Virus record (IMG/VR): IMGVR_UViG_3300020045_010841
Span: 32,001-96,000 of that record
Source: a virus
Length of the DNA stretch: 64,000 nt
Direction: 5' to 3' (one strand)
The notes below the pieces were generated by a model. It saw only the letters and a program-made list of their open reading frames with translations, was not told where the DNA came from and did no database searches. Of this stretch, positions 1 through 64,000 are shown one piece after another (the first letter of the stretch is position 1; the number at the start of each line of letters is the position of its first letter). Made by a program: the position numbers and the translations under genes.

Positions 1-1251
1 ATAGTTTATTAGTTGAGTTATTATTTGATCTTGAATATCTTTTGGTTGGTGTTCTATTTTTGCTATTAGTTGTAATCCAAGCAATTTGGATACTTTCCAA
101 TCAATATTCTTTTCCAATATAAATATATCAAATTCTTCTCTAGGTAATATATCTATTTTAGTTGTAAATAATAACATTAAGGCACTTAATGCAACATAAG
201 GATGTTCTTCCCATAATAATTTAATATCTTTGGTTGGTTTCAGTTCTATATCATATTTTTTTAATATTCCATTTATAGCACCAAATCCAATTTTACCATG
301 ATTTGCTGTTTTACCTAATATTTCACCCGCCCAATTAGTACCAAAATTAAATGTACGAAAACATATTTTACCTCCATCATATAAAAGTGACACATCTTTA
401 CTTTTAGATGTTGTTTTATATCCTAAATATTCATATTGTTTTTTCTTTTCTTTATCCATATTTTTCACTTCCAATTTAACTTCTTTTCCCAACTTCTTTA
501 ATGATACACCTATTAAATCTTGTTTTACAAACATATCTTTAACTTGTATATTTAATTCATGTAAACTAGCGCTAAATCTAGTATTTAAAGCACAATCTTT
601 TACAAACCATATATCCCCAGGATTCCATTTATCCGATTGAAAATTCGCGTTAGTATTTTTATAAGTATTATATAAATCGTTTATTAATGGGGAGTCTCTG
701 TGGTGAGTATAATCACTCGAACTTACATAAGAATATAATATATTCGAACTAGTTAAAAAAGATTGTTGCCATGAAGGTGTTTTAGAAAATTCATATACTT
801 CTTCTAATGGGGTAGTTGTTTGAACGTATTGATATGATTCGGATATAGAAGAATAAGTTACGTCTATCTGGTCTATTTCTTTCTTTTTTACATTTTTAGA
901 TAAAGCATTAAATACACATTGTGTGCTTTCTTGTAATGCAGTATTTTTAGAACCTGCCCCTTGTCCTCCTCCAACACCAAATTCTTTTGTTTTGAGGAAA
1001 TTGGATAGTGATAGAGTATCATTAAATAGTTTTTTACTACCACCTAATTCACCATATTGTTTTGATTGGAGATATTTAATGCCGAGAGAAAGTTTGTCTA
1101 TAATAACAGAAGAACCATCTGTTAATTCAAATGGTTCTTGTTTCATTATTTTATCTAAAAATCTTTCACCTCGGTCTTGATATAAACCATAAAATTCGTG
1201 ATTGGAATGGTAAGGTTTTTCTAATTGGGGAGGAGATAAAGATATACTCAT
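1..1251 (-). CDS. Partial ORF (3' end beyond left edge); restriction-endonuclease-like phage protein
   Basis: ATG at 1249-1251, frame open where checked to position 1; motifs ALQESTQC, DKWNPGDIW, LIGVSLKK resemble a PD-(D/E)xK-like core. Absent from the ORF track because no stop lies in the window. Confidence 0.55.
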   Translation of the reverse strand, partial: MSISLSPPQLEKPYHSNHEFYGLYQDRGERFLDKIMKQEPFELTDGSSVIIDKLSLGIKYLQSKQYGELGGSKKLFNDTLSLSNFLKTKEFGVGGGQGAGSKNTALQESTQCVFNALSKNVKKKEIDQIDVTYSSISESYQYVQTTTPLEEVYEFSKTPSWQQSFLTSSNILYSYVSSSDYTHHRDSPLINDLYNTYKNTNANFQSDKWNPGDIWFVKDCALNTRFSASLHELNIQVKDMFVKQDLIGVSLKKLGKEVKLEVKNMDKEKKKQYEYLGYKTTSKSKDVSLLYDGGKICFRTFNFGTNWAGEILGKTANHGKIGFGAINGILKKYDIELKPTKDIKLLWEEHPYVALSALMLLFTTKIDILPREEFDIFILEKNIDWKVSKLLGLQLIAKIEHQPKDIQDQIITQLINY

Positions 1252-2447
1252 TATCTTACTATTCTAAATTTTTTTACTTTTGGTTCTTCAACTTCTTTTA
1301 ATTCTTCTTCAGGTTTTTCTGGTTCCATAGTTGTTCCTTGTTCACCACCAACTTCTGGTTCTGATGTAAGATCAGAAACAAATTCATCCTTCATATCCTT
1401 TTCATTAGTAAGTTCTGATTCTGGTCCTTGTGAACCAGGAGGCATACCCATTAATAATAATTTTGATATTGCTTTTACTGCATATTCTTCATCTTTTATA
1501 TTAGACAAATAATATTGTTTACCAGCAATTTTTGCTATATAAGATTTTGGATTATAAATCATATAAAATGATTGCCCATTATGTAATAATACTTTAAATG
1601 TAGTAGGTTTTGGGGACATTACATATATACCAGTGATATAATCTCTAAATACAGGAGACATTAAATCGATTAATGCTTCGTTTAATGAAGGATATTTATT
1701 TATTATATATTCTAATGGATCTTCTTCAAATGTAGCTACTTCATCTTTTTGATTTTGTATAACATTATCGAGTTCTTCCTTTAATATTTGTTCTATATTC
1801 ATTTCTTGTAAATTATTTATTGAAGGTTTTACTTCTTTTTCAACTTCTTCAGGATAAACTAACCTAACATCAACAGTATCATCTTGTGAAAAATAATGAA
1901 TTGGAGTTGGTTCACCATTAGTTGTGAATTTATCTAAGTATTTTTTATAAGTATATCCTTTCTTATATTTTTTAGAATTATCATCCCAAATATCATACTT
2001 TTTTCCAATAATTAAGGTTGATGGTTTATTTATTTTAATTTCATTAATTGGTTTACCATTAATTTTAATAAGATCATCAAAATCCCTATTTATACTTTTT
2101 AATATATTAAAATCTATATTATTTAAAAAATCATTAACAGTACCGGGGAAATTATAAAAATTATATTTATTCAATATTTTAAATAAATTTACCTTTTCAT
2201 CTAATAAGTAATATTTCTTAATAACAGTATCAGGAGTAATAATAGGATTATTTACTTTAATTTCAAGCAATTTACCATTTATACTGATTATATTCTTGTA
2301 ATCCCTTCTATTATTGCCTATCCCAGCTTTATTAAAAAACAAGCCTTGAGTTGGATTTAACGGTTTTTCAAAACACATTACAGTATTATCTCTAAATCTA
2401 ATTTGGTCTCCTTTAGTAAGTTTTGATTTGATTTCTTGTGGAGTCAT
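1251..2447 (-). CDS. Hypothetical multi-module protein with E-IK(V/I)N(N/K)P motifs, probable head-internal protein
   Basis: 398-aa ORF; LLEIKVNNP, INEIKINKP, NLQEMN; acidic C-terminus ending KKFRIVR. Confidence 0.55.
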   Translation of the reverse strand: MTPQEIKSKLTKGDQIRFRDNTVMCFEKPLNPTQGLFFNKAGIGNNRRDYKNIISINGKLLEIKVNNPIITPDTVIKKYYLLDEKVNLFKILNKYNFYNFPGTVNDFLNNIDFNILKSINRDFDDLIKINGKPINEIKINKPSTLIIGKKYDIWDDNSKKYKKGYTYKKYLDKFTTNGEPTPIHYFSQDDTVDVRLVYPEEVEKEVKPSINNLQEMNIEQILKEELDNVIQNQKDEVATFEEDPLEYIINKYPSLNEALIDLMSPVFRDYITGIYVMSPKPTTFKVLLHNGQSFYMIYNPKSYIAKIAGKQYYLSNIKDEEYAVKAISKLLLMGMPPGSQGPESELTNEKDMKDEFVSDLTSEPEVGGEQGTTMEPEKPEEELKEVEEPKVKKFRIVR

Positions 2448-2689
2448 TAATATTGAGGTTTTTCACCGCGTAAAATTCGTGCTACGTTTTCAGGATCAGC
2501 TTTATCTAATATTTTATTACCACGAGATATTTGATCGTCAGGATGTTCTCCTTTAGCTATTTTAAGTAAAATATTATTTAATGTTTTTGTAGTTAAACCT
2601 TGTGTTTTACCTGTTGGAGAATATTTACTATAACCTGTTTCTTCAGATAATACCTCTTTAATTATGTCTTTTAATCTTGATTTTTTCAT
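2447..2689 (-). CDS. Small hypothetical protein with MKKSRLKDIIKEVLSEE leader
   Basis: 80-aa ORF; similar amphipathic N-terminus in ORFs 5390, 6477 and 28481; late-type motif upstream at ~2704. Confidence 0.6.
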   Translation of the reverse strand: MKKSRLKDIIKEVLSEETGYSKYSPTGKTQGLTTKTLNNILLKIAKGEHPDDQISRGNKILDKADPENVARILRGEKPQY

Positions 2690-2713
2690 ATGTAATTATA
2701 TTACATAAATATA

Positions 2714-3427
2714 TTATAAAAATGTAATTTGATTAGTTTCTTTATCCCAATCAAATGTCATAGGTTTATTAGTATATTTATATTGCTCATTTAATACTGA
2801 TGCATTAAAATAGTGAGTATCTCCATCAAAGTGATATCCATACCCTGAATGTATATGACCGCAGATATGAATTTTAGGTTTAATTAATTTAATTCGTTCT
2901 GCTAATAATTCACATCCTAAATGTTCTGTTCTTCTCCATTCGCAAGTATCTAATATACCAAATGCAGGACCATGTGTTATTAATATGTCTGTATTTTCAG
3001 GAATCGCTTCCCATTTTGTACTTAATCCCGGTCCATTTTTAGGTAAATTAAATGCCCAGCTCATAAACTCGGGTTGCCAAGGGCTACCATATATTCGAAT
3101 ATTATTTTCAGGTATATCTCCATTTGGTCCATCACCATATAAAACTAACTCTTCATCTTGTAAATAATTAATAAATGGGAATTTATCAATATATCCTTTT
3201 ACTTCTTCAGGGAAATTTTCAAACATTCTGTCGTGATTGCCTGCTATAAATACTTTATCTTCATAATTATCTAAACTATTAAACCAACCACAAAAATTAG
3301 TTATATCGTTTCTATTATAACCACTATTCATAAGATCTCCGGCAAATAAAAGAAGTTCTCCACCGGGCAAATCTTTTGTTACTTGTTCATGTAAAGTATG
3401 AGTATCAGAAAAAACTGTTATTACCAT
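2714..3427 (-). CDS. Calcineurin-like metallophosphoesterase (MPPED/239FB-like)
   Basis: Motifs SDTH, AGD, AGNHD, ITHGP, CGHIH. Confidence 0.9.
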   Translation of the reverse strand: MVITVFSDTHTLHEQVTKDLPGGELLLFAGDLMNSGYNRNDITNFCGWFNSLDNYEDKVFIAGNHDRMFENFPEEVKGYIDKFPFINYLQDEELVLYGDGPNGDIPENNIRIYGSPWQPEFMSWAFNLPKNGPGLSTKWEAIPENTDILITHGPAFGILDTCEWRRTEHLGCELLAERIKLIKPKIHICGHIHSGYGYHFDGDTHYFNASVLNEQYKYTNKPMTFDWDKETNQITFL

Positions 3428-3717
3428 TATATATTTTTTATTATGCGATTAATTTCATTTTCTATCAACCAATTTAATTGTGATGATTGCAAACTTGAAT
3501 AAAATCTAGATGCACCAAATTTCATTTTAATTTGAGAATAGGTAAAGTTAGGTATTAATATTAAATCTTTAAATATACTGTCTAAGAATTCTGTTACTTC
3601 AGGTATATCAAATTCTAAACCACCAAAATATTGTTTTTTAGTCTCTCCATCTTTACCAACATATTCTCTACACTCAATATATTCTTTATACTTTTCGTTA
3701 AATTCTTGTGCTGTCAT
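3427..3717 (-). CDS. Hypothetical protein
   Basis: 96-aa ORF coupled to neighbours; QIKMKFG..RFY motif. Confidence 0.65.
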   Translation of the reverse strand: MTAQEFNEKYKEYIECREYVGKDGETKKQYFGGLEFDIPEVTEFLDSIFKDLILIPNFTYSQIKMKFGASRFYSSLQSSQLNWLIENEINRIIKNI

Positions 3718-3926
3718 AATTTTTTAATTTCTTTTTCTACATTATCATAATAATCGCATAAATCATAATATCCTTCAGTATAATAACCAACTACTTTTCT
3801 AATTTCATTAACACAAATTAACGCACTTTGACGTGCGTCTTCTTTTGTATTATGATCTGATAAATGTGATAATGTTTCGTTATAGAAACGATCAAATATG
3901 CGTTGTGCTTCTAATTTATAATCCAT
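3714..3926 (-). CDS. Hypothetical protein
   Basis: 70-aa ORF with overlapping start/stop on both sides. Confidence 0.65.
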   Translation of the reverse strand: MDYKLEAQRIFDRFYNETLSHLSDHNTKEDARQSALICVNEIRKVVGYYTEGYYDLCDYYDNVEKEIKKL

Positions 3927-5131
3927 TATTTCTTACTATCATATAAATTGTTCATGTACTTTCCTGAGAATTTGGAATCTTGCGTACGTAATACAATTCC
4001 TTCCACCATATTTTCTTTAAAATATCCTTCACATTCCTCTTCAATTTCTTGTCTTGAATTGAATTCTTTATTAAATATTTCTTTTACCATAGGAAATTCC
4101 ATAGCTTCGCAAACATATTTTAATAATTTATATGGACATTTTTCGGCAATGCCTTGACTGTTAATACTATCTGCTCCAAAGAATTTAATATTTGGTTTTT
4201 CTTTACTAGCTGGGTTATGTTTATTACCTGATCCTTTCAAATTACCACCATTTAATTCTCCTCTTAAAACCACATTAGTATATTCTCTTTGCAATTCATT
4301 TAAATATGGCTTACCATAAACAATAAAGTCAGAATCATTTTCTACTAAATTATATAAATTTAAATCAGGTTTAGTCCAAAATAATAATTTTTCTAATAGT
4401 GTTTTAGTACGTCTTCCAACATGTTTTTTAACCAAAAGATCTAATTGTTGATTACGAGAACAAATAAAACCTTTTCCATTCTTAATACCAATAGTAATAC
4501 TTGATCCATCTACTTTTTCAGTACCGACTAAAGTAATTGGATAACCAATTTTATTTTCAATATGACCCCAAAGATTATTAATATTGGTTTCATCTGTTTT
4601 ATATAGCCCTTCAGGGAATACTCGTGAACCACCTACTTTATTACCCGCTTTATCTTTAACTTCAGGTTCTTCCCATTTTGTAATACCAAGTAATTCTGTT
4701 AAATCTAATTGATAAAAATGAATAAGTAAATTATCATCTGTATAATCATTTTTCCAAATATAATCAGCTACGTCTTTTCTTGGTAATAAAATTCCATTAC
4801 TATAAACAGGATCAATGCTTCCCTCACGTGAAAAATTGAATTTTTTAGCTCTAATACGTAATGGTACTCCCTCAACTTTACCTAACATACTTTTAGTTAC
4901 ATCCCCGTTTGGACGTAAAAAAGATTCGAATAAAGGAATATCCGAAAGGTTAAAGTCCGGTTGAATATAAACTGCTTTATCCCCTACTTGATATAAATCT
5001 TTGCCAGATACAAGGGTAAACCCGTTTTCTTCAAGTTCAATTAATTCAATTCGTTCTGCTGCTTCTCCATTTTTAAATAATGGACTTTTTTGTTTAATTG
5101 TAACGATGCTTACTGCTTGTTGTTGTTCCAT
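3926..5131 (-). CDS. RNA ligase (Rnl2/DRB0094-like)
   Basis: Nucleotidyltransferase motif I TEKVDGSS, RGE, EGIVLR, terminal K; N-terminal AERIE..YQVGDKAVYI domain typical of DRB0094-type ligases. Confidence 0.85.
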   Translation of the reverse strand: MEQQQAVSIVTIKQKSPLFKNGEAAERIELIELEENGFTLVSGKDLYQVGDKAVYIQPDFNLSDIPLFESFLRPNGDVTKSMLGKVEGVPLRIRAKKFNFSREGSIDPVYSNGILLPRKDVADYIWKNDYTDDNLLIHFYQLDLTELLGITKWEEPEVKDKAGNKVGGSRVFPEGLYKTDETNINNLWGHIENKIGYPITLVGTEKVDGSSITIGIKNGKGFICSRNQQLDLLVKKHVGRRTKTLLEKLLFWTKPDLNLYNLVENDSDFIVYGKPYLNELQREYTNVVLRGELNGGNLKGSGNKHNPASKEKPNIKFFGADSINSQGIAEKCPYKLLKYVCEAMEFPMVKEIFNKEFNSRQEIEEECEGYFKENMVEGIVLRTQDSKFSGKYMNNLYDSKK

Positions 5132-5140
5132 AATCTTAAT

Positions 5141-5311
5141 TTAGTCTTTTAATATTTGTTTTTCGTTTTGTTTAATTACAGCTTGGTAATGATGTCTACC
5201 ATCACTATAAGGACTACCCCATAGAACATAGCCTTGTCTATTTTTTAAAAATTCTTGTACTTCATCGGTAAGACTAATACTACTATAACTTTCTAATATA
5301 ATATAATCCAT
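5141..5311 (-). CDS. Small protein, DUF1737-like
   Basis: Hand-translated 56 aa MDYIILES..EVQEFLKNRQGYVLWGSP..YQAVIK; promoter motif upstream at ~5332. Confidence 0.55.
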   Translation of the reverse strand: MDYIILESYSSISLTDEVQEFLKNRQGYVLWGSPYSDGRHHYQAVIKQNEKQILKD

Positions 5312-5343
5312 ATTTTTATTTTAATTTCAATGTGAATATACGA

Positions 5344-5362
5344 AGGCTCCTTAAAGGAGCCT
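5344..5362 (-). terminator. Intrinsic terminator hairpin abutting the next promoter
   Basis: AGGCTCCT/AGGAGCCT inverted repeat followed on the minus strand by TCGTATATT; same layout at ~12266, ~14193, ~56439. Confidence 0.6.
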
Positions 5363-5389
5363 CACGATTTAATATAAGAGTTTATTATC

Positions 5390-6484
5390 CTATTTAATAC
5401 GGAATTTTATTTCATTAGTTACTTCAGGAGAGGATGTTATTTCTCCATTTGGTTTAGTCCAAAACTCTTTAACACCGGGAATTTGTCTGATTTTTGATTT
5501 TATTCCGTCTTTAATTTCTTGTTCACTAAGTTCTTTAAATGGGAATGGATCTATTTTAATATATAACTTAGATTTTCTTGTATCTTGGGGTATATCTTCT
5601 GTTCTAACAACAGTTATACCAATTATACTTCTTATATCAGATAATATATCAGACAATAATTCATGTTCTTTAGTAACTAATAAACCATCTAATTTAATTA
5701 TTTGGTCTGGTTTTGATTCTTGGAGTTTTTTAGTATTTTTGCTTCCTGAATATTTATAATTATTAGCTTTTAACCATTTATCTCCATTTTCTTTTTTATT
5801 CTGTTTTAAATAATTCTCATATTCTATATCAATAAATCTTTGTTGTTTTCCTTTTAATAAATCGATAATTGATGATTTATTAATAATGTTTTTCAATTTT
5901 TCTCCTGTTTCTTTTGTTATAGGTCCATATTTATCTTGCATATAATCATCTATTACTTTGGATAAATTTTCTTTATTAAAATCATCAGGACCAAATTCCC
6001 AACAAGTTCCAGCATAATATGCTATTTCTTGGGCAAAATCTTTTATTGTTTTTAAATCTTTTATTTTAGAAAAACCAAAATATCCTGTTTTAATAACTAA
6101 AGGATCTTTTTTTATAAAACTAATAAAATTAGGTTCATTATTTAAAAATATTTCTACTTGAGGAGGTAAAAAACATTCTTTTAATAAATTATGAATTGAT
6201 TCTTGGAGTGGAGTTTCTGGTTTAGGAGTTACATCATATTTACCATAGAAATCATTATTTTCACTCTCGGTATTATCTTTAGTTAAATCATTGAAATCAT
6301 AAGAAGTAGTAATACCAGTTTTATCTAATTTAACGGCATAAAAAGGATGTTTAGAAAGAGTAACTATTCCTTCGTCTCCTGTTTCTACTACAATAACTTT
6401 ATCCCCTTCTTGGAATTTCGTATCTTCTTCCAACAAGCGAACAATATTTTCTCTAATAAATATCCTTAATTCAGATTTATTCAT
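5390..6484 (-). CDS. Hypothetical multi-module protein, probable head-internal protein
   Basis: 364 aa; leader MNKSELRIFIRENIVRLLEE, SH3-like FQEGDKVIV module, LQES junctions, ends IKFRIK. Confidence 0.55.
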   Translation of the reverse strand: MNKSELRIFIRENIVRLLEEDTKFQEGDKVIVVETGDEGIVTLSKHPFYAVKLDKTGITTSYDFNDLTKDNTESENNDFYGKYDVTPKPETPLQESIHNLLKECFLPPQVEIFLNNEPNFISFIKKDPLVIKTGYFGFSKIKDLKTIKDFAQEIAYYAGTCWEFGPDDFNKENLSKVIDDYMQDKYGPITKETGEKLKNIINKSSIIDLLKGKQQRFIDIEYENYLKQNKKENGDKWLKANNYKYSGSKNTKKLQESKPDQIIKLDGLLVTKEHELLSDILSDIRSIIGITVVRTEDIPQDTRKSKLYIKIDPFPFKELSEQEIKDGIKSKIRQIPGVKEFWTKPNGEITSSPEVTNEIKFRIK

Positions 6485-7040
6485 CCTCTTTAATTTCTTT
6501 ATCTTTTGGTGTTTTTTCTTTAGCTAATGATGCTTCTAATCTAGTTTTAAGATCTTCGAGTTTAGATAATTTAGAATATAAAGGATTTATATCAGACGCT
6601 ACTGAATCTCTATTTCCTGGATTGTCCATTCCTTGTTGGGTTTTGGCTTGAATGTCTGCTTTTATATCAGCCATCTTAGCATCAAGGTCCTTTAATTGTT
6701 GAGTACCGGTTTTAATATCTTCTTTTAATTCACCATCTCTTTGTTTGATTAGTTTACGAGAAGCAGATCTAGCTTTACCTTCACTTTTATATAAACCGGT
6801 GATATTTTCTTTAGTTAAACCTTGAGAAATCATTTCGGCTAAACCGAATACATCGGTTTCTTGAATAATACTATCTTCACTAGATTCTTTAATCGCTTTT
6901 TTTACAATCCAGAAATTACCAATTTGATCTTCTAAATTATATTCAGTTTCAGGTTGTGAATCTAACATTTCTAAATTTTCTTTTATTAATTTAGTTTTCA
7001 ATTCTTTTTTTATTAAACCTATTAATTTCTTTTTTTCCAT
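6477..7040 (-). CDS. Hypothetical coiled-coil protein
   Basis: 187 aa; late-type motif upstream at ~7057. Confidence 0.65.
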   Translation of the reverse strand: MEKKKLIGLIKKELKTKLIKENLEMLDSQPETEYNLEDQIGNFWIVKKAIKESSEDSIIQETDVFGLAEMISQGLTKENITGLYKSEGKARSASRKLIKQRDGELKEDIKTGTQQLKDLDAKMADIKADIQAKTQQGMDNPGNRDSVASDINPLYSKLSKLEDLKTRLEASLAKEKTPKDKEIKEDE

Positions 7041-7064
7041 TTTATTAATTATATAATATAAATA

Positions 7065-7643
7065 TTACAGGGATATTTGTTTTTGTTGTTTTATTTGTTC
7101 TTTAACTTTTTTAACATATTCATAGTCAATCGAGCCGCCTATCCATTTCTCTTTATCACCGTTTTCTGCAAATGTAGAATCTCCTAATGAATTAACATAT
7201 TCATCTAACACACCTTCAAAGTTAGTTAAGTGTTGATTTTTATTCAAATTCATTATATTGCGTTCATATTCTTCGTATTTGCCTTCTAATTTTAATTTTG
7301 TTTCCATTTCCGTGACACAATTAAAACAGGTACCATGAATATGATACATTTTTTTATTTAAATCAGTTAATTGAAAATGATTACCACAGCAAGGGCATTT
7401 TAGTGGGAATTTTGATGCTTGTTTTAGTGCATCAAATTTCGTTATTGTTTGTTTAATTCCATTCTTAATAGTCCATTTCTTCCCACCTTCTTCCCATTCA
7501 TCACCTTCAACATGTTCTACTTCTTGTTTTGAGTAACCAGTTTGGATTGATGTAGCATCACCATATCGTTTTTCAATAATATTTCGAATACGGGACAGAT
7601 CTTTCTCTTTGAATTCTTTTTTAAGTTGTGTATCTTGGCTCAT
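7065..7643 (-). CDS. Hypothetical zinc-finger protein
   Basis: CPCC..CFNC; EGDEWEE-GKKWTIKNG motif. Confidence 0.7.
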   Translation of the reverse strand: MSQDTQLKKEFKEKDLSRIRNIIEKRYGDATSIQTGYSKQEVEHVEGDEWEEGGKKWTIKNGIKQTITKFDALKQASKFPLKCPCCGNHFQLTDLNKKMYHIHGTCFNCVTEMETKLKLEGKYEEYERNIMNLNKNQHLTNFEGVLDEYVNSLGDSTFAENGDKEKWIGGSIDYEYVKKVKEQIKQQKQISL

Positions 7644-7804
7644 TAAAAAGATTTTGTTTTTTCTATTACTTGTCTTATAATATCTTTTCGTTCTTGTTCT
7701 GAAATGGATTTGTTTCTTTTAATAACATAATTGTCTATGTCTTTTTGTATGTTTTTAAACATTATATTATCTTTAGCTTTTTTGTTGGGGTTATTTACTT
7801 TCAT
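7643..7804 (-). CDS. Small protein starting MKVNNP (53 aa)
   Basis: Hand-translated; start overlaps upstream stop and stop overlaps downstream start. Confidence 0.7.
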   Translation of the reverse strand: MKVNNPNKKAKDNIMFKNIQKDIDNYVIKRNKSISEQERKDIIRQVIEKTKSF

Positions 7805-8337
7805 ATTCCCATTTTTTTTAATTCAAGAATAGTTGCTTCTGTATCACCTGTATATAAAATCCCAATACCATTTCGAGCACGCCAACTTAATATAGTATCT
7901 TCTCTATCGTCTATTAATATTTTATTTGGACCGGCCAATTCAGGTTTTTCATGGGCTTGTTTAAATATAATAGGATAATCACCTAAATTATCTTCAACCC
8001 ATAATTTTTTACCTTCTACTGATACATCATTTCTCGATGGAGCAGTAAGGAGTGTTGGATTATTATTTTTAATATAATCCCACAATTCATGACCTTGGGG
8101 CATCCAAGACATACCTCTGAAAAATCTTATTCCAACCTGATCATCTATTAATTCCCAAAATTTTTGAATTCCTATTTTAGGACCAAATTCTCTTTCTGCT
8201 CTATATTTATATTCTTCTGGAGTTAAACCACTGAAATGCTCAAATCTTTTTTCAAAATCACATAATACACCATCCATATCGCAGTATATTTGGTATTGAT
8301 CACTCATGCCTTCATTTAACAACTCATTTAAATTCAT
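7801..8337 (-). CDS. HAD-family phosphatase / 5'(3')-nucleotidase
   Basis: IYCDMDGVLCDF motif I, LLTAP, K, LIDD. Confidence 0.85.
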   Translation of the reverse strand: MNLNELLNEGMSDQYQIYCDMDGVLCDFEKRFEHFSGLTPEEYKYRAEREFGPKIGIQKFWELIDDQVGIRFFRGMSWMPQGHELWDYIKNNNPTLLTAPSRNDVSVEGKKLWVEDNLGDYPIIFKQAHEKPELAGPNKILIDDREDTILSWRARNGIGILYTGDTEATILELKKMGI

Positions 8338-8351
8338 ATAACTTATTTTTA

Positions 8352-11255
8352 TTATTCAAATATCTCTTTATTTTCTCTACTAAATTTACGCATCATAGTA
8401 CCAGCGGTAGAGTTAGCTTCGTTCTCCCATTCATCGCCATCTTTACCAGCCCCAAGCTCTAATCTATCTTCTAAATCTTGTTTCAAATGGACCATTTCAT
8501 GGAACATACTACGAGTAATATCAGCTAAATTACGATTATTAGTAACTACTCTTATGCTTTTATCATGGGGAGAATAACCACCAAAAGATGAATATTCTTT
8601 AGTATACTCGGGATTATTAATTAATATAATATTAGGTTTTGGAACATCCAAATATTCCATAGCATATTTTACTGCTTTATCTAAAATAGGAGCATGTTGT
8701 TTTTGAAATACTTCTTTTAATCCTTCTGGAGTTGATTTTTTAATTCTACCTTGAATTTTATCCCAATCAATTACATGACTTTCATAATTTGGACTCAAAA
8801 AATGAGCATAATCCCAAGGACCTGATGGGAGTTCTTTTTGAAATCGACCCATGTATTTTCCTTTTACCCAATCATCTGTTCCAAACTCATCTACAAGGTA
8901 TTCTTTTCCTATTATAGGAACATTAGGTTTATTTACTTTTATTTCGCCCAACGTTTGTTTTAATGATTCTTTAATAACTTCTTCTACATCATTATAGGGT
9001 TCAATATTAGGTAAAATATCTGAAATATATTGTTCCACATTTATTTCTTTACCTTTGTATTGTGATTTAATTTGGGGGTATTTTTCTTGTAAATGTTGTA
9101 TAATTTTTAATACACGAGTATTATCACCTACTTTATCTAAAAATACAACAATTTCTTTTATATAATTTTGTGCATTAGGAATTTCTGTTTTAGTACCTAA
9201 ATTAACTCGCTCTTCCGCTTCATCTAAATGAGAATTGTTAGTTGTTTTTGTATTAATAACATTTCCATAATAGGAGAATGGTTGGATTTTGAAATTTTGA
9301 GATAATTTATTCCCATCTATTGTAATTCTAGCTAATGAACCAGTTACTTTTGGATCTTTTTTCCATAAATCCTTGTTTCTAGTCATTGAGAAATAATTAA
9401 CATCTTCTATTCCTTTATCTTTATAATCAGATTCTTTTTTCCTAAATGAACGAAAGTCAGGACTATATTTATCAACTTCTGTTTTAGAAGACTTAAAAAC
9501 ATTATCATATAATATACCTTGCAATCCATTATAGCTAGTAAAATGATATAAATCCCCATAATTTTTAGCTTCATCTATATGAGCAGGAGTTCGTTTCTCC
9601 ATCCCATTTGCTATATTAATTAATTGAGGAAGTGTATTTGTTTCTTTTATTCTCTCATAAAAGCGCGGAATGTTATCAGTCATCATATCATACCCAAATT
9701 TTTCTAAAATATCACTAAATTCAACTTGATTTTTAACAGAATGAATTAAATCTTCAAAATCTTGGTAAGGAATTATACCAGGCTTATTAACTTTTATTTC
9801 TTCTATACTAGCTAATTTATCGTAATATTTAGGATCTTCATAAATATGATCCATAGCTATTTCTTTTGCAACAGCTCGAGAAGTAGTATGTTCCATTTCA
9901 ACTTTTATTCCCTTAAATAATTGTGATGATAATTTAGATTTAGTTGTTGAGTGTTTTTTAGCTAAATCATCTAATGTCATACCAGAAGATAAACCACCGG
10001 GTATTTTTTCTTCATTTAAATCTAGTTTAACTTTAGATAAATCAACGCTTGACATAAGTGATGTTATTTCCTTAGTATAGTGTTTTATCTCTTTTGATAC
10101 TTCTGAAGTTGGGAGGCTCATAGATTCAGGAACACCCATAGGATTATTTTTTCCTAGATATATAACATTATTTGATATTCTTTCATTTTGAAAATACAAC
10201 TCCCCTTCATATAAATCTTCATCAAGTTTGTTAGGTGATTTAAATAATAAAGGTTTTGATGGATTATTTACTTTTACTTCATTCATATCTTCCTCAGGTT
10301 GAGCCCAAAATCTTTTTTCATATCCTGGTTCTAATAATAAAACAATTGGGTACCATTTTTTGTCATTCCATATTGTCTCAGTATCATTAATCAATGAACC
10401 ATCAAACCAGGTGTATCCATCTTTTTCAAGAATATTAAAATATCTTATTCCATTTTGTAAATCTTTTATATGGAGAGGGAATTTAATAGTTGGATTATTT
10501 ACTTTTACTTCATTTAAATCAGTAATAGCTAATAATTTATTTGATTTTTTATATAATATAATTTTTGAAGGAAAATCATAAAGTTCTGGTGTTTCTCCAT
10601 ATAACCATTTATATCCTAATAATTCTATTTTTTCTTTTATTTTATACCAATCATTAATATCATTTAATGTTATAGGAAATTCAATATTATTTGGATTATT
10701 TACTTTTACTTCATGTAATTGAAAATTTAATAAAAATTCATTTACTGTTATTCCTTCTGGTATTAACGATTTTATTGCTAATCTATTTCGTTTAGCTATT
10801 GCTTCACGCAAGGAAGTTGCAGATAAATTTTCATAATTACCGGCATCTATTATATCAACATTAAAATACTTTTCTCTATTTTCATTTATAGAATTAAATC
10901 TATCTTGTTCCCCTTTACCATATACTACAAGATAATTTTGAGATTTATCTTTAACTATGTTATATATTTCTGTTATGGGGGATTTGGATTCAGATATAGA
11001 AATTATTACATTTTGGGGTAAAACCTTTTTATATTGATTCCATACTTTTAATAATACTTCAGGAGTATATCCTTCACGTATATTATTTGAAATAATAATA
11101 TGAACGGAATCAGCAACTAAAGAAGCACGTCGAACAACTTCGACGTGACCTTTATGTGGAGGAGAAAACGATCCTGGGAAAAGTGCAACTAGTGGGGCAT
11201 TTTCTGCTATTAATTTATTTGATATTTTTTCTCCTATTTGTGTTCCTAAATCCAT
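8352..11255 (-). CDS. Multidomain polyprotein: HxGH nucleotidyltransferase, repeated small modules, DUF5661-like, ART-like and HExxH peptidase-like domains
   Basis: PGSFSPPHKGH..SATSLR; GIKVEMEHT..AMDHIYEDPKYY; LYHFT..SMTRN..EAEER; FHEMVH; five E[VI]KVN[NK]P junctions. Confidence 0.7.
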   Translation of the reverse strand: MDLGTQIGEKISNKLIAENAPLVALFPGSFSPPHKGHVEVVRRASLVADSVHIIISNNIREGYTPEVLLKVWNQYKKVLPQNVIISISESKSPITEIYNIVKDKSQNYLVVYGKGEQDRFNSINENREKYFNVDIIDAGNYENLSATSLREAIAKRNRLAIKSLIPEGITVNEFLLNFQLHEVKVNNPNNIEFPITLNDINDWYKIKEKIELLGYKWLYGETPELYDFPSKIILYKKSNKLLAITDLNEVKVNNPTIKFPLHIKDLQNGIRYFNILEKDGYTWFDGSLINDTETIWNDKKWYPIVLLLEPGYEKRFWAQPEEDMNEVKVNNPSKPLLFKSPNKLDEDLYEGELYFQNERISNNVIYLGKNNPMGVPESMSLPTSEVSKEIKHYTKEITSLMSSVDLSKVKLDLNEEKIPGGLSSGMTLDDLAKKHSTTKSKLSSQLFKGIKVEMEHTTSRAVAKEIAMDHIYEDPKYYDKLASIEEIKVNKPGIIPYQDFEDLIHSVKNQVEFSDILEKFGYDMMTDNIPRFYERIKETNTLPQLINIANGMEKRTPAHIDEAKNYGDLYHFTSYNGLQGILYDNVFKSSKTEVDKYSPDFRSFRKKESDYKDKGIEDVNYFSMTRNKDLWKKDPKVTGSLARITIDGNKLSQNFKIQPFSYYGNVINTKTTNNSHLDEAEERVNLGTKTEIPNAQNYIKEIVVFLDKVGDNTRVLKIIQHLQEKYPQIKSQYKGKEINVEQYISDILPNIEPYNDVEEVIKESLKQTLGEIKVNKPNVPIIGKEYLVDEFGTDDWVKGKYMGRFQKELPSGPWDYAHFLSPNYESHVIDWDKIQGRIKKSTPEGLKEVFQKQHAPILDKAVKYAMEYLDVPKPNIILINNPEYTKEYSSFGGYSPHDKSIRVVTNNRNLADITRSMFHEMVHLKQDLEDRLELGAGKDGDEWENEANSTAGTMMRKFSRENKEIFE

Positions 11256-11956
11256 TCTTTTATATGTAATTTTATATCATCAATTTCTATACTATTTTGT
11301 GATAAGAAATTTTTTAATTTTGTTAATTCAAGCCATTTAAAATCTACATTTTCACAAATTTCATTAAATTTTTTCTCTTTAATAAGTATTTGTTCCACTG
11401 TATATTCTGTTATTTCTTTTCGGAAAGTAGATGGATATTCTTTATAATCTTTTTCTAAATAATTAACCAAACAATCATATTCTAATAATATTGTTCCTTC
11501 TTCCTCAGTATATTCTGTCTCGTACACATAAATATTATCTTTTCCAAACATATTTATATAATCGTCTATTTGTGAATATACTTTTAACCACAAATCTAAT
11601 AGTACTTGTTTTGGCAAACGTCTTTCACGAGAAAAATTGCGTTTAAACGCAATAATTGGATTACAATATACTATCACGGCTTTAAATTGATATTGTTTAC
11701 TATCAATGGTTTTACGCAGAGTATTTAGGTTAGCACCGGTGGTATCTAATATAAAATTTCTTTTATCTCCCATTAATGAGGGTAAATATTCATCATAAAT
11801 ATATTTAGCAGCTTTTAATGGATTATTATAACAGCTACTTAATTTTTCCTCTACTAATAAATCTGGATTAACAATATCGTACCATATATTTAATTCTTTA
11901 ATTAATGTGCTTTTACCTGATGCAGGCGCTCCTAATATTATTATACCTTTATTCAT
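11246..11956 (-). CDS. P-loop kinase (PNK/zeta-toxin-like)
   Basis: Walker A GAPASGKST, VNPD, FILDTT, RNFSRER lid. Confidence 0.8.
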   Translation of the reverse strand: MNKGIIILGAPASGKSTLIKELNIWYDIVNPDLLVEEKLSSCYNNPLKAAKYIYDEYLPSLMGDKRNFILDTTGANLNTLRKTIDSKQYQFKAVIVYCNPIIAFKRNFSRERRLPKQVLLDLWLKVYSQIDDYINMFGKDNIYVYETEYTEEEGTILLEYDCLVNYLEKDYKEYPSTFRKEITEYTVEQILIKEKKFNEICENVDFKWLELTKLKNFLSQNSIEIDDIKLHIKEWI

Positions 11957-12099
11957 TATATATCGATTAATGAGATATGATCTATTGTTATTATATTAAT
12001 ATTAGTTCTGTAAAAACCATGATCTTTTTTATATTGTCTTAACCATTCTTTTTTATCTAATTCTTTTTTAACCTTAATTATGGGATTATTTACTTTCAT
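11956..12099 (-). CDS. Small protein starting MKVNNP (47 aa)
   Basis: Hand-translated MKVNNPIIKVKKE..LIDI; stop overlaps kinase ATG. Confidence 0.6.
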   Translation of the reverse strand: MKVNNPIIKVKKELDKKEWLRQYKKDHGFYRTNINIITIDHISLIDI

Positions 12100-12235
12100 T
12101 TCCTAGATATTTAGAGGGAATACCCGCTATTTTATATAATTCTTCTTTTATATAAGTACCTAATGCAATTCTATTAGATAATTGTTCTAAAGCTAATTTT
12201 TGTTTAGCTATATTTACAGGATTATTTACTTTCAT
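12086..12235 (-). CDS. Small protein starting MKVNNP (49 aa)
   Basis: Hand-translated MKVNNPVNIAKQK..GNESK; promoter motif at ~12253. Confidence 0.6.
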   Translation of the reverse strand: MKVNNPVNIAKQKLALEQLSNRIALGTYIKEELYKIAGIPSKYLGNESK

Positions 12236-12297
12236 AACTTTTATTTTAAGGTGTAAATATACAAAAGGCTTCTTACGAAGCCTAATATAGATTTTAA

Positions 12298-13074
12298 TTA
12301 TTGTTTGCGGGAAACCACTGTTGGAAATGAAAAATGTATTGGTTCGCTTTTTGGATTTTCAATATCGAATATAATTCTTAATGCTTTATAAATTTCAATA
12401 TTTTTTTCATGTTTACGATTCGGTTCTATAAGCTCCCATCCCTTACCTTTAATCTTTTTACCTGTTTTATCTTCACCTCTTGAACCTGATTTTAGCCAAA
12501 GTATACCAGTTTTGGCTACTTTCTTTTGGAAACATTCTTCATAACAAGCTTTATATAAGGATGTTTGAATTTCGTATGTTGATACTACTTGATTTGATGT
12601 TTTTAAATCTATAATCCATATTTCTCCATCAATTTCACAAACTATATCACATGTACCAGCAATTTTTAAAACATCAGAGAATAAATGGACTTCTGCTTCT
12701 ATTAAAGTGGGTTTAAATAATTCCCAAAATTCAACAAAATTAAGAAACATTTTCCATATATCTGGAGTGTATAATGGTTGTTGTTTTGAGTCTAAAAAGT
12801 GTAATTCTTCCCCCTTAAGATATCTCTCACATAAATCATGAACTATGGTTCCATCATCTGCCGCGCGTTGGGCTAGTACTTTTGAATTAAAACCATATTT
12901 CATTAACCATTCATCAAAATGTTTTCCTTTAGGATATATTCCTAATACGAAAGTAATTGATGGATAATACTTTCCATGTCGTCTATAATAACGAGAATCT
13001 AAATTCGTTATTTGTAAAGCGTCTTCTGATAATTCTAATAATCTAGTGTATTTTTTATTTTTTAATTTTAACAT
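12298..13074 (-). CDS. PD-(D/E)xK exonuclease
   Basis: YPSIT, GTIVH, AGTCD..IIDLKTS, Q..LY motifs. Confidence 0.85.
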   Translation of the reverse strand: MLKLKNKKYTRLLELSEDALQITNLDSRYYRRHGKYYPSITFVLGIYPKGKHFDEWLMKYGFNSKVLAQRAADDGTIVHDLCERYLKGEELHFLDSKQQPLYTPDIWKMFLNFVEFWELFKPTLIEAEVHLFSDVLKIAGTCDIVCEIDGEIWIIDLKTSNQVVSTYEIQTSLYKACYEECFQKKVAKTGILWLKSGSRGEDKTGKKIKGKGWELIEPNRKHEKNIEIYKALRIIFDIENPKSEPIHFSFPTVVSRKQ

Positions 13075-14006
13075 AGTTCTAATTTAAGCTTCACCAAATC
13101 ACCAAAGGTAAATGGCTGTAAATGTTCTACAATTTTATTATAGGCTTCAAATCCTATTTCAGATGGATCTTTTCCCCCCAATCTTACTACATAAACTTTT
13201 TTACCTAAGTGGATTAATTCTTCGGCTATTTTTAATGTACTTTTTAATGCATCTTCATCCAAAGCCAAAAATATGGATTTTACTTTATTTAACATCAATG
13301 TTTTTTGTAATTTTTTTGATATGCTTTTACCAAATAAAGGTATTGCATTCCTTTTTATTGCAATACTATCAAATGCTCCTTCACATATAGTTATAGGTAA
13401 ATCAAAATTAATCAATGATTCAAACCCAACAATATTTTTATCAGACACGGGAGCGTCAAACTTACGATATGGATCTTTCTCAAATGAACGGGCAATAAAA
13501 TATTCTAATACGCCTTCTTTATTATATGTGGGTATAATTATTTTATTTTTATATTTTCCCGTTTCACAAAATCCAATATTATGTTTTATTATATCTTCAA
13601 ATGATATTCCTCTATCTTTAATTAAATACTTTAAGGCATGTTTTGATATAATATTTGTTTTAGATAAAGATATAAATGGTTGGAATTCTTGAGGTAATTC
13701 TATTTTTATTTCTTGATGTATATAATCTGTTTTATATGTAGTACCTAATATTGAATTAAGTTCCTCATATTTATTACTATTTACTTTTAATGAATAAAAA
13801 AGTGATTTTAACGTGAGTCCTTTAAAATTAGTACAAGTCCAACAATGGTATGGATTTTGAGATTTTGTATTAGTTATCATATTGACTTCTAATTTACGTC
13901 CGGAATGTTTGCAAATAGGACAAACAAAGGCATAATTTCCTTTACTTGCAGGAACACCTTTTCCTAGAATGGATTCTACTAAACAAAGGAGTATGTTATC
14001 TATCAT
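13068..14006 (-). CDS. DNA primase (zinc finger plus TOPRIM)
   Basis: CPIC..HCWTC zinc finger; ICEGAFD; LALDEDA; KDPSE. Confidence 0.88.
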   Translation of the reverse strand: MIDNILLCLVESILGKGVPASKGNYAFVCPICKHSGRKLEVNMITNTKSQNPYHCWTCTNFKGLTLKSLFYSLKVNSNKYEELNSILGTTYKTDYIHQEIKIELPQEFQPFISLSKTNIISKHALKYLIKDRGISFEDIIKHNIGFCETGKYKNKIIIPTYNKEGVLEYFIARSFEKDPYRKFDAPVSDKNIVGFESLINFDLPITICEGAFDSIAIKRNAIPLFGKSISKKLQKTLMLNKVKSIFLALDEDALKSTLKIAEELIHLGKKVYVVRLGGKDPSEIGFEAYNKIVEHLQPFTFGDLVKLKLELC

Positions 14007-14217
14007 AACTATTTTATATTTTTAACATCAAATAATTCATCAAATTGAGATGATGTAAATCTCTTTAGTTCTTTATAAAAATTATAAGCTTGGTCTATAT
14101 TTTCGAAATAAGACATAGTTATAGGTTCTTCTGTATTCTTATTAAATATACCAAAACGTTCCATAATTTATTTTTGTTGGAAATATACAAAAAGCCTCTT
14201 AAGAGGCCTAATATTAT

Positions 14218-14658
14218 TTATAAAAAATCTTTACGGTGATACTTTCCAAGGATATTATGATTAAAGGTATCAGTTAATAATACATTATAAGCAAATTGGT
14301 ATTGGGCTTCATAATATGTTAGTTGTTTTGAATTATATGCTAGTTGTATTATTATTCGTTCAAATTTATCTAAACCTTGTTTTTTAATTTCTTCATTTAA
14401 TTCTTTTGAACTTCCCCAATATGTCTTCCAATCTGATTCTGTTATTACTCTTTTTGTAGTTGGTCTTCTTCCTGGTTTAATTTCAATTAATGCTAATTCT
14501 TTTTTTCCAAGTTTCTTCTTTCTATCAAATTCTAGTTGTTTTTTACCAATATATATTTTTTTAGTTTCCTTATGGGTTATCATATAAATAAACCCATATG
14601 CTGATTCAAAATCACTTAATTCTTTGTACTCTTTTCCTTGTAAATCTATCCAATTCAT
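14218..14658 (-). CDS. GIY-YIG-like (Seg-like) endonuclease
   Basis: YGFIYMIT..KIYIGKK, ESDWKTYWGSS, terminal N..I. Confidence 0.7.
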   Translation of the reverse strand: MNWIDLQGKEYKELSDFESAYGFIYMITHKETKKIYIGKKQLEFDRKKKLGKKELALIEIKPGRRPTTKRVITESDWKTYWGSSKELNEEIKKQGLDKFERIIIQLAYNSKQLTYYEAQYQFAYNVLLTDTFNHNILGKYHRKDFL

Positions 14659-14679
14659 ATATTATTTTTAATATAAATA

Positions 14680-14955
14680 TTACATATCCAGTCTAACTAT
14701 TATACAAGTTTCAGTTGTTGATGATAATTTCAATGGTTGACCTAATTTAGCTACACATAATAATTCATTAGAATCGTTATATAAACCCACTGTTGTTATA
14801 TATGGTTGAAAATTTTCATCCACGAATGATTTATAATCACCCAATGAACCAGTTTGTAATGTTGGGTTTTGTGAATAATTAAATTCATTTTCTCTTATAT
14901 TACATCTAATTTCATTTTCATATATTATATGACTATTTTTAAATTTTATTTTCAT
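14680..14955 (-). CDS. Baseplate/tail protein C-terminal fragment
   Basis: NEFNYSQNP..YITTVGLYNDSNELLCVAKL, paralogous to the C-terminus of 17721..18725. Confidence 0.7.
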   Translation of the reverse strand: MKIKFKNSHIIYENEIRCNIRENEFNYSQNPTLQTGSLGDYKSFVDENFQPYITTVGLYNDSNELLCVAKLGQPLKLSSTTETCIIVRLDM

Positions 14956-14965
14956 ATATTAAATA

Positions 14966-15751
14966 TTAACATGGACTACCTTCAGGATATACATTAATTA
15001 TAACTCCAGCACTTAATTCATATACAGTAGTTCCATATTTTATCCAAGTATAAGGTACTGGGAAAGAAAATAATGAATCATGATATAAATGAGTCCCTAT
15101 ATATAATATAGATGATGGGGAATATACTACTCTTGATACAGGACCATCTATTGTTATTTCTCCTCCAAGACAACCTAAATCTCCTTCTTGTATATCATAA
15201 GTATAATAAGATGATGGTGGGGCACATACCGCATCTAATACAGACGAATATGAAGATTCTCCTGAACCATCACATATATTTTTTACTCTAAAATATACCG
15301 GAGAATATTGATTCATAGGTAATGGACTTAATGCTCCTGAACCAGATGAAATGTTTATTGTTACAAAATTAGTAGTCCCAGTATTAGATATTAATGAAGA
15401 TCCAGTAGGTCCACTAAATGTGTTACTTAAACTATATTCTATTTTACTTTGTGGTATATTTAATGATGAACTATTTATATTGTACCTCACATCATAATTA
15501 TAATCGAAAGATGAACAGTTTGATACATTAGAAAACATAATTGAAGGGGTTACACAAAATCCCGCTACAGGACAACTAATAGGATCAAATATACTATAAT
15601 AATAATTAATACCACATATTGATTCCGATATGTAGTTTGAACTCGAATTGAATGTTATTACAAAAGTTGGATTAACCTCTGAACCTGAATTAGGGCCAGA
15701 TGTAAATACTTGTGTTACATATGGGTTTATTAAATTACCTGTGTTTGCCAT
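14966..15751 (-). CDS. Ser/Cys-rich virion (tail fibre-associated) protein, FN3-like part
   Basis: VYFRVKNIC..SSYS FN3-like strand; located in the structural module. Confidence 0.5.
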   Translation of the reverse strand: MANTGNLINPYVTQVFTSGPNSGSEVNPTFVITFNSSSNYISESICGINYYYSIFDPISCPVAGFCVTPSIMFSNVSNCSSFDYNYDVRYNINSSSLNIPQSKIEYSLSNTFSGPTGSSLISNTGTTNFVTINISSGSGALSPLPMNQYSPVYFRVKNICDGSGESSYSSVLDAVCAPPSSYYTYDIQEGDLGCLGGEITIDGPVSRVVYSPSSILYIGTHLYHDSLFSFPVPYTWIKYGTTVYELSAGVIINVYPEGSPC

Positions 15752-15761
15752 AAAATTTTAT

Positions 15762-17684
15762 TTATATTATTTCACAATAGGAACCACTATATATGTTTTG
15801 TCTTCCGTATATTTCTTGATATATAGTTTTATAACATCCATTTGAATCAAAAATAGATGCAGTAACGAAAGTACTATTAAGACCAATATTTGATAATTCT
15901 ATATATGGGGTATTGGTTGAATATGTTCCATATGGAGATCTTACTATATATGAATATGGAGCAATACCTCCAGATACACTCATAGATATAACAGATTGAC
16001 ATTCTTGAGCATAACTAATACTTGAAGAAACCAACATATTAGGATATGGAGATAAATATATACTTGAAGTTTGAGAACAATATCCATCATATATTTGAAC
16101 TTCATAATTTCCTGCTTCTAATCCTACAGCATGTAATGATGAAGTAAATAAGAAGGATGATGAGTTTGGATATATTAATGTTATATCTATATTATTAGAA
16201 TAATTTCCTATAAATGAATCAATGTTTATACTTCCATTATTTGTAAAACATGATAATGATTGGGTTGCCAGAGTATAAGTAAATGGATCTAAATTTGATG
16301 CGGTAAAAGAAGAAGAAAAAATTCCCCCATTAATATCGTATACTAATATATCATGAGAACCAGAAGTAACCAGTGATGGTGTTGATATACTATGAGAAGG
16401 ACCTCCATCTATATTATAATATACCCCCTGAGATGAAGTAACATATAAAGTTCCTGCATTAGTATTACATGATGGAAGAGGAATAATATTTAATATATAT
16501 GTTGTTTGTTCATAAAAAGGATCAAATGACTGAGAAACAATATTGCCTAAATAATCCTTTACATATAAAGTATTTTTTGTTGTTGAAACACTCCCTGTTA
16601 TATAAATATTAGTAAATCCTGATACACTAATGTAATTAATGTTATCGAATGAATAATAATACACGGGAGTCCCCCCATTTATATTAAAACTATGACTAGT
16701 ATTAGTTATAGTATTATATTGGACTTTTTCTATATTAAAATTATCTATCGTTAATGGGTTTTGATATATATTTAATTTAATATAAGCTAAATTACTTATA
16801 TTACCAATTCCATCTTCTATCGTATATCCTAATCTATAATGTCCTGGTATATAAGCAGATTGACTATTAATTAAACTAATAGAACCCGTTGCATCTATAG
16901 AATAACTAGGGAAAGTATAACCATCTATATTAAATATTTGAGTGCTTCCATAGTTTAAACTATTACAATCTGAAAAATCATTACTTAATATATTATATCC
17001 ATATGAATGAGAAACATTTAAATAAGATAAATTATCATTAACTGCGGTTGGAGTAGGATTAAAAAAACATACGTAATCCCCATCAGTAATTACTATAATT
17101 CCTAAAGCATAGAATATATTACCAATATAAAATTCGCCGGGAATTCCTGAATTTATTGTCTCTCTATAATTTGGTTCTGTTGAATAATCAAATATGTTCC
17201 CCTCACCATCATCTCTTATATAATATAATGATTCAGATATTATCAATGTGTTGGGTTTTATATTATTTCCATATATATTTTTGTCTATAGATATTATATT
17301 AATTAAATTCCCTTTTATATTATCCGATATAGAACCGGTCATGTTGATAAGATTCCTTATATCAGTAGTATAAGGACCTTTATATAATGTGTTTTGTAAA
17401 TAATTATCAAAAGATGAAGAATATAAAAATTCTCCATCACTTTTAATATAATTTTCGTAAAATAAATGTTTAATAGAAGAAAACATAAGTCTTTTATACT
17501 CATTATTTGTAGTTAAATAATCATCTACAGAATTAAAAGTATCTTCTCCCAAAGGGAGATTTTCTCCAATATATGAAGTAACTCCACTATTTAAACTACC
17601 TATTTCAATATCAAATTGTTTGTTAGCTTCATATTGAGATATAGAAATATCAGCAGGAGAAATTTTTTTATATGCAAAACTCAT
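15762..17684 (-). CDS. Tail/baseplate protein with Ig-like/SprB-like repeats
   Basis: N-terminal DDGEGNI..IGNIFY domain; PTAVNDN; INGGTPVY, GLEAGNYEVQIYD, VSGGIAPYSY repeats. Confidence 0.6.
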   Translation of the reverse strand: MSFAYKKISPADISISQYEANKQFDIEIGSLNSGVTSYIGENLPLGEDTFNSVDDYLTTNNEYKRLMFSSIKHLFYENYIKSDGEFLYSSSFDNYLQNTLYKGPYTTDIRNLINMTGSISDNIKGNLINIISIDKNIYGNNIKPNTLIISESLYYIRDDGEGNIFDYSTEPNYRETINSGIPGEFYIGNIFYALGIIVITDGDYVCFFNPTPTAVNDNLSYLNVSHSYGYNILSNDFSDCNSLNYGSTQIFNIDGYTFPSYSIDATGSISLINSQSAYIPGHYRLGYTIEDGIGNISNLAYIKLNIYQNPLTIDNFNIEKVQYNTITNTSHSFNINGGTPVYYYSFDNINYISVSGFTNIYITGSVSTTKNTLYVKDYLGNIVSQSFDPFYEQTTYILNIIPLPSCNTNAGTLYVTSSQGVYYNIDGGPSHSISTPSLVTSGSHDILVYDINGGIFSSSFTASNLDPFTYTLATQSLSCFTNNGSINIDSFIGNYSNNIDITLIYPNSSSFLFTSSLHAVGLEAGNYEVQIYDGYCSQTSSIYLSPYPNMLVSSSISYAQECQSVISMSVSGGIAPYSYIVRSPYGTYSTNTPYIELSNIGLNSTFVTASIFDSNGCYKTIYQEIYGRQNIYSGSYCEII

Positions 17685-17720
17685 ATTATTTTATTAAAGA
17701 TTTATTACTGAGGATTAAAA

Positions 17721-18725
17721 TTAAAAATCTATTTTAATTCTTAATAAACACTCTTTTGTGAAATCTTTTATTAATGGTTTACTAAGCTTAGCAACAGCCA
17801 ATAACTCATTTAAATCATTATATAAACCTACTGTTGTTATAAATGTTTGGGGATTATTAACTAAGGTAGGGTGATAAAATTCACCATTATTATTTATTAC
17901 GGATGGGTTAGTTGTATAATTAAATTCACTATTTTTAACTCTAACAAATATATAATCAGATGTAATTGTTTCTTCACTATTTAAAGAAAAATAAGCTCCA
18001 GTATTTATAGAATTAAATAATGCAACATTTGTATTTTGTAGTGCCGATGAATTATCAGAATAATCTATTGAAATTCCTATCCCCCCACTTACATAAGGTA
18101 ATGATAGTGCTCTTGGATTTAATAAAATCAATCCAACATCTGGTAAAAATTTACCATATGATCCCGAAATAGTTTTTCCACTTCCACTTATTGCAGTTCC
18201 ATTACTTCCACTAACAATGTCAAATATTCTACCCGCATCACAATAATTAATTGTTGTTGAATCTTTACTATTATTAGTTAATTTTAATGAACCTGAAGTA
18301 CTTCCTAAATACATATTAAAGGTATTTAAGAATAACTTTTCTTTATATCTAGCACGCTCTATATTTATTATATAAACATCTGGAGATGATGTATTTCCCG
18401 TTCCGAAATTAATAAAAGTATTTTCGTCTCCATTGATTAATGTTCTTATTTGACCATAATTGATTCTGGTTGGTGAATTCGTTGGTACTAAAGGATTTAT
18501 TAATGCGGAGCCTGAACCTTCTGCGTGTCCGTAATTTATAGAAAATTGAACCTCAGATAATGGGTCTACGGATGGGTTTGTAGAATATACAGGTAAATAA
18601 TTATTAGTATTTATTGAATCTTTGTATAAGGCATTTATGGTAGTTAAATTATTACTCCACAATGTTGATACTATTGAGTCTGAACTAATTTGTATGTCTT
18701 CTGCATTTATTTGGGTGAAGCTCAT
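17721..18725 (-). CDS. Baseplate/tail structural protein
   Basis: C-terminal EFNYTTNP..FITTVGLYNDLNELLAVAKLSKP; structural context. Confidence 0.65.
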   Translation of the reverse strand: MSFTQINAEDIQISSDSIVSTLWSNNLTTINALYKDSINTNNYLPVYSTNPSVDPLSEVQFSINYGHAEGSGSALINPLVPTNSPTRINYGQIRTLINGDENTFINFGTGNTSSPDVYIINIERARYKEKLFLNTFNMYLGSTSGSLKLTNNSKDSTTINYCDAGRIFDIVSGSNGTAISGSGKTISGSYGKFLPDVGLILLNPRALSLPYVSGGIGISIDYSDNSSALQNTNVALFNSINTGAYFSLNSEETITSDYIFVRVKNSEFNYTTNPSVINNNGEFYHPTLVNNPQTFITTVGLYNDLNELLAVAKLSKPLIKDFTKECLLRIKIDF

Positions 18726-19381
18726 TATTTTATTTTATTTAAAGTTATTGGGATTGTTATTCTACTTCCACTATCTCTACCAGTTATGGTTAATATGGTT
18801 GATATAGAAGATAATGAACCAAATAATGTATTTACAGTTGTACCAGTGATATTTAATGTTGTACCTATAACTGTTTTAGAAACATTAGTTCCTATAGTTG
18901 AGGTTGAATTTAATTTTTGGACTTCTGGTGTAGTAATGCCCATTCCTTCAAAATTTGATAACAGTCTTGAATCCCCAATTGTAAATGTATATCCTGATGA
19001 TTCATATGTCGATGTCGAACCTAAATAATTTAAGGTTTGGGGAGTTATACTTAAAGAAGAACCCTGTTTAATATTAATATTGACATAACCAACATCAAGT
19101 ATAGGTATTTTAGCTGTTCCTCTAGGTAAAGTTATTAATTTATATTTCATCATTTGAGTTTCATCAGGGAATGCTTCTAGTACAGGCATAGCTTCTATAG
19201 CTTCACCAAAAAATGCAGAACCAGATGGGTGATTAGGATTATATAATGTATAATCTATTTCATCATCAGATAAAGCAAATTGTGTTATTTTGAATGATCC
19301 GTCATTTTTTGCCAATAATTCTCTCCCCTTTTTGGTAAGAATAGCATCTATCGATATATTGTTTCCTGCTAAATATCCCAT
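18725..19381 (-). CDS. Virion structural protein
   Basis: DAILTKKGRELLA..ITQFALSDDEIDY N-terminus typical of tail-collar/baseplate-associated proteins; late motif at ~19399. Confidence 0.6.
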   Translation of the reverse strand: MGYLAGNNISIDAILTKKGRELLAKNDGSFKITQFALSDDEIDYTLYNPNHPSGSAFFGEAIEAMPVLEAFPDETQMMKYKLITLPRGTAKIPILDVGYVNINIKQGSSLSITPQTLNYLGSTSTYESSGYTFTIGDSRLLSNFEGMGITTPEVQKLNSTSTIGTNVSKTVIGTTLNITGTTVNTLFGSLSSISTILTITGRDSGSRITIPITLNKIK

Positions 19382-19414
19382 ATTATTTTGTTATTTATTA
19401 TAAATATATATAAA

Positions 19415-22400
19415 TTAAATTAGTTTTTGATCTTTTAATTGTTTTATTATATTACCCGATTTATCTTTTGTTGATTTACTTATATTTTTAGATAAAATAG
19501 TCCCAGAAGATGTTTGTCCTTCTTTTTTATTTTTGTTTATTATAATATTAGTTTCATCCAATATTTTAGATAAAAAGATAAAGTTTTGTATTTTCTTAGA
19601 TAGGTTTCTATTTTCTGGATAATCCAAACATGATTGATTAACTATTGGGTTTTTTAATTCAATAACTAATCTATTATCATATGTTCCAGATACAGGAGCG
19701 CTTAAAGGATAATGTACCGTTTTAACTTCATTTTCTAAATTTATAGGAAAAGATTTTTTATTAACATCCCAAAGTCTCACCAAATCTCCCGTTTTTATAT
19801 TAAAATTTTCAACAACATCTTCATAACCAAAAGAAAATAATTCAGGGGCAGTTTGCATTACGTTATTTCCTCTATTCACTTGATTATATATTATGTTAGA
19901 TAAATCATATGAACACGTTAATAAATTAGTTATTGAACCACTTATAACACTATTCCCTCTCTCAAAATACCAATTTTCTATAGGATTTGAATATGGATTA
20001 AATCCATTATCTAAAGCTGTATCTATATATACATATTCTGGAGGAGTAGTATTGTAATATGGAGAAGAGGGTAGACTAACTTCATTTGTTATTATTTGTG
20101 GTGATGAAGTAAATTGAATTCCTCCGGTTCCAATATTTTCAAAATTTATTTGACCTTTAATATATCCTTCAATTCCACTAATATTTTTAATTATTATATC
20201 TCCATTATTCACTCCTTTTGGTAATATTATCATCCCCTCAAAAGGAAATTCTATATCTCCAGAAATACTATTTATTCCTTCAACAGGATAGGTATTAGAA
20301 CCAGATGTGTGAGATACATTTCCTCCAAAATCATTATAAAACCAAGGATATGTTATTTTTGCATTAGTTTCACTAGCTGTAACTTTAATATAATCGACTC
20401 CCAAACCAATAGAATAATTAACAGGAGATATATTTCCTGTTCCTACTATTATAGTATGAATAGTATAATCATTAAAATTATAAAAATATGCTGTAGTTCC
20501 TATAGGTATTCTTGCACTTCCTATATTATCTTGTGGAACTATATAAGCTGGAGGGAAATTTGCATTAGTTGCTAATTGATTTACATGTATTAAATCTTGA
20601 GGAACGTTAAAAGTACCAGATAATAGTGAATTAACTGAAAATATTTGGGCCTTTAAATTTGTTGGTGGAGATATAGGAGCCATAAATTTAATAGTTCCTA
20701 CTATTCTTTGTCGTATTTCCCCAGTATATGAAGTATTTCTCCTAACGTTAATATATAATTTTGAATCTAAGGTTGAAGTGATTATTCCTGATGATACTTG
20801 GTTTTTAGGTAAAGAAATAGTTGGAGCTTGTAATGGATATATGCTTCCCAGAATTAAACTATTTAATGGTAAATTTTCTATACTAGAGGAACCACTCACG
20901 TTTGCTAATTCAATATCTTCTTCATATGATAATTCCAAATGATTATGACTGGAGTTAACATCTGTAAAATTCTGATACACCGGTTCATATCTATATCCTA
21001 CGGCAAAAGTTGATATTAGTCCGTCTAATTTTTTCTGTTCAGTTGGGTTTTGATTATCATCTAATATTATATCTACATCATCTTTTTCATATATAGATTG
21101 GACATCAAATATATGTTGATTTTGGCGAGTTAGTTCGGTAATATTAGCTTCTTCATCTATAAAATACTTAGCATATACATTATTTCTTCCAGGAAGTGTT
21201 AAATTTTGTGATGTAATTTCTGAGAAATATATGAATTTTGTTGTATTTTTATCTATGACTGGTTGTTTACCATAAGATATATCTCCGTTATTATATTTAT
21301 TATATTCTTTTGAAACCATTTTACATCCATTATATCTAGGATTGTTATGTCTAATTAAGGAATAGTTACTTTCTTGTATTTCTGCATTAATTATTTTGTT
21401 ATTTACTCCTAAAAATAATGAAGAAGTAATATAATTTATATTACCGGGAGTATTAATGTTTGAATAATAATCTACATTTAGATATTTTTTACTAGTTTTA
21501 GATTTTTCAACATTATTTAATAAAGGATTTAATATTATTTTAGAATATGAATGATATAAATCTACATTTTCTGGGCTTAATTTGTTTTCTTCATATATTA
21601 TATTAGATTTAGAAGAAGAATGAATCGTTAATCCACTTCCAAAAAATTCTCCATTATATAATTCTTTATTATCATCATTAGATATTTCTATATTTCCTAA
21701 AATGGAATTTTCAATTTTCTTATTATTGGATGAAAAAGAAGTATTTAATGGATTATCACCCTGTATAAAAGCCGTATTAATATTTCCATCAATATTTTTA
21801 TATTCTACATTAGGTTCGAATTTTTGTATTTTATTCTTTTCTAAAATGTGAGGTTTTATAACTAATCCAGAAGACAATATTGATTTCCCTGGTATAAAGT
21901 CTTTCACCATTTTAAATAAAGAATTATCAAGATAGGACAATAATTTAATAGTTCCAGATATATCTTGTTTTTTTAAATATTTTTGGAAGTAAAATAATTT
22001 AAGATTATTTAAATCTTTATATGATGTTTTATTTGAATCTTTAGGATCTCCTATATATTCATCTATGTTAAAATTTCCTAATTGACTTATTATGTCACTA
22101 TTGATTGAATTTTGAGGAGATATTCCTATTTCTATCTTAGATGAATTTTTTACTTGATTATATGTTGGTTTTTTTACTATAGAAACAATTGGGGATAATG
22201 TATTATCAGGTAATGTTTCTGTTTCTATAATTTTTATTTTTTGATTAGATTCAACAAAATTACCTCCATTAGGAACATTTATTAAATATTGTTCATAATT
22301 AGATTCATATGTAGTTTCAGCATAATTATATAATTCAGCTTTTGATATAAGTGTAACCCCATCAATAAATGAAGAAAGTGGTGAAGGATGAACGGAATAT

Positions 22401-24874
22401 AAATATTGTTCTATATTATTATCTAATTCACTCCCTAAAGGTAATCTAAATATTAGATTATCATAAGATCCAGTTTCATTTCCATATGATATTGATTTAG
22501 GATTTAATATATGTTCTTTAATATTATTTACAGGAATAGAACCAACCCAATATCTAAACTCTTGCATAACATAAGATTGTTGATTATTATATGAACCCGG
22601 GTAAATAAAATCATTTATATTCCAACACTTATTGAAATTAGATTGCAAATTTCCATCTATTGATACAGAACATGATTCCAAATATTGTATTCCATGTTCA
22701 TTTTTATTTCCTATAGTTAAAATATATTTATTATCCGAACCAGTTTCATAAGATCTAATTCCCCCATTTTCTCTAGTCCAAACTATATTCCACCAATCAT
22801 TATTATATAACGGAAGAGTAATTGATGGAGATGCAATTTCCCCTCCTAAAAGATCACCTAAAATAAAATTAATACTTGCTAAAGCACCACTGATATGAGT
22901 TATGTTTATCTTTTTAGAATCTGTTCCACTTTCAAATATTGGTTGAATAGAGTAAATATCATTTAATTTAAATCGGAATTCAATAGAATCAGGATATATA
23001 TCACTATATCCAGTATCTATATATTGTTTATTAGAGGGAAGGAAAGGGATTTCTAAAGTACCACTAACATTTAAATTTAAAGCATAATTAAACTTTTCAT
23101 TAATTTCTTCAATAAAATCTTGTTCTTTAATAACCCCTCCAAACTCTTTAACATCTAGTATTGTTTTAGGAATGCCAAAACAATTAATTAACGCGCGAAT
23201 TCCTTTTCTGGTACCACGTGATTTAAGAAGATAGGGTAAGTTATGATATATTCTTTTATACGTTTCTTTAACAATATCATTTTCTGGTATAGTATAGTTA
23301 GAAGCTGATACGTAATTAGTTATTTGATATGAACCTGTTTGAGGCAAAAATGTCCCATCAGGATTGACTCCTAATAATGAGGAATATATATTTTCATTAC
23401 TTCTAGAATTGGTATATAATTTAATACCAAAAGATTTTAATGTCTCAGCTACTAAATCTTTGGATATTCCACTATTTAATCTATTATCTGCTAAATTTTT
23501 ATTAGTTATATCTTTAACATAAGTCCATATATAATCAAAATGTTGACCCATCATAGAAATAATTAATTCTAGTTGAATATTTTGAGAGTCATATTTTATA
23601 TATTCTGGGAGATTATTCCATATATAATCTCTATTTTGATTATCATAATTAGAAGCATCTAATAACATTCCCCCATAATACCCAGAAGTATCACTGTCTG
23701 AACCTAACCACTCTAAAACTATATTATCATTGATATTATGATTTATATAAGGTTTAGTATTATTTGTTTTTGGGAAAGAATTTGACCCAGATTCATAATA
23801 CATAAAATATTCATAACCATCAAAAGTTTGGGTAATATTATCTATTTGGGAATGTAATTTTATTAAGGAATTGTTTATACTTCCCGTTTCTATAGATGAT
23901 GATAAATTATTTAAAATATTTATATCATTTTCAATTTTTTGTATTTGATCTATTTTAAATATAAAATTTTCCAATCTTCCTTTAGCAGATGAGAAATGAA
24001 CAAATTCTTCTAAATAATTGTAATCTATATTTATTTGTATATTATCACTAATTAAAGATGCTAATTGATTATAAGAAGAGGATATATTACTGTCTAATAT
24101 ATTAGATATATTTAAATACTGAGTTGAAGTACTTATTGAATCATTTATTTTAATATCGAAATTTGGTCCTCTAAGTGGAAAATTATTAATATTACTTTCT
24201 ATTACAACATCTTTATTTAATCTGTAGGATTGAGGATCAGATATTATTTCAGCAACCCATAATTGATCTTTTATTTTATAATCGTTAGATAAGGGCTCAT
24301 ATAATTTAATATATAAACTAGAAATATCTGTGTTAATATTATCTAATGCTATATTAACTCCAATTATATTTTTGTTATTACCAAAATTTAAAATAAAATC
24401 TGAGTAAAAACTTCTCTGATTGCGATTAATTATATATTCTAGGTATGATGATTGTAAATCAGAATAAACTATTTTATCTGAAGATAATTTGATTTCTGTT
24501 CTATCATTAGATATTTCTTTTATAAAGAATTTAATATTATTAGAACTACCAAATAATAGTCTATAAAAATTATATAGCACATCAAATTGCCCTTTATCAT
24601 AACCATATGATAATAGATCTTGTTCTGGGTTTACTTCTATTAAATTAAATAATGATGAGTTTTCTAAATTATTTCCATTTTTATAGTTTTTAAAGTCATA
24701 ATTAGATTCTAAAATATTTCCGGAAGGAGATAATATAAACATTTCTATAATATCATTTCCTAATCCAAATTCTTTATTTATTTGAATTGAATTTAATATA
24801 TTTGTATCCTCTAATTTATATGTTTGATTTATATATTGAGTAGAGTCTATATTTTCGATTTGAAATTCGTTCAT
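19415..24874 (-). CDS. Large baseplate wedge / tail structural protein
   Basis: 1819 aa; RIYHNLPYLLKSRGTRKGIRALINCFGIP baseplate-wedge-like motif, LamG-like central region. Confidence 0.65.
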   Translation of the reverse strand: MNEFQIENIDSTQYINQTYKLEDTNILNSIQINKEFGLGNDIIEMFILSPSGNILESNYDFKNYKNGNNLENSSLFNLIEVNPEQDLLSYGYDKGQFDVLYNFYRLLFGSSNNIKFFIKEISNDRTEIKLSSDKIVYSDLQSSYLEYIINRNQRSFYSDFILNFGNNKNIIGVNIALDNINTDISSLYIKLYEPLSNDYKIKDQLWVAEIISDPQSYRLNKDVVIESNINNFPLRGPNFDIKINDSISTSTQYLNISNILDSNISSSYNQLASLISDNIQINIDYNYLEEFVHFSSAKGRLENFIFKIDQIQKIENDINILNNLSSSIETGSINNSLIKLHSQIDNITQTFDGYEYFMYYESGSNSFPKTNNTKPYINHNINDNIVLEWLGSDSDTSGYYGGMLLDASNYDNQNRDYIWNNLPEYIKYDSQNIQLELIISMMGQHFDYIWTYVKDITNKNLADNRLNSGISKDLVAETLKSFGIKLYTNSRSNENIYSSLLGVNPDGTFLPQTGSYQITNYVSASNYTIPENDIVKETYKRIYHNLPYLLKSRGTRKGIRALINCFGIPKTILDVKEFGGVIKEQDFIEEINEKFNYALNLNVSGTLEIPFLPSNKQYIDTGYSDIYPDSIEFRFKLNDIYSIQPIFESGTDSKKINITHISGALASINFILGDLLGGEIASPSITLPLYNNDWWNIVWTRENGGIRSYETGSDNKYILTIGNKNEHGIQYLESCSVSIDGNLQSNFNKCWNINDFIYPGSYNNQQSYVMQEFRYWVGSIPVNNIKEHILNPKSISYGNETGSYDNLIFRLPLGSELDNNIEQYLYSVHPSPLSSFIDGVTLISKAELYNYAETTYESNYEQYLINVPNGGNFVESNQKIKIIETETLPDNTLSPIVSIVKKPTYNQVKNSSKIEIGISPQNSINSDIISQLGNFNIDEYIGDPKDSNKTSYKDLNNLKLFYFQKYLKKQDISGTIKLLSYLDNSLFKMVKDFIPGKSILSSGLVIKPHILEKNKIQKFEPNVEYKNIDGNINTAFIQGDNPLNTSFSSNNKKIENSILGNIEISNDDNKELYNGEFFGSGLTIHSSSKSNIIYEENKLSPENVDLYHSYSKIILNPLLNNVEKSKTSKKYLNVDYYSNINTPGNINYITSSLFLGVNNKIINAEIQESNYSLIRHNNPRYNGCKMVSKEYNKYNNGDISYGKQPVIDKNTTKFIYFSEITSQNLTLPGRNNVYAKYFIDEEANITELTRQNQHIFDVQSIYEKDDVDIILDDNQNPTEQKKLDGLISTFAVGYRYEPVYQNFTDVNSSHNHLELSYEEDIELANVSGSSSIENLPLNSLILGSIYPLQAPTISLPKNQVSSGIITSTLDSKLYINVRRNTSYTGEIRQRIVGTIKFMAPISPPTNLKAQIFSVNSLLSGTFNVPQDLIHVNQLATNANFPPAYIVPQDNIGSARIPIGTTAYFYNFNDYTIHTIIVGTGNISPVNYSIGLGVDYIKVTASETNAKITYPWFYNDFGGNVSHTSGSNTYPVEGINSISGDIEFPFEGMIILPKGVNNGDIIIKNISGIEGYIKGQINFENIGTGGIQFTSSPQIITNEVSLPSSPYYNTTPPEYVYIDTALDNGFNPYSNPIENWYFERGNSVISGSITNLLTCSYDLSNIIYNQVNRGNNVMQTAPELFSFGYEDVVENFNIKTGDLVRLWDVNKKSFPINLENEVKTVHYPLSAPVSGTYDNRLVIELKNPIVNQSCLDYPENRNLSKKIQNFIFLSKILDETNIIINKNKKEGQTSSGTILSKNISKSTKDKSGNIIKQLKDQKLI

Positions 24875-24880
24875 TATTTA

Positions 24881-25216
24881 TTATTGGGTTAAATCGTCTA
24901 TTATTTGTCTTGATTCTAATAGTTCTAATCTAAGTTGGTTTATTTCCTCTAAAAGGAGGTCTATTTCATCTGTATTTTGGGTTTCACCAACATATTCTGT
25001 ACTTCTTTTTATTAATTCTTTATGAGAATTTATTTCGCCTTCAATAGGTATATCAAAAAATAATTTATTATATAAATCAAAAAAATCATCGACTGTTGGT
25101 TCATCAGTAACAGTTAACTTAGGAGTAGTTATTAATTGGGTGAAATTAACGTCTATAACTTTAGGATATGATGTTTTATTATATACTGTTTTATTTAATT
25201 CTATTATTTCTTCCAT
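24881..25216 (-). CDS. Hypothetical structural-module protein
   Basis: 111 aa with C-terminal coiled coil. Confidence 0.65.
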   Translation of the reverse strand: MEEIIELNKTVYNKTSYPKVIDVNFTQLITTPKLTVTDEPTVDDFFDLYNKLFFDIPIEGEINSHKELIKRSTEYVGETQNTDEIDLLLEEINQLRLELLESRQIIDDLTQ

Positions 25217-26217
25217 TATCTACTAACTTTAAAATAGTTATTTGGATTATCAACAATCACTACATTATTTCCTATTATTGTTTTTATTAATATTTGGTAA
25301 TATCGTTCAGGTTGTAATCCATTCATATATAAAGTAAAATAATTCCCATTATTATCTGCTCCTATTTTTGTTCCAATATTATTATAATCTATTATAATTT
25401 CTTTAGATTTAACATCTTTAAGAGCCCAATATGACTCTGATGGAAGGATTTTGTTATTTAAATATACGGAGCTTGTTTGGAATTGCCTAATCGGATATAT
25501 ATCTCTATTTTTGATTATAAATTTATGAATGCTATTTTCAGAATATAATAATTTATTATTAGTAATAGTTGTTTTAAATTCTTCATTATTAATAACTCCC
25601 AAAGATGAGGAAAATAATGTATCATTCCAATAAAATTCCAAACATGGTGGATATATAGTATGAGTATCAGATGAAAAATATCTAGTTGATATAGATAAAG
25701 AAGATTCATCAGTGTTTGAATATTTTAATATAAATCCATTATTATCAACAAGATTATTATTCCAATTATTTATTATAGAAGTAACATCACATGATATATC
25801 CTTGTTATCTTGATATCCAAAAGATTGGGATATACCAAAATCAATATAGCTTCCCCCATTCCATAATGATGATGAAGTATTAGAAGAATTCCAACAAGAA
25901 CCATTTTGGGGATTTGGATTATCTTCAAATCTTCCGGTACCCATATCCCAAGATTGAGATAAAGCGTGAATCTCTATATTATAATCTTGGGGAAGCTCCG
26001 AAGCATTTGCTAAATATAATTTTAAATTTGTTTTATAACTTCCTGATATATTATTTATTACACTGTTTATTTCTTCGCTATCGAACTGTATAATAGCTCT
26101 TGAAGAATTTGTTGTATCAGAAGATATATCTAGTATTTCATCTCTTCCGTAATTTTGAGTAGGTTTAATAGATGAAATAAAATTATCTTTTATAGGGAAT
26201 ATTAAATATGTTGCCAT
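25216..26217 (-). CDS. Virion protein, DNRLRE/CBM96-like
   Basis: KDNFIS..NYG..SRAIIQFD..LKLY..DVTSII..NNGFILK..PCLE pattern. Confidence 0.6.
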   Translation of the reverse strand: MATYLIFPIKDNFISSIKPTQNYGRDEILDISSDTTNSSRAIIQFDSEEINSVINNISGSYKTNLKLYLANASELPQDYNIEIHALSQSWDMGTGRFEDNPNPQNGSCWNSSNTSSSLWNGGSYIDFGISQSFGYQDNKDISCDVTSIINNWNNNLVDNNGFILKYSNTDESSLSISTRYFSSDTHTIYPPCLEFYWNDTLFSSSLGVINNEEFKTTITNNKLLYSENSIHKFIIKNRDIYPIRQFQTSSVYLNNKILPSESYWALKDVKSKEIIIDYNNIGTKIGADNNGNYFTLYMNGLQPERYYQILIKTIIGNNVVIVDNPNNYFKVSR

Positions 26218-26239
26218 TATGTTTATTTATAAATATAAT

Positions 26240-28087
26240 TTAAAAGTTAACAGTTCTACCGTGTATATCAGTATCGTTCTTTAATTCAAAAATACTGGGA
26301 TCTAATGATGGATATATGATTCCATTTATCGTTGCCGCTTTTATATCATAACCATATTTTGAATATCCATTTTCTTCACCGTTTTTATTATATATATGAA
26401 CATTTTTAACCGTTTGCACTCCTTCTACTTTATCTAGGATATTATATAATTCTGATGTAACAATGGGGTCATTTATTTTCCATTTGTCTATATTAAAGTG
26501 TTTTATTAATTCTTGTAAACACCCATTTAATACTAATCTATTATTGTAATTAGGTCTTAAAGTAATATCGAAATCTACTCCTATATTTATTATAAATGCA
26601 TCTTTTATATTTATAGCATCAGTGGATGTATTATATTCTTCTAAATATGTTTTTAGATTTGTTTTTAAAGCTAAATCAGCTGTAGTTAATTTATTATTAA
26701 TATCTTTTGATAATATATATAAAGATAATAAATTATTATCTCCATTATTGTTAAAGGAATCTTTTGTTATATAGGATTTAGAAATTATCCCAAACTCAGG
26801 AGGAAGAGAAAGGGTTCTTATTAAATAATCGTCTAATGTTACAGCACGAAGTTGAGTTGGATATGAAGATAATATATTTAATTTTAGATCTTCATTTGTA
26901 TCTCCATCTCCTCCTCCTATCCCAGGATTTGGATTATTAAAAGATAATGAATTAATAATAGTATTAGATAAAATAGAATCTAAATTATTTCCATAAAAAT
27001 TAATATTACCCGATGATAATATAGTTAATGTATTAGAAGAAACATTTGATTCTCTTCCACCCCCCACTAAATATTTAATATTTAATGTTGTGTTTGAAGG
27101 AGATATTCCATAGGTTTTAGTATATAAAAAATTAGAAGGATCAAATGCTGTATTTAATTTAGATATTCCATAAGGCAATCCCAAACCAATATTATCGAAA
27201 TTTGGGATAATTTCTTCATCTGGGGAAGAAGATATACCAGAGCCAAACTGAATTTCTAAATTGTTATTTGATTTAAATCTTGTTATAAATCGTTTTGGAA
27301 CTTTTTTTAATTTTAATAAATTTGGGGTGTTTGTTGAATATATTGATAAAGGATTATTAATATTTTTATTTTTCTCAAATATTGTTTCCTGTGCTAAATA
27401 GGGAACTTCAAACCATTGTTCCCCATCATTATCGGATACATTTAATATTTTTATTATTTTAGAATCATTTATCGAAATGGTTTTAAATCTTTCTGGTTCA
27501 TTAAAATCAAAAGAAATTGATTTTATTTCGCCCGAATATGCTTTTCTTTGTTTTTTTAATAAATAAAATTCAGGAAGTTGATTATTATTTAATGAGTAAA
27601 TACTTACTTCAGTTTCGTCATTAGAACCAGATATATTGAATTCTATTTTATCTTCTATATAAAATTTTACTTTTGAATCTAATGATGATTGAACTTGGGT
27701 ACCTTCATCTATTATTAAAGAATACGAATAATCAGGAGAAACAGAACCTGAAATAGTAATTGCAGGAACTAATTGATATATATCTAATAATGTATTAGAT
27801 ACATATGTTATTTGTGGTTTATATCCATAAACATATGCTTGGGATAGTAGGTTTTTTCTTTGTTTAGCAAATTGTAAAAAATTTTCTTGTATTTGATTAT
27901 CTTGATATAAAGATAAAACATCACCAACATATGAATTCATCTCAATTAACATCATCCCAGGAGATGATTCAGAAAAATCATTATATGTATTTGGATAATA
28001 GGTTTTAGCAAAATTTATTAATTTAGCTTTAAAACTATTAAAATCTTTTGCTATGTAATTTATATTTTTATCAATCATTTTTATCAA
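26240..28087 (-). CDS. Baseplate wedge subunit (T4 gp6/baseplate J-like)
   Basis: KDFNSFK..YPNTYNDFSESSPGMMLIE..YVGDVLS; IQFGSG; RAVTLDDY. Confidence 0.85.
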   Translation of the reverse strand: MIKMIDKNINYIAKDFNSFKAKLINFAKTYYPNTYNDFSESSPGMMLIEMNSYVGDVLSLYQDNQIQENFLQFAKQRKNLLSQAYVYGYKPQITYVSNTLLDIYQLVPAITISGSVSPDYSYSLIIDEGTQVQSSLDSKVKFYIEDKIEFNISGSNDETEVSIYSLNNNQLPEFYLLKKQRKAYSGEIKSISFDFNEPERFKTISINDSKIIKILNVSDNDGEQWFEVPYLAQETIFEKNKNINNPLSIYSTNTPNLLKLKKVPKRFITRFKSNNNLEIQFGSGISSSPDEEIIPNFDNIGLGLPYGISKLNTAFDPSNFLYTKTYGISPSNTTLNIKYLVGGGRESNVSSNTLTILSSGNINFYGNNLDSILSNTIINSLSFNNPNPGIGGGDGDTNEDLKLNILSSYPTQLRAVTLDDYLIRTLSLPPEFGIISKSYITKDSFNNNGDNNLLSLYILSKDINNKLTTADLALKTNLKTYLEEYNTSTDAINIKDAFIINIGVDFDITLRPNYNNRLVLNGCLQELIKHFNIDKWKINDPIVTSELYNILDKVEGVQTVKNVHIYNKNGEENGYSKYGYDIKAATINGIIYPSLDPSIFELKNDTDIHGRTVNF

Positions 28088-28481
28088 AATTTAACTGTAT
28101 GTCATCAGTTATATTAGTATTTAATATAGAATATTTTATATATATTGTTATAGTATTATTATCTGGTGTTATTATTATTTCTTCTAATTTAATATTAGGA
28201 AAATTATCCTTTACATAAGTAAATATTATATCTTCTATATTTTGTAAAGTATTATTAGATATTTGTTCAAATATTTGATTTCTTATATTTGAACCAAAAT
28301 TAGGATTTAATATTCTTTCTCTAGTCCCAGTTAATAAAAAATTTAATAAATTAGTTCTAATTGAATCTTTTGTGTTATAAGTTGTATTTAATCCTGTAGG
28401 TCCATCAAAAGGTATACTTATCCCAATACCTTTACTAGGTTGGAGATCTAAAGGGCTTATATTTTTTATTATATAACTCAT
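28071..28481 (-). CDS. Baseplate protein, gp25-like
   Basis: SIRTNLLNFLLTGTRERILNPNFGSNI motif. Confidence 0.85.
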   Translation of the reverse strand: MSYIIKNISPLDLQPSKGIGISIPFDGPTGLNTTYNTKDSIRTNLLNFLLTGTRERILNPNFGSNIRNQIFEQISNNTLQNIEDIIFTYVKDNFPNIKLEEIIITPDNNTITIYIKYSILNTNITDDIQLNFDKND

Positions 28482-28981
28482 TAAATTATTCCTTTATCTT
28501 TCATAGCCCCCATCAAATTAGAAAAATCAGGGACCACATCTATACTTATTTGATTTATATCATTTGTTTTTGGAGCACTTTGTAACATATCACCTACAGT
28601 ACCAACTTGGGTTTGAGTGGTACCATAATTATCATGAATGTATTCTTGAGCGTTACTTGAATCAAAGCCCCCAAATTGTTTCCAATCCTCTGCTGTATTA
28701 CTATATTTAGTTTCATTTAGAAGATCAATTAATGGATCTCCCGTAGTTTGATATATATTTTCATTTATAGGCAAACCTGTATTAATATATGGAGAGGGTT
28801 TATTTGTAATTGAGGATTGAGGAATTTTATTTATTCCAATATTAGTAGAACCACCGACCTTTTGGTATGGCTGTAGTATTTTAATTTGTTCCATTAAAGT
28901 AGTACGAAGATCATTCATTTCTTCTCTTACAACCTCTCTTACTGCTTCTTTTATTAATTGTTTAAATTGACTTACTTTCAT
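28481..28981 (-). CDS. Hypothetical protein with MKVSQFKQLIKEAVREVVREE leader
   Basis: 166 aa; late motif at ~28986. Confidence 0.65.
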   Translation of the reverse strand: MKVSQFKQLIKEAVREVVREEMNDLRTTLMEQIKILQPYQKVGGSTNIGINKIPQSSITNKPSPYINTGLPINENIYQTTGDPLIDLLNETKYSNTAEDWKQFGGFDSSNAQEYIHDNYGTTQTQVGTVGDMLQSAPKTNDINQISIDVVPDFSNLMGAMKDKGII

Positions 28982-29000
28982 GACTATAAATATTTAATTT

Positions 29001-30683
29001 CTAAATTTTACTAATGGTTATATTGTTATTTATTATTTTTATATTATATTTATCTTCAAAAGAAGACTCAAAAGCATTTTTAATATCTTCACTTTTATAT
29101 CCTTTATTTAATAAAGATTTCGACAATATATTTAATCTATTTTGAAGTTGAAATGTTTTATTAGTATTTACATATTGTTTAGATACCGAATTTATTATTC
29201 TTTTTATTTGTTCTACTTGAGTTGATGTTTTATTTATTTCTAATGAATCATATAATTTTTTATCATCAGGACTATTCTGTATTTGTTTATATAAAACATC
29301 ATTTACTTCTTTTTCTTTATCCGATGCTTCTTTTTCTGTTATAGATTGTAAACCTATTTGAGACATTAATTGGGATGCTTCTTCATCTGTGATATTATCA
29401 GTTCCTGAATCTAATGTTCCTTGTTCATTTTTTAAATCTATATAATATTGTCCTTCTTTTATTAATATTTGGTCTTTATTCGAATATGTTGGTGTTCCTT
29501 CATATTCAATCATATCTTGGGAATTAGTTACTATTACTCTTTTTCTTAATAAAGATGTATTATTGTCTGTTGTTTCCTCCTTTAATATAGTAATATTATA
29601 CCCTTTATATGAATTATTATTGTTAGTGTTATTAATTTTTATCGAAGGAAATAAATCTTCTAATAATATTAAATCAGATGATAAAGTATCTTTTCCTTGT
29701 TTAATAGTATCTAATAATACATCGTTAGTAAAATATGAACAAGAAGATAAATTTTCATATAATTGATTTAAACCAATTAATAATGTCATTATTTCATTCC
29801 TAATTCTTGTAATTTGTTTTATTACAGATGTAGATAAAAAAGTAGATACACTTTTTAATAATTTATCTAAATCATCAATGTCTCTATCAAACTTATTTAC
29901 CTTAGATGAAGAAGTAACTATAGCCCCAGATGTTAAATATTTAGCAGGGATTGGGAGTTTTTTAATAATATTAGAAGATAATTTATATATTTTAATTAAT
30001 ACATTTATTGTTTTAATTATTTTATTAATTAATTTTATTATATTATTAATTTGATTTATAGACTTATTTAATTTATTTACCAACTTAATTAATCTCATTA
30101 AACTAGATCTAAATTGTTCTGGTTTTATAATATTAGTTAATGTTTTATTTATTTGGTCTGCTTTACTACTTAACAATACTTCAGCTAAGTTGGAAGGATT
30201 CATGAAAGGAATTAACCTATTAGTAAGTGATTTTATTAGTAGTTTTTTATCTGATATTGATAATGCTGTATTAGTTATAACTAATGCGTCATTCAGATCT
30301 TGAAGTAGTTTAGATAATTTATCTCCTCCAGGTATTATATCTTTTAATTCTTCTGGTATTATTAAATCTTCTAATAGCAGTCTTATTTCTTCTATATCGT
30401 TTTGGATATTATCAGGATTACTATTTAATTCAAACTTATTAGTATATGAATTAATAAATTTAGTAACTTTATTTCCATATCCCTTTAATAATTTATCTAC
30501 TATTCCGTCTGGAGGTAATGTTTTAGTTAAAATATATCCCAAAGGGTTACAAAAATCAATAGAATTTATTTCTCTTACTACTTCATTTATATCAAATAAG
30601 ACATTAATAGTATCTTCCGTAATATTATTTATTTTTTTAGGAAGTTTATCTAATAATATATTTGAAAATTTAGTAGTATTCAT
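29001..30683 (-). CDS. Hypothetical helical protein in the baseplate module
   Basis: 560-aa ORF with long amphipathic helices. Confidence 0.6.
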   Translation of the reverse strand: MNTTKFSNILLDKLPKKINNITEDTINVLFDINEVVREINSIDFCNPLGYILTKTLPPDGIVDKLLKGYGNKVTKFINSYTNKFELNSNPDNIQNDIEEIRLLLEDLIIPEELKDIIPGGDKLSKLLQDLNDALVITNTALSISDKKLLIKSLTNRLIPFMNPSNLAEVLLSSKADQINKTLTNIIKPEQFRSSLMRLIKLVNKLNKSINQINNIIKLINKIIKTINVLIKIYKLSSNIIKKLPIPAKYLTSGAIVTSSSKVNKFDRDIDDLDKLLKSVSTFLSTSVIKQITRIRNEIMTLLIGLNQLYENLSSCSYFTNDVLLDTIKQGKDTLSSDLILLEDLFPSIKINNTNNNNSYKGYNITILKEETTDNNTSLLRKRVIVTNSQDMIEYEGTPTYSNKDQILIKEGQYYIDLKNEQGTLDSGTDNITDEEASQLMSQIGLQSITEKEASDKEKEVNDVLYKQIQNSPDDKKLYDSLEINKTSTQVEQIKRIINSVSKQYVNTNKTFQLQNRLNILSKSLLNKGYKSEDIKNAFESSFEDKYNIKIINNNITISKI

Positions 30684-30686
30684 TTA

Positions 30687-31103
30687 TTATAATGTAAAAT
30701 TTTGAGTTGAATTTAATGTTTGTAATAATTTTTTTATTCTTTTGGTTGATTTTACTAAACTATTTCCCGCAGTTTGAACGGAAGGAAGAGGATTATTATT
30801 ACTATCTATTGCTATCAATAATTGTTCTCCAACATTACTTAAATCATCTAATAATTTAGTTAATAAATTTTTAAGTTCATTTCCTTTAACTAAAGGTTCT
30901 TTAGCATCAATTCCTAACTGTAAATTGGAGGTATTAATAATTACTTCTTTTTCTGTATTTAAATGGATTCCTTCATTAGAAGATAAACATATAGCTTTAG
31001 ATGAAAATAAAAATATAGAATCATCTTTGGAATTTAATACTATTCGTCCTGAATTAATTATTGCTTGTTTTCCGTCATAGGGAAATTTTGGAGAATAAGA
31101 CAT
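30687..31103 (-). CDS. Baseplate spike-like protein (gp5/gpV C-terminal-like)
   Basis: QAIINSGRIVLNSK beta-repeats, EPLVKGNEL motif. Confidence 0.55.
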   Translation of the reverse strand: MSYSPKFPYDGKQAIINSGRIVLNSKDDSIFLFSSKAICLSSNEGIHLNTEKEVIINTSNLQLGIDAKEPLVKGNELKNLLTKLLDDLSNVGEQLLIAIDSNNNPLPSVQTAGNSLVKSTKRIKKLLQTLNSTQNFTL

Positions 31104-31105
31104 AT

Positions 31106-31903
31106 TTAAAATGAGTTAGCATCAGGTATTTGAAGTGATATATTTAGACTATTGGATAAGGTAATATTAAATGATAATAAGTTTTTACAAGATAATTCTA
31201 ATGGAATTTCTTGTCCTGATGTTAAATAAATTGATGAATCGTCATTATTTATATCTTCATATATTGGAGTCCAAGGAGATGATTTGGGATTATTTGTTTG
31301 TCCGTTTCTTATTATAGTAATAGGATCTCCATCATTTCCCGATTCACTCCATGGATTTTGGATTAAACCTTGTTTTTTATTAGTGGATGAAAATCTTATA
31401 GAATTTCCAAATCTTCCTTCAAATATAATGTCTCCTTCTTCATGAATTAGATTTTTTATATTTTCTTTTTCATTAAAATTATCTCCAAAATTTAATTCTT
31501 TTGGATTATTTTCATAATTTGAAATATCGGGAAATGCATTATGATGATTACTATTCCATAATCCTATAGGAATAGGAAGATAATAGAATTCTTTAGCATT
31601 TGGATTATCATTAATATTAATAGAAGGAGCATTCAATATTAATACTAATTCATTTTTTAGGGGATATTGTTTAATATTAGAAAATAATGGTTTAGCATAT
31701 GATTTTGATATAGAATCAGAATCTACTGATTTGAATATAGGTTTAAATTCGATTGTTCCTATATCCGCCCATCCTTTTAATTTTTTAAATAATGGTTGTT
31801 CGTTGGAAAGTAAAATATCCTTAACCCTAGCAGAAAATATATTTTCTGAGGATGGAATTCCTTTAGAATTTGAATGTGTATTATTTCCAGGATATAAACT
31901 CAT
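31106..31903 (-). CDS. Baseplate hub/spike N-terminal-like protein
   Basis: AKPL..YPLKNELV; EGDIIFEGRFGNSIRF; DINNDDSSIYLTS. Confidence 0.55.
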   Translation of the reverse strand: MSLYPGNNTHSNSKGIPSSENIFSARVKDILLSNEQPLFKKLKGWADIGTIEFKPIFKSVDSDSISKSYAKPLFSNIKQYPLKNELVLILNAPSININDNPNAKEFYYLPIPIGLWNSNHHNAFPDISNYENNPKELNFGDNFNEKENIKNLIHEEGDIIFEGRFGNSIRFSSTNKKQGLIQNPWSESGNDGDPITIIRNGQTNNPKSSPWTPIYEDINNDDSSIYLTSGQEIPLELSCKNLLSFNITLSNSLNISLQIPDANSF

Positions 31904-31904
31904 G

Positions 31905-32249
31905 TTATACTACCGATAATTTTTGTACACTATTTAATAATTGTTCCTTTTCATCATCAGATAATTGTAGATCACCATTATCGCTTTGTTTTCCCGTATT
32001 GATGGCTTTTTGAACAATTGTTGCCATTTTAATTAAATTATCATCATTTTTAACAGCTTCAGCAATATATCCTTTTATTAAAGGAACTACAATCATTGCT
32101 TCTCCGGGAGTAGTAATTAATGGTTTCAGATCATTAATTAACTGTTTTAATTCTTGTTCTTTATTTGTGTGATTAGTATGAATTTCTTTTAATATATCCG
32201 AAAAATTCTTTTTTCCAAAAAGTATTATATCTTTAAAATCAATTTCCAT
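31905..32249 (-). CDS. Hypothetical protein
   Basis: 114 aa; late motif at ~32269. Confidence 0.65.
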   Translation of the reverse strand: MEIDFKDIILFGKKNFSDILKEIHTNHTNKEQELKQLINDLKPLITTPGEAMIVVPLIKGYIAEAVKNDDNLIKMATIVQKAINTGKQSDNGDLQLSDDEKEQLLNSVQKLSVV

Positions 32250-32300
32250 AATGCATTTTATTATTTAATATAAATATAATAAATTAAAATTTTTATTATG

Positions 32301-33047
32301 TTAAAAATTAAGGGAAATAAAACCATATTCTAAATATTGTTGATTTAGTCTATGATATATTTTTTGCACCTTTTTAATTATTTTAGTTATTTGTTGAGTA
32401 TCTTGATTAGTCATTTCTCTAATATAAATAAATAATGCTTTTTTATTAAATATTTCAATGTACTCTCTGCGCTTAAATAATTCTATTATAGCATTACATG
32501 ATTTAAGATCTTCTTCGTTTTTAAAAATATCTTTATCGTGCATTTCAATATATTTAATAAACATATCAATACAATAATTTTCATCACTAAAAGGTTTTTC
32601 TAATGGATTAGGATTATTAATTAAATCTATAACTATACTTTTATCTTCATCTATACCTTCTAAATTATCAGTACCTAATATTTTTTTATATTGAGCATTA
32701 TTATTATTTATTAAATAATATTTAACTACAGTCCCAAAATATGAATATGCAGCTCCTTTTTCTTGAGAATATAAATGAAGTTTTTCTAATAAGTGATGGA
32801 TGCATTCTTGTTGAATATCTTCAACTGTTCCATCCATGTATGGAAATTTGAAAGTATTTATTATATTTTGAGTTAATTTAAAGAAAGGATAATCTATTCT
32901 TTCTCTATATATTCTATTCCTAATATTTTGATTATCGGAAGCAACATATTCTAAAATTGCTTCTTCAGTATCTTTAGTAAAATAATATATTTTTTGTTTT
33001 GGTTTACGTTTTCTAACGGTACCTTTTTTGGTTAATTCTTGTTCCAT
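32301..33047 (-). CDS. Phage sigma factor (T4 gp55-like late sigma)
   Basis: EDIQQECIHHLLEKLHLYSQEKGAAYSYFGTVVKYYL resembles sigma region 2 of gp55-type factors. Confidence 0.7.
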   Translation of the reverse strand: MEQELTKKGTVRKRKPKQKIYYFTKDTEEAILEYVASDNQNIRNRIYRERIDYPFFKLTQNIINTFKFPYMDGTVEDIQQECIHHLLEKLHLYSQEKGAAYSYFGTVVKYYLINNNNAQYKKILGTDNLEGIDEDKSIVIDLINNPNPLEKPFSDENYCIDMFIKYIEMHDKDIFKNEEDLKSCNAIIELFKRREYIEIFNKKALFIYIREMTNQDTQQITKIIKKVQKIYHRLNQQYLEYGFISLNF

Positions 33048-33107
33048 GTTAATATAATGTTTATAACACCATAATACGACAAGAAAATTAATAATCCTAA
33101 TTTAGAT

Positions 33108-33134
33108 AAAAAAACCTCACATCTCTGTGAGGTT
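33108..33134 (-). terminator. Intrinsic terminator
   Basis: AACCTCAC/GTGAGGTT stem followed by a T-run on the minus strand. Confidence 0.75.
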
Positions 33135-33168
33135 AATTGGATTGTGAGAAAATCCGAGCTTGACCAAG

Positions 33169-33459
33169 CTATTGTATAAATTTTGTATATGTGAATAATT
33201 GTTCTTGTATATCTTTAATTAATTTAAAATACCAACCAATTTCATCATCACCTTGAAATATTTGAGCTTTATCTATTTCAATGATCTTTTTCTCTGCTAA
33301 ATTAACCGCCTCATATATACTAAGTAAATATTCACTTTGTTTACGAAGAATTTCCTCCTGTTTTTTATTTTTAATAATAAGATTTCGAATTAACCATCCA
33401 ACTACTAATAACCCAATAAATATTATTTGGGCTAAAATAAACCATAATATAATTTCCAT
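33169..33459 (-). CDS. Membrane-anchored hypothetical protein
   Basis: N-terminal hydrophobic helix, FQGDDEIGWYF motif. Confidence 0.65.
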   Translation of the reverse strand: MEIILWFILAQIIFIGLLVVGWLIRNLIIKNKKQEEILRKQSEYLLSIYEAVNLAEKKIIEIDKAQIFQGDDEIGWYFKLIKDIQEQLFTYTKFIQ

Positions 33460-34124
33460 TATTTTTTCTTTAAAATTACTTCTTCCATATATTGTTGTTC
33501 GAATTCAATACGTGCAGCCATTAAGTCTGCCTGATGTAAAATATATGGTAATGATGTTCTTGGTTTAGTTTCAGCACCGAATGATTTTAAATATATATCA
33601 TTTGCTTGATCATATAATCCGTCATGAGTTTTAATTGCTGTCCATTCATTCTGAGATAATCCAATCTCGTGTTGCTGTAATAAAAATAATGAACGGTCAG
33701 GAACTGACATAAAGGGGATTTTTGTATTATAAGTATATAATTCACTTAAATTTTTAATTCTCCATTCATCCGTGCTGGGTAGATAAGCCTCATTAAATAT
33801 ATCTCCCATTTTACCTAAATCATGATTTATAGCTGAAAAAATTAGTTCTTCTAATGTGTATGTTTCTTGATTACATCCCATTACTCCCCATAATTTATGA
33901 AGATATAAAGATCCTTTAATTACTTTATTTACATGATGAATATATCCTCCAGGAAAACAACTATGATGTTTAGGAGTTGATGATGCGGGCATTAATGCTA
34001 CTCGTTCTTCATATTTCTTATAGAAGTCCAATAGTTGGTTTTTTCGATTTCCCTGAATATATGTTTCAATATATCCATTAAATTCTATCCAATTTTCTTT
34101 TATTTGTTCCGGTGTTAGAGTCAT
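33459..34124 (-). CDS. HD-domain phosphohydrolase
   Basis: PAS..HHSCFPGGYIHH, NHDLGK, HDG, LHQAD. Confidence 0.85.
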   Translation of the reverse strand: MTLTPEQIKENWIEFNGYIETYIQGNRKNQLLDFYKKYEERVALMPASSTPKHHSCFPGGYIHHVNKVIKGSLYLHKLWGVMGCNQETYTLEELIFSAINHDLGKMGDIFNEAYLPSTDEWRIKNLSELYTYNTKIPFMSVPDRSLFLLQQHEIGLSQNEWTAIKTHDGLYDQANDIYLKSFGAETKPRTSLPYILHQADLMAARIEFEQQYMEEVILKKK

Positions 34125-34292
34125 AATTAGTATTCTTCGTCGTTAGTATTAATAAGGGATTGGATTTCTTCTAATTGTTCAAGAAGAACTATTTCAATCT
34201 CTCTATATTCTCCAATTTGACCTCTTTCAGCCATAAATTTCAATGTTTTTAATTTATTAGTTACTGCTACTAATTTGTCCGAAATAAGATTT

Positions 34293-34619
34293 TTATATCT
34301 CATATAATTGTTTAATTTTAGTTATTATTTCATCTATATTATCGAATATATGAATTCCGTTTTGGGATTCCAAATCTGATTTAGTAATAAATGAGAGTAT
34401 TCTTGTTTGTAATGGAGAATAAATTTCTACAATTGGATATGTTTCAGTCCTATAATAATACTCAATTCTATTACCTATAACAGAGTTAGTTTTACTTCCG
34501 TCATCAATTATGGTTTCAATAAATGGTATACTATTATATTTTAATTTACTCTTTAAATCATTACAATATATACAATTCAGTAATGTATATAATTCAATAT
34601 TATATTTCATAAATAACAT
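34293..34619 (-). CDS. Glutaredoxin-like protein
   Basis: LYT..CIYC..LK, TYP motif. Confidence 0.7.
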   Translation of the reverse strand: MLFMKYNIELYTLLNCIYCNDLKSKLKYNSIPFIETIIDDGSKTNSVIGNRIEYYYRTETYPIVEIYSPLQTRILSFITKSDLESQNGIHIFDNIDEIITKIKQLYEI

Positions 34620-34830
34620 GTTTAAATTTAACTAATTTCAATGTCTAAATGTTGGACATTTTAAACTCATAACCAATCACATTTTCTATTCAATCAATTA
34701 TTAAAGTCTAATTTTTTCTATTTTTAAATAATAAGTATAATTTTTCTCTCGAACATTCTAATATACGAGGTTCAAAATATACGACCTATTCCCTCATTGA
34801 ATACTTGTGAACAAAAATAAAAACGTCATA

Positions 34831-35181
34831 TTAATATAAATCTTCGCTATATAAAATACCCTCACCACCACTAATCATAATAATTTGATTAGATTCTTTA
34901 GCTATATCCCAACCTTCTTGCCTATCAACAAATCTATTTTTATTAGTAAGAAAACCTTGAATATAAGGCCCACATTCACAATCTCTTAACCCAGTAACAG
35001 CAGACTTAGTATAAATGCATTGACCATGTCTTATACCTGTAAATACTACTCCTGATTTGCAATTTTGGGGTAAATATCTATCTAATGGGACTCTTTCATT
35101 TTTGATATGAGGAAACTCTTTATACCAAATTGCAGCACATAAAATATATTCTTTTACTTCCATGATATAACAGATAAACAT
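34831..35181 (-). CDS. Conserved phage hypothetical protein
   Basis: ILCAAIW..G.RH..QGFLT..RFVDR..LYSEDLY. Confidence 0.7.
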   Translation of the reverse strand: MFICYIMEVKEYILCAAIWYKEFPHIKNERVPLDRYLPQNCKSGVVFTGIRHGQCIYTKSAVTGLRDCECGPYIQGFLTNKNRFVDRQEGWDIAKESNQIIMISGGEGILYSEDLY

Positions 35182-35283
35182 ATTAATATTAAAAATAAAA
35201 CATATCCTAAAAATATTATAAATCCAAAAAAGTTATCGGATTTTATTTTATTTGATATAAACGTATAAAATTTTTTAAACATA

Positions 35284-35532
35284 TTACGTCGCAAGGTTTA
35301 AAATATATTGTTTTAAATCGCTTAAAATCGCTAAATTTCGCGTGTCTTTTATAGAAGAATAAAATAATTCTGCTTCGTCTATAAATTGAGATATAAATAA
35401 TATCATATCTTTTTCTTCAATATTTATTAATCCATTCTCTTTCATTTCTAAAATAGAATCGAGGGATTGTTTCATTAAATCACCAAGTAAGGGATTTAAA
35501 TATTGGTTTATTATTTGATCTTCTGTTCCCAT
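35284..35532 (-). CDS. Hypothetical protein
   Basis: 82-aa ORF. Confidence 0.55.
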   Translation of the reverse strand: MGTEDQIINQYLNPLLGDLMKQSLDSILEMKENGLINIEEKDMILFISQFIDEAELFYSSIKDTRNLAILSDLKQYILNLAT

Positions 35533-35789
35533 ACTTTTTTGGCTTGTTTATATCTAACACGAGTTATATATTGTGGAAATATATTTTCAGTTATTTTAAA
35601 TTTTAAAAATCGAAATAATGACTCATCATTTATGTCTTCTATTTTAAAATTAGGGAATTTAGTTAATATTGATTCTTGATCAATTGTTGATGCTGTTTTA
35701 GTAACATTATCCATCAAGACATAAATTCCCATACTGTTTTTATACCAATGATATCTTTTTCTAATTCTTTTCAATAATTTTGTTTTCAT
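35511..35789 (-). CDS. Hypothetical protein
   Basis: 92-aa ORF starting MKTKLLKRIRKR. Confidence 0.6.
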   Translation of the reverse strand: MKTKLLKRIRKRYHWYKNSMGIYVLMDNVTKTASTIDQESILTKFPNFKIEDINDESLFRFLKFKITENIFPQYITRVRYKQAKKVWEQKIK

Positions 35790-35802
35790 ATTTATATTTT
35801 AA

Positions 35803-36420
35803 TTAATAATAAGTTGGTTCTCCATTCATAAAATCTTTACCTAAATTTTCAATTACTTCTATTGCTTCTTTTAATCCAATTTCAAAAAATTCTCTACTAC
35901 TTCCTTGATAACTACTATATCGAACTGAATCCAGGTGTTTATGAACAAAATACTCAACCAAATAATCATCAATAACAGGTAATGCGTATCTTAGTTCCCA
36001 TTCAACTACATTTCCCGCATTATTGATCTGTTTAATACGTTTTTGTGGATTAACAGCTTTGCCTATTTTACAAATATGAGGATATGCTTTATTAATAAGA
36101 ACATAAACGTATTTTCCTTTCTCATTATTTTGATCCATCAATATTTTCTTCTTCTGTATCTTACCATATAAATAAACCCACTCTCTATTATTAGTAAGTG
36201 GGTCGTATGGTAATAATATTTCAATTTCATATTCAGGATCTAAATAATTAATTAAATCACCTAAATCAACTTTACGATATTTATTAGCTAAATCGTGATA
36301 ATTTTGATACCATAATGGATTAAAGGCATTTAATTCAATTTGGTTAGTATAATAAATGAATATTTCATTATTACTTTCTAATTGAATAGCTTGCTCTAGA
36401 TTAATCTTTTTGCGCCTCAT
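35803..36420 (-). CDS. GIY-YIG T5orf172-like domain protein
   Basis: YVYVLIN..KIGKA..KRIKQIN..E..VH..REFF. Confidence 0.75.
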   Translation of the reverse strand: MRRKKINLEQAIQLESNNEIFIYYTNQIELNAFNPLWYQNYHDLANKYRKVDLGDLINYLDPEYEIEILLPYDPLTNNREWVYLYGKIQKKKILMDQNNEKGKYVYVLINKAYPHICKIGKAVNPQKRIKQINNAGNVVEWELRYALPVIDDYLVEYFVHKHLDSVRYSSYQGSSREFFEIGLKEAIEVIENLGKDFMNGEPTYY

Positions 36421-36580
36421 ATTATTTCTTCAACTTTTATTGAATTTTTCATATAAACACGAGTTTGAAGTTTAAATTTTATTAATACTTCTTCTTCATT
36501 AAATGCTTTAATTTCTTTTGATAAATCAACAGCCTCATCATTAATCTCTTTCCAATAATATACTCTATATTTTTTCATAA

Positions 36581-36781
36581 TTATTCTTCATTAATTATTA
36601 ATTTACCTTCTCTCACTTGTAAAGAAGTATTAAATGACATTCCATGTCTTTGAGCTTTATTAAAATAATATTCAAATTGATCTGATGCTACTCTAATTCC
36701 ATCATGATCGTCTTTAGCAAAAATTAATTTATCTATAAATAGTTTCCCATTCGGTAATTGATATTTTATTCTAAATCTCAT
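36581..36781 (-). CDS. Hypothetical protein
   Basis: 66-aa ORF coupled to the upstream gene. Confidence 0.55.
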   Translation of the reverse strand: MRFRIKYQLPNGKLFIDKLIFAKDDHDGIRVASDQFEYYFNKAQRHGMSFNTSLQVREGKLIINEE

Positions 36782-37260
36782 AATTGATGTATAAAATGTA
36801 ATTGACTGAATTCTATTGGTTTATAATTAACTGCTTCACAAGATACATTTATATATCTTGGATCGTTTAACGTGTTTTCATGCACGTGCCCATGTATATT
36901 ATAAGAAAACCTATAATCTAATTCGTTTGGATGAACAGGACAATGAGTTAATAAATATTGCCCTTTGTAATTTAACATTCCTCCTACTTTAGTAACATAT
37001 TTTAATAAATCAGGAACGTGTTGGAATTTATCATGATTACCTAGTATTACTATCTTATCACCTTTAAGTCTATCTAATATAGAATATTTGTTCTTTTCCA
37101 TAGTGATGTCACCTAAAATATAAACCATATCTCTTTTTGAAATGACTTCATTCCAATTATATACTATTTGTTCATTCATTTCTTCCTCACAAGAAAAACC
37201 TCTCTTAATAGCCATGTTTTTGTGATGGAAGTGGGGGTCGGATATGAAAAACACACTCAT
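36778..37260 (-). CDS. Calcineurin-like metallophosphoesterase
   Basis: SDPHF, LGD, LGNHD, THCP, HGHVH. Confidence 0.9.
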   Translation of the reverse strand: MSVFFISDPHFHHKNMAIKRGFSCEEEMNEQIVYNWNEVISKRDMVYILGDITMEKNKYSILDRLKGDKIVILGNHDKFQHVPDLLKYVTKVGGMLNYKGQYLLTHCPVHPNELDYRFSYNIHGHVHENTLNDPRYINVSCEAVNYKPIEFSQLHFIHQL

Positions 37261-37448
37261 TATTCTATTAATTTTCTTGTTAAACTTTTTCCAATTTTAA
37301 ACCAATTAGATTCACCTATTTCTCCTTTCCAATATTCACAGTTTGAATCTTCCCGTACTAAAACAACTATTCCTACTAAACTTATTGCTAATATAAACGT
37401 CATTATCATCCATACTATTAATACTAAACTAATTCCCAATGTTTTCAT
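37260..37448 (-). CDS. Small membrane protein
   Basis: Long hydrophobic N-terminal segment. Confidence 0.55.
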   Translation of the reverse strand: MKTLGISLVLIVWMIMTFILAISLVGIVVLVREDSNCEYWKGEIGESNWFKIGKSLTRKLIE

Positions 37449-37463
37449 AATCTTTATTTATAT

Positions 37464-37694
37464 TTATAATTCTGTCCAGTAATCTGGTTCTATTAAACTA
37501 AAACAACCTAAATTTTCTATTTCCCAATAATATTGTTCATCAATACTCATAACAGGCAATTCATCTTTTAATAATTTAGCTTTATATATTTCTTTTTGGT
37601 TTATATTTTCTATTTTTATTAAAACCCATTTATTTAAATTGGGAAGACTATTTAATCCTAGTCTCATATATATTTTATTCCATTCGGGATTCAT
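37464..37694 (-). CDS. Hypothetical protein
   Basis: 76 aa downstream of the promoter at 37728. Confidence 0.6.
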   Translation of the reverse strand: MNPEWNKIYMRLGLNSLPNLNKWVLIKIENINQKEIYKAKLLKDELPVMSIDEQYYWEIENLGCFSLIEPDYWTEL

Positions 37695-37727
37695 ATTATA
37701 AATGGTTAATTATTAATATTCTACTTT

Positions 37728-37740
37728 GTAAATATACGAA
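37728..37740 (-). promoter_or_regulatory. Early-type promoter TTCGTATATTTAC (representative of ~27 copies)
   Basis: GTAAATATA(C/T)GA on plus at 37728, 42335, 45640, 46074, 46871, 50000, 51080, 51167, 51401, 53309, 54096, 55784, 56426, 57572, 58662, 59808, 59916, 60035, 60245, 60801, 60964, 62640; intergenic and upstream of minus-strand genes; resembles the Bacteroidota -7 box. Confidence 0.85.
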
Positions 37741-37761
37741 AATTGTTTTATATAAACTAAG

Positions 37762-37788
37762 AAAGTCCTTGATTTCTCAAGGACTCTT
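37762..37788 (-). terminator. Intrinsic terminator
   Basis: AGTCCTTGA/TCAAGGACT stem followed by TTCTT on minus. Confidence 0.65.
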
Positions 37789-37796
37789 ATATAAAT

Positions 37797-38090
37797 ATGT
37801 TGTTGGGAATTAAAGTGATATAGACGTTAACAAAACTAAAAACTAAATCAAAGACCTTCTTCTATTTCAAAGGCAAAATCAAAAACTAAGTCTCTTTCGT
37901 TAACCACTTTTAATCTTATCCATTATGGCTCAACCATAATTTCACTTAAGTAACATGTTTAACTAGGGAGTTCTATCTCAGTTTTGGGTTGTTTTTAGAA
38001 GAAGCGAAGTTATCAATGGACAATTAAGTCCCCTTATTTTGCTGTTAGTTTATATATCATATAATTATAAATAACTTTAATCCCAACATA
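37797..38090 (-). ncRNA. Candidate ~290-nt structured ncRNA
   Basis: No ORF in the track; ends pair (TGTTGGGA-ATTAAAGT with ACTTTAAT-CCCAACA); internal hairpin ATTATGG/CCATAAT. Confidence 0.55.
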
Positions 38091-38135
38091 AAATCTAAAG
38101 ATATAGGCTTATGCTTTTATCTTTTCAATACCATA

Positions 38136-39056
38136 TTATTCTAATTGTTTTAAAAATATATCTACTACTGGTTGAAATAAAATATCAACATCAATTTTTA
38201 ATAAAATAGCTTCCTCAATTCTCTTTTGACGTTTGCTTTCAAAATCATGAGTAGCTTTTTGAGCATCGGCTAACCATAATTTATAAGTTCTACTATAATC
38301 TTCTAGTATAATCTTATTTTTCTCATTAATTTCTGATTGTTGCATTGCATTTTCTTGAGAAATATATGAGTTTTGGGACGTAACTAAGTTTTTAATTTTA
38401 GATTTAAAATAGTTTACTTTTTGTTCATATCCTCTATGTAATGAAGATAATTCTTCATGTATCTTAAGAAGTTGTTCTGAAGTGTGGTGAATTTCAACTA
38501 ACATTGGTGATTTCTTACCAACCTCAATCTCCATAAATTCTAATGTCTTTATCGTTGGAATTTCTGTTCTTAATTTATCTAAAGTACCTCCTTTATGAAT
38601 AAATTGACCGATATGAGCAGCATATGCTTCCGCTTCTAAAAACATATTATAATCTCCCGAACTTAATTGTTCCCACCCCCAACTTTCGTCTACTAAAGGT
38701 TTTGGTTTCAAAAAATGAGTCTCAGGATGTTCTGGTTCTGGGATTATATTACTATAATCAAATTTTTCATTCTTAATAGATTGAATTATATCATCTTTTG
38801 CTTTAATATTTTCCATCAAAAATGCTTGAGTAGCATGCAATGATGCTTTCTCATTCAAAAGAGAAACAATATTTGAAGGGATTTCATTTTTAGTAGTTTC
38901 AATATATTCCCTTTTATTAATTGTTAATTTTCGAGAATAATTATTGATATTAGAAAGTTTAGCAGTAATATCTCTACTTCTTTGATTACAAAGATTTGAT
39001 ATTGATTGTGCTTGGGACATAGATAATCCCTTTGTAGAAAGTGAATTCTTTTTCAT
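38136..39056 (-). CDS. Conserved coiled-coil phage protein
   Basis: 306 aa; GLSMSQAQSISNL, EAEAYAAHIGQFIH motifs. Confidence 0.75.
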   Translation of the reverse strand: MKKNSLSTKGLSMSQAQSISNLCNQRSRDITAKLSNINNYSRKLTINKREYIETTKNEIPSNIVSLLNEKASLHATQAFLMENIKAKDDIIQSIKNEKFDYSNIIPEPEHPETHFLKPKPLVDESWGWEQLSSGDYNMFLEAEAYAAHIGQFIHKGGTLDKLRTEIPTIKTLEFMEIEVGKKSPMLVEIHHTSEQLLKIHEELSSLHRGYEQKVNYFKSKIKNLVTSQNSYISQENAMQQSEINEKNKIILEDYSRTYKLWLADAQKATHDFESKRQKRIEEAILLKIDVDILFQPVVDIFLKQLE

Positions 39057-39081
39057 AATCTTAATTTAATATAGTTAATTG

Positions 39082-39154
39082 TGGTCCATGCGGGATTTGA
39101 ACCCGCAACCTTCGCGTTATGAGCGCGCTTCTCTACCAGTTGAGATAACGGACC
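39082..39154 (-). tRNA. tRNA-Met/Ile2 (CAT)
   Basis: Cloverleaf; anticodon loop CTCATAA; T-loop TTCAAAT. Confidence 0.85.
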
Positions 39155-39338
39155 TAAGTTGGAAAGTATTTAGAGATACTTTCCTTTAAAAGTTCTTTTT
39201 CACCCAAAAGTATACTTTAAAACTCTAAAGGTTTGACTTTGTTAAAGGAAAAAATCAAACTAAACCCTACTATTATTCTCATCTTTGATTTTTCGATAAT
39301 CAATTTCTAAATAGCATAGTACAATAAAACGCTCTAGT

Positions 39339-39412
39339 TGCGACGCTGTGGAGTCGAACCACATTCGTGTAGCTTATGAGACTACCCTCGATACCAACCG
39401 ATTCCGCCCGCC
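39339..39412 (-). tRNA. tRNA-Met (CAT), irregular acceptor stem
   Basis: GTAGT-CTCATAA-GCTAC; TGTGG-TTCGACT-CCACA. Confidence 0.7.
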
Positions 39413-39419
39413 ATTTGTT

Positions 39420-39516
39420 GCTGATTAATAAGGATTCGAACCTTAAACCTGTCTCCCCGTTCACAAAGTTTATCTAAGTTACTACGTTCAAATGTGCACC
39501 TTTACACCATAATCAA
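39420..39516 (-). ncRNA. tRNA-like RNA with expanded, non-canonical anticodon domain
   Basis: Acceptor TTGATTA/TAATCAG, D arm, T arm TAAGG-TTCGAAT-CCTTA; ~45 nt replace the anticodon arm. Confidence 0.6.
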
Positions 39517-39549
39517 TCGATGACTTGCAAATCATCATATAAAGGTTAA

Positions 39550-40308
39550 TTACTCCTTTATTTTACTTTTATGTTTTTTACAAACACCCCATATTTCTGG
39601 AATTTTATTTTTTACAAACTTACCTGAATATTGTGGTGACCAATTCATTAGTATTCCTAATTCTATTAACCACCCTTGTTTAGAAAAATCAATATTAGAT
39701 TCTTTTATTTTAAATATTTTTAATTGTAAATCAATTTCTTTTTGTTTTATCCTTTCAATATTTAAATGGTCTTTTATAACTTTATCTCTAGATACTCGTC
39801 TTATTTGACTTACATTTTTATTTTTACTCTTGTAAGTATCCTGAATAGAATCACAATTAGAACATAAGAATCTTAAATTAGATAATTCATTATTGTTATT
39901 AATCCCATCCTTATGATCTAAAATTAAAGGCATTATTTTACCTTTCCAATTTTCATCTTGCCCACAACATTCACAAATATAAGGAATTAATCCTTTATTT
40001 TTAATTCTATTTTTTATAACAGTTCTATCTACTTTGGAATCCTTAACAAACAATTCTCCATCAGATAATATATTTCTATTTACTCTTAAATGGAAGTGAG
40101 AAATATTAATATTAAATTTTTCAATTTCACCTTTAAGTCTTTTTAATGAACCATTACAATAAGATAATCCTAATTTTAATGTAACTTCTTTAAAATTAGT
40201 ACTATCTTTGATAATAGGTTCTAAAATTTCTTTACTATATTTAATTTTCATAATATTATATTTTGATATAAATATACGAAAATAAAACTCGAACCCAAAT
40301 TTCTTCAA
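39550..40308 (-). CDS. HNH homing endonuclease
   Basis: CECCG..LILDHKDG..NN..NLRFLCSNCDS; likely start at MKIKYSKE. Confidence 0.85.
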   Translation of the reverse strand: MKKFGFEFYFRIFISKYNIMKIKYSKEILEPIIKDSTNFKEVTLKLGLSYCNGSLKRLKGEIEKFNINISHFHLRVNRNILSDGELFVKDSKVDRTVIKNRIKNKGLIPYICECCGQDENWKGKIMPLILDHKDGINNNNELSNLRFLCSNCDSIQDTYKSKNKNVSQIRRVSRDKVIKDHLNIERIKQKEIDLQLKIFKIKESNIDFSKQGWLIELGILMNWSPQYSGKFVKNKIPEIWGVCKKHKSKIKE

Positions 40309-40316
40309 TAGAATTG

Positions 40317-40391
40317 CCGAGATAGAGAGATTCGAACTCTCTTCGAACGCATAGACAGTGCGTCATCCTTCACCAGTGGACCTTATCTCGA
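40317..40391 (-). tRNA. tRNA-Asp (GTC)
   Basis: ACGCA-CTGTCTA-TGCGT. Confidence 0.85.
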
Positions 40392-40473
40392 ATTTGGCGA
40401 TTTCGTACTAGAATTTCCATTTTGTAAAAATCGAAACTCCCTCATTCGCCACGAGGTGTAACTGCATAAATCG

Positions 40474-40548
40474 TGGGCCTGACGGGGTTCGAACCCGCAA
40501 CCTTCGCAGTGCAAATGCGACGCTCTTCCTATTAGCAGCTTCAGGGCC
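40474..40548 (-). tRNA. tRNA-Ala (TGC)
   Basis: TCGCA-TTTGCAC-TGCGA; C3:C70 instead of G3:U70. Confidence 0.8.
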
Positions 40549-40558
40549 AGTAACTATG

Positions 40559-40629
40559 TAGCCCGTGACGGTAACGATCCGTCTTTCTTTGATCGAAAAT
40601 CAAATGTCCTGCCTTTAGACGAACGGGCC
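40559..40629 (-). tRNA. tRNA-Glu (TTC)
   Basis: TTTGA-TTTTCGA-TCAAA; T-loop ATCGTTA. Confidence 0.8.
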
Positions 40630-40811
40630 AAATTTAATAAGTTATAGAGGTTTTTGGTGGTTCCCGCGTCTAGCCATTACCAAACTAACTACATTCGTAA
40701 TAACATAAAGTTATTAATTCTATTTTAATCATGTAAGATTTACCTTTCTATCTTTTACGCTTATAACTTATTATATCGTGAATATACGATTTAAAATTTG
40801 TATATCCAAAT

Positions 40812-41495
40812 TTATTTTAAAATATCTTGAAAATTTTGTTTTACAAATTTTAAACAATATTGAGGTGATTTATTTAGTAATTTACTTACCTCAATCCCCC
40901 AAGTTTTTTTAGTAAAATCTATATTAGATTCTATTAATTGTTGTTTAATTTGTTCTAATTTTAATATTTTATTAGAATTATTTTTTAATATTCTAATTTT
41001 ATCTTCTTTAGCTTTTGAATACCCCTTTTTATTTCTACCTGCAAATGTTTTAGTTTGAGAATGACAATTAGGGCAAATTATTTTTAAATTAATAATCTCA
41101 TTATTTTGATTATTCCCATCTATATGATCTAATTGTAATATTATTGGTTTATTATTCCAAACATTTTCAATACCACAATCTTCACATTTATCTTCTTTTA
41201 AACCTAAAATTAATAATCTTTTTTTCATATCTTGATTATTTAATTTAGATTTTGTTGGATTACAAAATATATCTTCAAAAGATATTATTCTACTTAATTT
41301 TACATTTGATTTTTCAAAAATTTCCTTTCTAGTTAAGAAATGAGAATTATCTAGATTAAAAAAATTTATGTAATAGTCTAAAGTTTTATAATTTTTACCC
41401 CAAGGTTGTAAACCAAAAGAAACTAAAACATCTTTTTTAGTATTATTATCTTTTAATACTTGTTCTAATAAATTTTTGTTATTTAATATGCTCAT
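40812..41495 (-). CDS. HNH homing endonuclease
   Basis: CEDCG..LQLDHIDG..NN..NLKIICPNCHS. Confidence 0.88.
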   Translation of the reverse strand: MSILNNKNLLEQVLKDNNTKKDVLVSFGLQPWGKNYKTLDYYINFFNLDNSHFLTRKEIFEKSNVKLSRIISFEDIFCNPTKSKLNNQDMKKRLLILGLKEDKCEDCGIENVWNNKPIILQLDHIDGNNQNNEIINLKIICPNCHSQTKTFAGRNKKGYSKAKEDKIRILKNNSNKILKLEQIKQQLIESNIDFTKKTWGIEVSKLLNKSPQYCLKFVKQNFQDILK

Positions 41496-41548
41496 ACAAT
41501 TTTAATTTATTATAAATATATGAAAGGAATATTAAATATCAAAAAAAG

Positions 41549-41620
41549 AGCGTCATTCCGGGTTCGAACCGGATCCTTCTCTTTGGAAGAGAGACAAACC
41601 ACCAACAATTCTTATAACGC
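41549..41620 (-). tRNA. tRNA-Gly (TCC)
   Basis: TCTCT-CTTCCAA-AGAGA; U73. Confidence 0.8.
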
Positions 41621-41702
41621 AAATAAGATAAACTTTAGCCTTATATACTAAATGAGACCCTTTAAATTATCACTAACCCTAGGTGTGATCTATTTATCTT
41701 TG

Positions 41703-41777
41703 TACCTCTGGTCGGTCCTGCCCCGACAAAATCTCTTGTTTCTAAGACAAGCGGCTTTTCTATTTGCCCACAAAGGC
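41703..41777 (-). tRNA. tRNA-Leu (TAG), short variable arm
   Basis: CTTGT-CTTAGAA-ACAAG; T-loop GGCAGGA. Confidence 0.75.
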
Positions 41778-41890
41778 TTATTTAAATTATTTACAGGGTA
41801 GAGGATTTACCTACCGCATTTCTATCCATTTCTCCATTAGTTATCTCGAGTTCTAACGAAGCGCGACATTTCTACCCTGTAAATAATTTG

Positions 41891-41970
41891 TACCCCAGGT
41901 AGGACTCGAACCTACACCCTTTCGGAACGGCGCTTAAAACCGTCGTGTCTACCAATTCCACCACTGAGGC
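41891..41970 (-). tRNA. tRNA-Leu (TAA)
   Basis: ACGGT-TTTAAGC-GCCGT; variable arm present. Confidence 0.88.
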
Positions 41971-42011
41971 ATTTAAGGTGTGTTACCCTTACACTACCGA
42001 ACCTCAGTCCG

Positions 42012-42045
42012 AGGCCCAGGTCAGATTCGAACTGACAATCTCCTT
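42012..42045 (-). pseudogene. tRNA 3'-half remnant
   Basis: GTCAG-TTCGAAT-CTGAC T arm plus CTGGGCC acceptor strand; no matching 5' half seen. Confidence 0.5.
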
Positions 42046-42125
42046 ATTTTATCTTATGTAAGATCACTTATCAATTTCGGTAGCGTCCTCTAGTTACATT
42101 GTAATAGAGGGTCGACTCTTAATTG

Positions 42126-42197
42126 AGGGTTTATAGAGGATCGAACTCTAAACTCTTAGTTTTGCAAACTAGAGGCTTAACCATCAGCCTTAAACCC
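42126..42197 (-). tRNA. tRNA-Cys (GCA)
   Basis: Loop TTGCAAA; U73. Confidence 0.8.
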
Positions 42198-42318
42198 ATT
42201 TTAAATAATATGTTTTTGTATCATATCTCCGAATAAAATTACATTACTAAAAATTCGGGCTCTTACTATTTGAGCTAATTATTTAAATTTCTATATAAAT
42301 ATTAAGGTATTAACCTTA

Positions 42319-42361
42319 ACCTTAATCTTACTTCGTAAATATATGAATAAATATTTAGTAA
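42319..42361. repeat. 43-bp direct repeat, copy 1 (contains promoter)
   Basis: ACCTTAATCTTACTTCGTAAATATATGAATAAATATTTAGTAA, identical at 46058-46100. Confidence 0.85.
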
Positions 42362-42398
42362 ACCAAATTTATTTTAATAAATTTACTTATTTCTTTTA

Positions 42399-42899
42399 TT
42401 AAAAAAGTAAATATTTTTCCCAATTTTTAGGTATATCATCAACACTTTTTAATAACATAAGATAATGTGGGCGTTTTGGTTGAGGTATTTCTTTACCATA
42501 TTCTTCTAACGTTAAATCTGCTTTTTCCCCATTACATTTTCTACATGCTGTAACAACATTTTCAAATGTGTTTTTACCCCCTTTTGATGTTGGTTGGACG
42601 TGGTCTAATGTTAATGTTTTTCTATTATCACATCCACAATAAACGCATTCGTAATTATCCCTTTTATAAACATTTTCACGTGAAAATGGAACTTTTTGGA
42701 ATTGTTGATTAACATATTTATGAACTCGAATAATAGATGGTTTTTTAATATCAAGTAATGGATTAACAAGTTTGAAACTTTCATCATGTTCTGCAATTAC
42801 TTCTGCATTTCCTTTATATGATATAACAAAAGCCCTATCTGCATTTATTATACTTCTAGCTATATAACTAGAATCTATTACTAATGTTTTCTTATTCAT
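42399..42899 (-). CDS. HNH endonuclease (McrA/HNH_5-like)
   Basis: SRENVYKRDNYECVYCG..TLDHVQP..GG..NVVTACRKCNGEK. Confidence 0.9.
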   Translation of the reverse strand: MNKKTLVIDSSYIARSIINADRAFVISYKGNAEVIAEHDESFKLVNPLLDIKKPSIIRVHKYVNQQFQKVPFSRENVYKRDNYECVYCGCDNRKTLTLDHVQPTSKGGKNTFENVVTACRKCNGEKADLTLEEYGKEIPQPKRPHYLMLLKSVDDIPKNWEKYLLF

Positions 42900-43084
42900 A
42901 ACTTATGTTGTGTTTTTCTATTATATTTCCAAGAACGATATTCTCTATATTCTTGACCATATAATCCTGATTTCTTTACTCTATGGCCTTCTTCCCAATA
43001 TGGAGGGTATAAATCATTTAAATATGTTATTCTGTACTCCTTATTATTGATAGCTTTATTATATCTATATCTATTTGCACTCAT
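42896..43084 (-). CDS. Small basic protein ending RSWKYNRKTQHKL
   Basis: 62 aa; preceded by a uORF and hairpin. Confidence 0.7.
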   Translation of the reverse strand: MSANRYRYNKAINNKEYRITYLNDLYPPYWEEGHRVKKSGLYGQEYREYRSWKYNRKTQHKL

Positions 43085-43109
43085 TTTTACTCATTTTAGG
43101 TTATTAAAC

Positions 43110-43136
43110 CTAATGAGCGTCGAATTTCTTTTTCAT
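43110..43136 (-). promoter_or_regulatory. uORF MKKKFDAH-TAG with overlapping hairpin
   Basis: CTCATT-AGGT pairs with ACCT-AA-AATGAG just upstream of the 42896..43084 start. Confidence 0.5.
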
Positions 43137-43150
43137 AATTAATTTATTAG

Positions 43151-43222
43151 CGCGCCTGGAAGGTTACGATCCCTCTATTTTTGGTTTGGAAGCAAATGTG
43201 TTACCGATTACACCACAGACGC
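43151..43222 (-). tRNA. tRNA-Trp (CCA)
   Basis: Loop TTCCAAA; G73; T-loop ATCGTAA. Confidence 0.78.
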
Positions 43223-43297
43223 AATTATAGTCTTTCCTATTAGTCATATAATGGATTTTTATACGTAATTTAGGTACCTACTATCCCAACCTTATTG

Positions 43298-43368
43298 AAC
43301 CCCTACTTGGACTCGAACCAAGATTCTATCTTTAGAAGAGATATGTTCTTCCTTTAAACTATAAGGGC
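43298..43368 (-). tRNA. tRNA-Arg (TCT)
   Basis: TATCT-CTTCTAA-AGATA. Confidence 0.85.
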
Positions 43369-43374
43369 ATTTTG

Positions 43375-43448
43375 AACACCTAATAGGACTCGAACCTACA
43401 ATCTATTGATTCGTAATCAATTGCTCTATCCAGTTGAGCTATAAGTGC
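43375..43448 (-). tRNA. tRNA-Arg (ACG)
   Basis: ATTGA-TTACGAA-TCAAT. Confidence 0.9.
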
Positions 43449-43509
43449 ATAAAGACCTGATATCCGAGTTTCCATCCTACTCAGGTCATGATAGGCTTCC
43501 TACGGGTTG

Positions 43510-43581
43510 GGTGTAAGAACGGTACCGCCCCGTCTTCCTCTGCTTCACAAACAGCCACTTCACTAAAAAGCTTCAAACACC
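43510..43581 (-). tRNA. tRNA-His (GTG)
   Basis: Loop TTGTGAA; G-1:C73; T-loop GGCGGTA. Confidence 0.72.
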
Positions 43582-43586
43582 ATATA

Positions 43587-43688
43587 AATTAAAGATTGGA
43601 CTCGAACCAACACTAAGTTTATTTCATCCTCAGCCATATCCTTAGATCTAATGTCTAAGTTAGGTGTTTACCATTTCACCACTCTAAT
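43587..43688 (-). ncRNA. tRNA-like RNA with expanded anticodon/variable domain
   Basis: Acceptor ATTAGAG/CTTTAAT, D arm, T arm GTTGG-TTCGAGT-CCAAT; internal CTTAGA-CATTAGA-TCTAAG hairpin. Confidence 0.6.
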
Positions 43689-43691
43689 TTG

Positions 43692-43759
43692 TACCGAATA
43701 CTAGTAACGCTCTAGTCTAAGATTGGATATGAGCCATTCTTGATCCTTGATCATTCGGT
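43692..43759 (-). tRNA. tRNA-Met-like (CAT) with truncated D loop
   Basis: Acceptor ACCGAAT/ATTCGGT; GATC-AAG-GATC D arm; loop CTCATAT. Confidence 0.6.
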
Positions 43760-43763
43760 ATTG

Positions 43764-43847
43764 CAGAGAAAAGAGGTCACGATCCCCATGCGAATTACGC
43801 ACACACTGTTTAGCAAACAGGTCCAACTCCTAGTTAGTACATTCTCT
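43764..43847 (-). tRNA. tRNA-Ser (GCT)
   Basis: Loop TTGCTAA; long variable arm; G73. Confidence 0.78.
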
Positions 43848-43853
43848 ATTTTG

Positions 43854-43926
43854 TAGGCATACCCAGATTCGAACTGGGATTATATCGGTATCAGCGATGT
43901 ATCCTAACCATTTAGATGATACGCCT
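43854..43926 (-). tRNA. tRNA-Ile (GAT)
   Basis: Loop CTGATAC. Confidence 0.85.
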
Positions 43927-44023
43927 AATTTAATTACTAAAGCAGGTAGTCCTCCTGCGAATATTTTATTGCGGTCGTCATTTCCTGACACCAGGTCACT
44001 TTTTATTTATTTTAGTAATTTTG

Positions 44024-44097
44024 CTCCTCAGGTAGGGCTCGAACCTACATATCTCTTGTTTAACAGACAAGCGCTTTCACCATTTAGCTACTGAGGA
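44024..44097 (-). tRNA. tRNA-Asn (GTT)
   Basis: CTTGT-CTGTTAA-ACAAG; G73. Confidence 0.9.
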
Positions 44098-44171
44098 ATA
44101 ATATTCGTCTTTCCGAATTGTCAAACGTCTATCCGTTGGTCATTTATCGTTCGGCATTACCCGAAACGTCG

Positions 44172-44243
44172 AGGACCTGGAGAATTTCGAAATCTCAACC
44201 CGCTACCTAACAAATAGCCGCTCTGCCTTTGAGCTACAGATCC
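44172..44243 (-). tRNA. tRNA-Asn (GTT), second divergent copy
   Basis: GCTAT-TTGTTAG-GTAGC; U73. Confidence 0.75.
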
Positions 44244-44326
44244 AATAATCAGTAATTATCCTACATACTCCGTCGAGTCCTCGATAAATTTATATCCATC
44301 ACTGCTGATTACCTGTGACTTACAAT

Positions 44327-44402
44327 TGGTGGGGACTATCGGTTACGCTCCGATCTCTCTAACTCTTCAGGCTAGCGCTTTCACTAGATTAGCTTAATCC
44401 CC
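44327..44402 (-). tRNA. tRNA-Phe (GAA), CCA encoded
   Basis: CTAGC-CTGAAGA-GTTAG; T-loop AGCGTAA. Confidence 0.82.
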
Positions 44403-44488
44403 AAATTCCGGTCTGTCCAAATGATCGCGAACGATTTCGCGTTAAGGACCGAGGCGTGTGGCCGGCAATCACTTCAGTGCGTTATTAG

Positions 44489-44719
44489 TTATTGGTGGTG
44501 TTTTATATAACGACCAAATTTATCTACTCTAACGTTACAACGTTCAAGTATTAAATTCCAATTACTAAAGTTAGACAATCTTGTTTTTGCTTGTGCTAAT
44601 TTTAATGCATTAGCTTCTGCTTTACTACGATCCTTATCTGTTGTTTCAACGAAATAAGTGGGAGCTTGACTTCCGTTCTGAACGGGTGTTACTCTCCAAA
44701 TTCTGATTTGTGTTTCCAT
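44489..44719 (-). CDS. Hypothetical protein within the tRNA array
   Basis: 76 aa; start codon lies inside a hairpin overlapping a uORF. Confidence 0.7.
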   Translation of the reverse strand: METQIRIWRVTPVQNGSQAPTYFVETTDKDRSKAEANALKLAQAKTRLSNFSNWNLILERCNVRVDKFGRYIKHHQ

Positions 44720-44762
44720 AATAGCTAATTAGCTACCATGGAGGAAAATCAATTGTCCTCAT
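44716..44762 (-). promoter_or_regulatory. uORF MRTIDFPPW-TAG and start-sequestering hairpin
   Basis: uORF 44733..44762; CCATGGTAGCT-AATT-AGCTATTATGG 11-bp stem includes the downstream ATG. Confidence 0.6.
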
Positions 44763-44776
44763 AATATTTATTTTAG

Positions 44777-44847
44777 TGGGGCCAGTAGGAATCGAACCTA
44801 CCCAGTGAGGTTTTACAGACCTGCTCGGCACCTTGCCTGTTGTCCCC
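44777..44847 (-). tRNA. tRNA-Tyr (GTA), short variable arm
   Basis: Loop CTGTAAA; A73. Confidence 0.75.
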
Positions 44848-44851
44848 TTAG

Positions 44852-44924
44852 TACCCTATGTTGGGATCGAACCAACTACAACGAAGATATAAGCTTCGGA
44901 CTCTAACCAATGAGCTAATAGGGC
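44852..44924 (-). tRNA. tRNA-Ile (TAT)
   Basis: CGAAG-CTTATAT-CTTCG. Confidence 0.82.
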
Positions 44925-44970
44925 AAATACACTTTCCTGGTAAATCTGTATAAGTGTGAAACCATATTCG

Positions 44971-45041
44971 TACCTCGTAGTGGAATCGAACCACTGCCTA
45001 TTGCATGTAAAACAATTACGCTACCATTACACCAACAAGGT
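44971..45041 (-). tRNA. tRNA-Val (TAC)
   Basis: ATTGT-TTTACAT-GCAAT. Confidence 0.85.
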
Positions 45042-45090
45042 AAAGTAGGCCCATTTTATAGAGTTAGGAATGGCCTGTGTATCTCTTTTG

Positions 45091-45161
45091 TACCCCCTGT
45101 AGGTAATGCTCCTACTTCCCGATATTAAAAGTATCGTGCTTCACTTTAAAGCCTAAAGGGC
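45091..45161 (-). tRNA. tRNA-Lys (TTT)
   Basis: CGATA-CTTTTAA-TATCG; T-loop AGCATTA. Confidence 0.8.
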
Positions 45162-45261
45162 GTTCGGGCACTTTCCTATTCACAGTATAAGTGCGAAACC
45201 CTGAGTTTTTTAATTCTATGCAAGGCCCAAGCCATCTATAAATTAATAACAGTCTCACTCG

Positions 45262-45337
45262 TCGGGTGAGCGGGCTTCGCTCCCGCGTGCTCTTACGTCC
45301 AAGGTAAGCTAGATAAACTTGACTCCTATACCACCCG
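45262..45337 (-). tRNA. tRNA-Pro (TGG)
   Basis: CTTAC-CTTGGAC-GTAAG; C1-G72, A73. Confidence 0.8.
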
Positions 45338-45429
45338 AATAATTTCAATTTTTGCGAGAATTGAAAAACTCACTTAACTGCCCAAATACGCGTGGTCCTA
45401 AGACACTTTTTATTCTGTTAAGATTTTTG

Positions 45430-45500
45430 TTGCCTGTGGAGGTAACGATCCTCCTCCGATGCTGTCAAAGAGCATTGTACCACCTTTATACGAACAGGCA
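45430..45500 (-). tRNA. tRNA-Gln (TTG)
   Basis: ATGCT-CTTTGAC-AGCAT; U1-A72. Confidence 0.8.
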
Positions 45501-45506
45501 AAATTG

Positions 45507-45596
45507 CGGAAGATATAGGACTCGAACCCATACACCCTTTTAAGGACTGACGCATTTCAAGTGCGCTGCCGCTAGACCAACTCGGCTTAATCTTCC
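45507..45596 (-). tRNA. tRNA-Ser (TGA)
   Basis: GCGCA-CTTGAAA-TGCGT; long variable arm. Confidence 0.88.
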
Positions 45597-45699
45597 AATA
45601 TTCTCGAAATGTCAATTAACGTATTTATTTTAATACATCGTAAATATACGATTTAAAATTTTAATATCCAAATTTAATTTAATAAATTTTTCAATTTTG

Positions 45700-45771
45700 A
45701 GCCTCTGGAAGGTAACGCTCCCTCTTCTTCTGATTACAAAACAGACATAATTGCTTTTATACTACAGAGGC
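45700..45771 (-). tRNA. tRNA-Thr (TGT)
   Basis: Loop TTTGTAA; T-loop AGCGTTA. Confidence 0.8.
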
Positions 45772-45777
45772 ATGTTT

Positions 45778-45808
45778 AAATAAAAAATCCGTTCTTTTGG
45801 AACGGATT
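45778..45808 (-). terminator. Intrinsic terminator (putative attenuator) just before the first tRNA
   Basis: AATCCGTTC-CAAAA-GAACGGATT followed by TTTTATTT on minus. Confidence 0.8.
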
Positions 45809-45834
45809 CGAATAGTATCTTTAAATTACTACTA

Positions 45835-45957
45835 TCAAACTCCGATTCCTCCTTGGGTTTCCGGTTTTAACACTACTTTATTATAAATAGACATACCGGA
45901 CCAATCACTATGATTTAGCGTTCTAAACGATGCCTGTATGTTATTATAATTTTTCAT
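45835..45957 (-). CDS. Putative attenuator leader peptide (40 aa)
   Basis: MKNYNNIQASFRTLNHSDWSGMSIYNKVVLKPETQGGIGV followed by TGA TAG TAG TAA; last codons complementary to the terminator 5' arm. Confidence 0.65.
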   Translation of the reverse strand: MKNYNNIQASFRTLNHSDWSGMSIYNKVVLKPETQGGIGV

Positions 45958-45972
45958 GTCTTATTATGTGGT

Positions 45973-45981
45973 TATAAATAT
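45973..45981 (-). promoter_or_regulatory. Late-type promoter motif ATATTTATA (representative)
   Basis: (T)ATAAATAT on plus just upstream of minus-strand starts at ~2704, 7057, 14672, 19399, 26228, 28986, 32269, 41511, 45973, mostly structural genes. Confidence 0.6.
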
Positions 45982-46057
45982 GGTAAAGAAAATTAAAAAT
46001 TAATATTTTTATCCTTCCCTTGTATTAATTATTTTATTTAAAATATTAAGGTAATAT

Positions 46058-46100
46058 ACCTTAATCTTACTTCGTAAATATATGAATAAATATTTAGTAA
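46058..46100. repeat. 43-bp direct repeat, copy 2
   Basis: Identical to 42319-42361. Confidence 0.85.
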
Positions 46101-46102
46101 TC

Positions 46103-46360
46103 CTAATAAATTTCATAAGTAGGTTCAAGAAGTTTTATTATATATTTTTCATGTATGTCACTACAAAATGAAAATATTTGCCCCTTTTCATCTTTAAAGG
46201 TGTTATATGATTTATATGCCCCCTTACGCATTTTCATGTCTTCATCAATAAAATCTGTATGATATCCTATAATAGTAGCTTCTATAGGAGTATCTCCTAT
46301 ATCGCCATAACATCTTTCACCCGAATATTTAATTAATACTTTATCTCCTTCTTTATACAT
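46103..46360 (-). CDS. Small SH3-like protein, YEIY-tag family
   Basis: MYKEGDKVLI; ends EPTYEIY. Confidence 0.75.
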   Translation of the reverse strand: MYKEGDKVLIKYSGERCYGDIGDTPIEATIIGYHTDFIDEDMKMRKGAYKSYNTFKDEKGQIFSFCSDIHEKYIIKLLEPTYEIY

Positions 46361-46377
46361 AATATTTAAATTATAAA

Positions 46378-46581
46378 ATTTAGGTAAGGAACCGCACTCT
46401 GGTCGTACCGGGCTACTATGGGTTTTAATCCAATGAGGTTGAGAGAATTCCGCGTGTGAGTCACTCCCGTACTGGCCTTTATCTATCCTTGAACTTAATC
46501 GGGTACTGTTGAGAGGTTACCACTATCAACACGCCTATTCTATGTTATTATCGGTCATAGAAAACCTATCCTTACCTAAAT
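46378..46581 (-). ncRNA. Candidate ~200-nt structured ncRNA
   Basis: Closing stem TTTAGGTAAGGA/TCCTTACCTAAA; internal TTCTATG/CATAGAA, TGTTGA/TCAACA, GCGTGT/ACACGC; GC-richer than flanks; no ORF in the track. Confidence 0.55.
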
Positions 46582-46587
46582 ATTTTT

Positions 46588-46842
46588 TTATTCTCCTTTT
46601 TGGAATTTTTCTTCCCAAATTTTCCTAACTTTGTTTGGGTCTTCAACATACTCATTCAAAGCTTTCATTCCTTCTTTAATTGTAGTAAATGGAATTGATT
46701 TGCATCCTACCTCCACTATGCATCCAATTGTAAGAAATTTAATTCTAATTTCATAATCTCTCAGACATTCACTTCTAGTAGGAACATATTCACTGCATTT
46801 TATTTGACTCATACATGGTTCATTAATTTCAGCTTCTTCCAT
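46588..46842 (-). CDS. Hypothetical protein
   Basis: 84 aa; GCIVEVGCKSIPF motif; promoter at 46871. Confidence 0.7.
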   Translation of the reverse strand: MEEAEINEPCMSQIKCSEYVPTRSECLRDYEIRIKFLTIGCIVEVGCKSIPFTTIKEGMKALNEYVEDPNKVRKIWEEKFQKGE

Positions 46843-46903
46843 AATATTTATTTGTTTTTTATTTATTTGAGTAAATATACGAATTTCAAATTCAAAAACC
46901 TAA

Positions 46904-47392
46904 TTATTTCATTAAATTTTTTAAAGAATATTCTTTAATATTTTCATATTTTTCTAACTTATATTTAATTCCTGCATTACCTAAAACCGTTTTAATTATT
47001 TTTTCTGTTGTAATTTGAGAATTGTTTTTCGAAGTTGGAAATAATATCCCCTCCTCTTTTACTTCATATGTAAGTAAATTTGGTTTACCATCAAAACTTT
47101 TTACCAAATCTTCCATAGCCTGTCTCGTTTTAGGAGGAAATGGAAATCCCTGTTTTTTTTCTAATGGACGTTTATGTGTAGGTAAATTTGGACCAAAATG
47201 CTTTATTATGGCAGCTTCTACTTCTTTTTTATTGCGAGTATTAATTAAAAATTCCCCATAATTATCTCTATTTTCTAAAGCTTTAATTATGTCTTCTTTA
47301 GTAAAACCATCCAATGGTTTTAAAAGATAATCCAATTCAGCCATCTCTCTTGGAGTAGAGGGAGAATCATTTTCTACTATTTTAAATTTCAT
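46904..47392 (-). CDS. Hypothetical protein
   Basis: 162-aa ORF. Confidence 0.7.
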   Translation of the reverse strand: MKFKIVENDSPSTPREMAELDYLLKPLDGFTKEDIIKALENRDNYGEFLINTRNKKEVEAAIIKHFGPNLPTHKRPLEKKQGFPFPPKTRQAMEDLVKSFDGKPNLLTYEVKEEGILFPTSKNNSQITTEKIIKTVLGNAGIKYKLEKYENIKEYSLKNLMK

Positions 47393-47393
47393 A

Positions 47394-47648
47394 TTATTGT
47401 GATTGTATTGTTCTGTATAAATATGCTATTTCCTCTTTGAGTAAATCAATTTCTGATTGTTTAATTAGGGTATATCCATTTTTAATAGTATTTCTAAAAT
47501 TCATAAGAATGTCTTCCTTACGATATGGAGTTAATTTAAAATAATTCTCCATCATTTCTATAGATGTCCAATGAACCGTACTCCAATCAGGAACACAATA
47601 ATTATTAGTATGTTCCTCACTTTTTAATTCCTGTTCTTTATCTATCAT
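47394..47648 (-). CDS. Hypothetical protein
   Basis: 84 aa, coupled. Confidence 0.6.
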   Translation of the reverse strand: MIDKEQELKSEEHTNNYCVPDWSTVHWTSIEMMENYFKLTPYRKEDILMNFRNTIKNGYTLIKQSEIDLLKEEIAYLYRTIQSQ

Positions 47649-48391
47649 CTTTTAGATTTTGCTAAATTTTCAAATTTTTTGAATAATAAAGATGATTTAT
47701 AAAATTTTTTAGAATCTTCATCCTCTCCCCAAACACTTAATAAATCATTTAAACTAAGGGAAGGTTTATTCATAAAAATATAATTCTGGGCATTTTCCTT
47801 TTTATACCAACATTTTCTGTGGGTAGAATTAAATATAGGAAAATATTTAGCTTCTGTTTTTTCTAAAAAATTCCAATTATTATCTGAAGTGTCCCACAAT
47901 AGCTGTTTCTCATCATATATTTCATATCCATCTTCTGTAATTAATAAAGGTCCTTTATATTTTTCTATATTGTTTATATTAACACCCGCAGAAAAACATC
48001 TAGTATCTTTATATGTAAATTCACTAATATCCCATCCTTTACAAGTTCCTGTAATTGTTTCTTTTACTTTATCTCCAATAGAAAATACTTCTCCATCACT
48101 CAATCTTTTAACTGATTTGATTATTGGGAAGTGTTTAATAGCTTCTTCAAGACTACAATACCATTCTTCATCTTTAAAAGCATACTTCCCATTAGGGTGT
48201 AATACATATGGGTTTTTATGATTATAACATAATAATTCTAAAATTTCATATTCTAATTCAATAATTGGTTCCCAATATTTTGGTTGGGTAGAAATATATC
48301 TCGTAAAGATGTCTCCATCAGAAGAACATTCATTCCAAATTTTCATCACCTCTAGTAAATTTAATAGAACTAATCCCACTCTTTTCAGCAA
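47645..48391 (-). CDS. Phage protein with IKSVKRLSDGEVFSIGD motif; N-terminus probably frameshifted
   Basis: Plausible native start MSTKYKLIQGYPG lies in another frame (48330..48449). Confidence 0.6.
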   Translation of the reverse strand: MLKRVGLVLLNLLEVMKIWNECSSDGDIFTRYISTQPKYWEPIIELEYEILELLCYNHKNPYVLHPNGKYAFKDEEWYCSLEEAIKHFPIIKSVKRLSDGEVFSIGDKVKETITGTCKGWDISEFTYKDTRCFSAGVNINNIEKYKGPLLITEDGYEIYDEKQLLWDTSDNNWNFLEKTEAKYFPIFNSTHRKCWYKKENAQNYIFMNKPSLSLNDLLSVWGEDEDSKKFYKSSLLFKKFENLAKSKR

Positions 48392-48478
48392 TCATCCCTA
48401 AATATTCAAATCCTGGATACCCTTGTATTAATTTATATTTTGTACTCATTATTTTATTTATATTATTTCCTACGTATA

Positions 48479-48673
48479 TTAATATATCTCGTATTGTGGT
48501 TCATCAACAATTTCATATTTAGTACCTATTAGATCAATATAAACACCATAATGTTTTTGTGAGGGAAAATTATAATAACATAAATCACCTGTGTATATCC
48601 CTATTTCTCCCTTACGTACAGCACCACCATTAGGATAATCTACTAATGCCTTAATTTTCTTTGGATACTCCAT
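48479..48673 (-). CDS. YEIY-tag family protein (paralog of 63736..63933)
   Basis: PKKIKAL..YPNGG..YNFPSQ; ends EPQYEIY. Confidence 0.75.
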   Translation of the reverse strand: MEYPKKIKALVDYPNGGAVRKGEIGIYTGDLCYYNFPSQKHYGVYIDLIGTKYEIVDEPQYEIY

Positions 48674-48833
48674 TAGCGATAAAATTTAGCAGGTTTAGGG
48701 AGATGTTTCTCAACTCCATTTTCATAATATGTTGTAAAATATCCAATAAAATTTGGATTTACTTCTTCCGTTAATGTTTGACGACTATCAAACGTAGAAA
48801 ACTCAACTAGTTTTCCTTCAATCATTACTTGTT

Positions 48834-49022
48834 TCATATTTTATTCTTTAAAAAATGTTTATCCTGTCCTAAGTATATATAGACTATATCAGCTATGTCA
48901 TATAACTTATCAATTTCTGGTTTTAATATTGCTCTACTTATTCTTATATACCCTTTTTCATAACGATTAAAATATTCAGGTATAAAATCATTACGATTTA
49001 ATTCTAATGTAATAATTGCCAT
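48834..49022 (-). CDS. Hypothetical protein
   Basis: 62 aa. Confidence 0.55.
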   Translation of the reverse strand: MAIITLELNRNDFIPEYFNRYEKGYIRISRAILKPEIDKLYDIADIVYIYLGQDKHFLKNKI

Positions 49023-49143
49023 TATGATAGTAAAATATAAAATCCTGTTCCTATTAAAAGTATAAGACTAATTAAAAAGTATGTTCCGTATTTGTATCTC
49101 TTCTCCATTTTTTCTCTTTCTTTTCTATAGTTTTCTTTATTCA

Positions 49144-49332
49144 TTAATAATCACCACTTAAATAAATTATTACTTTAGGTTCATCAATATTGATCTCTGA
49201 TATTTCAATTTCATCAGTATGTATTATGGTATTTAATGCGATAATTCTGGCCTCATCTATATTATGCGCCGCAATTATACAACAATTACCTACGGGATAA
49301 ATACCATTAAATTCTGCGTTGAATATTTTCAT
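49144..49332 (-). CDS. Hypothetical protein
   Basis: 62 aa, coupled. Confidence 0.6.
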   Translation of the reverse strand: MKIFNAEFNGIYPVGNCCIIAAHNIDEARIIALNTIIHTDEIEISEINIDEPKVIIYLSGDY

Positions 49333-49601
49333 TAATATATCTCGTATTGTGGTTCATCTCGAACAATTTCAAAGTAATCAAAATTAAAATTCCCTCCATA
49401 TATATTTCCTTCTATAAGACAATAATTCTCGTATTTAATGTTGATTTTACTGTTTATATGTAAGTCTGATTTATAAACCCAAGTTATATCACCAACTTTT
49501 AATGTTGTTGGGAATTGACGTGAATGGTTGGCATCATATTCTTTAATTAAACGTAATTTAATTACTTTCTTCCCTTTTAGTATGGGTTTTGGTTTATGCA
49601 T
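49332..49601 (-). CDS. YEIY-tag family protein
   Basis: Ends EPQYEIY. Confidence 0.75.
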   Translation of the reverse strand: MHKPKPILKGKKVIKLRLIKEYDANHSRQFPTTLKVGDITWVYKSDLHINSKINIKYENYCLIEGNIYGGNFNFDYFEIVRDEPQYEIY

Positions 49602-49679
49602 AATCTTTTACTATTTCTATTAATTTTTTAAGACAGAATATTTCTGCTTCTTCATAGGTATTGAAATATTCACTTCCTC

Positions 49680-49979
49680 CTACTTTTTTTCAGTAAAATG
49701 AGTAACAGAACCTTCCCATTCTAAATGACCCATTGATTTAGAAAAATCAGGTTGCCATTTATATACGTTAGCATTTAAATTACACTTCTCTCTAAACCAT
49801 CTAAAAGCTTGTTGATAAAGAGGTGCTAAAACACCATCAATGTTATTTTCACACTTATCAATAGTAAGAATACCTTCTTGTGGATTTCTTAATTCAATAT
49901 AATAACCTAGACAAGGTTCATTAAATCCTAATTCTTTTAAAGCTAATGCTTGTTCATAAGGTATAAACTCTTTTTCCAT
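49680..49979 (-). CDS. Phage protein (EFIPYEQALALKELGF type); possible -1 frameshift extension to 49594
   Basis: A_AAA_AAG before TAG; -1 frame encodes TYEEAEIFCLKKLIEIVK. Confidence 0.7.
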   Translation of the reverse strand: MEKEFIPYEQALALKELGFNEPCLGYYIELRNPQEGILTIDKCENNIDGVLAPLYQQAFRWFREKCNLNANVYKWQPDFSKSMGHLEWEGSVTHFTEKK

Positions 49980-50232
49980 AACATTTATTAATTTATGTTG
50001 TAAATATACGAAAGTCCAATTTAAAAACCTAATTTCGAATTTGGGATTTTAAAATTTTTTTTCGAGAGATTTTGGTATTGCGGAACTATGATTAAATTGG
50101 CCAATTCCGGATATATGTATATACTTTTCGGTTGGTTTGTAAAGGTGTTGTTAGTCTGTGTTCCGGTCTAATGCCTTCCTCCTGAACAATCGGCCCGCTG
50201 ATGGACATCAACGCATGAAAAACGAAGACGGC

Positions 50233-50430
50233 CTATTGGCCGTCCGTTATATAAAATACCGCTTTGTTCCCCTCATATTCCCACTTCACTACATTAAACA
50301 TATCTTTAATTTCCTGCACATGACATTCCCCTGTTATATTAATTTTCCAATTGTTATTACCTAATACTGTTACTAACGATTTGTCATAACCAATTTGGTT
50401 AAGCATTGTTTTAATATCTTTACTTGACAT
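50233..50430 (-). CDS. Hypothetical protein
   Basis: 65 aa. Confidence 0.55.
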   Translation of the reverse strand: MSSKDIKTMLNQIGYDKSLVTVLGNNNWKINITGECHVQEIKDMFNVVKWEYEGNKAVFYITDGQ

Positions 50431-50501
50431 AACTATAATTTAATTTTGGCCACCAAAAGCACCTAAATTAGGTGCTGATGGAATTATTATATTGGAATTA
50501 C

Positions 50502-51032
50502 TTACACTTCGGTTCCTCCATCTAACATACTTTCCAATACGGCTACTGCATCTGCATCTACCGCTTCAACAACTGGTTCTTCAACAACAACCGCTTTAGG
50601 TCTACCTAATGGCAATGTTCCTTTCAATGCAAGTCGTTTTTGTCTTGCACTGTTCGGGTCGATCATTCTACCCAATTTTAATTCTTTACCTTCAGCTGCT
50701 GCGGCATCTTTCTTGGCTTGAATAGCAGCTTGTTTGATATTCCAGGCACTGTTTGGATCGGCGGGTCTACCTCTTTTCCCCATATTAACCTGACTTAAAC
50801 GAATTTGACGAGGTGAATTTGGGTTGATTGGTCTACCTCTACGTTCAACCTTTTCTTCAACAGCGGCTTCTGCTGGTGGGTTTGCAATATGATACTCATT
50901 GATTCGGGTATCTAATTCTGCCGCTTTACCTTTGGTATCTAAACCTAATGCTTTCGCTTCCGCTACTAACGCTTTGTAATCGAATTTTTTAATTCCGTTA
51001 CCTACTTCTGTGTTTGTTTGAAATTTGTTCAT
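50502..51032 (-). CDS. Basic DNA-binding protein with AT-hook-like GRP repeats
   Basis: RRGRPINPNSPRQ, KRGRPADPNSAW, KLGRMIDPNSARQ, LGRPK; own promoter (51080) and terminator-like hairpin (~50458-50476). Confidence 0.65.
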   Translation of the reverse strand: MNKFQTNTEVGNGIKKFDYKALVAEAKALGLDTKGKAAELDTRINEYHIANPPAEAAVEEKVERRGRPINPNSPRQIRLSQVNMGKRGRPADPNSAWNIKQAAIQAKKDAAAAEGKELKLGRMIDPNSARQKRLALKGTLPLGRPKAVVVEEPVVEAVDADAVAVLESMLDGGTEV

Positions 51033-51202
51033 GACCTTAATTGTTTTAAATTGTTATACTTTATTAATTATCTTATTTTGTAAATATACGAACTTTAATT
51101 TTAATATCAACGACCCTATTTAAAATGTTTTTATTAATTATAATTCGTATTACTTAATCTTACAGTGTAAATATACGATTAGTATATTATAAATCCTATT
51201 CC

Positions 51203-51376
51203 TTAATCTAAATGATTTTGATTAATATGTTGTATGTAAATATTTTCCTTGTCCTGATAGCAATACCATTTCTTATTTTGTGCTTTACGTCTTGAATGAC
51301 AAGTTGAACATGAACTTAATGCTGCACATGCAATCATAAGTAATACCATAACGAATACAAAATTTGATCTTTTCAT
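51203..51376 (-). CDS. Small putative lipoprotein (57 aa)
   Basis: Hand-translated MKRSNFVFVMVLLMIACAALSSC; lipobox-like LSSC; promoter at 51401. Confidence 0.55.
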   Translation of the reverse strand: MKRSNFVFVMVLLMIACAALSSCSTCHSRRKAQNKKWYCYQDKENIYIQHINQNHLD

Positions 51377-52057
51377 AACTGATTATTTAATTATTATATT
51401 GTAAATATACGAATACATAATTAATATATTTCGACCTTAGTTTAGACAGAGAAACCTTTAATATATGTATTTCTTTTGAAAAATATTAAAGTATTGTATT
51501 GGTCGTTCCTTATTTTTATTCAACTCCTACTAGGTCGCAACCGTTTGCGTTGTGTTTATTATAATTTACTTATTTTAATGCATCTTCATAACATTACTTA
51601 ATTATATTCCAGGGACTATACGAGTCTGACCAATATTCTATTATGTAATTCGTTGTTTTCATGACCTGTGATTCTTAATTAGCCGTTCTAATTCCGTTTA
51701 ACGTTACTTAGGTTCCGTTACAATGTTCTCCCCTTACTTCTTGGTAACAACATGTTATTCATGTATAAATATGTAATTTCTCCTGTTCCCTGCGAATACT
51801 GTTTTAAATATACACAATTTATTTACCGTTATTCAATTATTTAATGCGTTAATTCTGTACTGTTCTTATGTTTGTACTACGTTCTGTGTTTTATATAAGG
51901 TGTATTTGTTATTGTGTTGTTTTACCGTTATATATTTTCGAGAGGGTAGGAAAAGGGTGGGGAGAACATGAATGAATTCTAAACCGGTCCGACCTGGTCC
52001 ATTCCTCACAATCTCCCTTCCCCCCACCTCAAAACAACCTACCCTTTATTCCCCCTC

Positions 52058-52939
52058 TTATCGGCCGGTTTCCACCACTTTATTAATATTTTCTTCATCA
52101 AACACAATGAAATATTCCCATCTATTTGAAGAGCCCGACTTTTCTCCATCTATATAAAACCCACCTTCTCCATCTGCATATCTCGGGAACCAATCATTCT
52201 TAGTATCGGAAACTAAACACAACGTTCCTTCTTTCAATACAGGTGTTAAATGTTTAGCTATTTCCTGACCAGTAGCATGTCTGAAGTGTTTTATTGCCCA
52301 ACTACCTGGTGCTCCGTGATTCTTGTTACCTGAGTTGTTTGTTAAATTGTTGTTGTTTTCAGATTTGTATACTTTGCCTTGATAAAACTGTGTATCACCC
52401 GTACCCATAACAACATCTTTAATACAATATAAGTAATCACCTACACTGTATTTAAGTTCTTCTGCTCCGAATATTTTGTCGAACAGTTCATTTTGGGGTG
52501 GTGTGCATGCAGAGCGCATTTGTTTATAAAATGTATCTGCTATTTGAACGTCTTCTCCCAATACAATTTGTTTTGACCAACCTTCTGCTAGGTCTTTTTT
52601 CCATGCAGGGCATGCAATGTTGATGATGGATTGTGCCTGTTTTGCTGTAATTTGTCTCATAACTTTGTTTTCTTTAGATTTAATATAATTAATCATGTTT
52701 TGCAATTCGTCTAATGTTTTACATACAGGGAATACACCGTAATTTTTATATTTTGATGTACTAAATTCATGTAATTCTTTTTCATCAATTCCAAACTGGG
52801 TGAATATTCTATCGTTTAGATTATTTTTGTCTTGGAGATAAAATCCATAACTACTATGAATTATTGATTCATATTCACCAATTTTAATTGTATCACCTAT
52901 TTTCATATTATAATATTTTGTTTTTTTCGATCCATTCAA
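52058..52939 (-). CDS. Multi-module hypothetical protein
   Basis: 293 aa; probable start MKIGDTIK; several SH3-like modules. Confidence 0.65.
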   Translation of the reverse strand: MNGSKKTKYYNMKIGDTIKIGEYESIIHSSYGFYLQDKNNLNDRIFTQFGIDEKELHEFSTSKYKNYGVFPVCKTLDELQNMINYIKSKENKVMRQITAKQAQSIINIACPAWKKDLAEGWSKQIVLGEDVQIADTFYKQMRSACTPPQNELFDKIFGAEELKYSVGDYLYCIKDVVMGTGDTQFYQGKVYKSENNNNLTNNSGNKNHGAPGSWAIKHFRHATGQEIAKHLTPVLKEGTLCLVSDTKNDWFPRYADGEGGFYIDGEKSGSSNRWEYFIVFDEENINKVVETGR

Positions 52940-53114
52940 ATATTTGTTGTTGACTAGCCATAATTACTAAACCTAAGGGGTATACTATTACCGCATACCA
53001 CCAATGAAAATCTTTCATCTCAAAGCAAAATGTAAAACCTATACACAAACCCAAAATGAGCAAACTTGCTATTAGATAGGTTATAACCAATAATCGATAG
53101 AGAAATAATTTCAT
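52908..53114 (-). CDS. Small two-helix membrane protein
   Basis: Two hydrophobic segments. Confidence 0.6.
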   Translation of the reverse strand: MKLFLYRLLVITYLIASLLILGLCIGFTFCFEMKDFHWWYAVIVYPLGLVIMASQQQIFEWIEKNKIL

Positions 53115-53328
53115 AGCTATTTATTTAAGTGAATCCATTTCCTTTAAATACAAATCCAATTGTTCTATTTTCTCTTTCAATTGTCGAAGTGGTTTGTGTG
53201 TTGTTGATGATTTAAGTTCATCTGCATAAAGATTAATCCACCATTTGGTGTCTTTAATCAATATTCCCAATTCATCTATTCTTTTCATAACTATTTTTAT
53301 TTTATACTGTAAATATACGAATATATTA

Positions 53329-54072
53329 TTAATAGATTTCGACCTTATTTAATTTAATAAAATTTCTTGAATCGTATATATTAGGTACATCTTTGATTTT
53401 ACCATTTGTTAGTAAATCCATTAATTGATACTTAATGAAATCAGCATCTTTGGCTAATGAGTGTTCAATAGTGTTTGATATTCTCCCCTCCCAACTATTC
53501 TCCTTCACAAATTTATTTGTAAATTGGAATTTATGTTGTCCTGTTTCCTCGTTATACGAATCACTCGACCAATTTAATTCATCAATCATGGATTGTAAAA
53601 ACATACCTGATAAAAATGTTGGGCTGTCAATTATAAACCACTGATCACCATCGTTGTGTGCTCTATACTGAATGTATTGGATTGCTCTGAATATTTCTCC
53701 AACCAATGTTTTGCATGGTCCTGATTTTGGAATGTTTGTGTCTTCGAATTCTTTGGTTTGCGCTATTAATTCTTCACCAACTTGTTCGAATTCCTGAAAT
53801 CGTTTAACACTGTGATTAAATCGTCTTCTATCCCCCATTTCTTTTCTTACCAATTCCATTTCCCAATCTTCTTGAGTTAATAAAATATATTCATTAATTT
53901 CAATCATTCCGGCTTCCCTGTTGTAAGAAAGAGGTATTCCCGATTTAGTTGCTATTAATTTATTAAGATCACTTCCGTATTCATTGATATAAAACAAAGG
54001 GTGTTTATTTTCTTTTAGTGCGTTAATAATACGAACAGATATTCTTAGCTTTTGTATTTTAGACAATTCCAT
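53329..54072 (-). CDS. Hypothetical protein ending KVEIY
   Basis: IPKSGPCKTLVGEIFRAI..YRAHNDGD motif; promoter at 54096. Confidence 0.75.
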   Translation of the reverse strand: MELSKIQKLRISVRIINALKENKHPLFYINEYGSDLNKLIATKSGIPLSYNREAGMIEINEYILLTQEDWEMELVRKEMGDRRRFNHSVKRFQEFEQVGEELIAQTKEFEDTNIPKSGPCKTLVGEIFRAIQYIQYRAHNDGDQWFIIDSPTFLSGMFLQSMIDELNWSSDSYNEETGQHKFQFTNKFVKENSWEGRISNTIEHSLAKDADFIKYQLMDLLTNGKIKDVPNIYDSRNFIKLNKVEIY

Positions 54073-54275
54073 AACTATTTGTTTTAATTTATACTGTAAA
54101 TATACGAGTATTATTTATATAAATTTATTCCTTACCCAAAATACTATTAATAATAGTAATACCATTTGATATACACAACTATCTATTGGCACTGCTTCGG
54201 GTTTATGTGGATATTCGGGATGTAATTCATACCAACAATCAGAGAATGGGGGACATGGTGGAGGAGGAGTTTGTA

Positions 54276-54629
54276 TCAATATATTTCATATTGTGGTTCG
54301 ATATTTTTATTTATAAATTCGGTGGTGAATTCTCGATAGGTATATATTTTACCAAATGGTCTTGAATAAAATACATCTCCTTTACCTTTACCAAATACAT
54401 AATACATATCAGTAATTTTACTATCTTTATAAAAATTATTCTTTCGTGCTGGCAGTGAATTATTTTCATCAAACCATTTCCCGATGAATTGTTGTTCTTG
54501 TAAATTATTAGGTTTTATACACCACATATTATTTCTTTTTAAATTGTTCAAACCATACTCTAAAAGGAGTTCTTTGTGTATATTTCTGTTGAAATTTATA
54601 TTCATTAGCCATTCCAGCATTATAAGCAT
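54276..54629 (-). CDS. YEIY-tag family protein (probable start MWCIKP)
   Basis: Ends EPQYEIY-TGA. Confidence 0.7.
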   Translation of the reverse strand: MLIMLEWLMNINFNRNIHKELLLEYGLNNLKRNNMWCIKPNNLQEQQFIGKWFDENNSLPARKNNFYKDSKITDMYYVFGKGKGDVFYSRPFGKIYTYREFTTEFINKNIEPQYEIY

Positions 54630-54768
54630 TTTTTAAATCTTCCTCACTATACATTCTTTCTCGTTGCCATTTAGCACCATCAATAAATGATTTATAATCG
54701 CCAAAAGCATTAATAGTATTCAAATTATAGTTTTCAGCAGCTTCTTCAAGTGTTTCTTGTTTATTCAT
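54529..54768 (-). CDS. Phage protein (QETLEEAAE..GAKWQ type)
   Basis: KQETLEEAAE, FIDGAKWQ, MYSEED, WFEQFKKK. Confidence 0.75.
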   Translation of the reverse strand: MNKQETLEEAAENYNLNTINAFGDYKSFIDGAKWQRERMYSEEDLKNAYNAGMANEYKFQQKYTQRTPFRVWFEQFKKK

Positions 54769-55408
54769 CTTCTTCTAATTTTAATTGATAACCAAATTCA
54801 ATAGCAAGAGCAATTTCATTATATATGCTTTGACCTATATACTTATCAAGATATTTTACAACTCTTTCCCCTCTTGCTTCTGTTATAGTAATTTGCTGTT
54901 CTATTTCTTCAATAGTGATTTCTTGTTTAGGTTTTTCTTTTGGAATGATTATTACAGCTTTACTATTAAAATCAAAAGTATATCTAATCTCAACCTCCTC
55001 ACAACTTGGATTTTTAACAAACCACTCTAAGAAATCATCATCAATATCTTGTACACCATTTTTGATTAAGTCTTGGTCTGTTGTTAGGATTATTTTTTTA
55101 CACCATCCACCATTAGGATAAGTAATAAGAGGTTCTTTTCTAACAATATCCTCTGTAACTTTTATAGGTTTAAAAACAGTTCTTCTACTTATTTCGCCAA
55201 CTACATTAATTACATAACAATCACAATTAGTAATTTCTTCATCAGAAGTGATGTAAATGTTTTGGTTTTGACCTATTGGAGGTACATTATTTGCAAGTTC
55301 ATCAAATACAAATAGTTCTTTTTTAGCTCTACCTATAAATAGCTTACTTGGTTTATCCGTTGGTAATACGTGTATATTTTTATTTCTCTTTTCCATAAAA
55401 TTTGACAT
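54761..55408 (-). CDS. Phage protein (KNIHVLPTDKPS type)
   Basis: KKIILTTDQDLIKNGVQ..FLEWFVKNPSCEEV. Confidence 0.75.
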   Translation of the reverse strand: MSNFMEKRNKNIHVLPTDKPSKLFIGRAKKELFVFDELANNVPPIGQNQNIYITSDEEITNCDCYVINVVGEISRRTVFKPIKVTEDIVRKEPLITYPNGGWCKKIILTTDQDLIKNGVQDIDDDFLEWFVKNPSCEEVEIRYTFDFNSKAVIIIPKEKPKQEITIEEIEQQITITEARGERVVKYLDKYIGQSIYNEIALAIEFGYQLKLEEDE

Positions 55409-55769
55409 ATTTCATATTACTCAATCGTTCTTGTATTCTCTCTTGAATTAATCGAACACTTTCTGGTGTGGGTGTCCAATCATTCATTAAATGTTTAGGT
55501 ATATCCGAAAATGAATCTGATTTGTCTTCAATGTTAAATCCACGATTACGGCATTCAATAACGAGTTCATTGTAGCGACGTTCGATATAACCTACTTTGT
55601 TATAGAAAAATTTAACGTGTCCTTTACCTAAGGTAAAATGACGCGGTATATCTTTAATAATAGCGCGACCAGATTTGATTGTGTTAGGTATACGCGTTAT
55701 TTCGCGTATTTCTGCGAGTACATGAGCGTCACATAATTCTTGTACGGGTATAGTGTTTATTCGAGTCAT
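55380..55769 (-). CDS. denV: Pyrimidine-dimer DNA glycosylase (T4 endonuclease V-like)
   Basis: MTRIN..L.D.H..AE.RE..R, FTLGKGHVKFFY.K signature. Confidence 0.92.
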   Translation of the reverse strand: MTRINTIPVQELCDAHVLAEIREITRIPNTIKSGRAIIKDIPRHFTLGKGHVKFFYNKVGYIERRYNELVIECRNRGFNIEDKSDSFSDIPKHLMNDWTPTPESVRLIQERIQERLSNMKYVKFYGKEK

Positions 55770-55824
55770 AAATTTTTATTTATGTAAATATACGAATGTT
55801 GTTATATAATATTACGTCCTTTAT

Positions 55825-56067
55825 TTAATAAATTTCGTATTGAGGTTCTGTCGATGTGTTGTTTGTTTTATCGTGGTCAATCATAATTTCTGTAATACCT
55901 CGATATCCAATAACTGAATATGACGTTCCACCAACATCTGTTATTTCAACTTGTTTACCTCGAATATCAATTTCTTTATAATTGATTTGGAAGTTATAAC
56001 CATCATAACCTTTATAGAGTATTAAATCTTCCCTAATCCAAATTTTATCACCTACTTTATATTTCAT
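55825..56067 (-). CDS. SH3-like YEIY-tag protein (paralog of 60283..60537)
   Basis: MKYKVGDKIWIREDL; ends EPQYEIY. Confidence 0.78.
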   Translation of the reverse strand: MKYKVGDKIWIREDLILYKGYDGYNFQINYKEIDIRGKQVEITDVGGTSYSVIGYRGITEIMIDHDKTNNTSTEPQYEIY

Positions 56068-56069
56068 AA

Positions 56070-56411
56070 CTATTTATTATTTAATTTATACCAAGTATTA
56101 AATTGTTCATCGGTCAATTCATCGCCATTCAATATGAATATTGTTTTATTTAATATTCGTGGTGTTGATAAGATGTATTTTAATTCAGCACACGTATAAC
56201 TAATTTTGGTTTGTAATGGGAATTTAATGTCGTCTAATACGAAATAAATCAAACTACATTCTTGACATGCTAATTTTACAACTGGTATTACCCCCCAATT
56301 AAATACTTGATCCCAATTTGATATGACTTCAGAAAAGGGGAATGTACTATGTGATGAATTAAGTGTTCGTTTGAATGTGGATGTATTATATATCCCAAGT
56401 AGTATATTCAT
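56070..56411 (-). CDS. Hypothetical protein
   Basis: 113 aa; promoter at 56426. Confidence 0.6.
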   Translation of the reverse strand: MNILLGIYNTSTFKRTLNSSHSTFPFSEVISNWDQVFNWGVIPVVKLACQECSLIYFVLDDIKFPLQTKISYTCAELKYILSTPRILNKTIFILNGDELTDEQFNTWYKLNNK

Positions 56412-56461
56412 AACTTTTTATTTGGGTAAATATACGAAAGGTCCCTTACGGGACCTATTCC

Positions 56462-57256
56462 TTATTTAATATCTTCATGATGTGTTTTGAATACACTATC
56501 TGTTTGTTTGGATAAGAATCCATATTGGAAATTGATTTGTTTACAACCAATTATTTTATTATATAAATTATTTGGTAATGTATCTAGCAATGTGTTATTT
56601 TTATTTGCAATGATTTGACATTCCTTTTCAATATTAAAATATTCCTCACGCTGCGATTCAATAAATGTGGATAAATCTTTATAAAATTCTGTGAATTCAG
56701 AATATGGTATTTGTTGGTTTTCCTGCACCCATTTCCAAGCAACTCCTGAACCGTCTTTACGATTCTCCATTATAATGGTAGTAACTTGTATAAATGTTTC
56801 TTTATTTAAATTGGTTATTTTTTCTTTCTGTAAATATGTTTTCCACATCTTATCGTAAAATCCTAACTTCTCTTGGACTTTTTGGTTATATATGTTGTGG
56901 TATTGTATCGAATGGTTATATATAAATTTGGTTTGTTTATAAAAATAAATAATACCCCAAAAGAATAAAAGTAATATAACGTATTTGATATATGACTTGT
57001 AATTGAATTTGAATGCAGCATCTTTATCATATTTATCAGAAAACCCCTCATTAAATAAATAATTCCCCACAGGAACAATAATTAATAATGCTGAAGTAAT
57101 ATAACCTACTAAATTAATAAATGTATGTAACCCCCCAAAGAGAATATAACTCCCCCCAGCTTCATCTCCTGGTAAAACCGTGTCTACATATATAGATACT
57201 ATTAAACCTAATAATAACCCAATTCCTACACTTATAATACTATTTAACTTTGTCAT
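56462..57256 (-). CDS. Membrane protein, three helices plus LemA-like soluble domain
   Basis: Three hydrophobic segments; YDKMWK..IESQR..F..P.N pattern. Confidence 0.6.
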   Translation of the reverse strand: MTKLNSIISVGIGLLLGLIVSIYVDTVLPGDEAGGSYILFGGLHTFINLVGYITSALLIIVPVGNYLFNEGFSDKYDKDAAFKFNYKSYIKYVILLLFFWGIIYFYKQTKFIYNHSIQYHNIYNQKVQEKLGFYDKMWKTYLQKEKITNLNKETFIQVTTIIMENRKDGSGVAWKWVQENQQIPYSEFTEFYKDLSTFIESQREEYFNIEKECQIIANKNNTLLDTLPNNLYNKIIGCKQINFQYGFLSKQTDSVFKTHHEDIK

Positions 57257-57273
57257 AACTATTTGTTTTTGGT

Positions 57274-57546
57274 TTATAATTTAACTGCGGTATTCATTTT
57301 AACACCAATAGGTTTGTTTAGTGTTCCGGCTGATTTGGCTCGTGATTTGTATTGGCGAGTTCCTGCCGGTACCGACTTGCCGTCTGCTCCTCGATATACA
57401 GTATCGACTAATTCATCTCGAATTTCCGTGAATTTACAATCAACTAATTTCCAACCAGCTTTACGTACGGCAGAACCAATTGTCTCTTTTTTAGATTGGA
57501 TTTGATTGTGTTTTTGGAGGGTTTTGTTTGTGATTTGAATATACAT
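57274..57546 (-). CDS. Basic hypothetical protein
   Basis: 90 aa; promoter at 57572. Confidence 0.65.
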   Translation of the reverse strand: MYIQITNKTLQKHNQIQSKKETIGSAVRKAGWKLVDCKFTEIRDELVDTVYRGADGKSVPAGTRQYKSRAKSAGTLNKPIGVKMNTAVKL

Positions 57547-57609
57547 TTCTGATATTTTAAATTATTAATATGTAAATATATGAATATTATTTTAAAAATA
57601 TATGCCTTA

Positions 57610-58145
57610 AAAATACACTTTTTACAGAAGTGTGAAACTGCTTTGCATAAAAACTTAGCACCCTCTTTCTTATTATATCTGACTAATACCAGATAGTATT
57701 GAGACGTAAATAGATAATAAGAGTAGGGTCACGCAGTATTGGGTCTTTAATATTTTAGATGTTATTTTCTGACCATATCTGTTTTGCTGAGAACTCATTT
57801 GTGTTGTGCGGCATTGACTTCCTCTTTCCACATAAACTCCGACGTTTCAACTCTCTATTGAAACAACACATCTAACATTACTGCACCAGCTCTAAGCTCA
57901 TCTCTCACCTTCAAATCTAGCATAGAATATTTTGGGTGACTGGCATCCTGTCAATTCAGGATTAGTATCTTTATGTAAATTATGGTCCATTCTCTAAATA
58001 GATTTCTTTTCCGGTTATTCTCTATTTACTAATTCCTTAGTAATTTACAAAGGTATTCAATGTTTAACCTTAGCTTCTAACAGATTATAAGTTCTGACGC
58101 TTTACACAGCTTAGCTATTTTATAATAAGTGAGATCAGTAGGGAT
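57610..58145 (-). ncRNA. Candidate ~530-nt structured ncRNA
   Basis: No ORF in the track; at least eight nested stems; terminator-like hairpin at the 3' end. Confidence 0.6.
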
Positions 58146-58151
58146 TTGATA

Positions 58152-58409
58152 TTATTGTCCAGCTAACGCTCTTTTTTCAACATATCGACGTTGTTGAGCG
58201 GATAGTTTACTTGTTTTATTCTTTACCAATTCATATTCAGATAAAATATCTTCGAATGGTACTGAATTAATCCAACGTTCTGTTGGTTTTTGCTTCAAAT
58301 AAGCAGTGATTAATTCTTCTTTGTTTGGTAAATCTTTTACCGACTCGTAAAATGGATTTGTTGGACTCATAATTAATTTATTTGATTTGTATATTGTAAT
58401 AATAAACAA
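58152..58409 (-). CDS. Hypothetical protein
   Basis: EYELVKNKTSKLSAQQRRYV motif; probable start MSPTNP. Confidence 0.65.
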   Translation of the reverse strand: MFIITIYKSNKLIMSPTNPFYESVKDLPNKEELITAYLKQKPTERWINSVPFEDILSEYELVKNKTSKLSAQQRRYVEKRALAGQ

Positions 58410-58624
58410 CCTATATATATTCCACTCTCCTTTTTGGTTAAACCTGTACCTTTAAGTAGGTATGATTGTAATTGTGGTATGCTGTTTATTTGATTAACTT
58501 GGTTTGCTACTACCATAACTGTAGCAGGACTTAAAAATTTACCTGTATTGAAAGCATCATAAGCTAAATGAGCTAATTCTTGATCTAATAATGGTTGTTT
58601 GATAATATCGGTAAGTACACACAT
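58373..58624 (-). CDS. Hypothetical protein
   Basis: 83 aa; promoter at 58662. Confidence 0.6.
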   Translation of the reverse strand: MCVLTDIIKQPLLDQELAHLAYDAFNTGKFLSPATVMVVANQVNQINSIPQLQSYLLKGTGLTKKESGIYIGCLLLQYTNQIN

Positions 58625-58697
58625 AACTATTTTATTTTAAATTAATAACTTAATCTTATATGTAAATATACGAATAATATATTATTAATCCAAGACC

Positions 58698-58937
58698 TTA
58701 ATAAATTTCGTATTGTGGTTCTTGGGTTTGCGTTCCGTAATCGACTATTATCCATATTCCCTCATTGAAATAATCGAGGATTTGACTATTATGGTAAGAA
58801 CTAGTACAAGTATCCCAACAAACATTAGAATGTTTTGCATCTATGAAAGATAGTGAATAAACTTGTTTTGCAGATCTGTGCTTGAATTTAAAACCTAATA
58901 CCTGTGATATATCAGTATATTTCATATGTTGGTTCAT
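58698..58937 (-). CDS. YEIY-tag family protein
   Basis: Ends EPQYEIY. Confidence 0.75.
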   Translation of the reverse strand: MNQHMKYTDISQVLGFKFKHRSAKQVYSLSFIDAKHSNVCWDTCTSSYHNSQILDYFNEGIWIIVDYGTQTQEPQYEIY

Positions 58938-59196
58938 TAGTTATTAATTTAATATTAGAAACAGTATTTGTTTTTAAATATGATTCAGAACCACTAGATA
59001 CACTCCACCCATATTTGTAATTAGTTCCAGATTTTTTAACAACCTCCTCCCAATAACCATTTTTATAATCATTCATTATGAAATATTTATTACCGCTAAA
59101 ATAAATTTCGGCGGATGGTATTTCTGTTCCACCAATAATACAAGATATTTCTTTACCAACTAAATCCGGTGTAATTTCAAATATTTCCATAACCAT
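58912..59196 (-). CDS. YEIY-tag family protein
   Basis: Ends EPTYEIY. Confidence 0.75.
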   Translation of the reverse strand: MVMEIFEITPDLVGKEISCIIGGTEIPSAEIYFSGNKYFIMNDYKNGYWEEVVKKSGTNYKYGWSVSSGSESYLKTNTVSNIKLITNEPTYEIY

Positions 59197-59297
59197 TTTA
59201 TTTTATTCGCCACAAAAACCGGCCATTGGCCGGTTAGTGACGATTATTTGATGTGTTGAACTTATCTGTTTTGATCCTTTCACATAATCGGGTTTTG

Positions 59298-59756
59298 TTA
59301 TTCTGCTGTACCTAAGGCACCCATCAATTTGGTGAAGAACAATCCTTTTTGATCTTCGGCACTTAAGAATGTTTTGGCTTCTGCTTCCAACGCTCTCAAT
59401 TTATCCAACTCATCTTTGTGGTTGATAATTTGGATTCTCAAGGAAATGTCTTTTTTCCAATCTGCGGCACTACCACCATCCACTACGAATTCCGGATATG
59501 ACTCAACTCCCAAATCTTTTGCGGCATTAGCATACGCTTCTGATCTTCCTTTCACAGATGAATAAGCTTTTACTAAATTGTCGACTTTGGTTTCTTTACC
59601 CAAATCTCCGAATCCGGACAATTGCATTGTTGTTTTGAATTTACTTGTTTCAATACCTTTGAATGTTTTGATCTTGTCTTGGATCGCAACCAATACGTTA
59701 GGGATTGTTAATTCAGCTCCTGTTGACAAACTTGTTGTTCCTGTACTTGTACTCAT
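59298..59756 (-). CDS. Conserved hypothetical protein
   Basis: 152 aa; promoter at 59808; terminator-like hairpin ~59217-59235. Confidence 0.75.
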   Translation of the reverse strand: MSTSTGTTSLSTGAELTIPNVLVAIQDKIKTFKGIETSKFKTTMQLSGFGDLGKETKVDNLVKAYSSVKGRSEAYANAAKDLGVESYPEFVVDGGSAADWKKDISLRIQIINHKDELDKLRALEAEAKTFLSAEDQKGLFFTKLMGALGTAE

Positions 59757-60282
59757 AATCTTTGTTTTTAATTTAATGTTAATTATTGTTTTTATTAATT
59801 CTACTTTGTAAATATACGAACTTAAATTTTTAAATCCTAATTTTTTGATGAAAATTTTAAATTTTCTTTTTTATTACTTTATGGATTTTTATTTATATAT
59901 TAACCTTATTACTTTGTAAATATACGAATTTTAAATTTAAAATCCAAATTTACTTTTAAAATAAAAATAAGTAATAAACTGCTCTGTTAGATAGACGTTT
60001 GAGCTAATGGTCTTTTTATTACTTATCTTATTTTGTAAATATACGAATTCAAATTTTAATATCAAAATTAATTTATAAAAGCTTTTTAAAATTTATTATA
60101 TTTCGGCGTTTAACACGGCGATATCGGTGTTTGTGTTTAATTTAAGTTACTCACACGGCATATCGGCTTATAACTTAATTAAGGCGAATAGTGTAACACT
60201 TTTATAAATCAAAATTTCAAATAACTTATTAACCTTTCAACCTTGTAAATATACGAATTTATATTATGAAAAACAAATTTTC

Positions 60283-60537
60283 TTAATAAATCTCGTATTG
60301 TAAACTTGGTTCGACGTTGTGTGCTGTTTTGGTGTGATCGATCATGGAATCATAAAAAGCTTTATAACCACAGCAATCATAATTAAGAATAGCGATATCG
60401 ATTTTAATTATTTCAACCAATTTACCCCTAATATCTGTTTCTCCTATCGAAATTCGATAAACGTTACCATGGTTATCAGTCCATCCTATATGAATATCGT
60501 CTCGAATCCATACTTTATCCCCTACTTTATATCTCAT
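60283..60537 (-). CDS. SH3-like YEIY-tag protein
   Basis: MRYKVGDKVWIRDD; ends EPSLQYEIY. Confidence 0.75.
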   Translation of the reverse strand: MRYKVGDKVWIRDDIHIGWTDNHGNVYRISIGETDIRGKLVEIIKIDIAILNYDCCGYKAFYDSMIDHTKTAHNVEPSLQYEIY

Positions 60538-60543
60538 GGCATG

Positions 60544-60786
60544 TTATTTAAATTCGATTGAACCTTCTAACAATCCATATCTGGATTTTTCACTGAAATA
60601 GAATTGATGAGTGATTGTATCCTCAGTTACAATCCATAAATCACCCTCTTTCCATGTTGCATTAATGAATCTGTGGTTTGGTTGTAATGTAACAACCTCT
60701 TTACCACCCCAATGTCTTGCTCTTGTATTTTCTGTACAAGATAACAATGATAATAGGACTAAACCTAAAAATAATACTTTTTTCAT
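60544..60786 (-). CDS. Lipoprotein
   Basis: MKKVLFLGLVLLSLLSC lipobox; TEN.RAR.WGG. Confidence 0.75.
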   Translation of the reverse strand: MKKVLFLGLVLLSLLSCTENTRARHWGGKEVVTLQPNHRFINATWKEGDLWIVTEDTITHQFYFSEKSRYGLLEGSIEFK

Positions 60787-60999
60787 AATCTTAATTTTGG
60801 GTAAATATACGAATAAAATATTAAATAATCTATTCCTTATTTATAAATTGTAACTTTAGGAGGGACTTGAAATGCTCTCACTTTTAACCACTCAATTAAG
60901 TTACTGTAATTCGATCTTGCGCTGTTTTTAGACATAATTGCTGTTTTAAATTATTAATTTTGGGTAAATATACGAATAATATTATAATAAATATATTCC

Positions 61000-61263
61000 T
61001 TAGAAAATTTCGTAATGACCATTAATAGCATATGATGGATCCATTTTCATTATTTGTTCATAACTAACGGGATTATTTAAAGCATATAGTTCCATACTAT
61101 TATTAGCTATAAAATCATCCTTGAAAAAATGCCCACAGTCACTATGATAAACTTCAGTATACCAGATTTCATTATATCCCAATTCTTTTACTATGTGGGA
61201 AAATTTAAAATATCCATTAACTTTTCCTTTTTGATACCAATTCCCTTTAATAAATTTAGTCAT
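61000..61263 (-). CDS. YEIY-tag family variant
   Basis: Ends GHYEIF. Confidence 0.7.
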   Translation of the reverse strand: MTKFIKGNWYQKGKVNGYFKFSHIVKELGYNEIWYTEVYHSDCGHFFKDDFIANNSMELYALNNPVSYEQIMKMDPSYAINGHYEIF

Positions 61264-61265
61264 AA

Positions 61266-61523
61266 CTAATATATTTCGTATTGAGGTTCCGTAATTATGG
61301 ACTCAATTAATTCAATTTCATTTTCTTCACAGTTCCAACAATATCCATATTTACCTTGAGGACCTGCAGAATTACCACATGAGTGACCATAATCAATATG
61401 TTGATCAAATTCTACTGCGTATCCGATATTTCCTAATTTGAATATAGTTCCTTTTTTACCACGGATATTTCTTCCTCCCATGCTTTTTACTATTACTCTA
61501 TCTCCGATTTTAAATTGTTCCAT
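61266..61523 (-). CDS. SH3-like YEIY-tag protein
   Basis: FKIGDRVIV..YAVEFD..GHSC..GYCW; ends EPQYEIY. Confidence 0.78.
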   Translation of the reverse strand: MEQFKIGDRVIVKSMGGRNIRGKKGTIFKLGNIGYAVEFDQHIDYGHSCGNSAGPQGKYGYCWNCEENEIELIESIITEPQYEIY

Positions 61524-61715
61524 AGTTATTCGGTCAATTGTTTAAGACGTTTTTCAACATCATTAATTCTATCTAGTATAATTTTTAACATATCTAAGGT
61601 ACTCATATTACTCCGGCGTTAATTTCTAATAATAACAACTCTACTTCTTCTTCGGTTTGATAACCGAATTCGGTCATATAAATACCGTCCATACTCCAAA
61701 TATCATCTTTCGTCA

Positions 61716-61997
61716 TTAGTATATTTCGTATTGAGGTTCTTGACTTACTTTTCCGATAATTTTGATGTTTTCTTCTTTACTATACTCACATCTATAACCA
61801 TATCTTCCATTATCATATAATATTTCGATATAATCACCATTTAATCCAGTTATTTCTCCTTTATCACCAATATCAGCACAATACTCACCTAATTTATTAC
61901 CAAAATCACTACTATATCCATCACAAATTGTTTTGATTCTATCCCCTATATTATAACTATATATTGATGGTGATATAATTCCACTTCCTTTTTCCAT
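61716..61997 (-). CDS. SH3-like YEIY-tag protein
   Basis: YNIGDRIK; ends EPQYEIY. Confidence 0.75.
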   Translation of the reverse strand: MEKGSGIISPSIYSYNIGDRIKTICDGYSSDFGNKLGEYCADIGDKGEITGLNGDYIEILYDNGRYGYRCEYSKEENIKIIGKVSQEPQYEIY

Positions 61998-61999
61998 AA

Positions 62000-62260
62000 C
62001 TAATATATTTCGTATTGAGGTTCTTGAATAGTTTGAGGTTGTTTTAATACTAACTCTTTGAATTCTTCAAATGTTATTTTGGTATATCCCCCCTCCCCAA
62101 TAGATGAATAATGAAGATGAGATCTATCATAATTAGGACTTACTAACCAACCTTTAAAATCAAAATCATGATCCGCGGGTAAAGTTAACCAATATTCACG
62201 AATAATAGATTTATTTTCTTTATCTATTTTTACTTGCCATTTTGGAGGTAATATTTCCAT
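62000..62260 (-). CDS. YEIY-tag family protein
   Basis: LPPKWQVK..YTKITFEEFKELVL; ends EPQYEIY. Confidence 0.75.
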   Translation of the reverse strand: MEILPPKWQVKIDKENKSIIREYWLTLPADHDFDFKGWLVSPNYDRSHLHYSSIGEGGYTKITFEEFKELVLKQPQTIQEPQYEIY

Positions 62261-62261
62261 A

Positions 62262-62615
62262 TTATTTTATATATTTATTAAACATCCATAAATCATGTTC
62301 TACAATATCAAATTTAACTTTGTCATCAATACCAAATAACTCTATAGATATTTGGGATTGTAAGGCATTAATAGTTTGTCCTCCCTTACCTATAAGTAAA
62401 CCGGGACGACCCAAAATTATTTTTATAACTAAAATACCATCTTCATTACGAACCAATATATCAGCAATTTGTAATGCAAACAGTTTATGATAATCGATGA
62501 AATAATTATCTTCATCTAATTCTGTGAAGTAACCATAAATAATTTTCGATACTTCTCTACTTCTTTCAAAAGGATTAATGAATGTATCATAAATGGATCT
62601 AAATATCTTTTTCAT
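62262..62615 (-). CDS. KH-domain protein (ribosomal protein S3 KH-like)
   Basis: IKIILGRPGLLIGKGGQTINALQ matches the S3 RPG..IGKxG..I..L motif. Confidence 0.75.
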   Translation of the reverse strand: MKKIFRSIYDTFINPFERSREVSKIIYGYFTELDEDNYFIDYHKLFALQIADILVRNEDGILVIKIILGRPGLLIGKGGQTINALQSQISIELFGIDDKVKFDIVEHDLWMFNKYIK

Positions 62616-62676
62616 AACTATTTGTTTTTATTTTACTCTGTAAATATACGAATAATATATGAGTATATTTATTCCT

Positions 62677-62922
62677 TTAATAAATTTCGTATTGTGGTTC
62701 TTGATTTAATGTCATTGTAGTTGTGGTACCATCGCTAATATCTTGAACCAATTCAAAATCAGTTATAGGGAATGATCCTCTTCCATCCTGCTTGAAATAT
62801 ATTCTTTCTCCATCACCACAAACACGTAAAATAACACGTTCAAATCCCTTATTTAATTTATTTGGATTTGGATGTTGTGTTTTTGTATCTCTTATTGCTC
62901 TTACTTTATCACCTTGTTTCAT
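62677..62922 (-). CDS. SH3-like YEIY-tag protein
   Basis: MKQGDKVRAI; ends EPQYEIY. Confidence 0.75.
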   Translation of the reverse strand: MKQGDKVRAIRDTKTQHPNPNKLNKGFERVILRVCGDGERIYFKQDGRGSFPITDFELVQDISDGTTTTMTLNQEPQYEIY

Positions 62923-62924
62923 AA

Positions 62925-63218
62925 CTAATATATTTCGTATTGAGGTTCAGTTGGTAATGTTGTTATATCATAAGGTTTACCGATTCTATCATACCCGGCT
63001 ATTTCTTGTGGTGTGGCGTAACGCCAATCCTTTAAATATCCTGTTTTATTAAAAGACATAACACGATGCCCATTCTGATCGCTTCCTTGTAAATCAATTA
63101 CTGGATACATTCCTTCATCATTTACTCTTTGTTTAAAACAATAATTGTTTTTAGCGCAATTATGCTTACCTGAATTTTCTACCTTTACTGTAACTATATA
63201 ATCTCCCTTTTTAAACAT
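62925..63218 (-). CDS. YEIY-tag family protein
   Basis: MFKKGDYIV..WRYATPQEI; ends EPQYEIY. Confidence 0.78.
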   Translation of the reverse strand: MFKKGDYIVTVKVENSGKHNCAKNNYCFKQRVNDEGMYPVIDLQGSDQNGHRVMSFNKTGYLKDWRYATPQEIAGYDRIGKPYDITTLPTEPQYEIY

Positions 63219-63221
63219 ATT

Positions 63222-63578
63222 TTATGATATATGAATTAATTTACCATCTTTATCTTCTGTTCGAGTAGTATTGAATTTACCATCTAAATATTTTAATACA
63301 TCTTCCGAATACATTTGAAATGTTAATTGGAATACTTGGAAAAATTGTTGTGCTGGTATTAATTCTCTGTTTAGTGTTTCTCCTTGTTGATTAATCCATG
63401 TTTGTGGAATATTAGGAAATTCACTTACATAATATCGATAAAACCACGTTAGGTCAAATTGTCCCGAGAGACGCATTGCTATATATTCTTCTCTCATTAG
63501 TATATTTCGTATTGAGGTTCTTGATTTACCAACTGTACTGTATTTGACCAAACACCACAACCTCCATCTCGAGGCCAT
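63222..63578 (-). CDS. Hypothetical protein (probable start MREEYI at 63497)
   Basis: The 5' extension overlaps the upstream gene. Confidence 0.6.
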   Translation of the reverse strand: MASRWRLWCLVKYSTVGKSRTSIRNILMREEYIAMRLSGQFDLTWFYRYYVSEFPNIPQTWINQQGETLNRELIPAQQFFQVFQLTFQMYSEDVLKYLDGKFNTTRTEDKDGKLIHIS

Positions 63579-63733
63579 AACACACGACTTCCATCCTCTA
63601 TGGGATTGTTCATACTTGAAATAATGAATTCATATCCTTCTTTATATCCATGTCCTCCACGATCATCACCACTATCGGAACTCCTAAATCCAGGCAAACA
63701 TCTTACTTTATCACCAATTTTAAATTCTTCCAT
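63497..63733 (-). CDS. SH3-like YEIY-tag protein
   Basis: FKIGDKVRCL; ends EPQYEIY. Confidence 0.78.
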   Translation of the reverse strand: MEEFKIGDKVRCLPGFRSSDSGDDRGGHGYKEGYEFIISSMNNPIEDGSRVLWPRDGGCGVWSNTVQLVNQEPQYEIY

Positions 63734-63735
63734 AA

Positions 63736-63933
63736 CTAATAAATTTCGTATTGTGGTTCTTCGTTAATGACTTCATAACTTTTACCGATAATATCATATT
63801 TAACTGAATATGGGTTTTGTGAAGGGAAATTATATTTATTATCTTTGATATGAATACCTATTTCATTTTTCTTTACACAACCACCATTAGGATAATTCTT
63901 TAGTGCTCTCAATTTTTTAGGCCACTCTCTCAT
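63736..63933 (-). CDS. YEIY-tag family protein (paralog of 48479..48673)
   Basis: PKKLRAL..YPNGG..YNFPSQ; ends EPQYEIY. Confidence 0.75.
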   Translation of the reverse strand: MREWPKKLRALKNYPNGGCVKKNEIGIHIKDNKYNFPSQNPYSVKYDIIGKSYEVINEEPQYEIY

Positions 63934-64000
63934 TATTTCTTAATATTAATTAGGATTTGGCTTAGTATATCTTCTTTTTTATTCAAGATAGTACCTTTAA

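Follow-up and report, generated by a model that had tools for sequence, protein, structure and literature searches.

A conserved leader ORF and terminator at the head of a phage tRNA array, a probable ribosome-dependent transcription attenuator

A tRNA array in the window (the whole 64,000-nt stretch of viral DNA analyzed here, to which all positions refer) is headed by an element that, judged from sequence comparison, is probably a ribosome-dependent (leader-peptide) transcription attenuator. The element consists of a short ORF, an intrinsic terminator and an alternative pairing between the two. Comparison with relatives established that these parts are conserved, that the alternative pairing covaries, that amino-acid completeness of the leader is selected and that the element is linked to tRNA arrays.

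Results

Organization of the element

All features of the element (ORF, stops, terminator and tRNA-Thr) lie on the minus strand. The leader ORF (45957..45835, minus strand) runs from ATG to TGA, 40 codons plus the stop, and is a member of a conserved family. Its translation, MKNYNNIQASFRTLNHSDWSGMSIYNKVVLKPETQGGIGV, contains 19 of the 20 amino-acid kinds (Cys is absent) and 31 distinct sense codons, as described in an earlier note on this DNA. This composition is rarer than chance in the genome: among 20,000 random 40-codon windows drawn from the genome's own long ORFs, at least 31 distinct codons occurred at a frequency of 0.001 and at least 19 amino-acid kinds at a frequency of 0.023. The start context is A-rich and without a Shine-Dalgarno motif, as in the genome's other genes (4/109 have one).

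Three additional in-frame stops, TAG TAG TAA (45826..45834, minus strand), follow the TGA. The stack of four stops on which the earlier note had remarked is present in the window, identical in L041 and L016, and absent from the other clades; TGA TAG TAG TAA is a trait of the window's clade (3/3 sequences), other members reading TGA TAT..., and is not general to the family. Selenocysteine insertion or other recoding at the conserved TGA and hairpin was considered and set aside, the in-frame continuation being only 2-3 codons to the next stop.

A predicted intrinsic terminator (45778..45809, minus strand; GAAUCCGUUC CAAAA GAACGGAUUU plus a U tract) was found by both folding and terminator scan immediately before tRNA-Thr, where it had been proposed. 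Its stem (45809..45785) has 10 pairs and a CAAAA loop, and the T run extends to about 45778. The scan of 38500..47000 gave 9 sites, against 3.6 ± 1.9 in shuffles, and the leader terminator had the longest stem. Between the window and L041 and L016 the stem shows a compensatory U-A to C-G change. In the minimum-energy fold an A/U-rich hairpin, GAUAGUA..UACUAUU (45811..45836, minus strand), lies between stop and terminator; hairpins of differing sequence occupy this position in other clades.

The tRNA-Thr(UGU) gene (45700..45771, minus strand) was identified with Rfam RF00005 (41.6 bits, E 2.6e-6) and starts 6 nt past the T-rich tail of the terminator and 13 nt past its stem. It was missed by ARAGORN in the window; the same program finds tRNA-Thr at this place in L041 and L016. 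The remaining array (39081..45596, minus strand) is interspersed with HNH endonuclease genes (Pfam). ARAGORN counted 18 tRNAs, and Rfam gave 21 matches that reach the gathering score, tRNA-Thr among them.

An upstream promoter-like element (46058..46113, minus strand) carries an exact match to the motif TATATTTACGA at 46082..46072, in agreement with a promoter motif noted earlier at 46074. The motif has 17 copies in the genome, 17/17 on the minus strand, and the element is 93% identical across 56 nt to the copy at 42319..42374. Just past it, a short hairpin read from the sequence, ATTAAGGT..ACCTTAAT (46045..46065, minus strand), is common to the copy at 42343. A proximal promoter-like box, CCATATTTATAAC (45971..45983, minus strand), lies 13 nt ahead of the ATG. 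The promoter site proposed at 45973 stands in so far as this box is the counterpart of a (C/T)ATATATTTATA box found 8-20 nt before the ATG in relatives; the window's box is the weaker one because it has no TTG upstream. A second copy of the promoter-like element (45624..45679, minus strand; exact motif 45648..45638) lies ahead of tRNA-Ser and the remaining array. In line with the earlier caveat that internal promoters might serve the array, a full motif copy lies at 45648, between tRNA-Thr and tRNA-Ser, and others at 42343 and 40786.

Alternative pairing between ORF end and terminator

When the nascent RNA was folded with the 3' arm not yet made, GGAAUCGGAGUUUGAUAGUA (45849..45830) paired with UACUAUUCGAAUCCGUUCC (45817..45799). 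The 5' strand of this putative antiterminator (45830..45849, minus strand) comprises the last four ORF codons, the stop and the following stops, and is the window of the whole ORF that pairs best with the terminator arm; the 3' strand (45799..45817, minus strand) takes in the whole 5' arm of the terminator. The mean pairing probability of a 5'-arm base with the ORF end was 0.95, against 0.41 with a shuffled ORF end (0/30 shuffles equal). The minimum-energy fold of the full-length RNA was the terminator instead (-21.8 vs -17.4 kcal/mol in the window). Folding of both conformers thus reproduced the mutually exclusive pairing that the earlier note had read from the letters. Assuming a ribosome footprint of +12 nt, a ribosome with its A site stalled at any of codons 1-33 would leave the pairing strand free in the window; these codons include all 19 amino-acid kinds.

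The same arrangement was found in relatives. An intrinsic terminator was predicted in 75/75 elements examined; for the 26 from viral loci it starts 26-36 nt past the stop. The ORF window pairing best with the 5' arm was the final 21 nt in 25/26, and the nascent fold paired ORF end and 5' arm in 26/26 (mean probability 0.68, against 0.26 when shuffled). The duplex energy of ORF ends with their own terminators was -10.53 kcal/mol, against -8.44 ± 0.24 kcal/mol with permuted partners (0/20,000 permutations). On alignment A3, a 5-bp antiterminator core was paired in 90% of cells, against at most 54% when slid; two of its pairs have changes on both sides, and its covariation score was reached by 1/500 shuffles. 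The terminator was 100% paired on the alignment (0/500 shuffles) and covaries family-wide. In 71/72 elements the end of the pairing segment falls between -3 and +5 nt relative to the stop; in L102 the ORF end is A/T-rich and 12 nt away from its pairing segment. Perfect or near-perfect matches of 8-10 nt between ORF end and arm occur in L034, L013 and L005.

In many main-clade members the antiterminator core is just 5 bp and the loop-side bases of the 5' arm are left free. The terminator is the more stable structure by 3-10 kcal/mol, and the antiterminator might therefore lose out to strand displacement. Apart from the terminator, RNAalifold returned a single invariant helix of 6 bp, which lies within the ORF. 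A search for a region-1 helix, which would restore termination without translation, gave only this invariant helix (CGUUAU/AUAACG), and it shows no covariation.

Distribution and genomic position of the family

Among related viral sources the family was present in 33/81 (32 related loci and the window). It comprises 249 protein clusters in a large protein collection, annotated as 'hypothetical' with a few odd names aside, and 70 unique DNA elements were examined; because the members share ancestry, they do not count as independent cases. No precomputed Pfam domain was present among the 120 relatives listed. A PHROGs search gave 0 families for the window's peptide and, among 26 members, none at E < 0.09 and 1/26 at E 0.091. 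Direct DNA and protein searches of a GenBank phage collection gave no match and hence no cultured relative, and the upstream 85-aa and 293-aa proteins, used as queries for related loci, gave no relatives. The exact tRNA-Thr pattern had no match, and the exact 21-nt post-stop pattern matched only two contigs already among the relatives.

No sequencing run contained half or more of the stretch's sampled words (shares ≤ 0.16). In the metatranscriptome run X11, short contigs 85-95% like the leader ORF were seen (four runs compared, contigs only), and one of them extends past a window-clade-type terminator by about 30 nt. These contigs are not evidence of transcription, termination or read-through, because RNA libraries can contain DNA and contigs hide RNA ends.

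A same-strand tRNA lies within 500 nt of the stop in 60/64 unique elements with at least 500 nt downstream, and at 772-866 nt in the other four. Among related loci without the family, 21/48 have no same-strand tRNA upstream of the neighboring gene for a 306-aa protein, which is the array site in the others. In place of a leader, L045 and L051 have at their array heads a lipoprotein-like ORF together with a terminator and a promoter.

Of 60 relatives whose spacer exceeds 45 nt, 51 have a promoter-like motif after the terminator and ahead of the first tRNA. A tRNA follows the terminator directly, without a promoter, in 6/66 elements; this arrangement is that of the window's clade, L005, L050 and L062. 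The promoter copy at 45648 past tRNA-Thr and these 51/60 relatives argue against a gating of the entire tRNA set as the earlier note had it. Since promoter copies follow the terminator, read-through would only add to the array's own transcription; most arrays could do without it, and the switch would only modulate them. In the window's clade tRNA-Thr is predicted to be the only gene strictly dependent on read-through.

Evolution of the leader ORF

Leader ORFs range from 37 to 51 codons, and the frame was open in 70/70 unique DNA elements. All gaps within the ORF in translation-blind DNA alignments were multiples of 3. Synonymous difference was 0.09-0.49 in the leader vs 0.29-0.72 in the 306-aa gene of the same genome pairs; non-synonymous difference was equal to or above that of the 306-aa gene, and dN/dS was mostly 0.4-0.9. 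The ORF-end segment AUUUGGGA is kept in three reading frames (..TDLG*, ..HIWE*, ..TFGMI*), each complementary to the terminator arm. Codons rare in background genes were common in leaders: CCG made up 92% vs 6% of Pro codons, TCG 45% vs 4% and GCG 28% vs 5%. GC3 was 0.32 in leaders vs 0.21, and the stop was TGA in 69/70 leaders vs 9% in background genes.

Among the unique peptides of 37-58 residues, 155/170 have all 20 amino-acid kinds and 15/170 have 19. Background windows average about 16.4 kinds, with a probability of 0.016 for 20 kinds in 46 residues. Shuffling of alignment columns gave 70.1 ± 2.2% complete peptides, vs 91.2% observed (0/2000). When His is missing at its usual column it is present elsewhere in 19/20 peptides, in 7 different columns, and a second His occurs in only 5/150 peptides with the usual one. 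Residues were likewise relocated for Trp (6/7), Tyr (4/4) and Phe (7/7). On these counts, amino-acid completeness is under selection in the leader family. The 26/26 unique elements from viral contigs have 19-20 kinds, pairing was kept in 26/26, and peptide identity to the window's leader is 29-47% outside its clade; diversity and pairing thus persist as the peptide diverges, the pattern that the earlier note had anticipated for relatives.

Cys is missing, without relocation, from the window's leader and from 8/170 peptides, and the arrays examined behind Cys-less leaders encode tRNA-Cys. A strict mirroring of the tRNA set by the leader was considered, and fails for Cys. An internal Met codon is absent from most leaders (initiator only in 107/170).

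Leaders of split arrays

L005 and L050, whose 306-aa protein is 62% identical to the window's, each have two tRNA blocks and two leaders. The first leader lacks C, D, E and L, and the block behind it lacks those tRNAs. The second leader lacks A, F, G, K, N, P and W, and heads the Ser, Thr, Cys, His, Leu, Asp, Met and Glu tRNAs. Whatever amino acid one leader lacks, the block behind the other leader has a tRNA for it; the chance of these absences is 3.6e-5 and 1.2e-6. Both leaders match the 5' arm of their own terminator over 7-10 nt, and the first tRNA begins about 85-92 nt past the stop, too close for a promoter to fit in after the terminator. The classical attenuator reading of the earlier note thus gained from leader diversity, from covarying pairing and from the tracking of tRNA blocks by leaders in split arrays, and it lost the gating of the whole array.

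Discussion

In the mechanism that we propose, polymerase from the phage promoter would transcribe the 40-codon leader ORF, the short A/U hairpin and the intrinsic terminator. With no ribosome on the ORF end as the 5' arm emerges, ORF end and 5' arm would pair and extend the A/U hairpin, acting as nucleating helix, into the antiterminator, and transcription would read through to tRNA-Thr and, beyond the next promoter, to the remaining array. A ribosome keeping pace, on the last codons or the stop, would let the 5' arm pair with the 3' arm, and transcription would terminate. Nearly all amino acids occur in the leader, each between one and a few times, and they are frequently encoded by the rarest codon of their box. 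Slow decoding at practically any position should consequently raise read-through, and the element would act as a general decoding-speed gauge feeding back on tRNA supply. We infer from the sequence that the ORF is translated and that the hairpin terminates transcription, and likewise which way the switch works and how it benefits the phage.

Leader-peptide attenuation is known for sensing one or few amino acids ahead of biosynthetic or synthetase genes, as in the amino-acid operon attenuators trpL, hisL, leuL and pheL and the multivalent thrL and ilvGMEDA leaders. Attenuators of the trpL/hisL type have, like the window's element, a short leader ORF (here predicted to be translated), an intrinsic terminator and rare codons, together with an alternative helix involving the 5' arm of the terminator; in both, the position of the ribosome would decide. 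In contrast to that type, the window's family has no run of regulatory codons and presents 19-20 amino acids, mostly once each; its downstream genes are phage tRNAs and not biosynthetic enzymes, and most members have a second promoter after the terminator. An untranslated leader should read through, since there is no evident region-1 helix, unlike in the trpL/hisL type.

T-box riboswitches recognize a single uncharged tRNA by direct binding and work without an ORF. Like the proposed element, they couple tRNA status to terminator read-through before translation-related genes. No T-box or other cis-regulatory Rfam family matched in 38500..46500 at E up to 1, weak plastid-UTR matches on tRNA genes aside. 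In attenuators of the msrD and vmlR type, which precede resistance genes including those of the ABC-F group, a ribosome that slows or stalls on a small upstream ORF is described as giving read-through, a general stress signal similar to that proposed here. These are described as sensing drug-bound ribosomes, often at specific peptide motifs, and as serving resistance proteins in bacteria, whereas here the leader composition is amino-acid-complete and the putative target is the tRNA array of a phage.

The trn operon of Anabaena sp. PCC 7120, an accessory tRNA array reported to be raised under impaired translation (PMC8421152, PMC10272220), is a functional precedent for such logic. As described there, it differs in being controlled at its promoter, where the repressor TrcR binds direct repeats, and in being a bacterial plasmid array and not a phage one. 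A term search of PMC8421152 gave 0 occurrences of 'leader peptide', 'attenuat' and 'terminator'. The use of phage tRNAs as counter-defence is already in print. A literature search, mostly of titles and abstracts, gave no account of a leader-peptide attenuator before phage tRNA genes.

The element might be an independent small gene, with a promoter and a terminator to itself, whose 37-51 aa peptide or ~200-nt RNA acts in trans; its place beside the array would then be synteny, and the pairing would serve expression of this gene itself, for instance by making 3'-end formation or RNA stability depend on translation. The unit does look self-contained, because a second promoter follows in 51/60; a promoter-like box precedes the ATG (42/73 match a strict pattern) and a terminator is predicted in 75/75. 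The peptide blocks WSDSLCGD and GFTYNNEPK are conserved, the good conservation of the ..W..GF.YNNEPK stretch and its codons could point to a peptide or RNA function, and synonymous sites are constrained as expected of a functional RNA. The attenuator-derived RNA rnTrpL and leader peptide peTrpL, described as having trans functions, are precedents. A peptide acting through its structure is hard to reconcile, however, with single His, Trp, Tyr and Phe residues that relocate and a C-terminus written in three frames, and AlphaFold2 with the family alignment gave no confident fold (mean pLDDT 55, pTM 0.14; weak evidence). Nor would synteny account for the reciprocal amino-acid partition in L005 and L050, which follows the tRNA blocks, or for the tRNA placed after the terminator without a promoter in 6/66 elements (the window's clade, L005, L050 and L062). 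We regard a trans-acting gene as unlikely to be the explanation; it is compatible with the attenuator, and both could hold.

Considerably less probable is a structured non-coding RNA, or an ordinary operon-end terminator, with an incidental and untranslated open frame. It would suit a nucleotide conservation that exceeds amino-acid conservation, a pS about half that of the neighboring gene, a codon use unlike that of the genome's genes (at least 31 codons, frequency 0.001; GC3 0.32 vs 0.21) and the missing Shine-Dalgarno motif. Yet the genome's real genes also lack that motif (4/109 have one), the frame is open in 70/70 despite the range of 37-51 codons, with internal gaps in multiples of 3, and the stop lies a few nt from the pairing segment in 71/72. 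High codon diversity as a simple reflection of non-coding composition was rejected, given the conserved frame and stop position. As to RNA structure, Rfam matches in the stretch were tRNAs only, and RNAalifold gave the terminator and one 6-bp helix. A chance ORF beside chance complementarity, with no regulatory meaning, is scarcely credible: two G+C-rich stretches pair easily in an A/T-rich genome and a 5-bp match is weak, but the family-wide conservation, the 0/20,000 permutations, the covariation and the 8-10 nt matches in L034, L013 and L005 speak against it.

Within the attenuator reading, we suggest tentatively, and with less confidence than for attenuation itself, that the leader is a universal decoding-speed gauge, with a codon, often the hardest, for each amino acid that has a tRNA behind the terminator. 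Counter-defence against anticodon nucleases and feedback control of decoding capacity would both fit the data equally. If the gauge reading is true, leader composition would co-evolve with the tRNAs of its block, being complete in the window and in complementary halves in L005 and L050, and this reciprocal partition of leaders and tRNA blocks in relatives provides a clean testable prediction.

To our knowledge, the regulation of phage tRNA arrays is essentially unknown. An element of the proposed kind would bear on how these arrays are regulated, on why they are complete and on whether they are tuned to demand or to tRNA-cleaving defences; the family is abundant in environmental phage sequence (the 249 clusters) and annotated only as hypothetical proteins. 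The element may also be a compact natural part for translation-stress reporters in hosts without Shine-Dalgarno-led initiation. If the proposal is true, it would be a general elongation sensor controlling the supply of tRNAs themselves, through which the phage would tune its own tRNA output to the need of the ribosome and respond automatically to a host attack on tRNAs.

Organization of the putative leader element

The virus record comprises 132 kb at 27% G+C, with all genes on the minus strand and a Shine-Dalgarno-like motif in 4 of 109 long ORFs (whole record). A promoter-like motif, TTTGG..(about 20 nt)..TTCG-TATATTTAC(A/G)A, which we take to be similar to the Bacteroidota −33/−7 promoter type, was found in 17 genome copies, on the minus strand only. 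Copies in 37736..60253 of the window and beyond were mostly intergenic, in a small-gene region; those at 46082 and 42343 have their first ~35 transcribed bases in common, hairpin included.

Every item that an earlier note had listed for a leader at the head of the tRNA array was present, confirming its observation. Along the minus strand, a motif copy (46082) and a weaker promoter-like box (45983..45971), both identified as sequence motifs, are followed by an ORF of 40 codons (45957..45835) ending in the stop series TGA TAG TAG TAA, an A/U hairpin, a predicted terminator with a 10-bp stem and U tract (45809..45778) and tRNA-Thr(UGU) (45771..45700), which Rfam detects at 41.6 bits and ARAGORN misses. 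A second full promoter copy (45648) lies 3' of tRNA-Thr, and tRNA-Ser and the remaining array follow. The ORF uses 31 distinct codons, an unusual diversity that recurred at a frequency of 0.001 among 20,000 windows of the genome's real genes; its peptide of 40 residues contains 19 kinds of amino acid.

Several other features were recorded at the locus. Immediately upstream of the leader, an 85-aa ORF (46103..46360) ends in EPTYEIY, and the T loop of tRNA-Thr is unusual (AGCGTTA instead of TTCGAAT-like). Rfam detected three more tRNA-like genes missed by ARAGORN (44330, 41703 and 43587), a tRNA-like match slightly under the gathering score (44777) and, within the array, a weak YrlA-like (Y RNA-like) match far under it (41971..42048, minus strand; 24.9 bits). 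HNH endonuclease genes lie among the array tRNAs (42399..42899, 40812..41495 and 39550..40308; one clear and two weak Pfam matches), and the first two are followed by new promoter copies (42343 and 40786, respectively).

A leader family preceding tRNA genes

No similar sequence was found in the GenBank phage collection. The 306-aa protein encoded just downstream of the array (38136..39056) served as query against viral contigs, where it had 91 relatives; 80 loci were retained. In two of these (L041 and L016) the ORF-to-terminator DNA shares 78-79% identity with that of the window and shows a compensatory U-A to C-G change in the terminator, while conservation does not extend upstream of the ATG; the L016 ORF carries an in-frame 9-nt deletion. 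Searches with a nucleotide profile, followed by one with a peptide profile, located the element in 33 of 81 sources and yielded 26 unique elements; once a metagenome scan for a conserved 18-mer was included, the unique DNA elements numbered 70. A profile search of a large protein collection returned 249 clusters; nearly all bear the name 'hypothetical', no Pfam domain is recorded among the matches listed, and PHROGs contained no family for the peptide.

For 64 unique elements, 500 nt or more of downstream sequence was available; a same-strand tRNA begins no more than 500 nt past the stop in 60 of them and within 866 nt in the remaining 4. The family was missing from 48 related loci; in 21 of these the region upstream of the 306-aa gene, the usual place of the array, contained no same-strand tRNA, and 12 end before the array head. 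The leader was absent from the array heads of two loci, where the upstream 450 nt (L045:1884 and L051:1988) were seen to hold a lipoprotein-like ORF of 54-59 aa, a terminator and a consensus promoter before the first tRNA.

The frame was open in all 70 elements (37-51 codons), and internal gaps in translation-blind DNA alignments were all multiples of three. Synonymous difference was 0.09-0.49 in the small ORF vs 0.29-0.72 in the 306-aa gene of the same genome pairs, about half, and non-synonymous difference was equal or higher in the ORF, indicating that nucleotides or codons are constrained and amino acids much less so. At the 3' end of the ORF, AUUUGGGA is preserved across three reading frames (L034, L133, L103, L108, L111 and L106), giving the C-termini TDLG, HIWE and TFGMI; the frame shift in L106 accounts for its TAA stop, the sole non-TGA stop among the 70. 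AlphaFold2 gave no confident fold for the peptide (mean pLDDT 55). These comparisons point to a frame that is probably translated and whose peptide is itself of little importance.

Amino-acid completeness and codon choice

All 20 kinds of amino acid were present in 155 of 170 unique family peptides and 19 kinds in the other 15; same-length windows of the phages' other proteins averaged about 16.4 kinds, with a probability of 0.016 for 20 kinds in 46 residues. Because homologues are not independent, tests internal to the alignment carry more weight. Complete peptides amounted to 91.2%, vs 70.1 ± 2.2% when alignment columns were permuted among sequences (0/2000). Rare residues shift position rather than vanish: His was relocated, to 7 different columns, in 19 of 20 peptides without the usual His, and a second His occurred in only 5 of the 150 that retain it; Trp (6/7), Tyr (4/4) and Phe (7/7) behaved likewise. 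The exception is Cys, absent from 8 peptides without relocation. Leaders favoured the rarest codons (CCG, 92% vs 6% in background genes; TCG, 45% vs 4%), and TGA was the stop in 69 of 70 vs 9% of background genes.

Predicted terminator and antiterminator pairing

An intrinsic terminator was predicted in 75 of 75 elements examined, starting 26-36 nt past the stop in the 26 viral-locus elements. In 25 of these 26, the last 21 nt were the best ORF window for pairing with the 5' arm of the terminator. In predicted nascent folds (RNA before the 3' arm exists) the ORF end paired with the 5' arm in 26/26, with a mean pairing probability of 0.68 vs 0.26 for a shuffled ORF end, mostly closing a junction that enclosed one or two A/U hairpins. 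The minimum-energy fold at full length was the terminator, 3-10 kcal/mol below the antiterminator, as is usual in attenuators.

Across 49 distinct pairs, the computed pairing energy of ORF ends was −10.53 kcal/mol with their own terminator and −8.44 ± 0.24 kcal/mol with those of other members (0/20,000 permutations). The partners change together: GAUCUGGG with CCCGGAUC, GAUUUGGG with CCCAAAUC (there the 3' arm is also GAUUUGGG), CCGGG with CCCGG and, mostly, CCGAG with CUCGG; members that set CCGAG against CCCGG have a GGUACC:GGUACC match beside the arm instead. In an 18-sequence alignment, a 5-bp antiterminator core was paired in 90% of cells vs at most 54% when slid, and two of its pairs had changed on both sides; its covariation score was comparable to that of the terminator (reached by 1/500 and 0/500 shuffles, respectively). 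Nascent folds, permutations and core covariation thus bear out, for the window and its kin, the mutually exclusive structures proposed in the earlier note. The 5-bp cores are weak, which speaks against a simple on/off gate, as do the two leaderless array heads (L045 and L051) and the lack of support for any region-1 helix.

In 71 of 72 family elements the end of the pairing segment lay between −3 and +5 nt relative to the stop, so that a terminating ribosome would cover the segment. An invariant 6-bp helix inside the ORF, CGUUAU/AUAACG (columns 89-94 with 146-151 of the family nucleotide alignment, codons TCG TTA .. AAT AAC G), may be a hairpin of the pause or region-1 type; it showed no covariation in that alignment, where no region-1 helix had support.

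Split arrays in large relatives

Two 430-kb contigs (L005 and L050), with a 306-aa protein that shares 62% identity with that of the window, contain two tRNA blocks, each immediately preceded by a promoter, a small ORF and a terminator of its own (L005:1757-1885 and about 13460-13560; L050 likewise). Leader 1 (42 aa) lacks C, D, E and L, and block 1 lacks tRNAs for the same four. Leader 2 (30 aa), also present in L062 (3373-3465), lacks A, F, G, K, N, P and W, and Ser, Thr, Cys, His, Leu, Asp, Met and Glu tRNAs follow it. Each amino acid absent from one L005/L050 leader is served by the block of the other; absences of this kind would arise by chance with probabilities of 3.6e-5 and 1.2e-6. Both leaders carry a 7-10 nt perfect complement to the 5' arm of their own terminator. 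These complementary sets provide independent sequence support for a putative attenuator. In L049 and L054 a distant 44-aa leader contains all 20 kinds and is wired in the same way.

Proposed mechanism and scope

Beyond the anatomy, conservation, covariation and composition observed, a ribosome-position switch of tRNA read-through is moderately probable. A ribosome keeping pace with the polymerase would sit on the last codons or stop as the 5' arm emerges, and the terminator would form; if the ribosome were held up at any of codons 1-33, which in the window contain all 19 kinds, or were absent, the ORF end would capture the 5' arm and the polymerase would continue into the tRNA genes.

The earlier note had extended this control to the phage tRNA set, with the caveat that internal promoter motifs could drive much of the array; gating of the whole array was not supported. 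A full promoter copy lies past tRNA-Thr in the window, and where the spacer exceeds 45 nt, 51 of 60 relatives have a promoter-like motif between terminator and first tRNA; in most members, read-through could therefore do no more than supplement the transcription that the array has of its own. A tRNA directly followed the terminator in only 6 of 66 elements, an order also found for the window tRNA-Thr that ARAGORN missed and for the blocks of L005, L050 and L062. The interpretation in the earlier note is supported at its centre (the wiring of an attenuator, a design that includes all amino acids and the link to tRNA genes), and it is supported neither in scope (control of the whole array) nor in purpose (counter-defence).

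In trp- and his-type attenuators a ribosome controls the choice between terminator and antiterminator, and the wiring of the phage leader is the same. Its proposed signal logic is nearer to that of translation-stress attenuators of resistance genes. The tRNA operon of Anabaena sp. PCC 7120 offers a physiological precedent, its tRNA genes being induced by translational stress; control there is by a promoter-bound repressor and, unlike in the phage element, no leader is described (PMC8421152, PMC10272220). The literature searched contained no leader-peptide attenuator ahead of phage tRNA genes. The likely use of the phage element is to feed tRNA output back on decoding speed, and defence against host systems that cleave tRNAs is a possible one.
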